64,000 nucleotides of DNA from Adineta vaga (GCA_021613535.1 CP075496.1:10230001-10294000), one strand, 5' to 3'; positions 1 to 64,000 are shown, counted from the stretch's first letter. A program made the numbers and translations. Notes: generated from the letters alone by a model not told the origin.

Positions 1-698
1 CAATAAATGTTCTTTGAGAAATTCAATTATTTTAAACCGAGATAATTAAATTTGTATGAAATAAAATGAAGAATAAAAAAAAACGTTCTTTTTTGCTTTT
101 GAAAATAATAAAAATTCGTTTATTCAATTCTTATCTAGAAAATAATAAATGCTTCATTGAATTCATCAGAAAAACTTTGATATTAATATTTCAAAAGTTC
201 AAGTACATTCATTTCTAACTTTGAACTAATTATAGATTGATAAACCTTTTTCTAGCTAGAATACAATAACTATGTATTTTTTGGTCACTACCTTTTCGTT
301 CGTTCGAAAACTAATAATATACGATTGGATTGTTCACATAACTTTCATTGGTATTTTCATGCACCTATCAAATACTTTCTGCTCCATTGAACAGACAGTA
401 ACATGTAACAATCAATCGACCGTACGAAAACTTTCGTTTTCCGTTCGACAAATAGGTATACATTTGGATGTTCGTATCATGAAAGTGAATATTCGTACTT
501 GAACTTGATCGTACTCTTTTTAAATTCAAATTAATTTATATTCAAAAAAAGAAACCAAATAATTTATTCAGTTCAATATATTTAAATATGTTCTTTCATC
601 AGCACCTACTTCTATACACAATGATTAACATTCTTTTTTTCTTCTATTCCATTAAATTTCTTAAGATTTCTTTTTATAGTTCATGAAAATTTGAAAAA

Positions 699-2774
699 AT
701 GGAAACTAAAAATAAAACAATTGCAGAACAATACAAGGTGGAGACAATGAATCTATTGTTTATCATTTATTCTTTCGTAATTTTCTTGTAGGAAACAATT
801 TTAACATTAAATTCTTTACAAAAAAATCACTCAGCAATTATAACAGATAGTCAATGGGAAAAGCCGATGATGGATATACGTCGTTATTTATCATGTCTTA
901 ATATTCAGGTATATGCACTAATTCTGTGATCAGTTCTAATTGACAATTCTAGTTAGATTATATCGATCGATTGAATGTAATTCATGTTGCTGGTACAAAA
1001 GGTAAAGGATCAACGTGTGCATTTACAGAATCAATATTACGACAATATGGATATAAAACTGGTTTTTACAGGTAGGAAATGAATTCCTAATTGTTATTTT
1101 TATTGAAAATCAATCTTTAGTTCACCACATCTAGTAGAAGTTCGAGAACGTATTCGAATTAACGGTCTATTGTTATCGAAAGAAAAATTCATTCATTATT
1201 TTTGGCAATGTTACAATTCTATTGATGAAGCTGTACAACAACGATCAAATGATGAAGTAAAACAATATTAAATAGTCCTAGAACGAAGATATCATTTTTA
1301 TTTTTCTATTTCAGGATCCACTTTGTATGCCATTTTATTTTTCTTTTCTAACAACAATGATGTTTTATGTTTTTGTTCATGAACAAGTTTGAAAAAGAAT
1401 CTTTTTTTTGTATTTCTTTATTCTTATTCGAATATGTTCATAGATTGATGTTGCTATCATCGAAGTTGGTTTCGGTGGTGAATATGATTGTACAAATATT
1501 ATCAAGTTCGTATTTTCTTATCTTTTAATTCAAAGAATCCTTTAATTATTATATAGAAATCCAATTGTATGTGGAATAACATCTTTAGGTTTAGATCATG
1601 TCAAATTATTAGGTAATACAATCGATAAAATAGCTTGGCATAAAGCAGGAATATTCAAAAAACATATCCCAGCTGTAACAGTTCTTCAAATGCCAAAGGC
1701 AATGCATGTTCTATATGAACGAGCAGAAGAAAAACAAGTATGAAAAAGAAATGATTGAAATTTGAATAAAAGAAATTTATTTCAGTGTACATTAACAGTT
1801 GCACCCACATTAAATCAATATTCGAATTATCCATTTCGACTTGCACTCGATGGAGATATACAAGAAGTAAATGCATCATTAGCTGTACAATTAGTATTCC
1901 GTTGGTTAGATAATCGAAAAGGTTAATCAACATTATGTCTATATCTTCATTTTTGACCTCATTCTATTTATATTTAATTCAGTATACTCTTATGATGAAT
2001 TGATGAGAACACCATTAAGTCAAGAAATTCGTCAAGGTTTAGCAGCGTGTCAATGGGCTGGTCGCAATGAAATAATTGATAGTGACATAGCAACATATTA
2101 TCTTGATGGTGCTCAGTAAGTTGAAAGAAATAATAATACGGAAATTATCTGTTTTTATTTTATCATTTAGCACGATTGAAGCAATAGAACAATGTAAAAA
2201 TTGGTTTTTGAATTCCATCGCAAAACAACACATATTAACAAAAAAAATTCTAGTTTTTTATTGTTCAAATGAACGAAATCCCGAAGAATTACTAAAACCA
2301 TTAATGGTAACATATATATATATATCCTTTCTTTGTTTCGAACTTATTTTATAAAACGAAATTAATATAGACATGTCAATTCAATTCTATTGCTTTCTGT
2401 TCACCAATAGTTGCTCCACATAGAGACAAAATACGAACAGATTTGACGCCTACAGATGGTAAGTAATATAGATTTATCTAAATATTTCTGTCAAATATTT
2501 TCTTAATATATAAGATCAATGGCGAGAAACAAAAACAAATGGTACGGAAAGCGATCGTCTTACAGTACATACTTCTGCATTTAATAAACTTATCTTGTCC
2601 ATGCTAGAAAGTCAAAGTAATTTACCATCGGTACATTGTTTTCCAACGGTATCACATGTATTAACATGGATTGATGAAAATAATTTATCGAAATCATCGA
2701 TATTAGTAACTGGTAGTCTTTATTTGATTGGAGCTTTTCTAAAGCTACTGAAAGACAACCATAGTGATACATAA
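699..2774 (+). CDS. FPGS: Folylpolyglutamate synthase (multi-exon)
   Basis: Spliced by hand across GT-AG introns: METKNKT..., [23 protein letters not shown] (P-loop), [74 protein letters not shown]...stop TAA 2772-2774. Confidence 0.96.
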
Positions 2775-3694
2775 ATGAATGTATATATTCTTTTTAATTG
2801 ATTTTGTCAAAATGATATTCATTGAAAAGAATCATTAATTGCTGTGTTATAGACTTGTATTACAAATTTTATCAATGATAGAAAGAAACCCATTTAATCA
2901 TGTTATTTTAAAGGAATGTGTCATATTTTAAAAATACATTTTGTCTATTCATTCGCTAAACGAAGTCATTTTTTAACTATAATCCTAAATATCAGATAGC
3001 TATACTTCTACATTGCAACTGCATCATTGTAAATAAGTAAAACTCTACGGTACTAATATTTATCAAAAATGAATTGATTTGCAAAAGTAAAGATTTTGTT
3101 AAAATCTTCCAGAAGATAAGTTCAATTTCAAAAAGTTTTTTTGATTTGATAACTGAGAATAGAATTCAATTATATTTTAATAAGTAGTAGATAAATTATT
3201 GTAAGATAGATGATTTGTACTCAGCAAAATTGAGCATTTCTTTTGTATATCGTACCAACTGTCGCGAATTCGTCCATGTAAAGAAAAGAAAGTAATAAAT
3301 AATGATTCTCTTAATTTATATCAATATAATAATGCATTACGATTCAAATGAATTAAATTTTTCACCTAAGTCTAATCCTAGTGTTAATAGAAGTAAATCG
3401 GGTGTGGGTGTAGTTTGATACTCAAATATAATTTTCACTGAGGGTTTTATTACGATATAGCTATACTCCATCAATATCTTCTTAATTACGCAAAGCGGAT
3501 TAGTACTATTCAGAATTGAAGAAGAGTTCTCTTTTTTCCTATTATCCAAAGAATATTTTTCAGTTTTATTATCTTTTATGCTTATATGAGCAGGTTGTTG
3601 AGTGAAGAGAAAAGAAAAAAACAAGAAAGAATTATCCTCAGTTCCATTGTTAACCTCTTGAAGACTGCCAGATTCTTTCTTCAATATTATTATA

Positions 3695-4615
3695 ATGGCA
3701 AAAATTTCTAATGATACAAGAACTAATGGTCTCATCGAACTTTTCTTATCAAAACCAGTTTCCTTTTGGTTACTTCTTGGTTTTGATATCCCATCATCAG
3801 TTTGTTCACTTGTACTACTATATTATCTATTAATTGATATTGACTTACGAAAGTCTTTAAATAATCATGTTATTGTGATTTTACTTATTGTTGGACTTTT
3901 TAGTCAATTAATCGATATTCCATTCTATCTCAATCATATTCGGATAGGATATGTATGGCCACAAATACCACTTAGCTGTATTTTATGGTGGTTTTCAGCA
4001 ACAGGCATATCTAATATAACAAATATTTTAATGGCATGGGCATCGATTGAACGTCATATTTTAGTATTTAACGATCGATGGTTAAGAAAAAAGAATCAAT
4101 GTTTTCTTATACATTACGTTCCACTTCTATTCATCATAATCTATGGTTTTTCTTTTTATATCATCATATTATCCATATTCTCATGTGATAATATGCATGC
4201 TTTCACCCAGGATTGGTGTTCTTATCCTTGCTATTATAATTATGCTTCTCTTGCGTTGTATGATACAATTGTTAATTCTATATTACCAACACCCATTATT
4301 GTTTTTATGAATATTGGTTTAATTATTCGAGTTATAAAACAAAAACAAACACTTCATAGACGTTTACAATGGCGTAAATGTCGACGAATGATTGTTCAAC
4401 TTTTATCTATATCAGTACTTTTTCTATTTTTTAATCTGCCTATGACAGTTCTCGTTTTAGCTCAAGTTTGTGGTTTAGAAGCTGATGTAATTGGACAATT
4501 TGGATCATATGCTTATTACTTATACCATTTTGTTTCACTTTTAATGCCATTTGTTTGTCTTACTTCATTACCAGAAATTCGAAAAAAAATCAAACGATTA
4601 TGGGTACTTAGTTGA
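3695..4615 (+). CDS. Orphan rhodopsin-like GPCR, intronless
   Basis: 306-aa ORF with 7 hydrophobic segments; WASIERHILVF at the DRY position; WRKCRRMIVQLLSIS before TM6. Confidence 0.9.
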   Translation: MAKISNDTRTNGLIELFLSKPVSFWLLLGFDIPSSVCSLVLLYYLLIDIDLRKSLNNHVIVILLIVGLFSQLIDIPFYLNHIRIGYVWPQIPLSCILWWFSATGISNITNILMAWASIERHILVFNDRWLRKKNQCFLIHYVPLLFIIIYGFSFYIIILSIFSCDNMHAFTQDWCSYPCYYNYASLALYDTIVNSILPTPIIVFMNIGLIIRVIKQKQTLHRRLQWRKCRRMIVQLLSISVLFLFFNLPMTVLVLAQVCGLEADVIGQFGSYAYYLYHFVSLLMPFVCLTSLPEIRKKIKRLWVLS

Positions 4616-5242
4616 GAATCTAATATGATTGTACTGGTCAATAATATCATGAACTAATATAAATCAATAATATTAATCGAAAGTTTCGAAGGAACATAAA
4701 CTATCATTGGATGAATCAATTAAAATATTCTTCTTCATTTCTAGAGAAGAATATATTAACGTACTCTTTCCATAAACAACTACTGTTTTATCCGATTAAC
4801 ATATTCGCATTAAAACATGCATATTTTTCATCCTATACTTCTTGAAATTAAATTGATTTCCTTAATAAACAAAATCATAATTTACAACGAGTTGTATACT
4901 AATAGAACTGTAATTAAACTTGAAATATCTTGTTATATTATTTGTAACGATTCATAATAAAATAAACTTCGTTACAATTATACACACAGTTAGTAGATGT
5001 CGCTCATCATAGTTTAAATTTTGTTCAATAGATATCGTTTAAAATATGATATTCTACATAGTATTTTAAATAGAAGTCTTGTTTTTCGTTCATGAAATTA
5101 ATACTTCTTGTTATTTGTATACACTTTTGACATAAAGGTACACCACCAACTATTCATTGGTACAATTCATTAGTTACTTTTACTTTACTGTTCAAAATAT
5201 GTTTTAAATGATTAAGTGTATTTATTTTTATGTATAGTGATA

Positions 5243-6723
5243 ATGACCACAATATTTAATCGAAATCCTGGAGGTTTTCGTGGTTATTCGAATGAACAGA
5301 AAACACTACGTGCAAAACTTGATCATTTAATTAAATGGACACGAGATTTAAAAAGTAATATTCTTAAACAATCATGTAAAGCATTACAAACAAATAATAG
5401 TAATTCTTCGAATGTTAATCGTCAAATAGTCGATCAAATTCATGATGATCTCGATGAATATAAACGAAAATTCGATCGTGAATTGGGCCGTATACATGAT
5501 ATATGTGATGCATTAGCGAATAATTCTACAACCAATGATAAAGAAGAAAATCTTCGTAATGACATTCTTGAAGCATTACGTCGTTCACCAACTTATTCAT
5601 CACTTGAACGACATATTGACGATGACAGTACACGGTCACATATTCGTGTCAAACTACGGGAAAATTGTCATCCAGGACAGAATCGTATACCACGTATTCC
5701 ATCTTTATCAACGGATAAAATTAAACGTAAAGCATCACAACCCATTGCTCTAGATATAATTGATACAACAAGAATACCTGGAGCAAAACGGCGACCACAA
5801 AATAATCCATTTAAACGTTCAAGATCGTATACCAATATTGAACATACAGAAACTCAATTAGGTATGGATTATATTGAAGAAGATGAAAATGATCTATCAT
5901 GGAAACCATTTGGACCTAAAAGATCTGTTTCACAAGTTAACGTATCATCAACAAATCAAGAACAATCCAATGATGAACAAATAACGATCTCAACGGAGAA
6001 ACCAATTAGAGCAGCTGTTAATAACGATTCCTCGGATGAAGAATTTGATATTGCATGGGAACGTCGTGCAAAACTAAAAGCTCGAAAAGAAGCAGCTACA
6101 ACAGTACCTACTGAAACACCATCAAAGCGAACTGTTCGATTCTCACCTTCAACACATGAACCTGTTGAATGTATTAATCTTGATCTCGATGAAACAACAC
6201 AAGATGGTATATCACAAATAAAAGATCAGAATAATAATCATAATAAACAACAAACTGATATTGTTCATATCGATGATGATGAAGAGACAATCATACCAAC
6301 AGTAAATATTTTGATGATTTCTTTCATAAATTAATATTTTTTTTTAATCGATTTTAGAGATCATTATCATCATTATCACAACAAATGAATATACAGAATG
6401 ATGATAGTTTCATAATTGATGATAGTGATGATGATGATGATGAAATAATTCCTTTGAGTGATGATGATATTCCAAAAACTTCGAAGATTACAAGAAGAAA
6501 AACTCCATGGACTACATCCGAAATTCAAGTCTCCAATGGAAATTCTCAATCTCAATCGTTACATAATCCGTATCGTGTTGGTATTGCTGATCCAAGTATA
6601 CGATCAGTCTTTTTACCTCCACCTAATTCTCAGATCATGGCAGCTACGAGCAGTGGAAATCGTAGAGCACAAGGTGTTAATCGAAAATCAACATCGACAA
6701 AACGAGGAACAAGTAGTAAATAG
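5243..6723 (+). CDS. Uncharacterised protein with N-terminal coiled coil and acidic/low-complexity C-terminus (2 exons)
   Basis: ATG 5243. A phase-0 GT-AG intron at 6302-6357 joins ORF 5216-6334 in frame to ORF 6385-6723. Confidence 0.75.
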
Positions 6724-7257
6724 TGATAATAATCATTAGTCTATTTTATTCAGATATTTTAGCAATTTTCTTTCTTTTTTTTTGTGATGGATTTAATATT
6801 TCAGATTAATTGAATTATTCTTTTGTTTTTGAATTAGTTTATAGTGATTAAACATTTGTGAAATAAATCATTATATTACCATTGATTTTGGCAATATCTT
6901 GAGAGTGTAAGATATGGTTTTGCAATGTACAATATATTGATTTTATCAAAAAATAAGTCTTAAATCAACTCTTTCTAAAAATTTGATTCCATAGTTTTCT
7001 ATGAATTATATTTCAACAATTTGTAAAGATTAATGTGATTTTGCTATGCTGTCTTATCAATGTTGAACATCATAATAATCTGTCTATGCAGGACATCCTA
7101 TAGACTATTTCTAGGATAATTATCAATTTGAATTATCTTTTATGGAAAAGAATTCTCTTTCTTCTTGTTGTGAATTATAGAAAAAAAAATCTAAAGATGT
7201 TCATTGTTTTGTTGAAATGATGTAAACAGCATATATACATATATATCGTTCATCACT

Positions 7258-8202
7258 ATGGATGGAAAATCATTACTTCCTTATATAAAATTTTGGACAT
7301 ATCTTCTCCTCCTTATTCCGTCGACTGTATGTTCATTGTTTGTACTTTATTTTCTTCTTTTCGATCGAATTCTACGTCGTGCTTGTCACAATCATATGAT
7401 TATTCTTCTGCTCTTCATTTGTTTTATTTGTCAACTAACTATTTATCCATGGATGCTTTATTTCCATATTAATGGAAAGTATTGGCCAAGATCATGGATA
7501 TTTTGTAGTATTTGGTCATTTATTGATTGGGGATTGTATATAACACAAGTCGTTCTCTTCGCTTGGACTTCAATCGAAAGACATATACTTATTTTTCATG
7601 ATCAATGGATTGTTACAAGAAAAAATCGTCTTTGTATTCATTATCTTCCTCCAATCTATCTGACAATTTATTGTTTTATTTATTATAGTCTTGTTTATTT
7701 CTTTCCACCTTGTGAAAGTTTTATTAATGATTCAAGTAACGCATGTATGATTAGCTGTCTCTATAACAATCGTGTATTTTATCTATGGGAAACTATAGTA
7801 AATCAATTAATACCTAATTCATTTATAATTATATTTAGTCTTACATTGATTTTACGTGTTCTTTGGCAAAAACATCGTTTACATCAACAAATTCAATGGC
7901 GAAAACATCGAAAAATGACGATTCAATTATTATCTATTTCATTTCTATATTTATTCTTTTCATTTCCGAATATATTCATAATTCTTCTTTACATATTTGG
8001 TTTATCCATTGATCCTGCTAATGTAATAAAAAAATATACAGAATTTTTTAGTTATTTAGTGATATTATTCTTTCCTTTTGTTTGTATTTTACCCTTACCT
8101 GAATTAAGAAAAAAGATTCGAAAAATTTTATCCTTAAGACGATATCGACATGAAAGAATGATTCATCCAGAAATATTAACTGGAAGAAATCTTCAACGAT
8201 AA
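7258..8202 (+). CDS. Orphan rhodopsin-like GPCR, intronless (paralogue of 3695)
   Basis: 314 aa, 7TM, WTSIERHILIF, WRKHRKMTIQLLSIS. Confidence 0.92.
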   Translation: MDGKSLLPYIKFWTYLLLLIPSTVCSLFVLYFLLFDRILRRACHNHMIILLLFICFICQLTIYPWMLYFHINGKYWPRSWIFCSIWSFIDWGLYITQVVLFAWTSIERHILIFHDQWIVTRKNRLCIHYLPPIYLTIYCFIYYSLVYFFPPCESFINDSSNACMISCLYNNRVFYLWETIVNQLIPNSFIIIFSLTLILRVLWQKHRLHQQIQWRKHRKMTIQLLSISFLYLFFSFPNIFIILLYIFGLSIDPANVIKKYTEFFSYLVILFFPFVCILPLPELRKKIRKILSLRRYRHERMIHPEILTGRNLQR

Positions 8203-8456
8203 TTCTAATCCTTGTATTCTTATCATATAAAAACGTTGATGAAAAATAAAATTTCAATTACAAAAATGAATAATACGTTATGACATTTAACTATGGGATA
8301 CACTCTATTGACCCAATCGTAGGTGTTTAAAAGTATATGAATATCATTCTTCATTTATAATTTAATATTTCACACAAAAATTCTTTTCTTTTTCTGTCGT
8401 GTATTTCATATGATTAAATTTTATTCTTTGTCAATGAAAAAACAAAGTCTTCGTTT

Positions 8457-10049
8457 TTAAATCATAAATTCTCGTTCTCTTCCTAATTTGACTGTTAATT
8501 GTGGTAATATTGTTGAAAGCTCGGTAATTAATTCTATACAATCTTTATTCACAATTATTCCACGTAAATCAATGATTTGAAGTGATGACATTGGATATTT
8601 TATTAATGGATGCATTACACCATAACAACCACTTGACTCTAAAGGATTTCCATTTAATGTTAAGATTTTTAAGGTTTCATTAGTTGCTAAACCTTTTCCA
8701 ATGTAAATAGAACATTCTGTATTGAATTGATTATTATCTAAATGAAATTTTTCTAATGTGGAATTCACTTTCAGGAATTCGCCAATTGCTTTTGCAGCTG
8801 ACAGACCAGCTCCATTCCATGATAGATCAAAGGTTGTTAAGCGTGCATTCGATGCAAGTAATTTAATAAGTAAAGCACATGATTTTGAACGTAACCGATT
8901 CCATGCGAGATGAAATTCTTCAATTGTTTGATTTTCAGCTAATGTTTGACCAAATATACGACCTGTTGTTTCATTTTCAAAGAAATTCTTATTCAAATTT
9001 ATATATTTAATATAATCATTGTGTGTAAAAACTTCAGCAAAATATGATGCACATTCATCATTGAAACGATTTCCATCAAGATGAAGAATTCGTATCGTAC
9101 GATTTGAACAAAGTATTGAACATAGAGCTATACAACCTACAAAAAAATATCTAGTTTGTTGAGGTGTAACTTCTTAACTACTGATTTCTGTTATATCTCA
9201 ACGAGTATGATTAAATAGATTATGAACTTTCTATTTTCTTAATTGATCTCGTATAGATTGAATGCACTTATTTTTCACTCGATCAACACTAGCAATTTCG
9301 TCTTTTTTCCCTCTTTGTTTATAGATCGATTTCTTTTGATTATACGAAACCATACAAACTGTCAAATATAAATATGAATTTTATATTTATGTCTTTCAAC
9401 TACTTCATAATTCTATAATCAATTGAAAAAAGAAAATTTAATTATATACACAATTTTGATGTCGTTTTTCTTTTTTCATACCTTGCAAACCAATATCATT
9501 ATCAGCAAGATTTAATTCTGTAATAAATTCATTATCTGCAATCAATTGTGCAATATAAATTGCACCATTTGATCCGAGATTATTATCTCTTACATCTAAT
9601 TTTGTTATATTTGTATTGATTTTTAATGATGGTAACATAACTTTGATATTAATCGGTTTTAAACCAGAATAACGTATGCTTAATGTTTTACTATCAAGAT
9701 GACGTAAGAAATATGTTGATGGTATCACACCATGACGATGACACTGATCTAAATAGAGACCTTTACATGAATAATCTTTGTTCGGTTCTTCGTCTTGTTC
9801 AATATCTGTATCGTAATTGAAATGATGTTGAATTGGAAGATCATCGTTATCATGATTAATTTCTTGATTTACGGGTGAAATCATTGATGAATTAGAATCA
9901 AAATTTAGACCAGATATTCCTGCTGAACGTGTTGCATCGCGAACAAGTCGTTTTGGTTTCACATGAGCAGAAAGAACTAATCGAGTTTGATTATCAAGTA
10001 ATTCTGGTCGATTGAATACCTTTGGTGTTGTCGACGACAATGATGTCAT
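8457..10049 (-). CDS. LRRC74-like ribonuclease-inhibitor-type LRR protein (2 exons)
   Basis: YDTD motif, YLDQCHRHGVIPSTYFLRHL, repeated LxLxxNxL units. Intron 9481-9137 joins GLQG|CIALCSIL in frame with ORF 8457-8996. Confidence 0.85.
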
Positions 10050-11013
10050 ATTTTCAATTATTATTTATTGAACGTTTCGATAGTGTTAATAAGAAATATT
10101 CTCACTTTCTTGTTGACTCAATTTATGCATATAGATATAATTTTAAAGAAGAAAAAACGGATATAGAATTTTATTGACATATAGAAGCAGGTCGAGAGAA
10201 ATGAGAAGGAGAACAAGAAATTGGTGAAACAGAAAGTATTCAAACGTCAACAATATATAAATGAAATGGAATCGACTGCAGGTGCGTGTGCATTAAATCG
10301 AGAATAATAACATACATTAATAAGCAAGAAAAAAGAGGAAGCAATAGCGTGCGAATGATTACTTTGACAAAAGAAAATATATCGGAAAAGAAAAACAATA
10401 ATATAGAAAGCGTTTTTTGATATTAATCGATGAAGTTCATACAACTAATTTTTCAAAATAATTTCATATCGAAATGAACAGTACTAATTAATTCTTTTCT
10501 TGCTGTTTGTTTACTGACTTTCGCTTTAAGTAAAACTTTTGTCATTCTCTTTCATGACAATAGTAAATAGAAAAAAATATCTGAAGGATTTATATACATA
10601 AACACATAGGCACATGCTTTTCTCTTGGTTTGATCAAATGAAAAATAAGGTAGACAAGGTTTACTTTTTTCGTCGATATCTTCAATACCTGAAAAAGGCA
10701 GATCATAAATTGTTTTCTTTTTTTCCTGTTCTGTGCATCGATTTTTCGTACACTTACGATACCATTCGAAAAATGTAAATAGAAATATACTATTGATAAA
10801 AATCTTTTCTCTCTAATAACTTCTATCTACATATTAAGGTTATTTACATTACATAGACTATATGCTATATGAAGGAAATCACTCCTCATAAACAGGTCTA
10901 TTTAACAAGATATTTAAATGAGTAGTTTACAAAAGAATCCACTTCTCATTTTGTTTCTTTACTAAAAATAACATGAAAAACAAAACAACACATTTATAAT
11001 ATACATGTATATT

Positions 11014-11985
11014 TTATGTTCGGAGTGCTGATGATGTCACTACCGTATGTAATTTATATTTCACTTTCGTTGATGAAGATGTCGAATGTTGTAATCGTTT
11101 AATAATAAATTTTAATGGTTCTTTTTTAAGAACAGGTAATGAAGTAGTTTTCGGTGAAGATAATACAATAATATCAGGTGATGTGGATAGAGGTTCATTT
11201 ATTTGAATATCATCAGATAATTTCATTTTTTCATTTAAATCATCTTCATCGTCTGTATCCCAATGATTATCATCATCATCAATATCAAATGATGGCTATA
11301 AAAAAAATGTCATTTAAAACAAACATTAATATCATCAATAATGACATAAGAAGAAATGTTTTAGATGAGTGTAAGTTGTATTTTAGTCGAAAAAAATGCG
11401 TACACTTACTTTAGCTGCTTCAATATAACGTCGTTTAACGAAATTAATATTCATCGTTGTACTATCTGTATAAACATCAATAAGTAATTGTTTAAGTTCA
11501 TCTAAACCACGTTCAATATCAATTAATTTCGTTTTCATTTCATTTAAATCATCGATATTAATTTGTTTTTGTTTGAAAACTTTCCGTAATTGTTTCAATA
11601 GATTTTCTTTCAATTGTTTATCTTTCCTATTTTTATATGTTTCAAATTCGAGATGTGCTTGTGTACATAATGTTTGTAATTCTTGTTTTTTTTCGGCATA
11701 TAATTTATTTAAATTATCAAGTCGTTCATGATACCAATAATCTAATGTTTGATATAATTCTTGACGATAATTTGCTGAATCAAATATTAAAGTATCAAGA
11801 TGACAATGAACTTCATTGATTTGATCAGTAAGATAAAATAAATCTGAACGAAGGAGTTCTTGATGATAATTCAAATGTTTAAGACATAATTGTAATTGAC
11901 AATGCGGACAAGAGATATAATCATTCGATATACATTGTGTACCATCGATATCTGTATGTTGACAACGATTTCGTGCTGAAGCCAT
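11014..11985 (-). CDS. B-box-like zinc finger + coiled-coil protein with acidic tail (2 exons)
   Basis: N-terminal C-x9-C-x7-CPHC-x4-C-x2-H-x3-H followed by a heptad-rich helix. Intron 11409-11296 joins EAAK|PSFDIDDDD in frame to ORF 11014-11226. Confidence 0.8.
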
Positions 11986-12689
11986 TTGATGAACGATGGT
12001 AAAGACACTTTACATTGAAGAAGAAGGAATTGTCATTGAATGTAAATCAAAGTTGGGCCGATACGCAAGGAAGTATAATGTAAAGGGTGAAAAAGAAGAG
12101 AATGAGCAGAACGAAAGAAGGAAAAATAAGAGAAAAGGAAAAAGTCATGTGTATGAAAAACGAGAAAATGACACACGTATAGACACATGCTAATATTTTG
12201 AAAGAAAAGAGTAAGCATAAAATATGTTTTTGTAAATATTTCATAAATAGAAAGATGAAATCAGAGTAAAAGATCTTAAAGGTTATTCATTATCAATAAT
12301 TTTGATTAAAGAAGAGAAAAACAAGGCAATCAACTTTGACATAATCTAAATAATTAGTTCTAATGAAAATGAATCAATTCATAATTTTCAATGTAACCTC
12401 TTCAAGAAAATATTTACAAAAATAATAAGAAGTTCAGTAAATCATAATATAAAAGAGGATTTAAATAATATAGATGGCGTACTCAGTTAAAAAAAAGAGA
12501 ATTTGAAAAATCGACGATGTTTTTTCTTTTAATGGATATAATGCATTAGCATTCGACATCATAAAAAGACAAATCGTGTGATCGATTAAAATGTTGGGCG
12601 AGAGAAAAAAAATTATTCATTTGCATATACTTTCAAACAGGCACATTATAAAACTTGTTGATACATATAATCTTTTGTTTGCTTTACGT

Positions 12690-13790
12690 GCGGAAGTGAT
12701 TATAAGCTATTAGCTTTTCATCAGTGTTGAGTGTTTGATCGAAATGTTCCTGTAGTATATTGATCTGTATTTGGAAATAAAAATATTCACAGAAAATCAA
12801 AGATTGTCTGTTCAGTTCGATTTTGAAGTAAAATTTGATGCCAATTTTCAGAAATAGCTAATGAATGCGAATAGGTATGAATAATATTTTGAATCGAATG
12901 TATCATACTAGTTACTACAGAACTATTTTCACATCTACGTATACTGAACATTGTCTTTCATCAAATACAAAAGATTATCGAAAGACCATGGCATTATCAT
13001 CTATTTATTGTTTACTTGTATATTTCAAAAGCTGTTTTAGTGAAAATAGTTTCAATCATGATAAAAAAAGAATGATAAATAATCTCGTATTTATATTAGA
13101 TGAAAACATTTTAAGATGATTAAATTTAGTTAACGACATTCGTTGACAGGAAGAGATAATGAAGATCGTGTACGATAATTACAGACATATCAAATAACAG
13201 CAGAAGTATTGCTTTTAATATGATCGTTGAAGCACTGTAACCTTTCAAAATGAGTTTAAAATGTTGTCGCTGGCATCATCATCATCATCAAACTGTTCTT
13301 TTATACTAAATTGAAAGATCGCTTTGTATAGAATTGCAAGAAGATCATCTATTAATTCAATTGGTGTTTTACAAGAAAAACAAAACTGCTGTTAAAGTTG
13401 AATATTTATCGTTTAGATTAACTAGGACATTATGAAGATCAGATAGTGTGGTTTTCTTACATAGAAAAGATTTACAAAAACAGAATTAAAAAATTAGAAC
13501 TTTTACAACGAAATACTGTATCTTGTTTAGTTTTTTTTCAAAGTAATCTACTCAGTTGAGAACATTTATTCCGGGTTTTTTTCGAAGTCTTTTGATGAAC
13601 AAAATCAAATAAGAAAGCAAATGATTAATTCATTTGTACCATCAAAAATATGATGCTGGTAAATATTAGAAAGAACGGGAGCATATAAGCAATGGAAAAT
13701 GGGCTCATAGTAATAAAATATTTATGAATAGAATTGTCAAGATGATGAAATAATTTATGACTAAAAAAACGCTTTATTTGAACATCGAAC
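12690..13790 (-). pseudogene. Possible decayed coding sequence of unknown family
   Basis: Stop-interrupted, protein-like minus-strand fragments: FSCKTPIELIDDLLAILYKAIFQF, HSLAISENWHQILLQNRTEQTIFDFL*, INILQEHFDQTLNTDEKLIAY. No family recognised. Confidence 0.25.
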
Positions 13791-13835
13791 AAGCTTGTTT
13801 TTTCTTGTATAGGTTGTTATTTCAAATTCTTATCA

Positions 13836-15703
13836 TTAAAACGTCCAATAATGTAAATGAAGAAAAGAAAAACTAATTAAAAAGTATTCAATTTGATGGA
13901 TAATAATACATGAAGAAGAAATTGAATCTAAATAAAAGAAAAAAGAACATATTTCATTTTTTCTTTTCAATGAACAAAAATAATTACTTGGTGCGTGAAT
14001 TTTCTTTCGTTCAGAGGCATTTGATGGTATATCTCGTACAACATTAACCGGTAATGAACGAAATAATGTATAGGAATAGTCTTTTTGGTCATATTTGATT
14101 ATAGATGAGTCATCATTATCGATACATGTCGAACATTTGACAGGATTATTTACAAAGTTTTCATGTTGTTGTGTATTTAAAAGTTTACATTGAATTTCAA
14201 ATGGAATGAGTTCGCGTATAATATTGTAAAGATAAAAAGAATAATGAAATTTAGATAATGAATTCATTTCAGATGATAGATGAATCACAGTTGGATCAGC
14301 AGAACAACTAATGAATAGCAAGATGGTTTTTGAGAAAAAAAAACATTCTTTTATATATAATAAAGTAATTTACCCTCGAGAAATTAATCGACGTGTTTGT
14401 AAATATTCGGTATAAGGATATAGAGCTATAAAATCACACGAATCAATCAAACATGTTGATGATAATATCGCAGTATCATCAAATGAGACATAGATTAAAG
14501 AATAGAGTGAAATTGAACATGTTGGTGGGCAAGTATATGTTTGGTTATGTAAAATCCATCGTAAAGATATTCTGAAAAATATTAAAAAAAGATCCTTTCT
14601 TTCATTGTTAACTCGTTTTTATTTTTCTTCTACCTATAACTTGTTGAGATAGATTCTTCATCATCGTCATCGTCATCACCATCATCACCATCATCATCAT
14701 ATATTGGTGACAAGAGACGTTGATGAGTGGTACTTGGTATTGGAGTACTTTTTGTTAATACTGTGCGTACTGTTGATGATAGTTGATATGCTAGACGTAT
14801 CTGTTGAATATCACTTGGACAAAGAAAAAATCGGCCATAATGTCGAACTTCATTGGATTCTGTTGCGATCCCTTCCCAACGAAGTTTACCAACAATAGAA
14901 TCATTATTTAATATCTAAATATAATCAAAATAAAACGTATTTTCCCTCAAGACATCACATCAGTTGTAATATGTTAATCAGAAATGAAAACACTCTGTTT
15001 AAAAGGATTAGAAGATATTCTCAGTCTATGGTATGAGATTTGTTTGTTTTCTATTTCATACCAATGAACAATTATCTACGTGTGTTATGAATTGTGCATG
15101 TGTTTCATTTGACCATTTAGGTTTACAATTACTATCACCAAGTAGAACATAATTTGGATCAATACCATTTAAACTAACAAGAATATTTAAATGATCACCT
15201 GGACAATTTATTTTTTGTAATCTTACAGCTAAAAAGAAAGATTCCATTACTTTAAAAAATTTGTTTTTCTAAGTGATAAAAAATGAACCTTTCGTATCTT
15301 TTCGACAATTAACTTCATAATAATTAACAAAATAATTTATTCTCATTGCTGATGGTTCATCATTCAAAGAAGCATTTGCATGTACACATAAACCATTTTG
15401 TTGTGAATGCCAATGTTCAAAGGATCGACATTTTTCTGATCGATTTTGTATACAACGATCTAAACAATCTAATTCTGATATCCACCGGCCATGTAACTCA
15501 TTATAACCATCTAAAGACGTATGAATACGTTTTTCATAAAAACAATCTAGAAGAAAAAAAAGAAAGAAAAATATTTTGTTTTCTTTTCCAACAAATTTCT
15601 TTCTTTTACCTTCGATATGATCAAATGATAAAGAAAATATCATGAATTTAGATTTAAATCGAATAATAATGAATATGAGCATCATCAATAAGCGACGGCT
15701 CAT
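13836..15703 (-). CDS. Secreted PAN/apple + ZP-domain protein (cuticlin/NompA-like architecture)
   Basis: Hydrophobic N-terminus; PAN pattern (C...SELDCLDRC...CRSFEH...LC...NYYE.NC); ZP-N (INCPGDHLNILV...SNC...VDNC); Thr-rich/poly-Asp linker; ZP-C (LIDSCDF...ISRGCSADPTV...FEIQCKL); hydrophobic C-terminus. About 7 exons. Confidence 0.75.
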
Positions 15704-18700
15704 GATAAATAAACATGTTCATTATAGAATAACTTCATCTGACAATTAACAACAACTGACAATCGAAGTTGCTGTTGCTGCTGTTGTTGTTCTATTAGCC
15801 ATGAAAAAAGTCATCTATAAATATTCAAAAAGAAAAAGATATCAATTCATTGAACAAGTGTTAAAATAGAAGAATGCATTCTTTTTTTTTCTTTGTATGT
15901 ACGACACTCAATCTTCCAGTCATTTTCCCATCGATCTATCATAATCGCATTGATGATGAACTACCTTTTGCCTCATAAAATTGTCGTGTTTTATGGATTT
16001 CAATTAGCTATTGGCCTTATTGCCTCGTTTTTTTTTCTTCAAGTTATGCTGATTTGCCCATGCACAAGGTGCGATTTTTTGTCGCTCCCCCTCGCTTTCT
16101 CTCTCTCTCTCTCACGTAGAAATAAAATACTAATTTCCCTAGTTTGTTGATGAAGCAGAAAATCGACTAGCAATGCTCGTCGATGCAATAGCAATTGTTG
16201 AAACCTTGTTCTCTTCTTTTTTTTTAAAAAAAGGAAAGGCTTAAAGGCATTTTGACAGGGCGCAGTACGTTGCATGTGGGAGTCATAAAATCACCGGCAC
16301 TCGCGTTCGTTCAGTTTTAATTAAACAACATCAAATACAAGAAAAAAATCGAGAGAGAGAGAGAGCGCGGAAAAATGAACTTTGAAGGTAAAAAAAAAAG
16401 AAATGGAAGAAAAGCTCACAATTTCTCTCTTTCGTTCTTATTCTATAAAACGACGATTGTGTGCAAATCCCCAAGGGCCTAATGAACGTCATACAGCGTT
16501 AGATTCGGACTCTGCTTGTCAACGTTAAGCGAATTACACTTTGAAATAGAAAGAAAAAAGGAAGATATATATACACATGATATAATGATGTCTTTGTTTC
16601 TTGGTCAAAGAAAGAGAAAATATTCATTTGTAGATTTCTCTTCGTTTCCTTCTTTACAAGAAAAACTACTCATCATTTACAGACAACACGCATTTATTAT
16701 GGTAGCACGTCTAACAGAAAAAAACGATTAATTCTCGGAGAAGTGATATGTGTATTTAAATGACAGTTTTATTTTATTAAAAACGATTGAGCAAAGAAAT
16801 GAACGGAAGTCAAAAGAGAGAATGGATAATAAAATTTGTTTTAAGTGTTTCGTTTAGTCATTCGAAGAAACGTTTATTATATTCATTTAATTATTCTCTC
16901 TCTTTCTCTTTCTCTTTCTCTTTATTAGTAGTATTCTTCTCAATAAAATATTACTGCAATTGACACAATGTCTTACATTCTTATCAATTGAGAAACGAAA
17001 TACAATAGATTTATATAGAAAATACTCCACGAATACTTTCTTCTGCTCTATATAATATCATTTATTTCTTCTTAGGATAGAATAGATTTCTTTACAAAAC
17101 AATAATTAGATTTCTATTTGAAAGAAGGAAGAAGAATAAAAAAAGTTTGTATTTAATTGTTCTGAATGATCTCTTTTTCCTAGAAACAAACTTACTGAAA
17201 TCGAAGCATAGATTTTGTCACGTAAAAACTTTAAGTACACGATGTTCTCATTAAAAAATATACTATGTACGATTAAAAATGGGTAGACAGAAAAAAGCCC
17301 GGCTCTTCTTCGTCTTTTTTTTCTTCTCTTCACGCATCTATCGTTTAATAATAATATATAGCTTCTTTTCTCTTCGTCTTCTTCTCTTCACTAAGTAGAA
17401 AGAAAGAGGAGAACCAGGATGGAAAATGTTATGATAGAAATCCGATTAGAAAGTAAAGAAACATACGTAATATAAAATAAAGCCGAAGAATCCTCAATAT
17501 TTCTATCTCTATGTCAAGAATATTGCATGTTCATTTGACTCTACTCAATAGTTCTTTTCAAAAGCGAATGATCTATGTTAACTTAAAAGAGAAACAGAAA
17601 CAAAAGAAGAAGAAGAGGCAAAGATGTTAATTGTACTTGTCATCTATCTTAAAACATATTTCCTCTATTCTATTGTTCTTCATTGCGTGTATAAAGGTAT
17701 AGTCATGCAATAATTCAGATTGAAACATATAAAATACAATGAACAAAACACACAAATGTTGAACGACATTAGATATATTAATAAAATTAGTTTATTCCAT
17801 ATCAAGAAAACATCTAATGACAAGATATCTATCTTATTATGAATTAAATCTCCTAATTCAATCATTTATATTATATGAGAACCATTGAGATAGATAGATA
17901 GAAATATGTTAGAATAGATTCTATTTTCATATACCTTAAATGCATACATACTATGTTAAAACCTGTCAAAAATCTTTATATAAATGGCATGTGTAGACAT
18001 GACAATAAAATAATTACTTGTGATTCTTTTTCATCACGCTTCTTTTTTTCTTCTTCTCAATATTTGATTGACATACCATTGTAATACATAGAGAAAACGA
18101 TTTACATTTTTAAGAAGATGTTGTTTGATTTATTCAATCATCTTCATTTTGATAAGATAATCGAGTTATGATAGTTGAAAGTATGTAGGAAAGTTTCCGT
18201 TCATCGTCTCTTTTCTTTAATGTATCTCTCAAATGATTTATTTGATCAACAAGAAAATTTGTTGTTATATACAAAATAAATACTAATTCTCAAAGAATAA
18301 GTAAAATCAATCTCCGGCAAGGCGTTGTTCTTCCGGCAAATACAAAAGGTACTTATACTAAGATGATGATAATTGACCATTTATCAATGAGGTACTACAA
18401 CTCATCAAGGACAGATACTTAACATATTTTTACATGTCTTTCGGTAAGAATAAAATATAACAATCTTAAATCTAGACATTATCTAACAAAAAAAACAGTT
18501 TATAAATGCAATTTTATATATATATATCTCGAGGATATAAATTTACTCACGTTTTAAGAAAATACTCGAGAATTTTTGTTCTTAATTCATCAAAATTGTT
18601 TTATTTTGCACGATCTAAGATAAAGATTTTGATGATTAGAGAAAATAAATCACATTTGAAAAAGAAAGATCAGATAAATACGTCGAAAAGATTTGTCGAA

Positions 18701-19426
18701 GAATGTTATTTGCAAAAAATAGTTAAGAAGATTTTGTGTTTATTTTACCTTCGCTTCAAGGTAAAACGGAAAAGTGTCGATGTAAAATAAACTTAACTAT
18801 ACACCGATTTATGTTGATTAAAGTAAATACTAAAAATGACTTCCATGTAAGAGTTAATTGTTACAAATGTCAATAAGTATATAAACAGAAAATTTGAGTT
18901 CTCGGAAAAAGAAAATATTTATATATATATATAGAAATCTAGATTTTGACAATCATCTCTTACTCTTATCGAATATGATGATATAATATTGATAGGAATA
19001 ATCTCGATGTTGAGAAAATTGAGCTGGTCTAAGTGCTTTCTCTTCATGTAATTTCATACAAAAATAAGTCATAATTCTCGTTAAACTACATATGATCATT
19101 TTTCATGATAACTATCATTTAACGTACTGAATCATATATTAAAAACATGCCAGCTCGATAATTATGTATGTATCATTTATAGAGTTATTGATGGATTTAA
19201 TAGTCTGTTATTTTCTTTTTGATGTTTTATAAAGTGTGAAAAATCTCTATCATATGCAATCTATTGATTGCTTTTTCTGTATTCGTTATAGTTAATAGAT
19301 GTGTCACCTTCTGATAAAAAAAATCAATCTATTATTCGCGTTTATATATAGTCAATATACGTCGTAATGGCTATGGTCTGAATATACCAAATATCTGAGA
19401 GAGGAGGCGATCAATTTTGTAAAATA

Positions 19427-19604
19427 GTCATGGATAGGTGATGATCTCAAGGATCTTTGGTAAACTACGAATGTTATCTATCATCGATATGATCTTTTCT
19501 CACTCATTTCAACAAGAATATTCTAATTCATTTAAAATGCATTCCTGCCTACTCCCGCTTATTGCTCCGCAAAACATCTACTCATCATCTACAATCTTCA
19601 TCTT
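19427..19604 (+). pseudogene. Degenerate fragment of the EEP hydrolase gene at 47839-48767
   Basis: 19427-19544 aligns ungapped to the reverse complement of EEP exon 2 with 16 mismatches in 118 nt (hand count), including CAA->TAA and TGG->TAA stops. Homology resumes at 19581-19604 (tcatcatctacaatcttcatctt) after a deletion. Confidence 0.88.
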
Positions 19605-20184
19605 CTGTGTATGTTGATCTTACATACAATATATTCGAGTCAAAATAACTAGCAAAATCATAAAGATATTGCAACATTTACTTATTATGCACTCAATTCG
19701 TAGAAAAGCTAGTCAGACATACTAAATTATACTTCGACTATGTTTTTTTTGTATTCTCACTCAAAAAGCGTACTTGGTGCATATTTTTGAAAAATAGATC
19801 GCTTACGTTTTGAATCAAGCGATTTCAATAACCACTATTCAATTTCCAATTTTCATCGAAATCAAGGCTTAGTGGGACATCATATGATCATTCTTCTACT
19901 AACACATCATTCATTTGTTAATACTATGATTAAGAACATAATCTTCAATATTTTCGTAAATTTGTTTTTTAATTTTTACAGTCTGTAGCCAATTAGAATC
20001 GATGATGGAATCGTAAGAAAAAAAATACACCGTATAAATAGCTAAGTATAACCAGATATCTATATGATACTATCATACCCGAGAAGAAAACATGCGTTCT
20101 AATATTATGAGTGAGTATATAACTATGGATTCTACAAATTGAAATTTCAACTTGTATTCATACATTGATCAATCGATTGAAAAA

Positions 20185-20971
20185 ATGAATCTTATCTTTG
20201 TAGCAGGCATATGGTTGCTTATTTTCATCGCAATATACGACATATCAGATGCAGCTAGTATAAACGATCGATGTCCAATGCCATCCAAATTGAAATACAA
20301 TTATGACTTTAATTGGAAATCAAAATCACACGAATGGGAAAATACAAAAGCTACACCTGGTTTTCTTCAACTTGTTCTTTCTTGGTAATGCTTTTTTTTC
20401 TATATTTCTTTATGTATACATGTTAATATTTAGGACACCAACATTCTGTGAATCTCTTTCATTATCTTCTCAAAATAAAGAATTTCAATGTCGTAATAGT
20501 AAATATTTTGGTCTTGTTGTCCATGGTTTATGGCCACAAACTTCAAGAGCTACATCTGTTCGATCACATCCACGTAATTGTCGAGATGAAAAACAACTCG
20601 ATCCTGCATTCGTCAAACGATATTATTGTATGATGCCTGATGAAGATCTTATTCAATCACAATGGGAAAAACATGGTAAATTTGGTAGTAATAAATAATT
20701 TCGATTTTGTTTGTCTTTATTAGGTACTTGCTATTTCAAGACAGCTAATGATTATTATGGAACGATTGAAACACTTTATAACTCATTAAATATTCCTGAT
20801 ATTGCATCCATGAAGAATGTCACGCAGACAAATGTTCGAAATGCATTTTTAACATTGAATCCAAAATTACCGGCATCATCAATACAAGTATCAACGAATT
20901 ATGAAAAGCGTTTGAAAGAAATTAAAATATGTTATGATTTGAAGCAACAATATGTTCGTTGTTCCTCATAA
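20185..20971 (+). CDS. Ribonuclease T2 family, secreted (3 exons)
   Basis: Signal peptide; LVLSW|TPTFC; CAS I GLVVHGLWPQ; CAS II LIQSQWEKHG|TC; C-terminal LKEIKICYD. Confidence 0.93.
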
Positions 20972-21237
20972 AATAAGCACTATGCATTGTAATGAAATAC
21001 AACAAGTATACTATCTAATCTGTTGTTGTTGAAAAATAAATTGTCTCAACCAAGTTTATTTTTACAAATTCTTTCTAGAAAGTAGCAAAACTCTCGTACA
21101 AAAGTAAAATACAGAAGCATATCACAAGGCAATACACATTAAATATTCACAATCTTTTGAATATATAAAATCATGTAGTCAAATAAATCATGAACGCGCT
21201 ATATAAATGTTCTACAGAGACCGAAGTTTTGTATTAT

Positions 21238-22623
21238 TTATTGATTATGACAACATTTGGTAGCATGCCTATCTTCTTTGCTGACAGTACGAACTTCGAC
21301 AGACGGGACTGATACTGTTGATCCCCCTATATCCAAAAGATGATAATTCTCTTTATTGGAAACTTCTGGATTGATCAGATGATGTTGTACGAGTAAGCCC
21401 ACCGTCGTTAATGCAAGTTTTTCTTCCACAGCAGGTCCTCGATTTTGCCAATATTCACCAAAGACACCATGTGAATCTGCTGGATTCAATTCTGATACAG
21501 TGAAACCATGACGAGCAATAGCGACAGTCAATCGATGCATATCTTGATCGGCAATCAGTACTGGAATAGGACCATTATAGTTCGATCTATGAAATTCATT
21601 CTCAAAGACATCAAAAACATCAAAAACAGTTGCACCTGATTTGCTACGATTAAATATTGGTAAAGCGAGCACGATAGCACGAATATTTGTGTACGTTCGT
21701 CCATCTTCCTCGAGCACTTTTCGAATAGCTTGTGCTGAAAATTGTCGTACTTTTTGGTCAATTCCGATCTGTTTACCTGAGAAGACACCTAATCCAATGC
21801 CGGTTTCCACAACAATCTGCACACCCTCCATATCGCATGCTAGTAGTCGTAATCTGACCATACGTACAAGACTATCTCGAAGACGTTCTTCATCAAGTTT
21901 GGCTGCTGGTCCATTTTTGACGGGTGTAAAGTCTCTACCGTTGTAAATAAATGGCAAACCTGTTTCGGGATCTAGATGAAACACTTTTTGCCAATTAGTT
22001 ATATAATATTGAATGTCACCAATATCATGTTTTCGACCAGCGAAATCAATACCAGTTACAGAAACAAGTTTGATCCGATGAGGCCAATCTTCCGACAGCT
22101 GGCGCGATATAATTTTAGCATCAAACTCCATCAAGATAGGACATGTTGAGATACGAACAACGAACTTCATTCTAAAAGCGTCAACGCCATCTTCACTCTT
22201 GCCTTGTAATGCTTTGTGTAAAGTTTCTTTACTGATTCCACGGACACTTTTATCTGCATATACTCGATAAGAATCTTGCCACTTTCTGATCTCGTTTAAT
22301 GACATCCTGAATGAATTAGAGGATTTGCTAGGAAAGTGAATTACTGTATCTGACCGCATCTGATATGGATATTGTTGTAACTGAAATGATTTGACACCTT
22401 GTACAATATATTCCTCTGGAATATTTCTAAAACCAAATGTTTGATATAGAAAATATTCCATTTGTTCAGTTTCACGACTACATCGATCACTCATTGGTCC
22501 ATTTTTGTCCATAGGATATAAGTGCTGTAGATTTAGGAGAAGCTTCATGACAGATTGATTGTGGCATTGCTGATAACCAAATATCTTACTTCGGTAAGGT
22601 AATGGTTGAGATGTCGCAGACAT
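21238..22623 (-). CDS. Putative MavL/DUF4804-like macrodomain protein, stand-alone (copy 1)
   Basis: Intronless 461-aa ORF. Motifs LVSVTGIDF, ETGIGLGVFSG (macrodomain-type Gly-rich diphosphate loop) and NPADSHGVFGEYW...AVEEKLALTT. CDS certain; family assignment inferred. Confidence 0.7.
   Translation of the reverse strand: MSATSQPLPYRSKIFGYQQCHNQSVMKLLLNLQHLYPMDKNGPMSDRCSRETEQMEYFLYQTFGFRNIPEEYIVQGVKSFQLQQYPYQMRSDTVIHFPSKSSNSFRMSLNEIRKWQDSYRVYADKSVRGISKETLHKALQGKSEDGVDAFRMKFVVRISTCPILMEFDAKIISRQLSEDWPHRIKLVSVTGIDFAGRKHDIGDIQYYITNWQKVFHLDPETGLPFIYNGRDFTPVKNGPAAKLDEERLRDSLVRMVRLRLLACDMEGVQIVVETGIGLGVFSGKQIGIDQKVRQFSAQAIRKVLEEDGRTYTNIRAIVLALPIFNRSKSGATVFDVFDVFENEFHRSNYNGPIPVLIADQDMHRLTVAIARHGFTVSELNPADSHGVFGEYWQNRGPAVEEKLALTTVGLLVQHHLINPEVSNKENYHLLDIGGSTVSVPSVEVRTVSKEDRHATKCCHNQ
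21412..21579 (-). repeat. 168-bp inverted repeat of 25334-25501
   Basis: Reverse complement matches with only 2 mismatches (hand alignment). Confidence 0.92.
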
Positions 22624-23632
22624 TGAAATAATGAATGTCCTTCACAATAAAGAAGAAAAATTTTCAGCGAAAAAGAAGTATAAAAGTACTGGTTGGTAGA
22701 ATTGTGGATGTTGTTTATGACTATTTATCGTCATACTCAACGTGCACACAGAAAGCAAGAAAGAAAAATATTTTTCTCCTTAAAATAATACGCATGTCAA
22801 GAGAATTGCCGTCTTTCATATTCTTTTTTTTCCAACATTAACAACGCACGAAGTGAATCATTCGATCAAACTTCACCATTTTGTTTCATTGCAATTTCGT
22901 GTCCTATATATATATTTTAGTAAGCAATTTTTTACCAATGAAATATTAAATAATATCGTATTCAAGATCCGTAAACGTTAATTAATGAAGATTCTCTATA
23001 AATAGAATAAAAAATGTCTTTAATTTTAAACTTTTCTCTGAAATATAACACTTGCGTATGGTACTTTCAATGGCCCAAGTTAGTTCTATTTGTTTCGTTG
23101 GTTGTTGCAAAGGATTGATAATAAAAGATTCATTAACATCTAAACTTAGATCTGAATTATAGTTCATCCATTTGTTTTATGTAACCGAGATATATTCCTT
23201 TGAAATCAGTCTTGAAACTATAGATTTTAATTGAAGCTCGATTAAATAAATATTTTCTTTTCTTTTCAGAGAAAAAAAATATCACTTGGCAGATTCAAAA
23301 CGACTAATGTGGTAGGAATATTTTTTCGTTTCTTTCAAGTATTGTGTATGTTTTTATTTATTTCTTACTGTTGATTGATATCTATTTCACATTGCTACGA
23401 AACAAAGACAACGAGAAAGTTTTCTAGTTACATTCCTTTTTTGTATTCTTATCAGTTACAGAAGTGTTTGGTCGCGTCACAAGACCTTGTGCGGTAAATA
23501 TTTTGATTCTGAGTTGTGTACATTGGCAAACAATTAATTCTGTTCGCTGAAAAACTACAACGGCACTACTTCTAAAAGAAATCGTTAAATACTTACAGTT
23601 TGCGACTCCACACTGCGTCAAATTGAAACAAT

Positions 23633-25582
23633 ATGAGCGGATCCAATAAATTAAGAGATAAATGTTCCAAATGTGATCATGATCGTTCAGTATGTATATG
23701 TCGTGGATGTAAAAAGTTATTCTGCATGAAACATATTGAAGCACATAAAAAAGATCTTCAGAAGGAATTAGATTGTATTGAAGAAGAACATAAGACTGCT
23801 AGAAAAACTTTTGATCAGTGGAACAAATCAAAACAATTGTCGGATGATATTGATCAATGGGAAACTGATTTTATTGAAAAGGTTAAATCTGCTGCTGTCG
23901 CTGCTAGAAAAGATTTAAAACTAATAAAAGAACAATCAGATGAAAATGTGTCTGGCTTCCTAAAACAATTTACTCAAGCAATCGATACCGCGCGAAAAGA
24001 TGAGAACATCAACGAAATTAAGATCAATTCAATCAAGCAACAGCTTGCAGATTTTCAAAAGGAATTGAGCAAGCGTGATACGACAAAACTTGTTGATCAT
24101 GATATTGAAACTGTTCCACTTCTTAAACTCGAAACTTCATATAGACAGATACCGGAAGAACCAAACACTACTAACCAAGATGCAAATGATGGCGTCGAAA
24201 GCCGAAGTGAAAAAGATCCGTCTGAAAAACTGTCTCGTCCTAGTTCTGTTACACTACCCCCGCCAAATGTACAACAAAAACTGAATCCGTCACCAATACC
24301 GCACTCCTCCGCTTATCTCAGCATGATATTTGGTCTGAATGTCTCTACCACTACCAACAAACATATTCAGCGTCTATTCGACGAACTAATGTTACTTCCT
24401 ATGATGGATAAAAATGGACCAATGAGTGGTAAATGTGAATTTGAAACTAATCAAATGGAACAGTTTCTCACGAACACATTTGGCTTTCAGAATATTCCAG
24501 GAAAATACATTGTTCAAGGTGTTCGTGCATTTCAACTCGCAAGACCTCCTAAATCTTTGCCACATGACCACAAAATTCACTTTCCCTGCAAGTCAGAGAG
24601 TTCGTTCACAATGACTGTGAGAGAAATTCAAGAGTGGCAATCTACTTATCGTGTCTATGCAGGCAAAGGAGGAAGCATGACGCATGACTTTCTGAAACAA
24701 GCGTTACAAGGTAAAAGTGGTGATGGTGAAGAGGCATTTCGAATGAAGTTTGTTGTTCGTATTTCAACATGTCCTATCTTGATGGAGTTCGATGGTAAAG
24801 TGATTCCTCGTAAACCATCTGAAGATTGGCCCAATCGGATCAAACTTGTTTCGGTGACTGGTATTGATTTTGCTGGTCGAAAGCATGATGTTGATGATAT
24901 TCTGCATTACATAAAAAACTGGGCAGATATATTCGAAGTCGATCATACGCAAACTAAACCGGCGTTACTAAATGAAAGAGATTTTGCACGAAGGAGAGGT
25001 GCAGTAGTTGCTGAGCTAAGTGAAAGTCGTCTTTTCAACGACTTGCAGTATATGACCTATCTCAGACTTCGTGCATGTGATGAAGAAGGTGTGCAGATTG
25101 TTGTGGAAACAGGTATCGGACTTGGTGTCTTTTCAGGCAGACATATTGGTATCGATGAAAGAGTACGTACAACTTCTGCGATCGCGATTCGGACCGTACT
25201 CGAGCGATACGGACCATCGTATAGGAACATTCGTGCTGTTGTATTTGCTTTACCTATATTTGAAAGAGGCACATCCGATGAACACATTCGTGATACTTAC
25301 CATACATTTACTGAACAATTTGCTGAACCACAATATAATGGTCCTATTCCAGTACTAATTGCCGATCAAGATATGCATCGATTGACTGTCGCTATTGCTC
25401 GTCAAGGTTTCACTGTATCAGAATTGAATCCAGCAGATTCACATGGTGTCTTTGGTGAATATTGGCAAAATCGAGGACCTGCTGTGGAAGAAAAACTTGC
25501 ACTGACAACGGCTGGTTTACTCGTACAGCATCATGTGATCAATCCAGAAGTACTACATGCGAAGAACTACAAGATAATCTAA
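23633..25582 (+). CDS. B-box/coiled-coil + putative MavL-like macrodomain protein (copy 2)
   Basis: Intronless, 649 aa. N-terminal CSKC-x8-CRGC-x4-C-x2-H-x3-H, coiled coil, Pro/Ser linker, then a domain homologous to copy 1. Confidence 0.75.
   Translation: MSGSNKLRDKCSKCDHDRSVCICRGCKKLFCMKHIEAHKKDLQKELDCIEEEHKTARKTFDQWNKSKQLSDDIDQWETDFIEKVKSAAVAARKDLKLIKEQSDENVSGFLKQFTQAIDTARKDENINEIKINSIKQQLADFQKELSKRDTTKLVDHDIETVPLLKLETSYRQIPEEPNTTNQDANDGVESRSEKDPSEKLSRPSSVTLPPPNVQQKLNPSPIPHSSAYLSMIFGLNVSTTTNKHIQRLFDELMLLPMMDKNGPMSGKCEFETNQMEQFLTNTFGFQNIPGKYIVQGVRAFQLARPPKSLPHDHKIHFPCKSESSFTMTVREIQEWQSTYRVYAGKGGSMTHDFLKQALQGKSGDGEEAFRMKFVVRISTCPILMEFDGKVIPRKPSEDWPNRIKLVSVTGIDFAGRKHDVDDILHYIKNWADIFEVDHTQTKPALLNERDFARRRGAVVAELSESRLFNDLQYMTYLRLRACDEEGVQIVVETGIGLGVFSGRHIGIDERVRTTSAIAIRTVLERYGPSYRNIRAVVFALPIFERGTSDEHIRDTYHTFTEQFAEPQYNGPIPVLIADQDMHRLTVAIARQGFTVSELNPADSHGVFGEYWQNRGPAVEEKLALTTAGLLVQHHVINPEVLHAKNYKII
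24297..25470 (+). repeat. Direct repeat, near-identical to 26962-28138 (C-terminal domains of copies 2 and 3)
   Basis: Long runs of identical nucleotides starting at taccgcact..ctccgcttatctcagcatg in both copies. Confidence 0.92.
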
Positions 25583-26423
25583 TGGAGTCGTGAAGTTGAA
25601 GTTAATTTACTGATTTGGTGTCGATGAATTATATGAGTATGCGATCATAGAACTGAAATTTTTAAACAAGGATTTTTAGAGAGTAGTTTTTCATTTTGTG
25701 GTATTTTGATTGTGTCAGTTGTAAACTTCATTTAATTTAAACATGTGCACATGATAAATTTGGAATTAAAATATAATGTTCGAACGATATAAATATAATT
25801 TGTTATTTATATCAATAGATGTGTATTTTCTCGAATTGCTTACCATAGAGAAGAGTTATGGTGACGGAATAACTGTGCTATATTAGATTAGTATTTATAT
25901 CAAATCATAAGTGAAAAACTTTCGAAGAAACTACAATAACATATATTCGATTGTTGCTGAGGAATCCGACTCCATATCAATCACGAAGAACGTTACAAGA
26001 ATTATTTGCAGTAACACTTTTGATGATATAAGCATCTTTTTACTTTATTTTATTCCAATAGTGTACGTAGTAGACGACTTTCTTCTATGTGAACACTGAC
26101 TAATTTATCTGAAACTTGTGCCAGTATGCTAAAATGATTCTCTCAGTTTCATTGAAATAGGATGTTCTTGACTTATCATATACGTATTCGCAAGAACAAC
26201 AACAACATAGTATTGCAATACGAAGAATCTTTTAAATATCATGAAATTTGTTCTTTTACAATATTTGAGAAAACGTAATTGTAGGAAGAAACCTGGCAAT
26301 GCAGACGGTGTTGTTTAGATTTTTCTTTTCTTTTTTTCCTACCACGCGGTAGTTGTTTTGTTACCTATGTAAAACAACACATAACAAACTAATTCAAGTT
26401 TTGAGTGTGATAGGAAAAAAGCT

Positions 26424-28250
26424 ATGGCTTCGAGTAATAATACAAAAAAACCATGCTGTAAATGCAGTAAAGGTGGTGCTACATTCACTTGCGATGGGTG
26501 TCGACTTTCATTCTGTTTGAAACATGCATCGGATCATCGACAAGAACTATCTCTACGGATGAATAATATTGGACAACAACATGACCTTCTGAAACAAAGT
26601 ATTGAACAAGACAGTCTCTACAAGACGCTACTACAAGATATTGATGAATGGGAGAAGGAGACTATCGAAAAGATACGAACCACTGCGAATATGGCTCGCG
26701 CGGATCTGAAACGGTTAGAAGCTCAATGTAAAACTGGCTTCAATGAGATTTTGAATGGATTGTCTGATGAATTTCGCTCACATCGCGAAAATGACGACTT
26801 CACAGAACAAGATCTTGATCGGTGGATGAAACAACTTGAAGAATTGCACCAAGAGGTAACAAATCCGACTACAATACACGTTGTTAAAGAACAATTATTA
26901 CCTATCTGTTCTGTAAGAAACAAAAAGACAGAAACGAGCAAGAACACAAATATCAATTTATTACCGCACTACTCCGCTTATCTCAGCATGATATTTGGTC
27001 TTAATGTCTCTACCACTACCAACAAACATATTCAGCGTCTATTCGACGAACTAATGTTACTTCCTATGATGGATAAAAATGGACCAATGAGTGGTAAATG
27101 TGAATTTGAAACTAATCAAATGGAACAGTTTCTCACGAACACATTTGGCTTTCAGAATATTCCAGGAAAATACATTGTTCAAGGTGTTCGTGCATTTCAA
27201 CTCGTAAGACCTCCTAAATCTTTGCCACATGACCACAAAATTCACTTTCCCTGCAAGTCAGAGAGTTCGTTCACAATGACTGTGAGAGAAATTCAAGAGT
27301 GGCAATCTACCTATCGTGTCTATGCAGACAAAGATATAGAAGGCATGGCGCATGACTTTCTGAAACAAGCGTTACAAGGTAAAAGTGGTGATGGTGAAGA
27401 GGCATTTCGAATGAAGTTTGTTGTTCGTATTTCAACATGTCCCATCTTGATGGAGTTCGATGGTAAAGTGATTCCTCGTAAGCTATCTGAAGATTGGCCT
27501 AATCGGATCAAACTTGTTTCAGTGACTGGTATTGATTTTGCTGGTCGAAAGCATGATGTTGATGATATTCTGTATTATATAAAAAACTGGGCAGATATAT
27601 TCGAAGTCGATCATACGCAAACGAAGCCGGCGTTACTGAATGAAAGAGATTTTGCTCGAAGGAGAGGTGCAGTAGTTGCAGAGCTAAATGAAGGTCGTCT
27701 TTTCACCGACCTGCGGTATATGGCCTCTCTCAGACTTCGTGCATGTGATGAAGAGGGTGTGCAGATTGTTGTGGAAACAGGTATCGGACTTGGTGTCTTT
27801 TCAGGCAGACATATTGGTATCGATGAAAGAGTACGTACAACTTCTGCGATCGCGATTCGTACTGTGCTTGAAGAAGAGGCAGCATCGTATAGGAACATTC
27901 GTGCTGTTGTATTTGCTTTACCTATATTTGAAAAAGGCACATCCGATGAACACATTCGTGATACTTACCATACATTTACTGAACAATTTGCTGAACCACA
28001 ATATAATGGTCGTATTCCAGTACTGATTGCCGATCAAGATATGCATCGATTGACTGTCGCTATTGCTCGTCAAGGTTTTATTGTATCAGAACTGAATCCA
28101 GCAGGTTCACATGGTGTCTTTAGTGAATATTGGCAAAACGGAGAACCCTCTCTGGAAGAAAAAGTCGCACTTACAACAGTTGGTTTACTTGTGCAACATC
28201 ATCTGATCAATCCAGAAGTATTGCATAAAGAGAATTATAACTTGATCTAA
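26424..28250 (+). CDS. B-box/coiled-coil + putative MavL-like macrodomain protein with altered active-site loop (copy 3)
   Basis: Intronless, 608 aa. CCKC-x8-CDGC-x4-C-x2-H-x3-H plus coiled coil. C-terminal domain nearly identical to copy 2, but the loop reads NPAGSHGVFSEYWQNGEPSLEE. Confidence 0.75.
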   Translation: MASSNNTKKPCCKCSKGGATFTCDGCRLSFCLKHASDHRQELSLRMNNIGQQHDLLKQSIEQDSLYKTLLQDIDEWEKETIEKIRTTANMARADLKRLEAQCKTGFNEILNGLSDEFRSHRENDDFTEQDLDRWMKQLEELHQEVTNPTTIHVVKEQLLPICSVRNKKTETSKNTNINLLPHYSAYLSMIFGLNVSTTTNKHIQRLFDELMLLPMMDKNGPMSGKCEFETNQMEQFLTNTFGFQNIPGKYIVQGVRAFQLVRPPKSLPHDHKIHFPCKSESSFTMTVREIQEWQSTYRVYADKDIEGMAHDFLKQALQGKSGDGEEAFRMKFVVRISTCPILMEFDGKVIPRKLSEDWPNRIKLVSVTGIDFAGRKHDVDDILYYIKNWADIFEVDHTQTKPALLNERDFARRRGAVVAELNEGRLFTDLRYMASLRLRACDEEGVQIVVETGIGLGVFSGRHIGIDERVRTTSAIAIRTVLEEEAASYRNIRAVVFALPIFEKGTSDEHIRDTYHTFTEQFAEPQYNGRIPVLIADQDMHRLTVAIARQGFIVSELNPAGSHGVFSEYWQNGEPSLEEKVALTTVGLLVQHHLINPEVLHKENYNLI

Positions 28251-28887
28251 GGAAGTCGAGAAATTCAACTTGATACACCAGTTTGGAATTATTCAATTAA
28301 TTTTAAAAGATTTAAAAATAAGGAAAAGGAGCATTTTTATATAGAACTGTAATACTTTTTAACATACATGTTTCAACGAACATACTATATATTCTGACGT
28401 ATCACGCGTGATATTATTTATAATTAGAACTTTTAGTCGTATTATATATTTATCTTTAGGTTGTATAGATACTCAAGTATTCAGACACAACTGTAATTAA
28501 ACATATTCAAACATATGAAAGTTATTAGACGAAGTGACCTAAGTTATATTTTAAAGCTTTCTACTAGATAATGATGTTGTTGTCGAACGTAGGATAAGTT
28601 GGAGAAATCCAACCACGTTTTTGTTCTTTGCTTTTTCTATCTAAATGAAAGTATGTGAGAAGAAAAAGAAAAATACAACACTCTTTTATGTGTTACGAAG
28701 AAAGAACAATACACAAGACAGTAAAAACAATTCCTTTTTTTTACAAATTTTATCATGGTATGGTATCCAAATTGTTATTGCTATGAACTATAAATCAATC
28801 TTTTCCTAGTTCAAAAACATTTTAGCCAATTTTAGTAATAAATCATCTGAAGCTACAACTCTGAATAATCCATCAGAGCATTCAATA

Positions 28888-29331
28888 GAACGGCAAGGTA
28901 TTTGTGCGATATGTATACTGAACCAAATTTGACTTTGATAAAACTTTCAAAAAATTGACAACATTAAGCAAGTTGTTGCATTCCATGTCATACACAACAT
29001 TATCTAGTAGCATAGTTCCAAAGGTATTCATCGATTTTAATGTCCTATGCCCACATGTCATGTTGAATTAGAACATTCTGATTATTCTCATTTACTCGAT
29101 ACTCGATTGAATGACATAGTAGGTACATTTCAATTAAATCGATATCTTGAATCAAACGAAGAGTTTCGTTGGTGTAAATCTAGCAAAGGCTGTGTAGCAG
29201 GACAACTTGTATCGAATCATAAAGAGCTATTTGGATATGAATCAACTTTTTATACTGGTTATTGTACTTTTTTTCATCTATATATTAGACATTGTAATAA
29301 AAGTTGTGAATATGCTTCATTAAATAATTAA
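28888..29331 (+). pseudogene. Decayed RBR (RING-IBR) E3 ubiquitin ligase
   Basis: Broken RING1 (GICAIC...LSKN*QH*ASCCIPC...RF*CPMPTC) with stops and frameshifts, followed by the start of an IBR domain (YLESNEEFRWCKSSKGCVAGQ). Confidence 0.75.
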
Positions 29332-29902
29332 ATATATAAATACGGTAAAATTCAAATGATGTCGACTAGCGACATCTATGCTAGTTTATACTCATAAAAG
29401 TGTTTTGAAGATATTTTTAGAGGGCGCCGTTGAAGATAGATTTTGTTCATCTAAAATAATATTGTTTTTATTTCAGATTGATATAATTTTTGAAAACAGA
29501 TGTCTAACCAATTACTAATAAATTTACGAATCATATCATTATGATTTTGCGAGTCTCAGATAAATACATGATTGGTTCTGTTCTGTTCTAGGGTACTTTA
29601 TTACTCTCCAGACTCATCTTATTATATTCCATTCAAAGATCAAAAACAAACAACACAATGTATCCAAGTGATGAATCTTATTGATTCTATTTGATAGGAA
29701 CAAATGACCTATGCATTGTTTGACAACAGCAAGATAAGAAAAAATATTTTCTCCTTAGTGATAGAACGACTAACCAATCCTTATTGATTAAGTTTTATGT
29801 ATCTATATAAATTATTTTTCGTGTTATCTTGAACTTTTTATCATTGAATATAACACTTTTTGTTTCTTAATTAATGATGTTTTGTTTTTCAGACCGGTAG
29901 AA

Positions 29903-32520
29903 ATGAGCCTTGGCGGTGGCGATCTACGAATCATCTTAAGACGCATACGTCATGGTAAACTATTCAGCATTTCTTTATGACTGAAATATATTTATTATTA
30001 TCTTTCAAAAGGTTTTATAATCTGTGATGATACAGAATTATGCGATAAAATTATTAGTCAAGATGTTGATATCGAACAACGACGAAGAAATTTAGCTAAA
30101 TCGTTAGTTTTATAGAAAAAAAAAAGTATTATTTTCTTCTATTTTATTTTCGTATTTTCAAAGGAAAAACATCGATATTGAAAAGACTGATTTATTAACA
30201 TTACTTCGAACTGAACCAGAATTTGTTCTCGATGAATTATCTCATTCACCCGAATGGACAGCAACTAATGTTCAAGGTATGTCTATGTCATCGTTTCCCC
30301 TATACACATGTCTAGAACAACCGTGAGATAATTACTCCCAGCTCTATTTTTCTTTGATCAGTCTAATCTATTTTAAAGATTATCCAGCAGATGAATATAT
30401 TGATCATCGTAAGCTTTTTATTTCATTTATTATTTCTAAGCTGCTCAAACATTATTTAATGAAACCATCAATGCTTCGTTAGCCGAACTATTAAAATTGA
30501 CTTCCAATGTCGCTTACTAAAATCTTGCACAATAGTTTATCTTTCATTCAAAATCAAGTGAAAGATATTTGTTGAGAAATACAATATATATCTTGTTACA
30601 TAGGAATAAAATATGCAGAATTAATAGCAAGTTATTGTAAGAGACTTTTTTTGCACTTGCTATCACATTGCATGTTATCAATACTGCACCCTTTATTTCT
30701 GCAACATTTTGTTCAATTTATGATAATATATAAATGAAGTTCAATACCACTGAGAATAATCTTTGACGATATTATTTCTATCACTTTTTCTATTATGAAT
30801 TTTGTACACAAAAGCAATTCGAAGAGATTTTTTTACTTACGCTTAAAAGATCTATAAAAATCCAAGATATTCATCCATTCATTCATTCATTCATTCATTC
30901 ATTCTTCGATGTAATTGCATGCAGACCAATGAGCAATCAATCAATCAAAGCTTTCTTCTCCAGAATAAATCTTATCTATATTGAAAATGTATTATGAAAA
31001 TTTCTTTTGATTTTTTTCAGTTCGACGAGTTCGCTGTGAAACATTGGGTCGACTCGATGAAATTAAAACAGAAAATGAGGCAAAAAGAAAAGTTCAAGTA
31101 ATTTCATGGCAAGATCCATCACAAGCTCAAAGTAATTGACAAGAAAAGAATAGAGATAAGAAACATATTGTCATATTTTCATAGATGCAGATGAATCAAT
31201 GCATTCCAGTGATGATGATGATGAAACTTGTTCGTCAACTCTATTTCAACGTCGTACAGAACCACTTCTACCTCTTACATTACCATCACCTCTAACAGCT
31301 CTTCTTCAATCTGCAAATACTAAACAAAATCCATTTGCACAATATGCCAAATTTGATGGAACAGTAAGTTAATAAGCAATGATTTCATTCTCAAAAGGAC
31401 TTATTCTTTTTCTATTTAAGCCAAATATCAGTTCAAATCAATCAAAGAAATTTTTTGTTCATTTACAATCTCTAAAACAAAAATTACAAATTATTGTTTC
31501 TTCTCATGCTTCCGTCGAAGAAACTATTGGTTTTATTTGTTATAAATACACCATTGAAAATCGCGAACCAGTTCTAACGTAAATTAGTTTTTATCAAATT
31601 TTGATTCCTTTTTCTTTTCCTTTTTCTTTTCTATAGTCAGAAAGATCCGTCCAAATATTCACTCTATATTGCTGATGACGATGGACAAGCAGAAGATGAT
31701 TTACCAACACTCGCACATGGACGACCAATTGGTGAATATGAATTTCCCCATCTAGCATTAATTGAACAACAAATATCAACAACTTCAAAATTATCTAATG
31801 AAAATGAATATATCAGTGATGAAGATGATATCAGCGGATCATGCGATGATTCTTCTCAATCAATAACACCACCACCCAGTGAACCTCGACGTTCAATTTG
31901 TTCAAGTGGTAAACCTTCTTCAATTATACCTGTGTATGATAGTCAATTAGAATTGGATCCAATTAACAATTTAAATCGTTTATACGAAAGTCTTAATCAA
32001 AAATCGTATCAGTTTGATTATTATATTAAATCTGGTAGTAATAAACATGCTAAAGTTCGTATTGATGTATCCGGTGAACAGATACGTATTGAATTATTAG
32101 AAAAAACAAGTCGTCTATCATGGCAAAATACGCTTTTAACTACACAACGTTTAACTGATTGTAGCTTATCAAATAAAGACACCGGTAAAAAACGAGGTTA
32201 GTACTAAGATCTATTCGTATTTTTTTCTTTATATTTGAATTTTTCTTCATAGATCGTACACGTATTTATCTTATTTTTGAAAGTCAACAAGAATCGGATG
32301 GTTCACGTACATTTCAAACATATGAATTTGAATCGACCATTGAATTAGCGGAACAATTTCGTGATCAAATACTTAATATAATTCAATTGAAAATCCCCAA
32401 GGTCGAGATACCTATGAAGAACAACAACAATTACGACGAGATAATACCAAAAAACGACGTTCGATTTTCAATATTATTGGAGCAGGTATTGGAAATAGTG
32501 GCTCATCAACCAAATCTTAG
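29903..32520 (+). CDS. MAPKAP1: TORC2 subunit SIN1 (multi-exon, apparent frameshift near the 3' end)
   Basis: ILRRIRHGFIICDDTELCDKI; RRVRCETLGRLDEIK...ISWQD; NPFAQYAKFDGT; VEETIGFICYKY...YSLYIADDDGQAEDDLP (CRIM); PH-like C-terminus (YEFES). Includes a symmetric 30-nt exon at 30379-30408. Confidence 0.9.
30877..30904. repeat. (ATTC)7 microsatellite in a SIN1 intron
   Basis: Seen directly. Confidence 0.9.
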
Positions 32521-32881
32521 TTTATGTATTTTTCTTTTTCTCGAGTTTGTTTTTTTTCTATATGTAACAGTAAATAAAACGAAAGCAGTCAATTTTTATG
32601 AAAGAAATTGAAAACAAAATCTATCTTTAGCTGCATTATGACATTTCAATAATCGTAACCTTTACCTAATTAAATATCATTTCTTTACTACATAATTCGT
32701 GACAAAAGTAGTTATTCATCTAATATATGTTTGTTTTCTTAGGTCGTATAAAAAAATAATTTTCTAAAGAGAGAAAGAAAATGTACGAGACAATCGAACG
32801 CTGTTTTCTAAACACGCACAGACAAATATTGAGAGAAAATGTAAACAGATATCGATGATCAAAGATTTGAAAAAGAGAAGA

Positions 32882-35800
32882 TTATTTTTCTTTATTTAAT
32901 GCTTCAATAAATTCTTCTAATTTTTCTTGAACTTGTCGAACACGTTCTGAACAAAAACAAAAAATAAATAATTTTCGTTCTGAAATTTAGAAAAAAAAGA
33001 AAACAAGATCTTACTTAATCCTTCAGCTAGATCAACACGTTTTCCTTTGAGAAGATCGGCTTTAAGTGTTTCATCACTACTAAAATCATCTAAAACTTCT
33101 TTTACTTCTCGTTCTAATCGACGAGCTAAATCAATAGAATAAAACTGTATTCTAACAAAAATCTGAATGCAAAAAGATTTACTTTCAATATTTGATATTT
33201 GTTGTCGAATAGCATTACTTGTTATATCAATCATACGTTTCAAACGCCAGAAAAAGACGATTTCACGACAATCAAGCTAGACAAAACAATAATAAAGAAT
33301 TCTAAGAAATAATAACAGTTCATTAACATACACCCTGATCAGCAAAACCTTTTTGATAATAATAAAAAAATCGACGACATTCAAGACATGTGGTTAAATT
33401 TCGTTTGAGAAATTGAATTTTATATACACGTTGCCATAGATCATTTATCTAATAAAAAAAAACATATATCATTGAAAATATGACAAATAAAGACATAACA
33501 TACAAAAGCATTTGATACATCAATCTTTTGTGTTTGTAGATTTTTCTTGACTGCAGTCAATTCATCATAATCAAGAACAGATCGAACCTTAACAAACAAT
33601 ACATATTATTCTAACCGTTAGAATATTCTTTATAATAAAACTTACTGCATGATTAGTTTTTGTTGTTTTATCTAATTGTTGTCGACTAAGTAGAACTTTA
33701 TCTAATTCTTTTACACATTGTTGTCGATTTTTTTCTTCAATTGTTGTACCTTGAAAACTAACCAATTTACGCCATGTACTTGGATTAGTTTGAGAAGTTA
33801 ATTCGGATTTTTGATATTCTAATTCTTTTCGAAGGATATTTTCCATAAATTTCGCTGCTGTTTCCCATTGTTGTTTATCAGGAACATTTCGATCTTGTAA
33901 GGCTTGAGTTTGAATTACTCTCTACAAGAAAAACTAATTAATACAAAATAAGTGAGAAAACGTTGATTCATACTAGAGAATCTAATGCTTTAGTATCCCA
34001 TTGATGTCTTGTACGGCATGCTTCAACAACTTGCATTTTTAAATCATTTGTAATTGGATCATGTGATCGACTTTTTTGTTCACGTTCAATTAAACTTTGA
34101 AATTCATCAAGTAATACTTGATGACCAATATCAACACATTGTCGTGGTAATTCTTTTTCAGCCCATTGTTGTAATTTAACATCAACTGTTGTATTAAATC
34201 CACTAAATAAATAAAGAATAGAGATTATCTGAAAGTTATCTTTGTAAGCATCTCTACCCAATTGAATCTGCTTGTGCAGCTGTTAGAAATACATCATCAA
34301 AAATAAAATTTGACATACGTGACCAAATATAATTCGATAAATTATCTTCCCTGAAATGAGAAAAATACATGATGATATGATTATGAAAAGAAGAATATAT
34401 ATATATAGGTACCATTGTTGACTAGGTATTAAACTAAGATTAACAACTTCATCGAGAATTTCACCACGAGCTTTTTCAAATAATTCATCCTATAAAATGA
34501 CAATTGGACTATAAGAAACTATCATTTCATTTCTACAAACTCGATCTTGTTCACGAAGTTTAGTAAAACTATTTTTCCATTCAGTTTCTAAATTAAATTT
34601 CAAAGCTTTAAATGTATCAGCTTGTTGTTCAACACTTTCTTTAACCATTTTCCAAAAACAATCACTAACAGCGTAACTTAAATTACGTGTTGTGGTCTGA
34701 TTCGCTTTGAAAATACCATCACTATGTAAAAATATCCAATAGAGGAACAAAATATTGAAAAGAAAAGATAATTTATACCGAAATAATTTTGAGTCTCGAA
34801 AAAAATCTTCTTCATATTTTTGGATGAGATCAATAGGATCATCGGCATTTCCTATAAAGATAAACAAATTGAATTATTAAAAATCTCAATTCGAATTCAT
34901 ATAATGTTTTTCGATAACTAACCTTTACCAGTAACTACTGCAAAATAGCCTAAAGCTTTCATTGCAAATAATTTTCCTTCAAGAATTTTTTTGATCTAAA
35001 CAAGATAGAATACGATACATATATGAGAATTCTTGATCATCTCTGTTTACTTACTCGACCAGTATCGTGTAAATTTGCTTCAGCCATATCTACTTTTGTT
35101 AGAACAAATATAGTACGTTTACCATGTGGATCCATTTTTGATACAAGATCAGTCACATTACTACGTTCAGCATCAACACTTCCGTCTAAAGTTACATAAT
35201 ATTTCTATCTTTCTCGTAAATATTGAATATCTACCTTGAATACAAAGAATAATTGCATTCGGATTTGACATGTAACTATTAGCAAGACGAGTTATTGAAC
35301 TTTTTGTATCTGATGCCATACCAAGTGTTTCCGTCTACGAAGAAACAAACAATACATTTTCATCACTAAAAAATTCTTTCATCAACTTACACTTATGATT
35401 CCAGGTAAATCGACTAGTACCATACGTTGTAGACCGGGACCTTTGACTGACAATGAAATGACCTAAAAGAAAATATATTCTATTCTATATTTATATGTAA
35501 TTTAAACGAACTTCACTACTGATCGTTTGTCCATCTTTGACTGACGCACGCATTCGAAGTTCAATCTCATTTCGTAGAGCAGCTAACTACATAGAAAATG
35601 AATCAATGTTAAATTCTATTAAACAATGTCTTCCATACATCTGCTTCTTTGGTTAGATCATATTCTTTTGGACTATCCTTAAATATTGCAACATGATAAG
35701 GACCTTCGCTTAAAGTCACTTTCACTGGACTACGTGTCATCATTTCACCAGCACCTCTAAACATATCCAATAAAAAAAACATAAAAGAATTCTCATACAC

Positions 35801-36898
35801 ATTGTAAAAAGTATATCAACAAACCGAGGAAATATACGTGCTTGTGTAATCATTTCTAATACACTTGTTTTACCTGAACTTTGATCACCAATAACCACAA
35901 CCTAAATACGAAAAATATAATTTGAATCATTTTAATTTTCATAGAAATTTGCAATCTGTACTCGTGGTAGATGATCTTGAATATTATAATTAGTATCATA
36001 ATCATTTAATTCATCTAAAACTTCACTGTACATATCGATCAAAGATTTCTAAAAAAGAAAAAGAAAAACGAATATAAATATTGAATTTGAATGAAAACAA
36101 ACCTTAATTTTGCGTTGTTTTTTTCCACTTTGATTTCTTTCTTGTCTTAGTAAAATTTGTTTCTTCATAGCTTTTATTTCTTTTTCTAATCGATCGATTT
36201 CACGTTGATATTTTATTTGTATACTCATCATTTCTTGATGAATTCTTTCTTGACGTTCATGTTCTTGTAATTGACTTGCCTAAAGATAACATCAAATTTA
36301 GAATTAAAAGAATATCGATACAAACTTTATTCGATTTCTCTTGCTCTTCACTTGATAATTGAACATTTTTATACGATTTTGTCCATGCAAAAAGGCCATC
36401 TAAAGAAATTGAAATAGATTACATAAGATAAACGATTATTTATTACCTGATGGTTTTTCTGCATTTCCATCGATATTTTGATCTTCCGATGCATCTTCTG
36501 ATGATGTGGAAAGAAAATTTGAAAATCTGTCTTGTAATTGTCTAACTTGATCTTGTAAATTAGTCTAGAGAAAAACAGAAAGAATCTTTTATTTCTAAAG
36601 TAATGAATATAAATTTCTATATATATATACTGTATCAGGTAATGAAACTGAATTAGCTAAATCAGACAAATGTTTGCTAAGAGCATTGACAGATTCTTCT
36701 GGCATGTATTCTTTCATCCATGAAATATCAGGTAATGCATCTTGTATTTCTTTATATTTCTAGAAAAATAGAAAATTATGATGAATATTTCAAATGAACA
36801 TAGAATTTTGCTAGTACTTTGCGAGCAGCAATACCCCCACCAACGGCTGTACCAAGAACTAAATAACGAAGACGAAGAAGACGAAGTAAAAATGCCAT
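32882..36898 (-). CDS. OPA1: Mitochondrial dynamin-like GTPase OPA1 (many exons; 5' end uncertain)
   Basis: [16 protein letters not shown]; [22 protein letters not shown]; [24 protein letters not shown]; VDLPG; [10 protein letters not shown]; [18 protein letters not shown]; [34 protein letters not shown]. Confidence 0.96.
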
Positions 36899-37499
36899 TT
36901 TCAAAGACTAAATAAGGAAGATGAAGTTTGAGCGAATTAATTTGATCAGAATCAGAAAACGAGACATTGCACTAGAAAAGAATCTTATTGAATCTTTCTT
37001 CAGAACCAATTAGGTTATTGATGAGAACGTACGTACATGACAAATATTCTTAGAAGGACATCTATCGTTACTATCAAACTGTACTCGAACATGTTCGAAA
37101 TACAAGATCGACTTTTACATACGCAAACTTTGTTTTAAATTTAAGTTAAAGATCAAATCATATAATAGTCTTTTTTTTCTGAAAATGGTTTCTCATGCCA
37201 ACATGTTCAGCATATGGTATATTGAATTTTTTTAAACATGATATTGATTTTCGTATCAAAAGAAATGTGTTAGTCTAACTATGTAAATAGATGACATAGT
37301 TTGTTTGCTTCGATGATAAGCAGTTGAACAAGAAGAGAGAAAAGAGATAAGAAAAATATATATCTATACGATGATGTTTATTTGACATTTGAAGAAAAGA
37401 AAGAAAACGTCGATTTTGACTGCGAATAATATAATATTAGGGACAACTTCTTTCGTATTTATTTTATAATTTAAGAGTAAGTTTTACATCAGTTAATAG

Positions 37500-38588
37500 A
37501 TGTCTTCATCTTCTCCTCTTACTGTTCCATCTATTGATGAAGTCTATGCAGCTCAAGTTCGTTTGCAAGGTATTATTAATCGTACTCCACTTTTAAAATT
37601 AAATTATGATATTCCTGGTATGGAAATCTATTTGAAATGTGAACAATTTCAACCTATTTCAACATTTAAATTACGTGCAGCTGCTAATGCTGTTCAAATT
37701 TTATCTCCTGAAGAGAAACAAAATGGTGTTGTTACAGCATCTGCAGGTAATATGGCTCAAGGTTTAGCCTGGATTGCTCGAAAAGAAAATCTTAAATGTC
37801 AAGTCTTAGTACCCGACACTGCTAATGAAATTAAAGTAAAAGCAATTGAAAGATTAGGAGGAGAAGTTACTCGATGTTCATTTGAACAATGGTGGCAAGC
37901 GATTGTTACACATCAATGTCCAATGTTGGATGGTCATTTTGTTCATCCAGTATGTGATCGAAATGTAATGGCAGGAAATGGAACGATTGCATTAGAAATA
38001 TTAGATGAATTACCCGATTGTGATGCTATACTCGGTAAGTCAATTTACATACTGATAAAGAATTCTTCGAAAGTATTGATCAGCTATAATTTTCTTTTTC
38101 TTTCAGTTCCTTATGGTGGTGGTGCTCTCATTACTGGTATTGCATCTGTTGCTAAACATCTTAAACCATCTATCGATATATTAGCTTGTGAAATTGAAAC
38201 TGCTGCACCACTGGCTGCTGCATTTCATCACAATCAAATAACTAAAATTCCAATGGAAAAATCATGGGTTGATGGTATTGGTAGTTCAAGTGTTTTAGAT
38301 GAAATGTGGCCATTAGTTAAAACTTATGTCGATCATTCAATTGTTGTCTCATTAAAAGAAACTGCAAGAGCATTAAAAATTTTAATCGAAAGAAATCATT
38401 TCATTTGTGAAGGTGCAAGCGCGACAACAATTGCTGCTGCATTATGGCATTATATGAATTATGTACAAAATGGAAAAGCTAGTTCGAGTCGAAAAGATTC
38501 TCTAAAACAATTTAAAGTTGTAGCAGTTTTATCCGGAGCTGGAATTGATAATGAAACAATTATTAAATGTTTGAACGAAACTTTATAA
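37500..38588 (+). CDS. PLP-dependent serine/threonine dehydratase (fold type II)
   Basis: RTPL, LKCEQFQPISTFKLR (PLP lysine), TASAGN, GNGTIALE, VPYGGGALITG, EGAS, LSGAG. In-frame 72-nt intron at 38035-38106. Confidence 0.92.
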   Translation: MSSSSPLTVPSIDEVYAAQVRLQGIINRTPLLKLNYDIPGMEIYLKCEQFQPISTFKLRAAANAVQILSPEEKQNGVVTASAGNMAQGLAWIARKENLKCQVLVPDTANEIKVKAIERLGGEVTRCSFEQWWQAIVTHQCPMLDGHFVHPVCDRNVMAGNGTIALEILDELPDCDAILGKSIYILIKNSSKVLISYNFLFLSVPYGGGALITGIASVAKHLKPSIDILACEIETAAPLAAAFHHNQITKIPMEKSWVDGIGSSSVLDEMWPLVKTYVDHSIVVSLKETARALKILIERNHFICEGASATTIAAALWHYMNYVQNGKASSSRKDSLKQFKVVAVLSGAGIDNETIIKCLNETL

Positions 38589-39501
38589 GTTCTTTTTTTA
38601 CTAACGTTTTCTTTCTATTGAATCACTGATGTTATATCTAATAAATGAGTCAATATGAAATAAATACTGTCGTTGAGTGCGAATATTACTACGTCGTAAT
38701 GATTCATTTCTTTGACAAGATTATCAAATTGAAGTGCAATGATTTTAAACTAATAGAAATCAACCATGTAAATCTTAAATTATATTTTATTGCAGTTAAT
38801 GCCTTTAAATATCGATATACACTAAATAACAAATGTCATCAAGATTTATGTCTTATCGATAGTAAGAAAAAAACTATGTTTTTATTGATTACTCTTAATG
38901 ACGATCACATTGCCAGAGGAGAAACTAGTTGATATCATAATCATTTCAATGATGTATCTCTAAATAATAACGTTAATTATTCAACTTGAATAATCGATCT
39001 TCTCTAGACAGAAATCTATTGAGAAATCTGTAATTATCCGCTCAGTGTCAAAAGTATCAAATCGAATGATCAGGTATATCCATTAAAATCATTTCCAAAG
39101 TACATCAGACTAATTGATCACCAAGGTTATTCATATAAGGACAAGAATAAATTTGAAAAAAAAAGAGAAAAGTGAGTGGGCTGATTTGATTCATATAGTT
39201 GATGTTCTATGATACATGTATATGTATATATGTATTAACCCATGTGATACGCTAAATTGACTTTCTTTTCTCTCCTTACATCTAATATCGACACATTGAT
39301 GTATAAATAAATGGTGTCTATGCTTGAATGAGTGTTACCTTCCTATGATTTCAACGCAAGACTCACAGATTAATATATACGGTATATTCTTACATTTTTT
39401 TTACACATTTCAGCTTTTGTACACCTATCAATAACGATTTTCTCATTGACGGCCACAACCAACGTCAGATAATATTATTATTCATTTAATTGATTTCCAT
39501 T

Positions 39502-42500
39502 ATGTCTGGTTCAAGAAAACAATCAATTGTTTCACGTATTCTTCATTTGTAAGTCAAGACCTAAACATGCATGTGTATATCTGATAATAGATTCGTTCTG
39601 TTGTTTGTTTTATCTCTCTTACATACTAAAAGAATATCGATTACGATGAAAAATAAAAGAGATCTTTTTCTCTTGCAGTTAATATGTTTTGTTTGAAAAG
39701 AAAATATGTTTTTAAAAATACTTTTTACATATGTATATATATATATATATCATCTTTTATTTGTATGAAAAGCAATAAGAATAAAAGAACGGTTTGTTGT
39801 AGAAACGCACTTACAAAAACGCATCATACTTAAGTAACGAACAAAGAAATAATGAAAATTGAAACCAAATGATACTTCTCTTCGTTTCTTTTCGCTTTTT
39901 TTACTTATTCATTCCTTATTCTGTTGTGTAAGATTATCAAATCGAGTCTTTTTTTCTCTGTTAGTCATTATTTACTAAATGAAAGTACACACGATCTAAT
40001 TCTATCCGATTGAAATGATATCAAAGTCATAGATGATAGAAGAGATATATTCGAAATCTGTACTCATCTTCAAAATCGAAATCTATCAAAAAGAGTGAGA
40101 GAGACAGAAATTAATCTTTGACAACAATGAGATAATATTTGGATAAGACAGTATTTCAGATTAAAGAAAGAGAGAAAGAATTCTTTTTCTCTTTCTCAAT
40201 GTTTGATATCACTATGAGAACAGCAGCCAATTTTTCTTGTCATCAAATATCATTCATCAAAGTCTCCTGTTGAGCCATACATCACTTATTTATCTTTCAG
40301 ACGAAAACATACAACAAAATACAAAACGATTTTATCAATATGCCTCGACGTTCATTGCGGCAACGCCGGTAGATATCTCTTTTTTATTCTTCATTTTAAA
40401 ATTTAACAATAGAAATTGATTTATTTTCTTTACAATAATAATATTTTGTCAAGTTTTTTTCTTTCTTTCATCATTTTCGTTATGAAAAAAAGACATCAAG
40501 TTCACATGATATATATATACCTAAAAGATAGAGTTACGTGTTAATAATAACTTATCATACGTGATATTTAGTGAAATATTTAATTAATATGACGTATGAT
40601 TTCACATATCTTTATAGGTATATGATCAGTTTCTTTCTCAAAAGATGTAAAATCATCTCTGTTAATTAAATAGAATTCAATCAAGATCGTATGTTTCAAC
40701 AATTTTCAATCTAAAACTGATCTCTATAATTGAATATCATTGTATTATCAACGAGTCGCCCATCTTTATCTTAAATAATCTGATTTATAGATTAAGATAA
40801 TGTGTCATTACTTTTCTTTTCTTTTCTGTCTACTCATTGTATGCATATGAATATTTGAACGTTCGTACAATATAAATGAGTAAATTGATAGACAGATAAT
40901 GATTTAATCTAATAACTTGATATATTAGAGTAAAAAGATTACTGTTCAGAAACAAGACAGATTTTTAACAAATATATAGAAGACGAAAAAGAAAAAGCCT
41001 ACTGCAGATATACTCTATGACTCTCATTTTTTGACGTGTACAATTATAGAATAGAATTGTGGCTTGCATTGATAGTATCAATTGTCCCTTATCAAGTGAC
41101 AAATATAATATTTTGAGAATGGTAAAAGAGCTTCATATAGAAGATATGAATATTATAAATAATTAACGAAACTAACCAATCTCTCTTTAGAAAGAAAGTA
41201 TTTTCATAGGCTAAACTGTAAATTTCATTTTATTTATAGACATTCAGTTCATCCATCAAATCAAAATGGTCGTAATAATTCAACATCAAATCAAAATCTT
41301 CTTCAACCCGAATCACAAATGAATATAACTAATAATCCATTAACAGCATCGACAGGAGCACCTGAAGGTTCAAACCAAACGTCACCATTGCAATCCGTAA
41401 CACCAGTGAATAATGATGATGAGAATGCTTCAAATAATCGTAATACAACAACAAGTCAATTATTAGTAAGTTTAACAAATTTAACAGCGAATAAAAGTTC
41501 GCATTCATTATTTGCAAAATTTACCGATGCAAAAAAAACTTTATTTGGACGAACAAATGCTCCAGATCCAACATTTTCAGCAGCGGATGAAAATAGAGCA
41601 TTATTAAGTTATATTCTATCAGAAACACATCCCGAATTAGGAGTTATACAAGAATATGAAAGTAACGGTGCACAATTAAATGCAGTTACAGATGAAGGAA
41701 ATACAGCAATACATCTCTTAGCACGAGCAGAACAAGCTTCTATAGAATGTATTACTATTGTTGATTATATTATTAAACGTGGATGTGATCCCAATCGACA
41801 AAATGATTATGGATGGACAGCAGGTTTGTTCAAAATCAAATTAATTCGAATTTAATACATCTCGTTTCATTTAGCTCATTATGCATTTGCAACACGTAAT
41901 TCTGATCTAGCTATCTACCTACTCAAAGTCATGATTGATGTTAATATTTCCACTTACGATATTCATAATGGTTTGTAAAGTTTCTTTCTTCTACTACTAT
42001 TCTACAATAAACTCTCTTTAGGATATGAGTCAAACATATCTTCTACATATCGCTGCACGACAAAATGATGGTGTTCTTATACGTCTTCTTGTTAAAACTT
42101 ATAGAGCACGTATTAATGTTTTTGATGAAGATGGTTGTACACCATTACATATTTGTTGTTATGAAGATAATATAGATGCATTCAAAGCATTACTTGAAAA
42201 TGATGCTGATTTTCAGAAAGGTACACGTTTAAATCCTCATGAAACACCTGTAAGTATTTGTGTTCGATATCAATATGATACTTGTCTACAAGCTTTATTT
42301 GAATTAACAACAAATTTTAATTGGAAACGTTATTTTTCTCAATTACCACGTTCACCATTACTATGTGATTTTCCTAGTATATATGGAATTCGATTACTTG
42401 TTGAACATGGACTTGATATTGATATATGTGATGAACGTGGAAATACATTTTTACATTATATAGTCAATAAAAAAGATATTGATTATGAAGATTATATTGA

Positions 42501-45500
42501 AACCTTAGTAGAAAAATCAGCTGATTTCAATCGACAAAATCGTCTTGGACGAACACCATTTCTTGCAGCACTAGAACAGAAAAATTTTGAATTAATCGCT
42601 GTATTTTTTCGTCATATCGATGTTACAAATATCAATATAGTTGATTCATTATCGAATACAGCATTACATTATTGTAAATATCTCAATGAAACAGTTATTT
42701 ACGATACAGTTTACAAATCAAATCCATCATCATTAGATGCACAAAATCGTGATGGCAATACTCCATTACATGATGCCATTCTGTATGATAATGAACTTTT
42801 TGCACAATATCTTCTTCACCAGGGTGCTAATCTGAATTTAATGAACAAAGAAGGAAATACACCACTTCATTTAGTTGCACGTGATGATAATGGCAAAATG
42901 TGGCGATTGTTAACAAAATATTCTCAATTAAATTTAATTGCAATGAATAAAATGGGAAAAACACCATTACATTTGGCATGTGCACATGAAAGACCGAATG
43001 TTGCTTCTGTATTAATCAATAAAATAAAAATTGAAGAAATTAATTTATTAGACAAACAAGGACGTACACCATTACATGAATGTGCAGAAAATCTTAATGG
43101 ATCATTAGCAAAACATTTAATACGACATGGTGCAGATGAAAATGCTAAAGATAGTCGACAAAATACTGTTTTACATTTAGCTACAGAAAAAGGTATTATA
43201 GTAGACTAAATATCATAGATACTTTTTAAACTTCTTCTTATTTTGTTTAGGTAATCTTGAATTAGTTCGTACATTGATAAAATCATCATCGATTGATATA
43301 AATCAATTAAATGCTGATATGCATTCACCACTTGGTCTTTCAATATTATATAATCATGATGATGTTAGTAAATTCTTACTTGAAGAAGAAAACACTCGTG
43401 TTCAATCGAGTGATTTAAAAATGGCAATGCAAATGAATAGTTTTGAAATGGTGAAATTATTAATTGAAAAAGATCGAAATTGTTTACGTGTACGATCAAC
43501 AACACATGGAGATATGATTATACATATATTTATGAGAAGAAATTTCAATAATTTAGTTTGTTTAGAATCATTACTTTCATTTATATCTGATAATGAATTA
43601 TTAACGTATTTATCAGAAAATAGTTTAACATTCGGAGATAATCTACTTCATATTGCAGGTAAGTAAAAGAATAAAGATAGTTAAGTCGTGTCAAGTAATT
43701 CAGAGAGTATCTACGACATGTGTTGAAATAAATTCGACAATTATTCATCATAAATTTATTCAATTTTGATACTATTTGAGATATGATTTCTTCTAGCTCG
43801 TGAAGATACTCCAAATGCTTTGACATGTTTCTTAAATTTATCTCGTGTAAAATTTTGGTTTTGGGCGAATATGATGTTGACAAAAAATACTGAAAATAAA
43901 ACGCCATTAGAATTAGCTAATGAATTTAAACATTATGCTATTATTAAACTAATTAATTCGAAATGGAAAGAATCGTATGAATATTTATCACATTCATTAC
44001 GTGATGGTCATTGTGGTGTATCATCAACAGGTGTAACACAATCGAAACGACGATGTTATAATTGTAATCAAACAGGTTTTATCGAATTAAGTAATGGACA
44101 AAATATTCGACCATGTCCTAAATGCAACGTCTGCTTATATAAATCTCAGGATAATAGTATGCAAGTATTTCTAGCACTATTATTCAGTGATGAATCAAGT
44201 ACGATTGCACTTGATATTATGGATTCATTAATAGTTATCAATGAAGTGCAAAAAGCTGTTCATCTTTATCTTGATCATATTGAACCATGGTAAGAATACG
44301 ATGTCAATAATAATGAGTCGAACTTATTAAGATTTTATTTTTTAGGGAAGAATTTGATAAAATTGATTTAGGTGATTCAACAAGTCTTTTAAATCATTTA
44401 GTCTATGGTACTGATAGTCAAAAGGTTTGTTACTATTAAGATTCATATTTGAATAATTAAGATTGAATTTTAGCAACCAAGTAGAAATCATTCTCGTAAT
44501 CCATCTGTATCACTTATACCGCCTCCAACTACTTCGAATGCATCCGCATTACCATTAACAACAAATAAAGTATTAGTTTCATCTCAAACTAATTCCTGTT
44601 TTGAATCCAAGTGGAGCTAATCTTTTGTCCGTACCAGGACCAACAATAAATCCTACATATGAGTCTCAACCTTCAATAACAAATACAAAATTTCGACCTG
44701 ATGGCACACAGTATCGTTCTATAGCACCATTAGAAGCAATATATTATCATGAACGTTTAGATCTAATAACTCATCCACTGATTAAAGGTAATATATCTAA
44801 TTCTAAAAAGTATAAAATTAGTTTCGTGTCTTGACTATCATCTATACTCGACCGTGATTATAATTCATCTCTTTCATTCTGCTTTAAAGGTTTGATCAAA
44901 TGGAAATGGGATAATTATGCTGCAAAACATTTTTATCTCGGTTTATTACTTGAAACATTGTTTCTTATTTCATGGACATGTATTTCTTTGATTGTTCCTT
45001 TTCCAGTTCGATATGTTTATCGTTTTCCACAAGATATATGGCGTTGCCTATTATGGGCAATAAGTATTGCATTTTTGATATGGGAAATCATTCGTGAAAT
45101 GTTTGATATATCCTATGCAAGAAAACGTTATGAAGATTATCTGATATGGGAAAGTCAACGAACAAAAAATCGATTAGATTTAATTTCAAAAAATAAATAT
45201 AAATCGAATACTGGAATACAATCAACAACGACTCCATTTGGTAAGACAGAAAGTGTAATTAAAATTGAAAATGAAACAGGTGAAACAGAACATATGACAG
45301 TCAATGAAACAACAAATACAGCTATGTCATCAAATATCAGTTTCACACCTATGCGTTCACATCATTCTCAACATCATCCCTTACCAGCAACAGTACCAAC
45401 GATAATCAAAGGTAAACTAACTGAACCAGTACCAAATCAACAGCAACCGATTGATGCCCCATTGAATTCATTTGATCCATCCAATACTCTTCTTAATGGT

Positions 45501-47545
45501 ACAAAAAAGAAGAATGTACCAAATACATCATCTACTTCCGATGCTAATCCACCTCGAACTCCATCACGATTTGTTCAATTCATTCAACGTCTTCGAGCTC
45601 GAATAAAAGCACGTTTTCGATCATATTATATGTATTATTCATTGAATAATCTATTCGATTGGATTATATTTATACTCTGTTTAATAACAATTATTACGCA
45701 TTTTATTGATGTCGCATCTCATAGTGTAATACGTGCACGTGTTCACATGTACATCGCTTCAATAACAGTTTTAGCCATTTGGTTTCGATTTATGGTCTTC
45801 TTTCGAACAATATCAATAACATTGAAAACATTAAGATCCAAAATAGTAGAAATCAAATTAGGAGAATTAGTTATTATGGTAAGTAAGCAAGAACAAAAAA
45901 AAAACGAATGATTATCATCATACAATGCGCACAGAATGTAGATGAATTTATCTCATAGTCTCAGTTGATGACATGAAGTAGACGATTTGAAAATGAATTG
46001 AAGTTAAGTAATAACATCAAATAGAAATGTACTTTTGTACATAAAAACTCGTAGAAAGTACTCTAACAATGCATATATTCGTAAATAGAAGAGATACAAA
46101 TTCAATTCATTTGATTTTTAACAAATGTACAATATTTTTAGGTTCGAATGATGTTCGATGATATAATACGGTTTCTATTCGTATTTATCTTTCTTCTGGC
46201 TCCATATGCATTAGTTTTCTTTTTTGTCTTTGGTGGTCGACAAATTCGTCATAGTGATTATGAACAACAGCCTCAACTTTGTGAAACAGCATTACTCTAT
46301 TGTCCCATGGTTGATACTCAAACATTGGATGATGCTAATTCTCCAATAGGTGAAGTTCGAAGTCGATATAAATTCAATGGTACATCATCCACTCTGGGAG
46401 ATTTGTGTTACAATGCAACCAATTCTTGTGAAATTGTCGAGCAAAATGGTTTTGAAAATTTTTACTCATTACTTTTCTCCATCTTTCGAATTGCTCTAGT
46501 TGATGATAGTAAGAATAAGAATCAAATCATCTGTTAACCTCTGTCATATCTCTTTCTTTCTTTCTTTCTTTCTTTCTTTTCATTAGTTCCAATCGATGGT
46601 TTTAATCAAATTGATCGTTATTTTGCATCATTTGTTTGTGGTACATATTTATTGTTTACTGCCATATTATCTATAAATATATTCATTGGTCTCATATCAA
46701 ATGCTTTACAAACAGAAGCATTCTCAACAGTTGAAGCACGTTTTCTTCTTGAACGTATTGAAGTTATATTAAATTATGAATGGCGTTTATCTGCTCGAAA
46801 ACGTTTACAATTACAAGAAATTATACATCGTCAATGTGCACCATTACAATTGAGTTGGAAAGAAATTAATTTTGATGCATTTGGACAAACACGTGAAGAA
46901 CAGCAAGCAAAAGTATTTACTCATTTTCGACAAACGATCGAAAAACATAACATACAATTTGATACATTTCGTATTAATGTACAACAGAAACTAAATGATA
47001 TCGATTTAGCATTAATGAAAATACAATCGAGTACACAGAAATTATCTACACCATCACCTGGTACTCTACAACAAGCTAAAACAGATTCAACATCATCAGA
47101 TCATTCATCGAAAAATCCAGTTAATGAACAAGTCGATTTACCAAAATCATCATCAACAGTTGCAACAACAGAATCAAATGAAGCTATATTTAATGAATTA
47201 ACTCGATTGAGAGAATTGATAGAAGACACATTTGCGAGACAAACAGATCAAACTTCAATTCATCATGGTCGAGCATTACCTGGTTCAATGAGTAGTGCAA
47301 CTACCAGTCGCCGATCAATCGTAGGTTTACCACCGACAACAACAACAACAGCAGCAACAGGAGCTGGAACACAACATGATACTCAATTTCAATCATTTTC
47401 ACATCATTTAAATGAACGTGTAACTGATTTGCAATTAGCTGTTAATCGTCTTCATCAAGAAGTCACTTCTATTCGGCAAGTAATTGAACGAATGTCTCCA
47501 TTATCAGCTAGTCTTATTCTTGGTAGGACAGCTGGACGACGATGA
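39502..47545 (+). CDS. Ankyrin-repeat TRP cation channel (TRPV/TRPA-like, possibly TRPVL)
   Basis: About 15 or more ankyrin repeats (GNTPLH etc.); LITHPLIKGLIKWKWDNY; six TM segments; GELVIMVRMMFDDIIRFLFVF; pore FRIALVDD; S6 LSINIFIGLISN; C-terminal coiled coil. First exon 39502-39548 inferred from phase match to the acceptor at 41239. Confidence 0.88.
46552..46578. repeat. (CTTT)n microsatellite in an intron polypyrimidine tract
   Basis: Seen directly. Confidence 0.8.
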
Positions 47546-47838
47546 AATTTTCCTTCTTTTTTTTTTGCATTTTTTCTGTCTGTTTTTATGCAGTCATAAC
47601 ATGACTGAATACTTCCATTTGTATAACACATACACGCTCGAAATACATACTCAAGAATATGAAATATATTGACTAATCTAAGGATTATTGGAAAAATCAA
47701 TGAAATATTTAAAGTTATAGGAACTTAGTATTGCTTCGAACAACTTGTTTAAAAGCTATTTATCCCAAGGAAAGAATTCTACGTCATATGATAAACGGTA
47801 GATAGAAAGACATTGTGAAATCAAAAAATTTGACTGTT

Positions 47839-48767
47839 TTATATCGATTGGGATGCATCGTAGACGAGATCAGCATACACAGGAAAATGATCAGACGGAA
47901 AATATCCTTCTTCGTCATGATAATCATCTACTTTTGTTTCACCTGCCACTCGATATACACTTTTCGAGGATATCCAAACAAAATCAATTTTTGGTCCATA
48001 ACCTGCTTTTCGAAAACCATTAAAAGATGGTGTTTCACCATGTTCGTATGTGTCAACAAATCCGGCTGCTTTCATTTGTTCAATTTCAGATGCTTTCTGT
48101 CCTGCAAGAATAAGTTCATGAATAGGTGTGATACCGTCAACTTCTTCTGGCCAATTATTGAAATCACCCATAACAATAATTCGATCGATATGATCATGAT
48201 TCTGTTGTATTTGAGAAAGAAGTAGAGGTATGGAGTGATGTTGAGCATTTTGTGATGGATAATCAAGATGAAGATTGTAGATGATGAACGGTTGTTGAGT
48301 GAGTTTGTGTTGAAAATGAGCACGAGTACAACCACGTGGATGTTTTGCACCCCAAGCGGGAGCAGCTGAGAATGGATTTTGATTGAACCAGAATATTTTT
48401 GTTGAGATGAGTGAGAAGAGATCATACCGATAGTAGATAGCATTCGTGGTTTGCCAAGGATCCTTGAGATCATCACCTACCCATGACCAAAGTTGTGAAG
48501 ATCTATAGAATACAACATAACACGGTAATTGAGTAATAATTAGTAGAAATGTTACTGATTGAGATCATTTAAAATATCATTATGTTGCAGTGGAATACCT
48601 TCTTGTGTTCCAATAATTGTTGGTTGGATGTTTCGAAGACATTGATAGACAATTGGTTTGCGTTTTTCCCATGCATTTGGTGTACCATGATCGATATCAT
48701 CATAACGTAAATTAAAGGTACAAACACGCACAACTGGTTTATTATTATCGTGGATAATCTTATTCAT
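47839..48767 (-). CDS. Endonuclease/exonuclease/phosphatase (EEP-1-type) hydrolase (2 exons)
   Basis: VCTFNLRYD...WEKRK, IIGTQE, NAIYY, FWFN...WGAKHPRGCT, YNLHLDY, VMGDFN, KIDFVW, PSDHFPVYADL. Intron 48555-48503. Confidence 0.92.
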
Positions 48768-48837
48768 GATGTTTTTCTATCATATCATATGCTTCTATCT
48801 ATATTAGAAAGTCATAAAATTTATGCATCGATTACAG

Positions 48838-48856
48838 GAGAGAGAGAGAGAGAGAG
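48838..48856. repeat. (GA)n microsatellite upstream of the EEP gene
   Basis: Seen directly. Confidence 0.8.
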
Positions 48857-49461
48857 GGAAGGAGGGGAGAAACAAATTCATAAACTCGCACTGTTCTCGT
48901 TTTCTATTCTGTATTGACTGAAGAAAAATCATTCTTTTTTCATCGAATCAAATGCAAAACACGCAAATCATTAATCGTATTCTGTGTTTGAAGTCAAAGC
49001 AATAATAACACGTGTTTCTCGAAAATTTGTCTATACCCGAGTAACAAAGAATAGAAAAGAAAATAGTGTGTGTAAAAACGATTAAATATCAAACGATAGA
49101 ATGAGATAATAATGCCATTGATTTTAATACGAATAACAAAAGAGTTAGTTTTATGCACACATGTTTTCTTTCTTTATTGAAAAACTTTGCGCCATAATTA
49201 TGATAGAAATAGTTTGTTTGATAAAAATTGAATTGATTAATTATCTCTTATAATATTTAGAGAGAACTAATTCTATTTGTAATTGTTGTTTTATTGAAAA
49301 TTCATTAATTAATAGTATATAAAATATATAATTTTTCATAAGATGACTCAAATTCATTCATTGATTTTTTTCAGAGAAAAAGTTTTAAGAAAAAGTGTTT
49401 CAAATAAGGATTAGAATATAAAAATAAAGGATCAATCTTTTTTGATATTCATTCGATTATC

Positions 49462-50769
49462 TTAAAGTTTAAGTATAGAATCACTTAGACCAAGCCATGT
49501 CTTGTATGTTCCAGTAGTCATTGGTTTACCTGTAAAAAGAACATAAACAATTTCATTTATTTGAAAATTTGTCTTATGATATAAAAACAACTTACATCGT
49601 GGTCTTTTGTATTCAGTATCCGTTGGCCAATAAGCAAAACCATCTTTTGCATGACGTTCGTAACGATTTGAATATTGTGATAATGATGGTCGACGATTTA
49701 ATTGTGCAGTTGCTGACCATGTCAATGGATCTGCTGATTGTGCTGCCGAATTCGATGTTGAATATGATAAATCTTGACTTGATGATGTTGGTGCCAGTTG
49801 TTGTGGTTGCGTCATTGGTGGATAACCATATCGTGGTATGGGATATTTAAATGTATCATCAACTCGTACAGTGCCTAAATAAATAAATCAATATAGAGAA
49901 GAAAACAATGAGAAATTTGATTGAGAGAAAACCATCAACAAATGCAAGATTTGAACCAGAGTATGTATTTGTTTGTTTGATATGACGCCAAAAACCTCCA
50001 GCACGACCTAAGCGCATTCTAAAAAGAAGAACAATACGAAATCTTTCTCTGTTAGATGTGTTTGTTCTCGTGTTATCATTACTTTGGAAGACTACTACCA
50101 CCAGCTTTATAAGGTGTTGTTAAATTTTGTTTAAGAGCATCACGATAAATCATCAAAGAACCTAATTGTTCATCATTAACACCATTCCAATTTGTACTTT
50201 GCGTTGATGGATTGAATTGAAAATTATTTCCAACAACATTCCTTTGAAACAAGTAATGAAAGAACTTCTTTTTCTTTACAAAACTATTTCTGCATACTTT
50301 TGAGTATAAGGTAATGGTGGATTATTATTAAATGGTTTGATTGATGTTGAAGCATAATCATTTGAATTATCACAATTTTCATAGATTTGTTGTTCATTAT
50401 TATAATCATTTTGATAAAAAGAATCAGTATTACCTAAACTACCTTGATTATCAGATTCCGAAGGACATGAACATTTTCCTTTACAGCCGTGTACAGGACA
50501 ATTCTATATCAAATGGAAAATCGACTTGAAGAATGAAATGAAGAAGAATAAACCTCATCAACAAGTAATACAACTGATGGTTGTCGTTTAAGTTTTGGTT
50601 GAGAACTAAATCCTCCTGGTTTAAAACGAAATGTAGGCACTGATGATCTAAAAATTCCAATGATATTCATAGTCTTATCTAAGATAACATCGGATGTGTC
50701 GCATCTTTACTTCGCTCGTCGAAGAAGATATTTGGAACCGAATGAAGGATTTTGTATCGCGTCACTCAT
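49462..50769 (-). CDS. Uncharacterised multi-exon protein (Tyr/Pro/Gly-rich, small Cys-His cluster)
   Basis: About 7 in-phase GT-AG exons: MSDAIQNPSFGSKYLLRRAK|SSVPTFRFKPGG...|NCPVHGCKGKCSC...|MRLGRAGGFWRH...LAFVDG|TVRVDD...GFAYWPTDTEYKRPR|. Confidence 0.75.
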
Positions 50770-52194
50770 TATTGTTTGAATACTAGAATAGAAAGTAGTC
50801 ACTATCAAGAAAAGCTAATATCCATATTAAAAAAAACTTTGTATTATTTCCTTTGAAAAAAGAATTATAGAAACGGACATATATGTATTCGTACTTGAGA
50901 TATTGGTTATAACTCTTTCATCACTGTCTATTTCATATTTTAACTTACTTTTATCCACAACAGACACTGGCAAAAAGAAAATGTGTGAAGTTAAATGTTT
51001 ATAGACAGAATAACTGTTTTTATTTGTTTAACAAAGAAGAAATGAGCGTTCCATCACAACAATAGTTTCTGTATATTTGAAGGTGTGCTCTTCTATTGAT
51101 GAAGAAAAAAAATTCAAATATTGCTATCAACAACACTTGGATACGTGCTCTTTCACATCAAATGAATCTTGTGTCAGTATGGAGAGAAAAAAATTCAACA
51201 AAAATGATTTAAAAAGTCGAGAAAAATAGTAACGGCACTCAAAATTCGAATTATTGCAAGTAGTTAATGCATTGACGGTGTTTATTTTTGTCGTTATTAA
51301 TAAGAAAAACAAAGTTATAAATTTTGCTTTCGTATGACGATAGAAAAATGAAAAGAACACCAACACAGTCAAACTGCAGATGTTGTTCTTTTTGCAAACT
51401 TCAAAATTGTCGATAGTTATAAAAACAATATTCGACACACAGATTTTTATTGACAAGTTAGATTAAAAGAAAATATTGAATTATTTTGAATCAATTAACG
51501 ATATTACGAAATTATACATCTATTGCGTTTGTATTTTCGAATGGTAGTTCTAATCATGAAACTGTTCAAATGAAAGATTACATGTATTCTTAAAATATAC
51601 CCATTTTTGTAAACAATAGTTATAGCAGGTCATATCGAACTATTTATACATTAAAAATAAGTGTTGCACTGTTTCTCTATTGTAACAATACAAGAATCGT
51701 TGAAATTGAATTGAATTTACACGAATAAGACAATAGAGTTTCACATTATTTCTGATTCAGATAATCCATGTTACTATGATGTACACTCTTTTATTGAATG
51801 TGAGTCTGAGAATAGAATAACTTTTTATTGTTAAATTTAACTGAAATTGCTGTCTCGTGATACAAACAGTTATTAATCTTCTTGAGAAAGAAATCATCAT
51901 AAATTATAACTCAATTTGCATATTTTTCCAAACAAAAGAATCTCTGCTTCTGGATTAAAACTTTTCAATTTTCTTCTCAATACAAAACTATTTCGAATGA
52001 GTATTGTAAGACAAATAAGAATTGTTCCATTCTTTTTCTTCTTCAATCTACGAATAAAGAAAAAAAACAATGGAGAAAAAAACGAAGAAAAGAGACTACT
52101 AATGTTTGTTTCAATCGTATTTGTCTACTTCCAAAAACATATTTGTGTTCACAGTGGTATAAACAGGATTTTATAAGGCTACTATCATACAAAA

Positions 52195-54577
52195 ATGCCT
52201 GTTAAAACTCAACGAGTATTTTAAGTGAATATCTTATGAATTAAATAATCATTCATATTTGTCTCTAGCAATTTTCAACAGAAAATTCTGTTTCACGAAG
52301 TCGATCACATTCGGTGAGAACAATTGCATCAAAAGCAGCAGCTTTTTCAGCGAAACGAACTTCAGGTGCTGGTAGTGGAATTCGTGGCAATCGATCAAAA
52401 CCAAGTTATGTCGAACCTTCACCAACCAACGCTGACGACAATCTACCAGAAATCGATTATCCCAAACCAGTGAGACAAATCTTAGAAGTTACTGGTATAG
52501 TTCTATTATGTTAATAAAAACTGTTGTTTTCATTAACCTTCTCTTTTTGAAATTCTAGATAAGAATATTGATGAAGTCTTACATTTACCAGATTTATCAC
52601 TTGTACCACAGTCATTTCTGACTGAAATTGAACACGATGAAGTTTATGCAACTATTTTAGAAGAACTTAAGAAGAAACAATCATATAGTATAGCACGACA
52701 AACAAATGTTGTACATGAAGATGATTATCATCATCGAAAACCAATGCCACCTCATTTCACGTCAGTTGATGACAATCACATAGATGTGATCGATGAAATG
52801 TCGACTGTAACATTAGATAATCAACATAATGAGCAATCAAACGATGGTTACGATACAGATATTGAAATAGGTAGAAAGGATAATTGACAGTTTGATGTAT
52901 TTGAAAATCTCATGAATCAATTTAATATAGAACCTGATGAGAAAGAAAATTCAAAAGTAGTTGATAAACAAAAATATCGTGAATTATGTGCAGATGCAAA
53001 ATTAGTACCATGTTCATATTTTATGGCACATATTCAAGATGATAAAATGATTCTACGCTATCATCAATTTAATACAGCAGATATAGAAGCTATTACAAAA
53101 ACACTTACTGTATGTTGTTTCATTATTTCATTTTTCCAATGAGAATTTGCTTTTTCAAATTTTTCCATAGACAAATTATAGTGTTGAACAGCTGTTTTTA
53201 GATGGAAATTATTTGCAACGAGAAGCAGCAAAATATATTTCACGCTTGATTGTAGTGAATGAGTTTATTACAGAACTGGTAAGTGTTCACAAGCAATCAT
53301 AGGATCTAAATAACTATACCTTACAATACAATAGTCTTTGGTTGATAATCGACTTGGTGGTGGAGAAGGAACGAAGGAACTATGTAGAATGTTAACATTA
53401 AATCAAAATTTAAGAAAAATTAATTTGTCAGGTAAGAGGATAGGTTTTTTTCTTCAAATAACTGTTGTAACGAATAATTTTATAGGAAACAAGTTCAATG
53501 AACTGGATGTTACACTATTAATCGAAGCGTTTGATGTAAATACGAATACATTGATGTTTTTTTTGTTTACTTATTGTGTTTTTATTTTAGAAAAACACAG
53601 CTCTTCGTGAGCTTGATCTAAGTCATAATTGTTTTGGTGAAAAATGTGGTAAAGAACTCGGTGCATTTATCAGTAAGTTATCATATCATCCATGTAAATT
53701 TCATTATGATCTTATTTATTCGATTTTTTGTTTACAGATGCTAATGATTCGTTAGAAATGCTCAATCTGAGTTGGAATAATTTTCGTGGTCAGAGTGCGA
53801 TTGAAATGATTAATGGAATTAAAGTATTATTTGTCGTTTTCATTTGAATGAGTGATAAATTATCATCTTTTATTTGTAGGAAAATACTCGTTTAAGACGT
53901 GTGAATTTAGAAATGAATGGTTTTGGTCCTAGTTGTGGATCACCTCTAGCTGAATGTATTAAGAAAAATACTGTATTAGAAGAACTGAATATAAGTGCAA
54001 ACCGACTTAATACACAAAATGCTTTTACGATCGGTCAAGCATTATCAGTAAATGATACACTTCAAGTTCTTAAAGTATAGTTTGTCATTTGAATTACAAA
54101 ATTGTAAGATGAAATCTATTCGTTTTAGATTGCTGATAATCAAATTAATTCTGATGGTGCACTTGTCGTTTTTCTCTGTGTAAAAGGAAATGATACGAAT
54201 CGATTACGAGAAATTGATTTTTCAGTGAGAATATTCTTGTTTCGTTCAATCTTACTTTTAACTAATTATTTATTTTTATTCAACTGTATTTTTCAGCATA
54301 CAGTAGTCACTCAAGAAACGATAGATGTTTGCGAAGATATTGTTAAATTAAAAAATGGACAATTTCAATATCGAGTTGGAAAAGTAACACCAAGTGCGTG
54401 TATTTGATTAGAACATAACTTATAGATTATCCTGACAAAATAATATGTTTAATTTTCCTTTTTCTTTTAGAAATACTTAAATCAAATGCAACCAGTGAAT
54501 GCTATATAAAAACCAACGAAACTCTATTGAAGAAGTTACGTTCTAATGCTGCGAAAATAACAGTTAATCAAAGTTGA
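52195..54577 (+). CDS. LRRC74-like LRR protein (many exons; paralogue of 8457-10049)
   Basis: DGYDTDIE, YRELCADAKLVPCSYFMAHI, LRR units (LFLDGNYL, INLSGNKF, LDLSHNCF, LNLSWNNF, LNISANRL); stop TGA 54575-54577. Confidence 0.85.
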
Positions 54578-54668
54578 TAAGATTTTATTATCAATTTGTT
54601 GTTATTTAAAAATAATAAACAGTTTTTTGTATATGTGCCTAAAACTATCTAGAATCATTCAATACACA

Positions 54669-55520
54669 AATTTCTGGTAAGATAATAGTGATAAATGCGT
54701 ATAGTTTTGACAGTTAAACACATTGTATTTGAAAGTGAAATAGTGACTTCAACGCTCTACCATAGCTAAAACAATAAAGGAGATTTATTTGATTTGGAGT
54801 TCAAAATAATCAGAATATTTTTGAGTCTTGTAGTAAAACTGTTTACAGGACAGGCATCATACATGTTATCGGCCGCTGTACCTTCTTTAAAAAAAGTAAG
54901 TGAGTTTTTACCAATGATTATCATGAGAGAGAATAGATGAATTTTTCCTGGATGTAAAATGTCTTGAAAGTCGGTAAATTACAGCTTGTAATTGAATATA
55001 TAAAACAATAGCGTAATTTTAAGCACATTATATCATTCAAATTGATAGTTAAATGTTCCTACGTCGCACCGATTATTATACACGTTTCCATCGATGTTTA
55101 GGATTGAGCATATGACGTTACACGTGATTGTGATTTCATATCTTTCGATTTAAACCAACATAATTACTATGTGATGCGATATGAAACACACCCTACACTT
55201 GTTGACATTGAAAATACTTTTGCTCACAGTAAATTAACTGAAAAGAAAGAAACATGCCAAAGCGTACCTGTTCATGGTAATATTTTAATAATATCGTTCA
55301 ATATGCCAATTTTTGACTTGTGTAATATACAAGTTTCTATTGCTGTGGTGTTGACCTGGAAAAGCTTTCGGACGCTTATAATGATCATCAAGAAATTCAT
55401 CAACTATATCATTGATTATTTCCCCAAAACATGGATTTCAAAAATATAGGCAATGTCCTGAAGATTAGTATACAAATTCATGTCAGTCCTCTATAATGGT
55501 CATTCGATAACTTTGTAGTG
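54669..55520 (-). pseudogene. Possible decayed membralin (TMEM259)-like gene
   Basis: Collinear broken fragments NPCFGEIINDIVDEFL, VFSMSTS..SHH, AD..YDA and YHYY.LPEI resemble the membralin motifs CFG...LDEFLG, IFTLSVS..RYSHH, ADQYDA and FHHYELPAI (recalled, not searched). Confidence 0.45.
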
Positions 55521-55948
55521 ACGACAATAAGATGAGAAATTTTTTCAAGAAAAAGAATTCAAGAGATAAAAACAGATAAAATTAATTCGAACTATTTTCA
55601 TAGAAAAACTTCTTAAATTCTCTATTTGAAAAAAAACTTAGTCATGCTAAATATCTTACGGTTAATTTTTGACGATAGAAATGGAGAATCTCTATTTTAC
55701 TTATCAATCAAATAAAATATTTTGTTGTTTTCATTCTTAAGAAAAGATCATTCTTGTTATTGAAAGAATTAACTTCTGCATTTTATATTATACAGATGAT
55801 GTCACTCTATTTCAAACATAATCACTGTTCATGACGAAAGAAAATAATCATATGTTCTTCCATTTTTCGTTTTTTCTTTCCATTCTAGTCCAGTAAATAC
55901 ACACGCGCATACACATTCAAATTTCGTTAATCTTTTGATAGCAAAAAC

Positions 55949-56823
55949 ATGTTTATGGATAACGAAAAAGTAAATAGTAATTAAAAGAGTACTTTTCATA
56001 TACTTTAATTACGTACTTATTTCTTTTAAGAAAGCACCAACAAATGAAGAAATAGTCGTATCAACTGTAGATAATGATGAAACAACAGCTCTTGAGATTT
56101 TACGATATTCGGTCAATGAATTACAACGAAAACAAACTGATATTCATCGACATATTGGTCAACTATCAGCAGTAAATTATCATGTCATGCATGAGTTTAT
56201 TAGTGAAAATTTTTATTGTATCTGTCAATTAGGTTATGTCTGATTTTGAATATCATATGGCTCGAGTACGTGATATATGTACAACATCCAACAACAACAA
56301 CAATAATGAATTGTGTCAATCGTTACTTTCTCATCTAAATTCAGTGATACTTGATACACGTTCTGCTCTAGCTGCATCAAACACAAGTACAAATGATGCT
56401 CAACAAGTTCATGATCTTGTTCGTCGTCTTTACGAAGAAAATCAACAAATAGCTAATCATGTTGACAATTTATTAAAACAAGAACAATTAGATTTTGACA
56501 GACAAGATGAAGAATATGCTGAGGAGAAAAACGACGAACAGGAAGATCATCTTGAAAAAGCTATTGAACAAATTGAACTTGCTTTACAACAAAATATTCG
56601 TGAAAAACAACGTATTGATAAAGAACAAGAATATTTCGAAGGAAATCAGAAAACAATTGAAACATTTATTGAAACAACTGAACAGTTACATGAAGAAGCA
56701 CTTGGAAAATTACGCGAACATATTAGAACTTTACGTGAACACAATCAATCCTTAAAACAGTACAATGAACAAATTGACATACTTACACAACGATTACCAG
56801 AAACTTTATTTTTATCTGTTTAA
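55949..56823 (+). CDS. Uncharacterised coiled-coil protein (3 exons)
   Basis: MFMDNEK|KAPTNEE...GQLSA|VMSDFEY..., with phase-0 introns and E/Q/K-rich heptads. Confidence 0.75.
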
Positions 56824-56849
56824 TAAATATCGATCTATCTTTCTTTAAT

Positions 56850-57527
56850 TTAATCTATTTCTCTATGAATTGTATCACTAACCCACGCTTGTAATCGCTG
56901 AGTATTGTCGACTTCCATCATTGAACAATTTTGTCTATAGAAATCTCGAAAATAATCATCCCATTCTAGTACACATATGATGATAACATTAATAATTCCA
57001 ATAAAAAATCCAATTGATCCCCATCCAAATAAAGGACCTAACACTTTTTGTATATGAAAAAGTCCATAGAGTAACCATAATGTAACTAATTCAAGAATAA
57101 ATGACATACATAAGCGAATAGTTCCTATATAATTAATTAAACATCCATTTATAATACAGAATGAAATAATAGTAAATAAAATAAATGTTCCTATACCGAT
57201 GAAAAGAATAATATAATCAAATGATTCATCATTAATACTACATTCTCTGCTAGTTGGCATTTGTTTTCCATTGATTTTCGTTGTCAAACATCTCCATAAT
57301 GGACCAACATGTAATTTAAATGTTTTATTTTCATTGTGACAATTATATCGTGATGAATCATATTGAAATGGAGAATAAAAATGAGAGATTACTTTTGTAT
57401 CATTCGTTTCAATACTTCTCCATGATGATGAATCCAAACAGATCAAGAGCAAAGCATTGATCAATAACGAAATAACTGCTAAAATTTGGTATCGACGAAT
57501 AAACAATGGAGATAATGGTTTTGCCAT
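56850..57527 (-). CDS. Claudin/PMP22-like tetraspan membrane protein
   Basis: Four hydrophobic segments; W after TM1; GPLWRC...C in extracellular loop 1; FGWG before TM4. Confidence 0.7.
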   Translation of the reverse strand: MAKPLSPLFIRRYQILAVISLLINALLLICLDSSSWRSIETNDTKVISHFYSPFQYDSSRYNCHNENKTFKLHVGPLWRCLTTKINGKQMPTSRECSINDESFDYIILFIGIGTFILFTIISFCIINGCLINYIGTIRLCMSFILELVTLWLLYGLFHIQKVLGPLFGWGSIGFFIGIINVIIICVLEWDDYFRDFYRQNCSMMEVDNTQRLQAWVSDTIHREID

Positions 57528-58278
57528 AATAGTTTTACGTATGAACTAAACGAGTGTGATGAGACGAACATTACATATGAAATCGTATGATAATATATGA
57601 GAAACGTACGTGAGCATACTGACACGTCAAATAATAGATAAGTGAGCTGGTAGGTAACGTAATAGATTAGTATTGATTCTACGATGATCATTTACTATTA
57701 AATTTCATAACTGATAGCTTACTCTATGATAAATTGTTTTTTCAACTATATATACATACTTCCGTTTTCTTTAAATCTAATCAAGCTAATTAATATATAC
57801 ATATATATATATATACTTTTACGATGATTAACGAGAATAAGGTTGTGTGTTTTTTTTCTAAAAGTACATTTGCAGTTAAGTCGTATTCCTAACCTACACT
57901 TCTCTAGTTTAGGAGAATAATCATGTTCTATCAAGTTCCATATAAGACAAACAAAAGGGTACAGATAAACTTTATTTTGTTGTTTGGAATATAAGAATTT
58001 ACTTTTCTTCTTTTCATTTATCTATCTAATATTGATCTACTATAAAAAGTCTGAATTAACATACCGGTTGTTGTTCTCTGAATTTACATTCTAACTTGCA
58101 ACACATTATTTACCCATACTGAAGTATTCTGTCGATTAAAATAGAACTCTCATCTTATTATTACCGGATTTTCCTGTCTTCTCTTTCCTTTTCTTTCTTT
58201 TCATTGTCTACACATTTTACTTGCCTTGTGAACAACAAGAAGTAAGAAATTCATTGCAATACTAGAGCGAACATTAAC

Positions 58279-59346
58279 ATGCAACACTTGAAGACTGAGA
58301 ATGTAACCAGTGAAGATGCGAATTCTTCTACTGAATCCGAAATACAATCGACTGTTCCGCCAAGTGAAGTACAGTTTTGGACATTTCTTGTCTTTCAAAT
58401 ACCTTCACTGGCATGCACCATCTTTCTTCTCTATCATCTACTATCTACTAAACGCTTACGTACTGCACTACACAATCACATCGTCATCATTCTACTCTTT
58501 CTTACTCTCTGCATCGAAATATTCGATAATCCATTGTATATAGATGCCTATCGATTCGGTGGACATACAAACTCTTTCGCCATAACATCATCTATTTGTC
58601 TCATGTGGTGGTTCATTGATGTTGGATTCTATGGTGCAATATCTGTGTATCTTGCATGGGGATCATTCGAACGTCATATTCTTGTATTTCATCATCATCA
58701 GCTTCTTCGTACACGAAAACAACGTTTTTATGTCCATTATCTTCCGTTGATTATCATATCTATCTATGTGATTGTGTTTTATACAGCTATTATATTTTTT
58801 CCACCATGTCAAAATATATTCGATTTTGAATCGTTAGCATGTGGCTTAGCACCGTGTTATGAGGAAATACCGTATCTCAATTCCTGGGATTATTTAGTCA
58901 ACGGAATTGTTTTTACGTTTTGTGAAACTATATTTAGTATTTCGCTTCTTGTACGAGTTCTTTGGCAAAAACGTCGTTTACATCAACCGGTGAATTGGCG
59001 AAAACATCGAAAGATGGCATTTCAGATTTTGTCGATATCGTGTTTATCGTTAACAATAATTTTCCCTCAATCATTAATAATTGTAATTCAACAAGTAGGT
59101 GGACCAAGTATGAGCGATTTTGCTTCTGAAGCAATGCCATATTTCTTCTATCTATATACTTTTGTTGTTTTTCTACTACCATTTATATGTCTTGGAAGTC
59201 TATCTGAGCTTTGGGAAAACTTATCGATTTTCAATCGTAGACGTCGAAGAAATGTTGGTCCGATGACAATTGACATCGGAGGTGCTAAATCTATTGCAGT
59301 GAAACCGCAGCCAAGCTTACATCACGAAGGAAAAATGAAGTACTGA
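58279..59346 (+). CDS. Orphan rhodopsin-like GPCR, intronless (third paralogue)
   Basis: 355 aa, 7TM, WGSFERHILVF, WRKHRKMAFQILSIS. Confidence 0.92.
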   Translation: MQHLKTENVTSEDANSSTESEIQSTVPPSEVQFWTFLVFQIPSLACTIFLLYHLLSTKRLRTALHNHIVIILLFLTLCIEIFDNPLYIDAYRFGGHTNSFAITSSICLMWWFIDVGFYGAISVYLAWGSFERHILVFHHHQLLRTRKQRFYVHYLPLIIISIYVIVFYTAIIFFPPCQNIFDFESLACGLAPCYEEIPYLNSWDYLVNGIVFTFCETIFSISLLVRVLWQKRRLHQPVNWRKHRKMAFQILSISCLSLTIIFPQSLIIVIQQVGGPSMSDFASEAMPYFFYLYTFVVFLLPFICLGSLSELWENLSIFNRRRRRNVGPMTIDIGGAKSIAVKPQPSLHHEGKMKY

Positions 59347-59440
59347 TTTGTAACTTATAAATCTATTGATTTTGAATATTAAATAGAAACACTAAAACAA
59401 ACAAAAGTTCAAATAGCACTTTAAAGTTCAACTCTCTTAT

Positions 59441-62148
59441 CTAGATAAAAATACATAGAATACAGATGATGACAAGAGAAAATGATGTAAATGTGGGCGA
59501 TTTCGTTGCTTCACTGACAGAAAATGGATAGAAGAAACTAGCTGGTAAACGAGTATTTGGTGCTGGTATTCGACCTTGTATAACAATCGATGCAGCTGAT
59601 ATATCCTGGAAAGTAACGGTTTGTGTTAGAATTTGAGGAGTTGTTGTTGCTGCAGAACTCTAGAGAAATTAGAAATAAACAAAATAGTAGAGATTTATCA
59701 AAATAAATATTCAATTACATATTGATAGTGGAAGATGACAGCACTCAATACAGTTTGTGGATTAATAAGAGAGCCAATGTTAGTATAAACTATTTGAATG
59801 TCCAATCTATAGTAACATGAACTAGTTGAACTGGAGTTTAGAACACCATTTTGACATTGACGAGCAGTTGGATTTCCTATCTGTGACGTACATGAGATAA
59901 CGGGTAACCAATCACTGGAAACATTGAATGGATCTGAATTACTATAAGCTGCTACGTACACACTGTCTGAACTGAGTGGCACAAATAAATCGGAGGCACT
60001 AGGACATGTCGAGCTTAAATAAAAAGAGAAGAAAAATCTTCAAGTTAAATGAAAATAAATAATAATTGCTTTCGCAATTTCATGTATAAACATCGAAACT
60101 AATGTTCTGAATCGTATGAAGAATATCATTATAAATAAAAATAAATATGAGAGCGTAGAATAAATCACCTACCTTATTTTACATGTTGATTGAATATTTT
60201 CTCCAAAACGAATAGGTATGCGTGCATTACTATTACAAAATCCAGTTGACGCAGATTTTATAACAGAAAACTGTGAAGAACTTGATACACTATAAAAAAA
60301 GATAATTAAGTTATTTTCGTTTTTTTTAATTATCAGAATAAGTTAAATCATACGTGATCACCGTTCCATTGGAAATACCACTGACTAAATAGGCACCTGC
60401 AATATATCCAGGATTACGTGTTGTACTTGAGATAGATGAACCATTCTGAACAATCATATGAAATCTAATATATTCAAAATGAAAATAAGATTCTACTTTA
60501 ACGAATTGAACAGTAAATGTTTGCGTAAATAATGCAGTAACTGTTGCATTGGCAGTAGTACCGGTCATAGCGACACTTACAATTCCAGTTGGATTTGCAT
60601 AGTATATTGTAACAGTTAACTAGAGCAAAAATAAAGTTTTCCGAAATGAAATTCAAGATCTCTTTTTCAATCATACGCTTTGCAAAGCATTTATACAAGA
60701 ACTTCCTGACACACTTGATGTAGGAATAGTAGTAGTAGTAGCAATGTTACATATATATGTTGTACTATCTGTAGAAAACAAAGAACGTTATTTGAATGGA
60801 AGATACAATTGGAAATACCGAAAGGATTTGCTGGAGACTAAAATCAAATCAAAACAATATTGCAAAAAGAACCGTATGAAGAATGTGTTTTATATTTACT
60901 CGAATAAAACATAATGAATTTAAATATGTTGAAATATCCAGATCGCTAGTGCAACTACTTGTTGTGACTATTTGACTGCATGTTGATGTAAAATCATTCA
61001 TATACGCTAAACAAAAGAATAAGGAACCTTCTATAATATTTAGAGTATAAACGAATGAAATATACTGATTGATTGAGATCCTAAACACACTGGACTGTTG
61101 AATACTCCTACTCTCAATGTATAAACCATAACACCTGTTCCATTACGATACACCAATACCGGAGTACCAACCTAAGGAAAAGAAGAAAAAAACAACAACA
61201 ATCGATGAGATCGAATTCAAATAATGCATTCATTTCCGATGCAGATTTTTTCTCGTTTGCAAACAGACATCTATAGTGTAGGAAACGAATTGTTTTACTT
61301 GATAGTTAGTAAGACCAGTTGGTATTCCCAAGGGTACTGTTACACTATTTTCTGCATTAAATGTTCGTACAAAATCAGCTGCATTCAATGTTTCAATATT
61401 TGGCTGTTGATAATATTGACTTCCACTATCTAAATTGCATGATAAGAAAGATTTCAAAAGATTTGATTCTCATACGAAATAACATACATCGAGAATAATC
61501 TATGCAAACGAGTTCACCCATTTTTTGAATGATATAGGGTGAATTGGAATAAAATATTGATAAGTTTTTAAAACATGTCGGTTGAACAGTAGATAAAATT
61601 GGAGTTGTACTAAGTACAAAAAAAAACGTTGTTATACATCAATCGTGAGAGAGAAAAAAAATATAGTTTAGCAGCAAGATCATATAAAAAAAATCATCGA
61701 TCAATTAAGTTGACTAAAAAATCATCATTGCTTTATTCCATTAAGAATGAAAATACGTACTCATGTCTCAGAATAAATCCTTATAATAGCAATTGTTTTC
61801 ATTTTAAATTCATATATTTATCTGTTATATATGACATTCAGTCGATGTCAATTCTTTCTTACTTTGTGTATTGATTTTCCCTTGAACTACATCCAAATAC
61901 TGATATATCATCAGTTGTACAGTCTGGATCACAACAACATGATGCATCACATGCACTTGCCGTTAAATCACATGTACATGATCCAATATCTTAAAATAAG
62001 ACATATTCATAATGCAAAAGATCAAAAAAGGGAAGAGTTATTCTCTACCGGTATTGATTGGAAATGTCGGAAAATTAACTGCGATGTCTTGAGATTGAAT
62101 AATGGTAGATAATAGTAGAGAAAAGAAGATAACGACTGTTTTAATCAT
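59441..62148 (-). CDS. TCTN: Tectonic (ciliary transition zone protein), multi-exon
   Basis: Signal peptide; CTCDLTASACDASCCCDPDC; RNPGYIAG; IRFGEN..STC; LPASFFYPF followed by a hydrophobic C-terminus. Confidence 0.92.
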
Positions 62149-62307
62149 CTGAAAATAAAAATTTATTGAATAAATAGAAAGCGAAATTGACTTTTTTTTT
62201 TCAAAATTGCAAATGAGAGAAGAAAGTAAATGCTTTGTTTCAAAACCTACAATAAAATAAATAGTTGATTGAGTAGTTGAATAAAAGAAATTTGACTAAC
62301 TTTTAAA

Positions 62308-62888
62308 TTATTGCATTATTTCAGTTTGTCCATGATCAATTTTTTGTAAAGATTCGTATTCTGTTCGAAGTCTATTATACAATGATAAGAATTATAATGA
62401 TTCGATAAAAAAAAATATACCGATCGAGTTCGATCATTTTTTCTTTGATTAACGATTGTAGTTGTTGTTTTTCAAATTTACGATATTTAGCAGTTGATTT
62501 CAACAAGTTTCTCATGCCGATTGCCTACAATTTTACAAAGAAATATATAACAATTTTATTAAAGAATTTCTGAAGTACAATTTACAGAAGGGCTGTATAA
62601 AGGATAAAATGAACTCACCTTCAGTCTGGCTATTTCAACTTGTTTCGAATAATCTAGAGTTTTTTCGATTAATGCGTCAACAATTCTTTTGAATTCCAGT
62701 ACATCTTAGTAAATATATACATATATATTTTGTCGACATAAGAAATCTTCATTATACGCACTATCAGTAAAATCTTGACATTCATCGCGTAATTCATTTG
62801 AATCAGCGAGACGTTCTGGATCGATGAGACGGATTTTATTTTCATTATCAATAAACAAACCGAAGTTAGAAAGAGCTTCTTCAGCCAT
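62308..62888 (-). CDS. IFT20: Intraflagellar transport protein 20 (4 exons)
   Basis: [25 protein letters not shown]...LRDECQDF; [17 protein letters not shown]; [24 protein letters not shown]. Confidence 0.95.
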
Positions 62889-62987
62889 AATTATATCTTG
62901 TTTGTAAAGTTAATTGAAATGAAACAAAATGAATTAGATCATATTCTATTCTATTTCATTTCATCCGTAAACCATCTTAGTAAGAAT

Positions 62988-63000
62988 GCTACCTAGCAAC
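62988..63000. promoter_or_regulatory. RFX X-box upstream of IFT20
   Basis: GCTACCTAGCAAC (minus strand GTTGCTAGGTAGC) lies 100 bp upstream of the IFT20 ATG, the typical position for ciliary-gene X-boxes. Confidence 0.75.
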
Positions 63001-63358
63001 CCTATATCAATTGTTCAATTCTTTTCGAATAATTTTTTCGTAATAATTATTCTATTAAAAACACCATATTTACGTATATCGATAATATATTTCGTAAATT
63101 GAAAAAAGTTTGATATAGATGTCGCTATAGAGAAAGACAATTTTCATTATTCATTTGCTCGCATTCGCAATTAAAATGAATATAGCATGCATCTAGTCAT
63201 TTTAAATCTGTGGATGTTCATTATGACATCAGAGATATAGGATATAGATTGATAGAATGCCTGACATTTTCTTCTATGCAATGAAAATAATGTATCACTA
63301 AATAATACCATCTATTTTTATGCTCTACAATATTATAATAGTATACAAAATAAAATCT

Positions 63359-64000
63359 TTAGTCTTTTGTGGATATCATTGGATTATCATAAGCACCATC
63401 GATTGTTCTATTGATGGCAATAGTTGATGAAGATAAAGTTTGTGAATCAGGAGGAATTGTTTGTACACTTGAACTAGGATGAAGCGTATTGTATCCTTCT
63501 GATGGTGTTAATTCGAGATCATTTTCAACCTGAAAGTAAAGAAAAATGTAACTTTATTCCATAAAGCTTTTTCTTCTAATGATAGACATACTTTATTTTC
63601 AACATATGCTTCTTCTTTTACACCACATCGAAGCCAATCACGTATTCGTTTCGGTAAACAACAGCAAAATACATCACTAACAGGTATAAGTAATTTTGGA
63701 TCGATTTCATTAGGTTTAAGCGGATGAGTTAAGTATGAAACAATTAAACCAACAACTAAAACAGTACCAACAGCAATGGGTGTATACCACATATAACTTA
63801 TTGAATAGAAATCAAGTAGCGGATTAGGTCTAAAACATATAAATAAGAATTTCAAAAATTTGATACATTTTTGTTCAATATCTAACTTTATTGGTGTTGA
63901 TATCGTCGTAGTGATATTGATTGGAATAGAACAATGAGCAACTGATAATGGAAGACGTTCACTTTTCATTTGTTTCTTTGTAATTTGTGCACCCAAAAAA
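63359..64000 (-). CDS. SLC5 sodium-coupled transporter (SMVT/SMCT-like), 3' end only
   Basis: GAQ...LPLSVAHC; FYSISYMWYTPIAVGTVLVVGLIVSYLT...IDPKLLIP. Last exon ends ...YDNPMISTKD*. Runs off the window. Confidence 0.88.

Follow-up and report, generated by a model that had tools for sequence, protein, structure and literature searches.

Three paralogous genes and their transcription

[quoted passage not shown] Their coordinates and strands agree with an initial annotation made from the sequence alone, as does the layout, in which copy 1 is headless and diverges from copy 2. The domain common to the three copies spans about 425 aa, close to the 430 aa first proposed. Over this macrodomain the identity between copies 2 and 3 is 92%, and copy 1 shares 62% identity with both. 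The higher GC content that had been reported for the cluster is real with respect to nine of the ten neighbouring ORFs (GC 0.39–0.40 and GC3 0.27–0.30, vs 0.28–0.34 and 0.09–0.18), but it is uninformative on foreign origin because the host-type heads have elevated GC too.

All three genes are transcribed. The RNA evidence consists of contigs from sequencing runs presumed, by guess, to be RNA; these contigs cover the gene bodies and leave the intergenic gaps uncovered. No contig joint falls within any of the three coding sequences, and the description of the genes as intronless holds for these uninterrupted CDSs. It does not extend to the 5' UTR of copy 2, which seems to hold a GT..AG intron: a single contig (run X3) joins the end of an upstream exon at 22919 to 23272. 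At the other end of this gene, a contig from run X5 stops at 25819 and continues into an A run, marking the poly(A) end. The contigs of copy 1 extend to 22696–22702, and the region between copies 1 and 2 is probably their bidirectional promoter.

Table 1 Features of the three-gene cluster, with positions counted from the first letter of the window.
Feature	Position	Strand	Evidence
Copy 1: stand-alone Larg1-like macrodomain gene, headless, 461 aa	21238..22623	-	ORF, AF2 model, Larg1 match, RNA-type contigs
Copy 1 gene-conversion tract arm, aa 349-404	21412..21579	-	Identity to 25334-25501
Copy 1 catalytic loop LNPADSHGVFGEYWQNRGPAVEE, aa 379-401	21421..21489	-	HMM alignment to Larg1, conservation, Larg1 mutagenesis (PMC9191684, PMC10989772)
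Copy 1 diphosphate-binding loop GIGLGVF, aa 275-281	21781..21801	-	Family conservation
Copy 1/copy 2 intergenic region, genes divergently transcribed	22624..23632	.	Strands, contig ends
Copy 2 putative 5'-UTR intron (GTAAG...AG)	22920..23271	+	One contig joint, splice-site letters; weak
Copy 2: head, linker and macrodomain, 649 aa, active-site residues intact	23633..25582	+	ORF
Copy 2 B-box-like zinc finger, aa 11-38	23663..23746	+	Cys/His pattern, sub-threshold B-box matches
Copy 2 coiled coil: helix aa 32-122, return helix aa 128-148	23726..24076	+	AF2 head model, homodimer test
Copy 2 low-complexity linker, aa 149-215, lacking in copy 3	24077..24277	+	Low pLDDT
Copy 2 macrodomain, starting at YLSMIFG	24314..25582	+	
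Copy 2 gene-conversion tract arm, aa 568-623	25334..25501	+	Identity to copy 1 arm
Copy 2 3' UTR, ending at the poly(A) addition site	25583..25819	+	Contig end and A run
Copy 3: head and macrodomain, 608 aa, intact ORF, degenerate catalytic loop	26424..28250	+	ORF
Copy 3 B-box-like zinc finger, aa 11-38	26454..26537	+	Cys/His pattern
Copy 3 degenerate catalytic loop LNPAGSHGVFSEYWQNGEPSLEE (D383G, G389S, R395G, G396E equivalents)	28092..28160	+	Conservation in family

The shared domain and its active-site loops

The initial annotation had proposed a macrodomain and had set the fold beforehand as the test that could refute it; the predicted structure matches Larg1, CG2909/CG3568 and MavL. The AlphaFold (AF2) model of the copy 1 domain has a pLDDT of 91 and a pTM of 0.91. 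In Foldseek, with significance set at E<=1e-3, the best 26 matches are all Larg1, CG2909, CG3568 or MavL (E 9e-13 to 1e-4), and the match after these class members falls to E 0.04; MavL (Lpg2526) and the Drosophila proteins CG2909 and CG3568 (DUF4804/PF16062) lie at E 7e-8 to 1e-5. VIA ranks Larg1 on top (Z 27.9, 301 aa, rmsd 2.9 A), ahead of CG3568 (Z 18.9) and MavL (Z 18.8), and the next fold after this arginine-specific class is DrPARG, fourth-best with Z 9.2. A DUF4804 cluster in Atlas has a TM of 0.56–0.58 to the model. At the sequence level, an hmmsearch of the family profile (A2) against PDB sequences finds Larg1 with E 1.9e-13 over 152 aligned profile positions, despite an identity of only about 15–18%, and gives no match to MavL, CG2909 or CG3568. 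No Pfam model reaches its cut-off: PF24754 (MavL) scores 12.6, 16.6 and 18.0 bits vs a cut-off of 27, with sub-cut-off matches in 11 of 35 family members, and PF16062 (MavL-like) reports nothing even at E<=1. Both the structural model and the profile identify the shared domain as a Larg1-type macrodomain, MavL-class and topologically permuted. The earlier label of MavL-like is supported as to the class, but the closest relative is Larg1 and not MavL, whose catalytic-loop motif is kept in part.

Larg1 (Lpg0081; PDB 7W3S, 7WBK) is an arginine ADP-ribosylhydrolase of Legionella pneumophila that reverses the Ceg3 modification of mitochondrial ADP/ATP translocases. The rotifer domain has the same permuted fold and the same loop order and spacing, N-P-x-D-x5-G...E. 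In the HMM alignment, F281, D361, P381, D383 and E400 of copy 1 are equivalent to F283, D351, P370, D372 and E387 of Larg1, and the counterparts of G378 and W381 are kept as well. Four of the six ADP-ribose-contacting residues of Larg1 (F283, D351, D372, N379, E380 and E387) are retained by this alignment: the lid Phe F281, the adenine Asp D361, the loop Asp D383 and the ribose-binding Glu E400. In Larg1 itself, the E387A mutant is inactive, and ADP-ribose binding is lost in D372A, N379A and E387A (PMC9191684, PMC10989772). The other two positions differ, N379 being replaced by E390 (Met or Gln in distant relatives) and E380, which corresponds to MavL D323, by Y391. Also unlike Larg1, the rotifer domain carries a second invariant Glu, E401, after the E387 equivalent, forming a PARG-like Glu-Glu pair.

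These residues are conserved well beyond the cluster. F281, D361, P381, D383, E400 and E401 are found in 116 to 120 of 120 bdelloid paralogues (116–117 for E400 and E401), and in a set of 35 diverse members E401 never varies while E400 is kept in at least 90%. Purifying selection on the ADP-ribose-holding residues is strong across the family, and dN/dS values are 0.26–0.35. The GIGLGVF motif pointed out in the initial annotation is present in all three copies; G277 is invariant in the family, with G279 and F281 kept in 90% or more of its members. As in the MavL class (GxGxGx[F]), the stretch E-T-G-I-G-L-G-V-F matches the diphosphate-loop motif [VIL]xGxGxGx[FWY] in its three Gly and aromatic residue; its first position is Glu, not V/I/L, and Larg1 also departs from the motif, at the first Gly. 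The MavL-class motif WDxx[SA]xPGN[DE][FY][FWY] is kept only in part: the rotifer loop A-D-S-H-G-V-F-G-E-Y-W keeps the Asp, Gly and final aromatic residue at class spacing, but W, P, N and [DE] are changed, so that WD...PGN[DE] reads AD...FGEY. The PARG signature GGG-x6-8-QEE is absent, the rotifer sequence F-G-E...V-E-E having one Gly and the Glu-Glu pair with the Gln missing.

The second motif first described, D-x5-G-x10-EE, applies to copies 1 and 2 (D383, G389, E400, E401) but not to copy 3, which reads G-x5-S-x10-EE and alone of the three has lost the D383 and G389 equivalents. This combination of D-to-G and G-to-S occurs in one of 120 family members, copy 3 itself. Since two near-invariant loop residues are gone, copy 3 is probably catalytically dead, and it is possibly a non-binding partner.

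Predicted dimerising heads and origin of the family

In the heads of copies 2 and 3, a single zinc finger of seven conserved ligands (C-x2-C-x8-C-x2-C-x4-C-x2-H-x3-H) starts at residue 11 and is followed by a 91-residue helix. Like TRIM/RBCC proteins, they combine a Cys/His finger of B-box1-like spacing, a helix of about 90 residues, a return helix and a predicted antiparallel dimer; unlike them, they have one zinc finger, no RING and a macrodomain as cargo. The nearest TRIM/RBCC type is that of RING-less B-box-coiled-coil-NHL proteins such as Brat. Nothing lies N-terminal of the zinc finger and the heads have no RING match in Pfam, so no E3 ligase activity is predicted. Among the B-box Pfam models, ANCHR-like and Trim66 B-box recur below cut-off (best 20.6 bits vs 27), and the best small-domain match in Foldseek, the PML B1-box (1.4 A over 32 columns), is not significant at E 1.1. 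The AF2 head model has a pLDDT of 84. Its homodimer reaches an ipSAE of 0.57 vs 0.00 for the best control, with run agreement on at least 74% of contacts and a partner pLDDT of at least 73, a pass that may reflect the predictor's memory of TRIM structures. Of 30 solved homodimers, 21 attain the mark used, and of 23 single chains, 0 do. The predicted contacts, 88-to-73/77 and 131/138-to-45/49, are antiparallel, and the head probably dimerises copies 2 and 3 in a TRIM-like manner. The TRIM-like designation of the initial annotation is supported for the architecture, namely a B-box-like finger, a predicted antiparallel dimer and a head shared with NHL proteins; a RING is absent, and the B-box Pfam matches stay below cut-off.

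The genome holds at least 152 copies of this head, some preceding NHL propellers, and the head is a generic, abundant host module. We did not find a macrodomain described as C-terminal cargo in TRIM proteins; its arrangement on a TRIM-like, probably dimerising head is not known to have been described before. Elsewhere in the family the domain is fused to caspases (in Rotaria), to EF-hand and, in distant relatives, to WWE, an ADP-ribose-binding module.

The family is far larger than chance would allow: one database gives 209 matches, and a second gives 124 cluster representatives. The bdelloid genes group into a single clade, placed among relatives from Legionella-like bacteria and protists, with no named animal member besides bdelloids. 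Because the clade nests among microbial relatives without other named animals, it is likely that the domain was acquired horizontally and later spread by exon shuffling, and this part of the initial annotation, like its suggestion of domain shuffling onto the heads, is supported but not proven. Between copies 1 and 2, a conversion tract of 168 bp has 98.8% identity vs 69% in its flanks.

Proposed function of the cluster

Taken as a whole, we consider it reasonably probable that this is a transcribed cluster of Larg1-type macrodomains, acquired once from a microbe, in which copies 1 and 2 are hydrolases and the heads dimerise. Copies 1 and 2 would bind ADP-ribose and remove mono-ADP-ribose from proteins by hydrolysis, with arginine as the likeliest linkage. 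Arginine is favoured because all four characterised members of the MavL/Larg1/DUF4804 class are arginine-specific (PMC10951314) and because the genome has hundreds of arginine ADP-ribosyltransferases (PF01129; at least 150 scored matches, 418 candidates), which are plausible writers. The assignment stays inferential because the MavL loop motif is only partly kept and the PARG-like Glu-Glu pair is present. This invariant pair and the fusions to WWE are as compatible with PARG-like chemistry as with arginine specificity. Unlike Larg1, the rotifer genes have no adjacent ART partner: none was found adjoining any of six macrodomain loci. About 47 ARH-type segments in the genome are possible alternative arginine erasers.

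The E400-E401 pair raises the question of whether these proteins act instead as PARG-like hydrolases of O-glycosidic bonds (poly-ADP-ribose ends or Ser/Glu/Asp mono-ADP-ribose), the pair working like the QEE of PARG. Its conservation in the diverse members and in bdelloids is consistent with this, and Larg1 has the first Glu only, the absence of a Glu-Glu pair being read by its authors as non-PARG (PMC9191684). Microbial-type PARG (PF10021; Deinococcus radiodurans PARG, 5ZDA) shares the macrodomain core and a Glu-Glu pair ending the catalytic loop, and is the fourth-best structural match; a distant relative (P0234) scores above the cut-off of Pfam PARG_cat_microb, with its GGG-x8-LEE aligned to G389...E400-E401. 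The WWE of other relatives recognises poly-ADP-ribose units, and in A. vaga the expression of PARP genes rises strongly upon desiccation and radiation (PMC10809525). However, the overall fold is far nearer to Larg1 than to PARG, the rotifer proteins have the characteristic Larg1 insertion and large N-terminal extension, and the GGG triplet and Gln are lacking. The sequence link depends on one very long-branched protein, solved PARGs not being reached by sequence, and the characterised nearest-class members act on arginine. We regard PARG-like activity as unlikely, though it is the strongest of the alternatives.

Less probable still is a non-catalytic ADP-ribose reader that would direct the dimeric head, or the caspase where one is fused, to ADP-ribosylated targets. 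Macrodomains are often readers, the Larg1 N379 position is altered, copy 3 indicates that non-canonical loops are tolerated, and the modules to which the domain is fused (TRIM-like head, caspase, WWE, EF-hand) belong to signalling or scaffolding. Yet D383, E400 and E401, catalytic in relatives, are kept more strictly than binding alone requires, a stand-alone protein like copy 1 has no partner to recruit, and the characterised class members are all hydrolases. We give very little weight to an enzyme acting on a non-protein conjugate, for example ADP-ribosylated nucleic acid or a signalling nucleotide derived from NAD. The DarG and TARG1 macrodomains do reverse nucleic-acid ADP-ribosylation (PMC10951314), and the head and caspase fusions may resemble innate-immune architectures, where nucleotide signals are common, but no member examined has a fused nucleic-acid-binding domain.

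Under the favoured reading of a Larg1-type hydrolase cluster, the bdelloid ancestor would have acquired the domain in a single event, the donor probably being a bacterium or protist; exon shuffling would have joined it to host heads, and local gene conversion would keep it homogeneous. Larg1 is a secreted bacterial effector, whereas the rotifer proteins are encoded by animal nuclear genes and are fused to B-box/coiled-coil heads or, in Rotaria, to caspases. A. vaga would in this way carry an ADP-ribose-removing domain that had so far been known in Legionella effectors and in insects.

Fold and catalytic loop of the rotifer domain

The ORF check found the three ORFs precisely at the positions where the initial annotation had placed three putative MavL-like hydrolases. 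Copies 1–3 have in common a domain of ~425 residues. Copies 2 and 3 both share 62% identity with copy 1, and 92% with each other over the domain. The motifs that had been described as shared are present in part: GIGLGVF occurs in all three copies and D-x5-G-x10-EE in copies 1 and 2, whereas copy 3 reads G-x5-S-x10-EE.

Features of the cluster, its surroundings and related loci (positions without a prefix are those of the window)
Feature	Position	Strand	Content
Copy 1 ORF	21238-22623	minus	461 aa
Copy 2 ORF	23633-25582	plus	649 aa
Copy 3 ORF	26424-28250	plus	608 aa
Near-identical tract of copies 1 and 2	21412-21579 / 25334-25501		168 bp
Second haplotype of copy 2 head	23698-24201		~20 linked differences
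ORF directly upstream of copy 1	20303-20695	plus	RNase T2 exon
Neighbour ORF	7258-8199		rhodopsin-type GPCR
Neighbour ORF	9441-10049		LRR protein
Neighbour ORF	37500-38585		PLP-dependent enzyme
Neighbour ORF	42025-43206		ankyrin-repeat protein
GC3-raised ORF	58279-59343	plus	355 aa
Second C1 paralogue	L008:4974-6648 = G000:C1:3888958-3890821	minus	two frames, 13-nt gap (5879 to 5893)
Sampled head gene	L009:587-2026	minus
Sampled head gene	L010:330-1763	plus
ART-NHL fusion gene	L021:1609-3852	plus	PF01129 + NHL, 747 aa
ART/ARH adjacent pair	G000:C4:9022371-9024300	one strand	profile matches
ART/ARH adjacent pair	G000:C3:13370141-13372233	one strand	profile matches
ART/ARH adjacent pair	G000:C1:12543132-12545030	one strand	profile matches

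Pfam returned only sub-threshold matches to PF24754 (MavL), over the corresponding stretch of copies 1–3, and an NCBIfam search of the cluster proteins gave no match. An exhaustive phmmer search recovered 124 cluster representatives, and an alignment of 35 diverse domain sequences (A2) served as the basis of a profile and of an AlphaFold2 model of copy 1 (mean pLDDT 91.1, pTM 0.91). Searching the PDB with this model by Foldseek gave 26 matches at E<=1e-3, every one of them Larg1 (best 9.4e-13), CG2909, CG3568 or MavL, the first match outside this set having an E value of 0.04. An independent structural aligner run against 48,161 chains placed Larg1 at Z 27.9 (301 residues, 2.9 A), followed by CG3568 (Z 18.9), MavL (Z 18.8), D. 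radiodurans PARG (Z 9.2) and ordinary macrodomains (Z ~7). A structure search of the ESM Atlas reached an arthropod DUF4804/MavL-like cluster (TM 0.56-0.58 over 301 residues) and then microbial PARG clusters. The macrodomain fold, whose absence from a predicted structure the initial annotation had set against its own reading, is thus seen in the model both by Foldseek and by Z scores. By sequence alone, the A2 profile finds Larg1 (E 1.9e-13), with 152 aligned positions that take in both functional loops, while a single-sequence search of PDB sequences with copy 1 returned nothing, so that Larg1 is reached only by the family profile. Because the structure matches and the profile match both lead to Larg1, the domain is a Larg1-type macrodomain.

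Residues of copy 1 were paired with those of Larg1 through a HMMER alignment in SEQRES positions, which equal the Larg1 residue number minus 15, as verified at D351-V352, F283, D372, N379, E380 and E387.

Residues of copy 1 and the Larg1 residues aligned to them
Copy 1	Larg1	Place or role
F281	F283	lid in Larg1
D361	D351	adenine contact in Larg1
P381	P370	loop
D383	D372	catalytic pocket in Larg1
G389	G378	loop
E390	N379	distal-ribose hydroxyls in Larg1
Y391	E380	catalytic loop; Larg1 E380A: ADP-ribose binding not detectably lowered
W392	W381	loop
E400	E387	distal-ribose 2'-OH in Larg1

Previous studies have demonstrated that E387A abolishes the function of Larg1 and that F283A/E387A abolishes its de-ADP-ribosylation activity (PMC9191684), and that ADP-ribose binding is lost in D372A, N379A and E387A (PMC10989772). 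Among the 120 closest bdelloid proteins, D361, W392, Q413, H414 and N418 are kept in all, and G389 (119), D383 (117), E400 (117), E401 (116) and E390 (114) are near-invariant. Such conservation over many paralogues argues for a working pocket. Compared with Larg1 and MavL, the rotifer proteins carry Glu at the N379 position (Met or Gln in distant relatives) and Tyr at the E380 position, and they add a second Glu, E401, which is invariant in 35/35 sequences of A2.

This second Glu bears on the relation to PARG. The most distant relative recovered, P0234, scores above the Pfam microbial PARG cut-off (26.2 vs 23.5 bits) and has GGG-x8-LEE at 491-504, aligned to G389...E400-E401; phmmer from P0234 did not reach the solved PARGs, and an hhalign comparison of A2 with P0234 was set aside as circular, P0234 being a row of A2. 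On this evidence the Glu-Glu dyad of PARG, absent from Larg1, may be retained in the family, a suggestion that comes from one long-branched sequence. The Glu-Glu pair may clarify the kinship of the PARG-type and the Larg1/MavL-type catalytic loops.

Copy 3 departs from this pattern. Its ORF is intact, it is found in RNA-type contigs, and its overall dN/dS against copy 2 is 0.29. D383G and G389S occur together in copy 3 only (1/120 members), and within 29 codons of the loop there are nine derived replacements vs three silent changes. By analogy with Larg1 D372A, which no longer binds ADP-ribose, copy 3 is more likely inactive and weak-binding than a simple reader. Copies 2 and 3 thus offer a natural active/degenerate paralogue pair for structure-function work, the activity of copy 2 being predicted.

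Host-type heads, expression and recombination within the cluster

The N-termini of copies 2 and 3 read C-x2-C-x8-C-x2-C-x4-C-x2-H-x3-H, followed by a long helical region that bears a conserved IDxWE...A..AR motif. The head model (pLDDT 84) presents a zinc knuckle, a helix at 32-122 and a return helix at 128-148. Among Pfam models, the ANCHR-like and Trim66 B-boxes match repeatedly, each under its cut-off; Foldseek gave no significant match to the head model, the best small one being the PML B1-box, with KAP1 RBCC among the weak rows. A word-based search with the copy 2 head returned the query alone, which is uninformative given the low sensitivity of the tool. The head homodimer was predicted at 0.57 against 0.00 for the best control, with antiparallel contacts of which at least 74% agree across runs and a partner pLDDT of at least 73; this mark was reached by 21/30 solved homodimers and 0/23 single chains, and a pass may come from TRIM coiled-coil structures already known to the predictor.

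In the A. vaga genome the head profile has at least 152 matches, of which only ~5 precede a macrodomain. Eight head genes were sampled elsewhere in the genome (L001-L006, L009, L010): two carry NHL propellers, in a RING-less B-box-CC-NHL layout, and six carry unknown C-terminal domains of 180-240 aa without a Pfam match. Because it recurs so widely, with varied partners and seldom before a macrodomain, the head is a common host module, TRIM-like in architecture and without a RING. The TRIM-like head of the initial annotation accordingly holds for the B-box-like finger and coiled-coil layout, with the qualification that the RING is missing and the B-box models stay sub-threshold. In four Rotaria proteins (P0072, P0120, P0070, P0075) an N-terminal caspase (PF00656, E 8e-27) stands on the macrodomain in place of the B-box head.

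Expression was assessed in four small assemblies, only guessed to be RNA, over 22300-28290. Their contigs cover the three gene bodies with short flanks and leave 22700-23300 (in run X1) and 25900-26300 bare; one ends at 25819 in an A run, ~237 nt past the copy 2 stop codon, and no contig joint falls inside any of the three CDS. One contig joins 22919 to 23272 over a GTAAG...AG interval; copy 2 thus seems to have an intron in its 5' UTR and to share a bidirectional promoter region with copy 1. The second haplotype of the copy 2 head, seen in these contigs at roughly a third of the depth, would fit allelic or homoeologous variation.

Copies 2 and 3 are ~50% identical in the DNA of their heads, and the value rises abruptly to 99-100% precisely where the head gives way to the macrodomain. 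Copies 1 and 2 are mutually inverted and share the 168-bp tract at 98.8% identity, with flanks at 69%; it encodes residues 349-404, which include the adenine contact and the entire catalytic loop. We attribute the tract to gene conversion and not to selection, since its synonymous sites are identical too. The genome holds six macrodomain loci, three in the window, which spans G000:C4:10230001-10294000, one on C4 67 kb away and two on C1, and heads are present at 5/6. In the C4 paralogue, whose annotated protein (P0006) has 593 aa, an ~800-nt intron lies between the head exon and the macrodomain exon, which fits exon shuffling. Of the C1 paralogues, the first has an ORF that begins downstream of the zinc finger, and the split frames of the second suggest a frameshift and a possible pseudogene.

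Distribution and origin

Close named matches come from bdelloids only (Adineta, Rotaria, Didymodactylos), and no other named animal was found among the matches examined. Proteins at 43-49% identity occur in Pelomyxa, Paratrimastix, Symbiodinium, Polarella and Durusdinium, several with EF-hand heads, and likewise on clearly bacterial contigs: that of P0132 carries genes for a Legionella-type outer-membrane protein, MurB and cytochrome bd, and that of P0142 a canonical Macro gene nearby. Among remoter bacterial members, one comes from Ca. Marinamargulisbacteria and another has many Sel1, ankyrin and WipA genes on its contig; a bacterial genome scan with a further family alignment (A4) gave two loci only, of which one sits on a poorly covered MAG contig whose origin is uncertain. 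The members fused to WWE are found on a compact eukaryotic contig. In a maximum likelihood tree (36 rows, 400 columns, LG+C20) the bdelloid sequences group in a single clade (support 95/82), which falls within a 99/99 clade of mixed bacterial and protist sequences whose inner branching order is not firm.

The simplest reading of these sequences is that the bdelloid ancestor acquired the domain once, from a microbe. Horizontal acquisition and domain shuffling, as first proposed, are thus supported as likely by the bdelloid clade amid bacteria and protists and by the intron at the head boundary, and not by base composition. The cluster is indeed richer in GC (0.39-0.40), with GC3 of 0.27-0.30 vs 0.09-0.18 in 9/10 other window ORFs. 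Raised GC and GC3 were nevertheless dropped as a sign of foreign origin: GC3 is silent on origin because the host-type heads share it, and biased gene conversion, in a family of many copies, would account for it equally well. The locus is neither contaminant nor pseudogene, given the 15.2-Mb chromosome-scale contig and ORFs that are intact, transcribed and under purifying selection. A giant-virus link, raised by an Atlas feature cluster that is 50% Nucleocytoviricota, is unsupported, as two IMG/VR scans found no viral relative, these scans being pattern-based and hence no proof of viral absence. The idea that a nested relative (P0123/P0250) sits on a ~62-kb virus or plasmid was rejected, the contig being ordinary bdelloid-like genomic DNA.

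Elsewhere in the window, the 355-aa ORF has a GC3 of 0.28, like the macrodomain genes, and no Pfam match. The RNase T2 exon (PF00445, 28 bits, cut-off 26) shows HGLWP and WEKHG motifs. None of the four other neighbour ORFs in the table has a link to ADP-ribosylation.

Candidate writers and erasers and the likely role

Profile counts over the six-contig assembly (100.8 Mb) give at least 150 matches above the cut-off to the arginine-specific mono-ADP-ribosyltransferase family (ART, PF01129), with 418 candidates, and ~47 ARH-type hydrolase segments. ADP-ribosylation genes are reported to be enriched among the desiccation- and radiation-induced genes of A. vaga (PMC10809525). Because the genome holds many candidate ART writers, ARH is present and ADP-ribosylation genes are reportedly induced by stress, the most likely role of the family is to erase protein mono-ADP-ribosylation, and to be targeted, in its dimeric forms, via the head. 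Arginine is the leading candidate linkage, tentatively and at somewhat less than an even chance, and a PARG-like O-glycosidic activity ranks second. ART genes adjoin the macrodomain at none of the six genomic loci, so no specific writer-eraser pair can be named.

ART and ARH (PF03747) matches are adjacent on the same strand in at least three places outside the window, and such pairs could represent tandem or fused writer and eraser genes. The ART-NHL fusion gene stands, on a bdelloid-like metagenome contig, 8 kb from a stand-alone Larg1-like macrodomain gene.

A wider proposal, which we consider unlikely, is a large, animal-encoded signalling or defence network of arginine ADP-ribosylation in bdelloids, in which hundreds of ARTs would be opposed by ARHs and by horizontally acquired Larg1-like erasers wired through heads and caspases. 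Through the TRIM-like dimerising heads and, in Rotaria, the caspases, immune or cell-death effectors in oligomeric form would be coupled to ADP-ribose being removed or sensed. The family would also be intermediate in mechanism, with the Glu-Glu dyad of PARG kept in a Larg1 fold.

Two Legionella effectors and two fly proteins served to define the arginine-specific macrodomain class as recently as 2022-2024, and the range given for it was bacteria, fungi and arthropods. In the full-text literature we found no paper on the rotifer family or on Larg1 homologues in non-insect animals. The rotifer family is a divergent, Pfam-invisible branch with an altered catalytic loop and new domain architectures; this deep branch is common to Legionella-like bacteria, amoebae, metamonads, dinoflagellates and bdelloid rotifers, and is expanded and strongly conserved in the last. 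Its combinations of a macrodomain with a RING-less TRIM-like head, a caspase, WWE or an EF-hand have not been previously described. The cluster provides a clean case of how a host oligomerisation module can capture an enzyme domain, here a probably foreign one, via exon shuffling, and its proteins are candidate reversers of the output of hundreds of bdelloid arginine ADP-ribosyltransferases.
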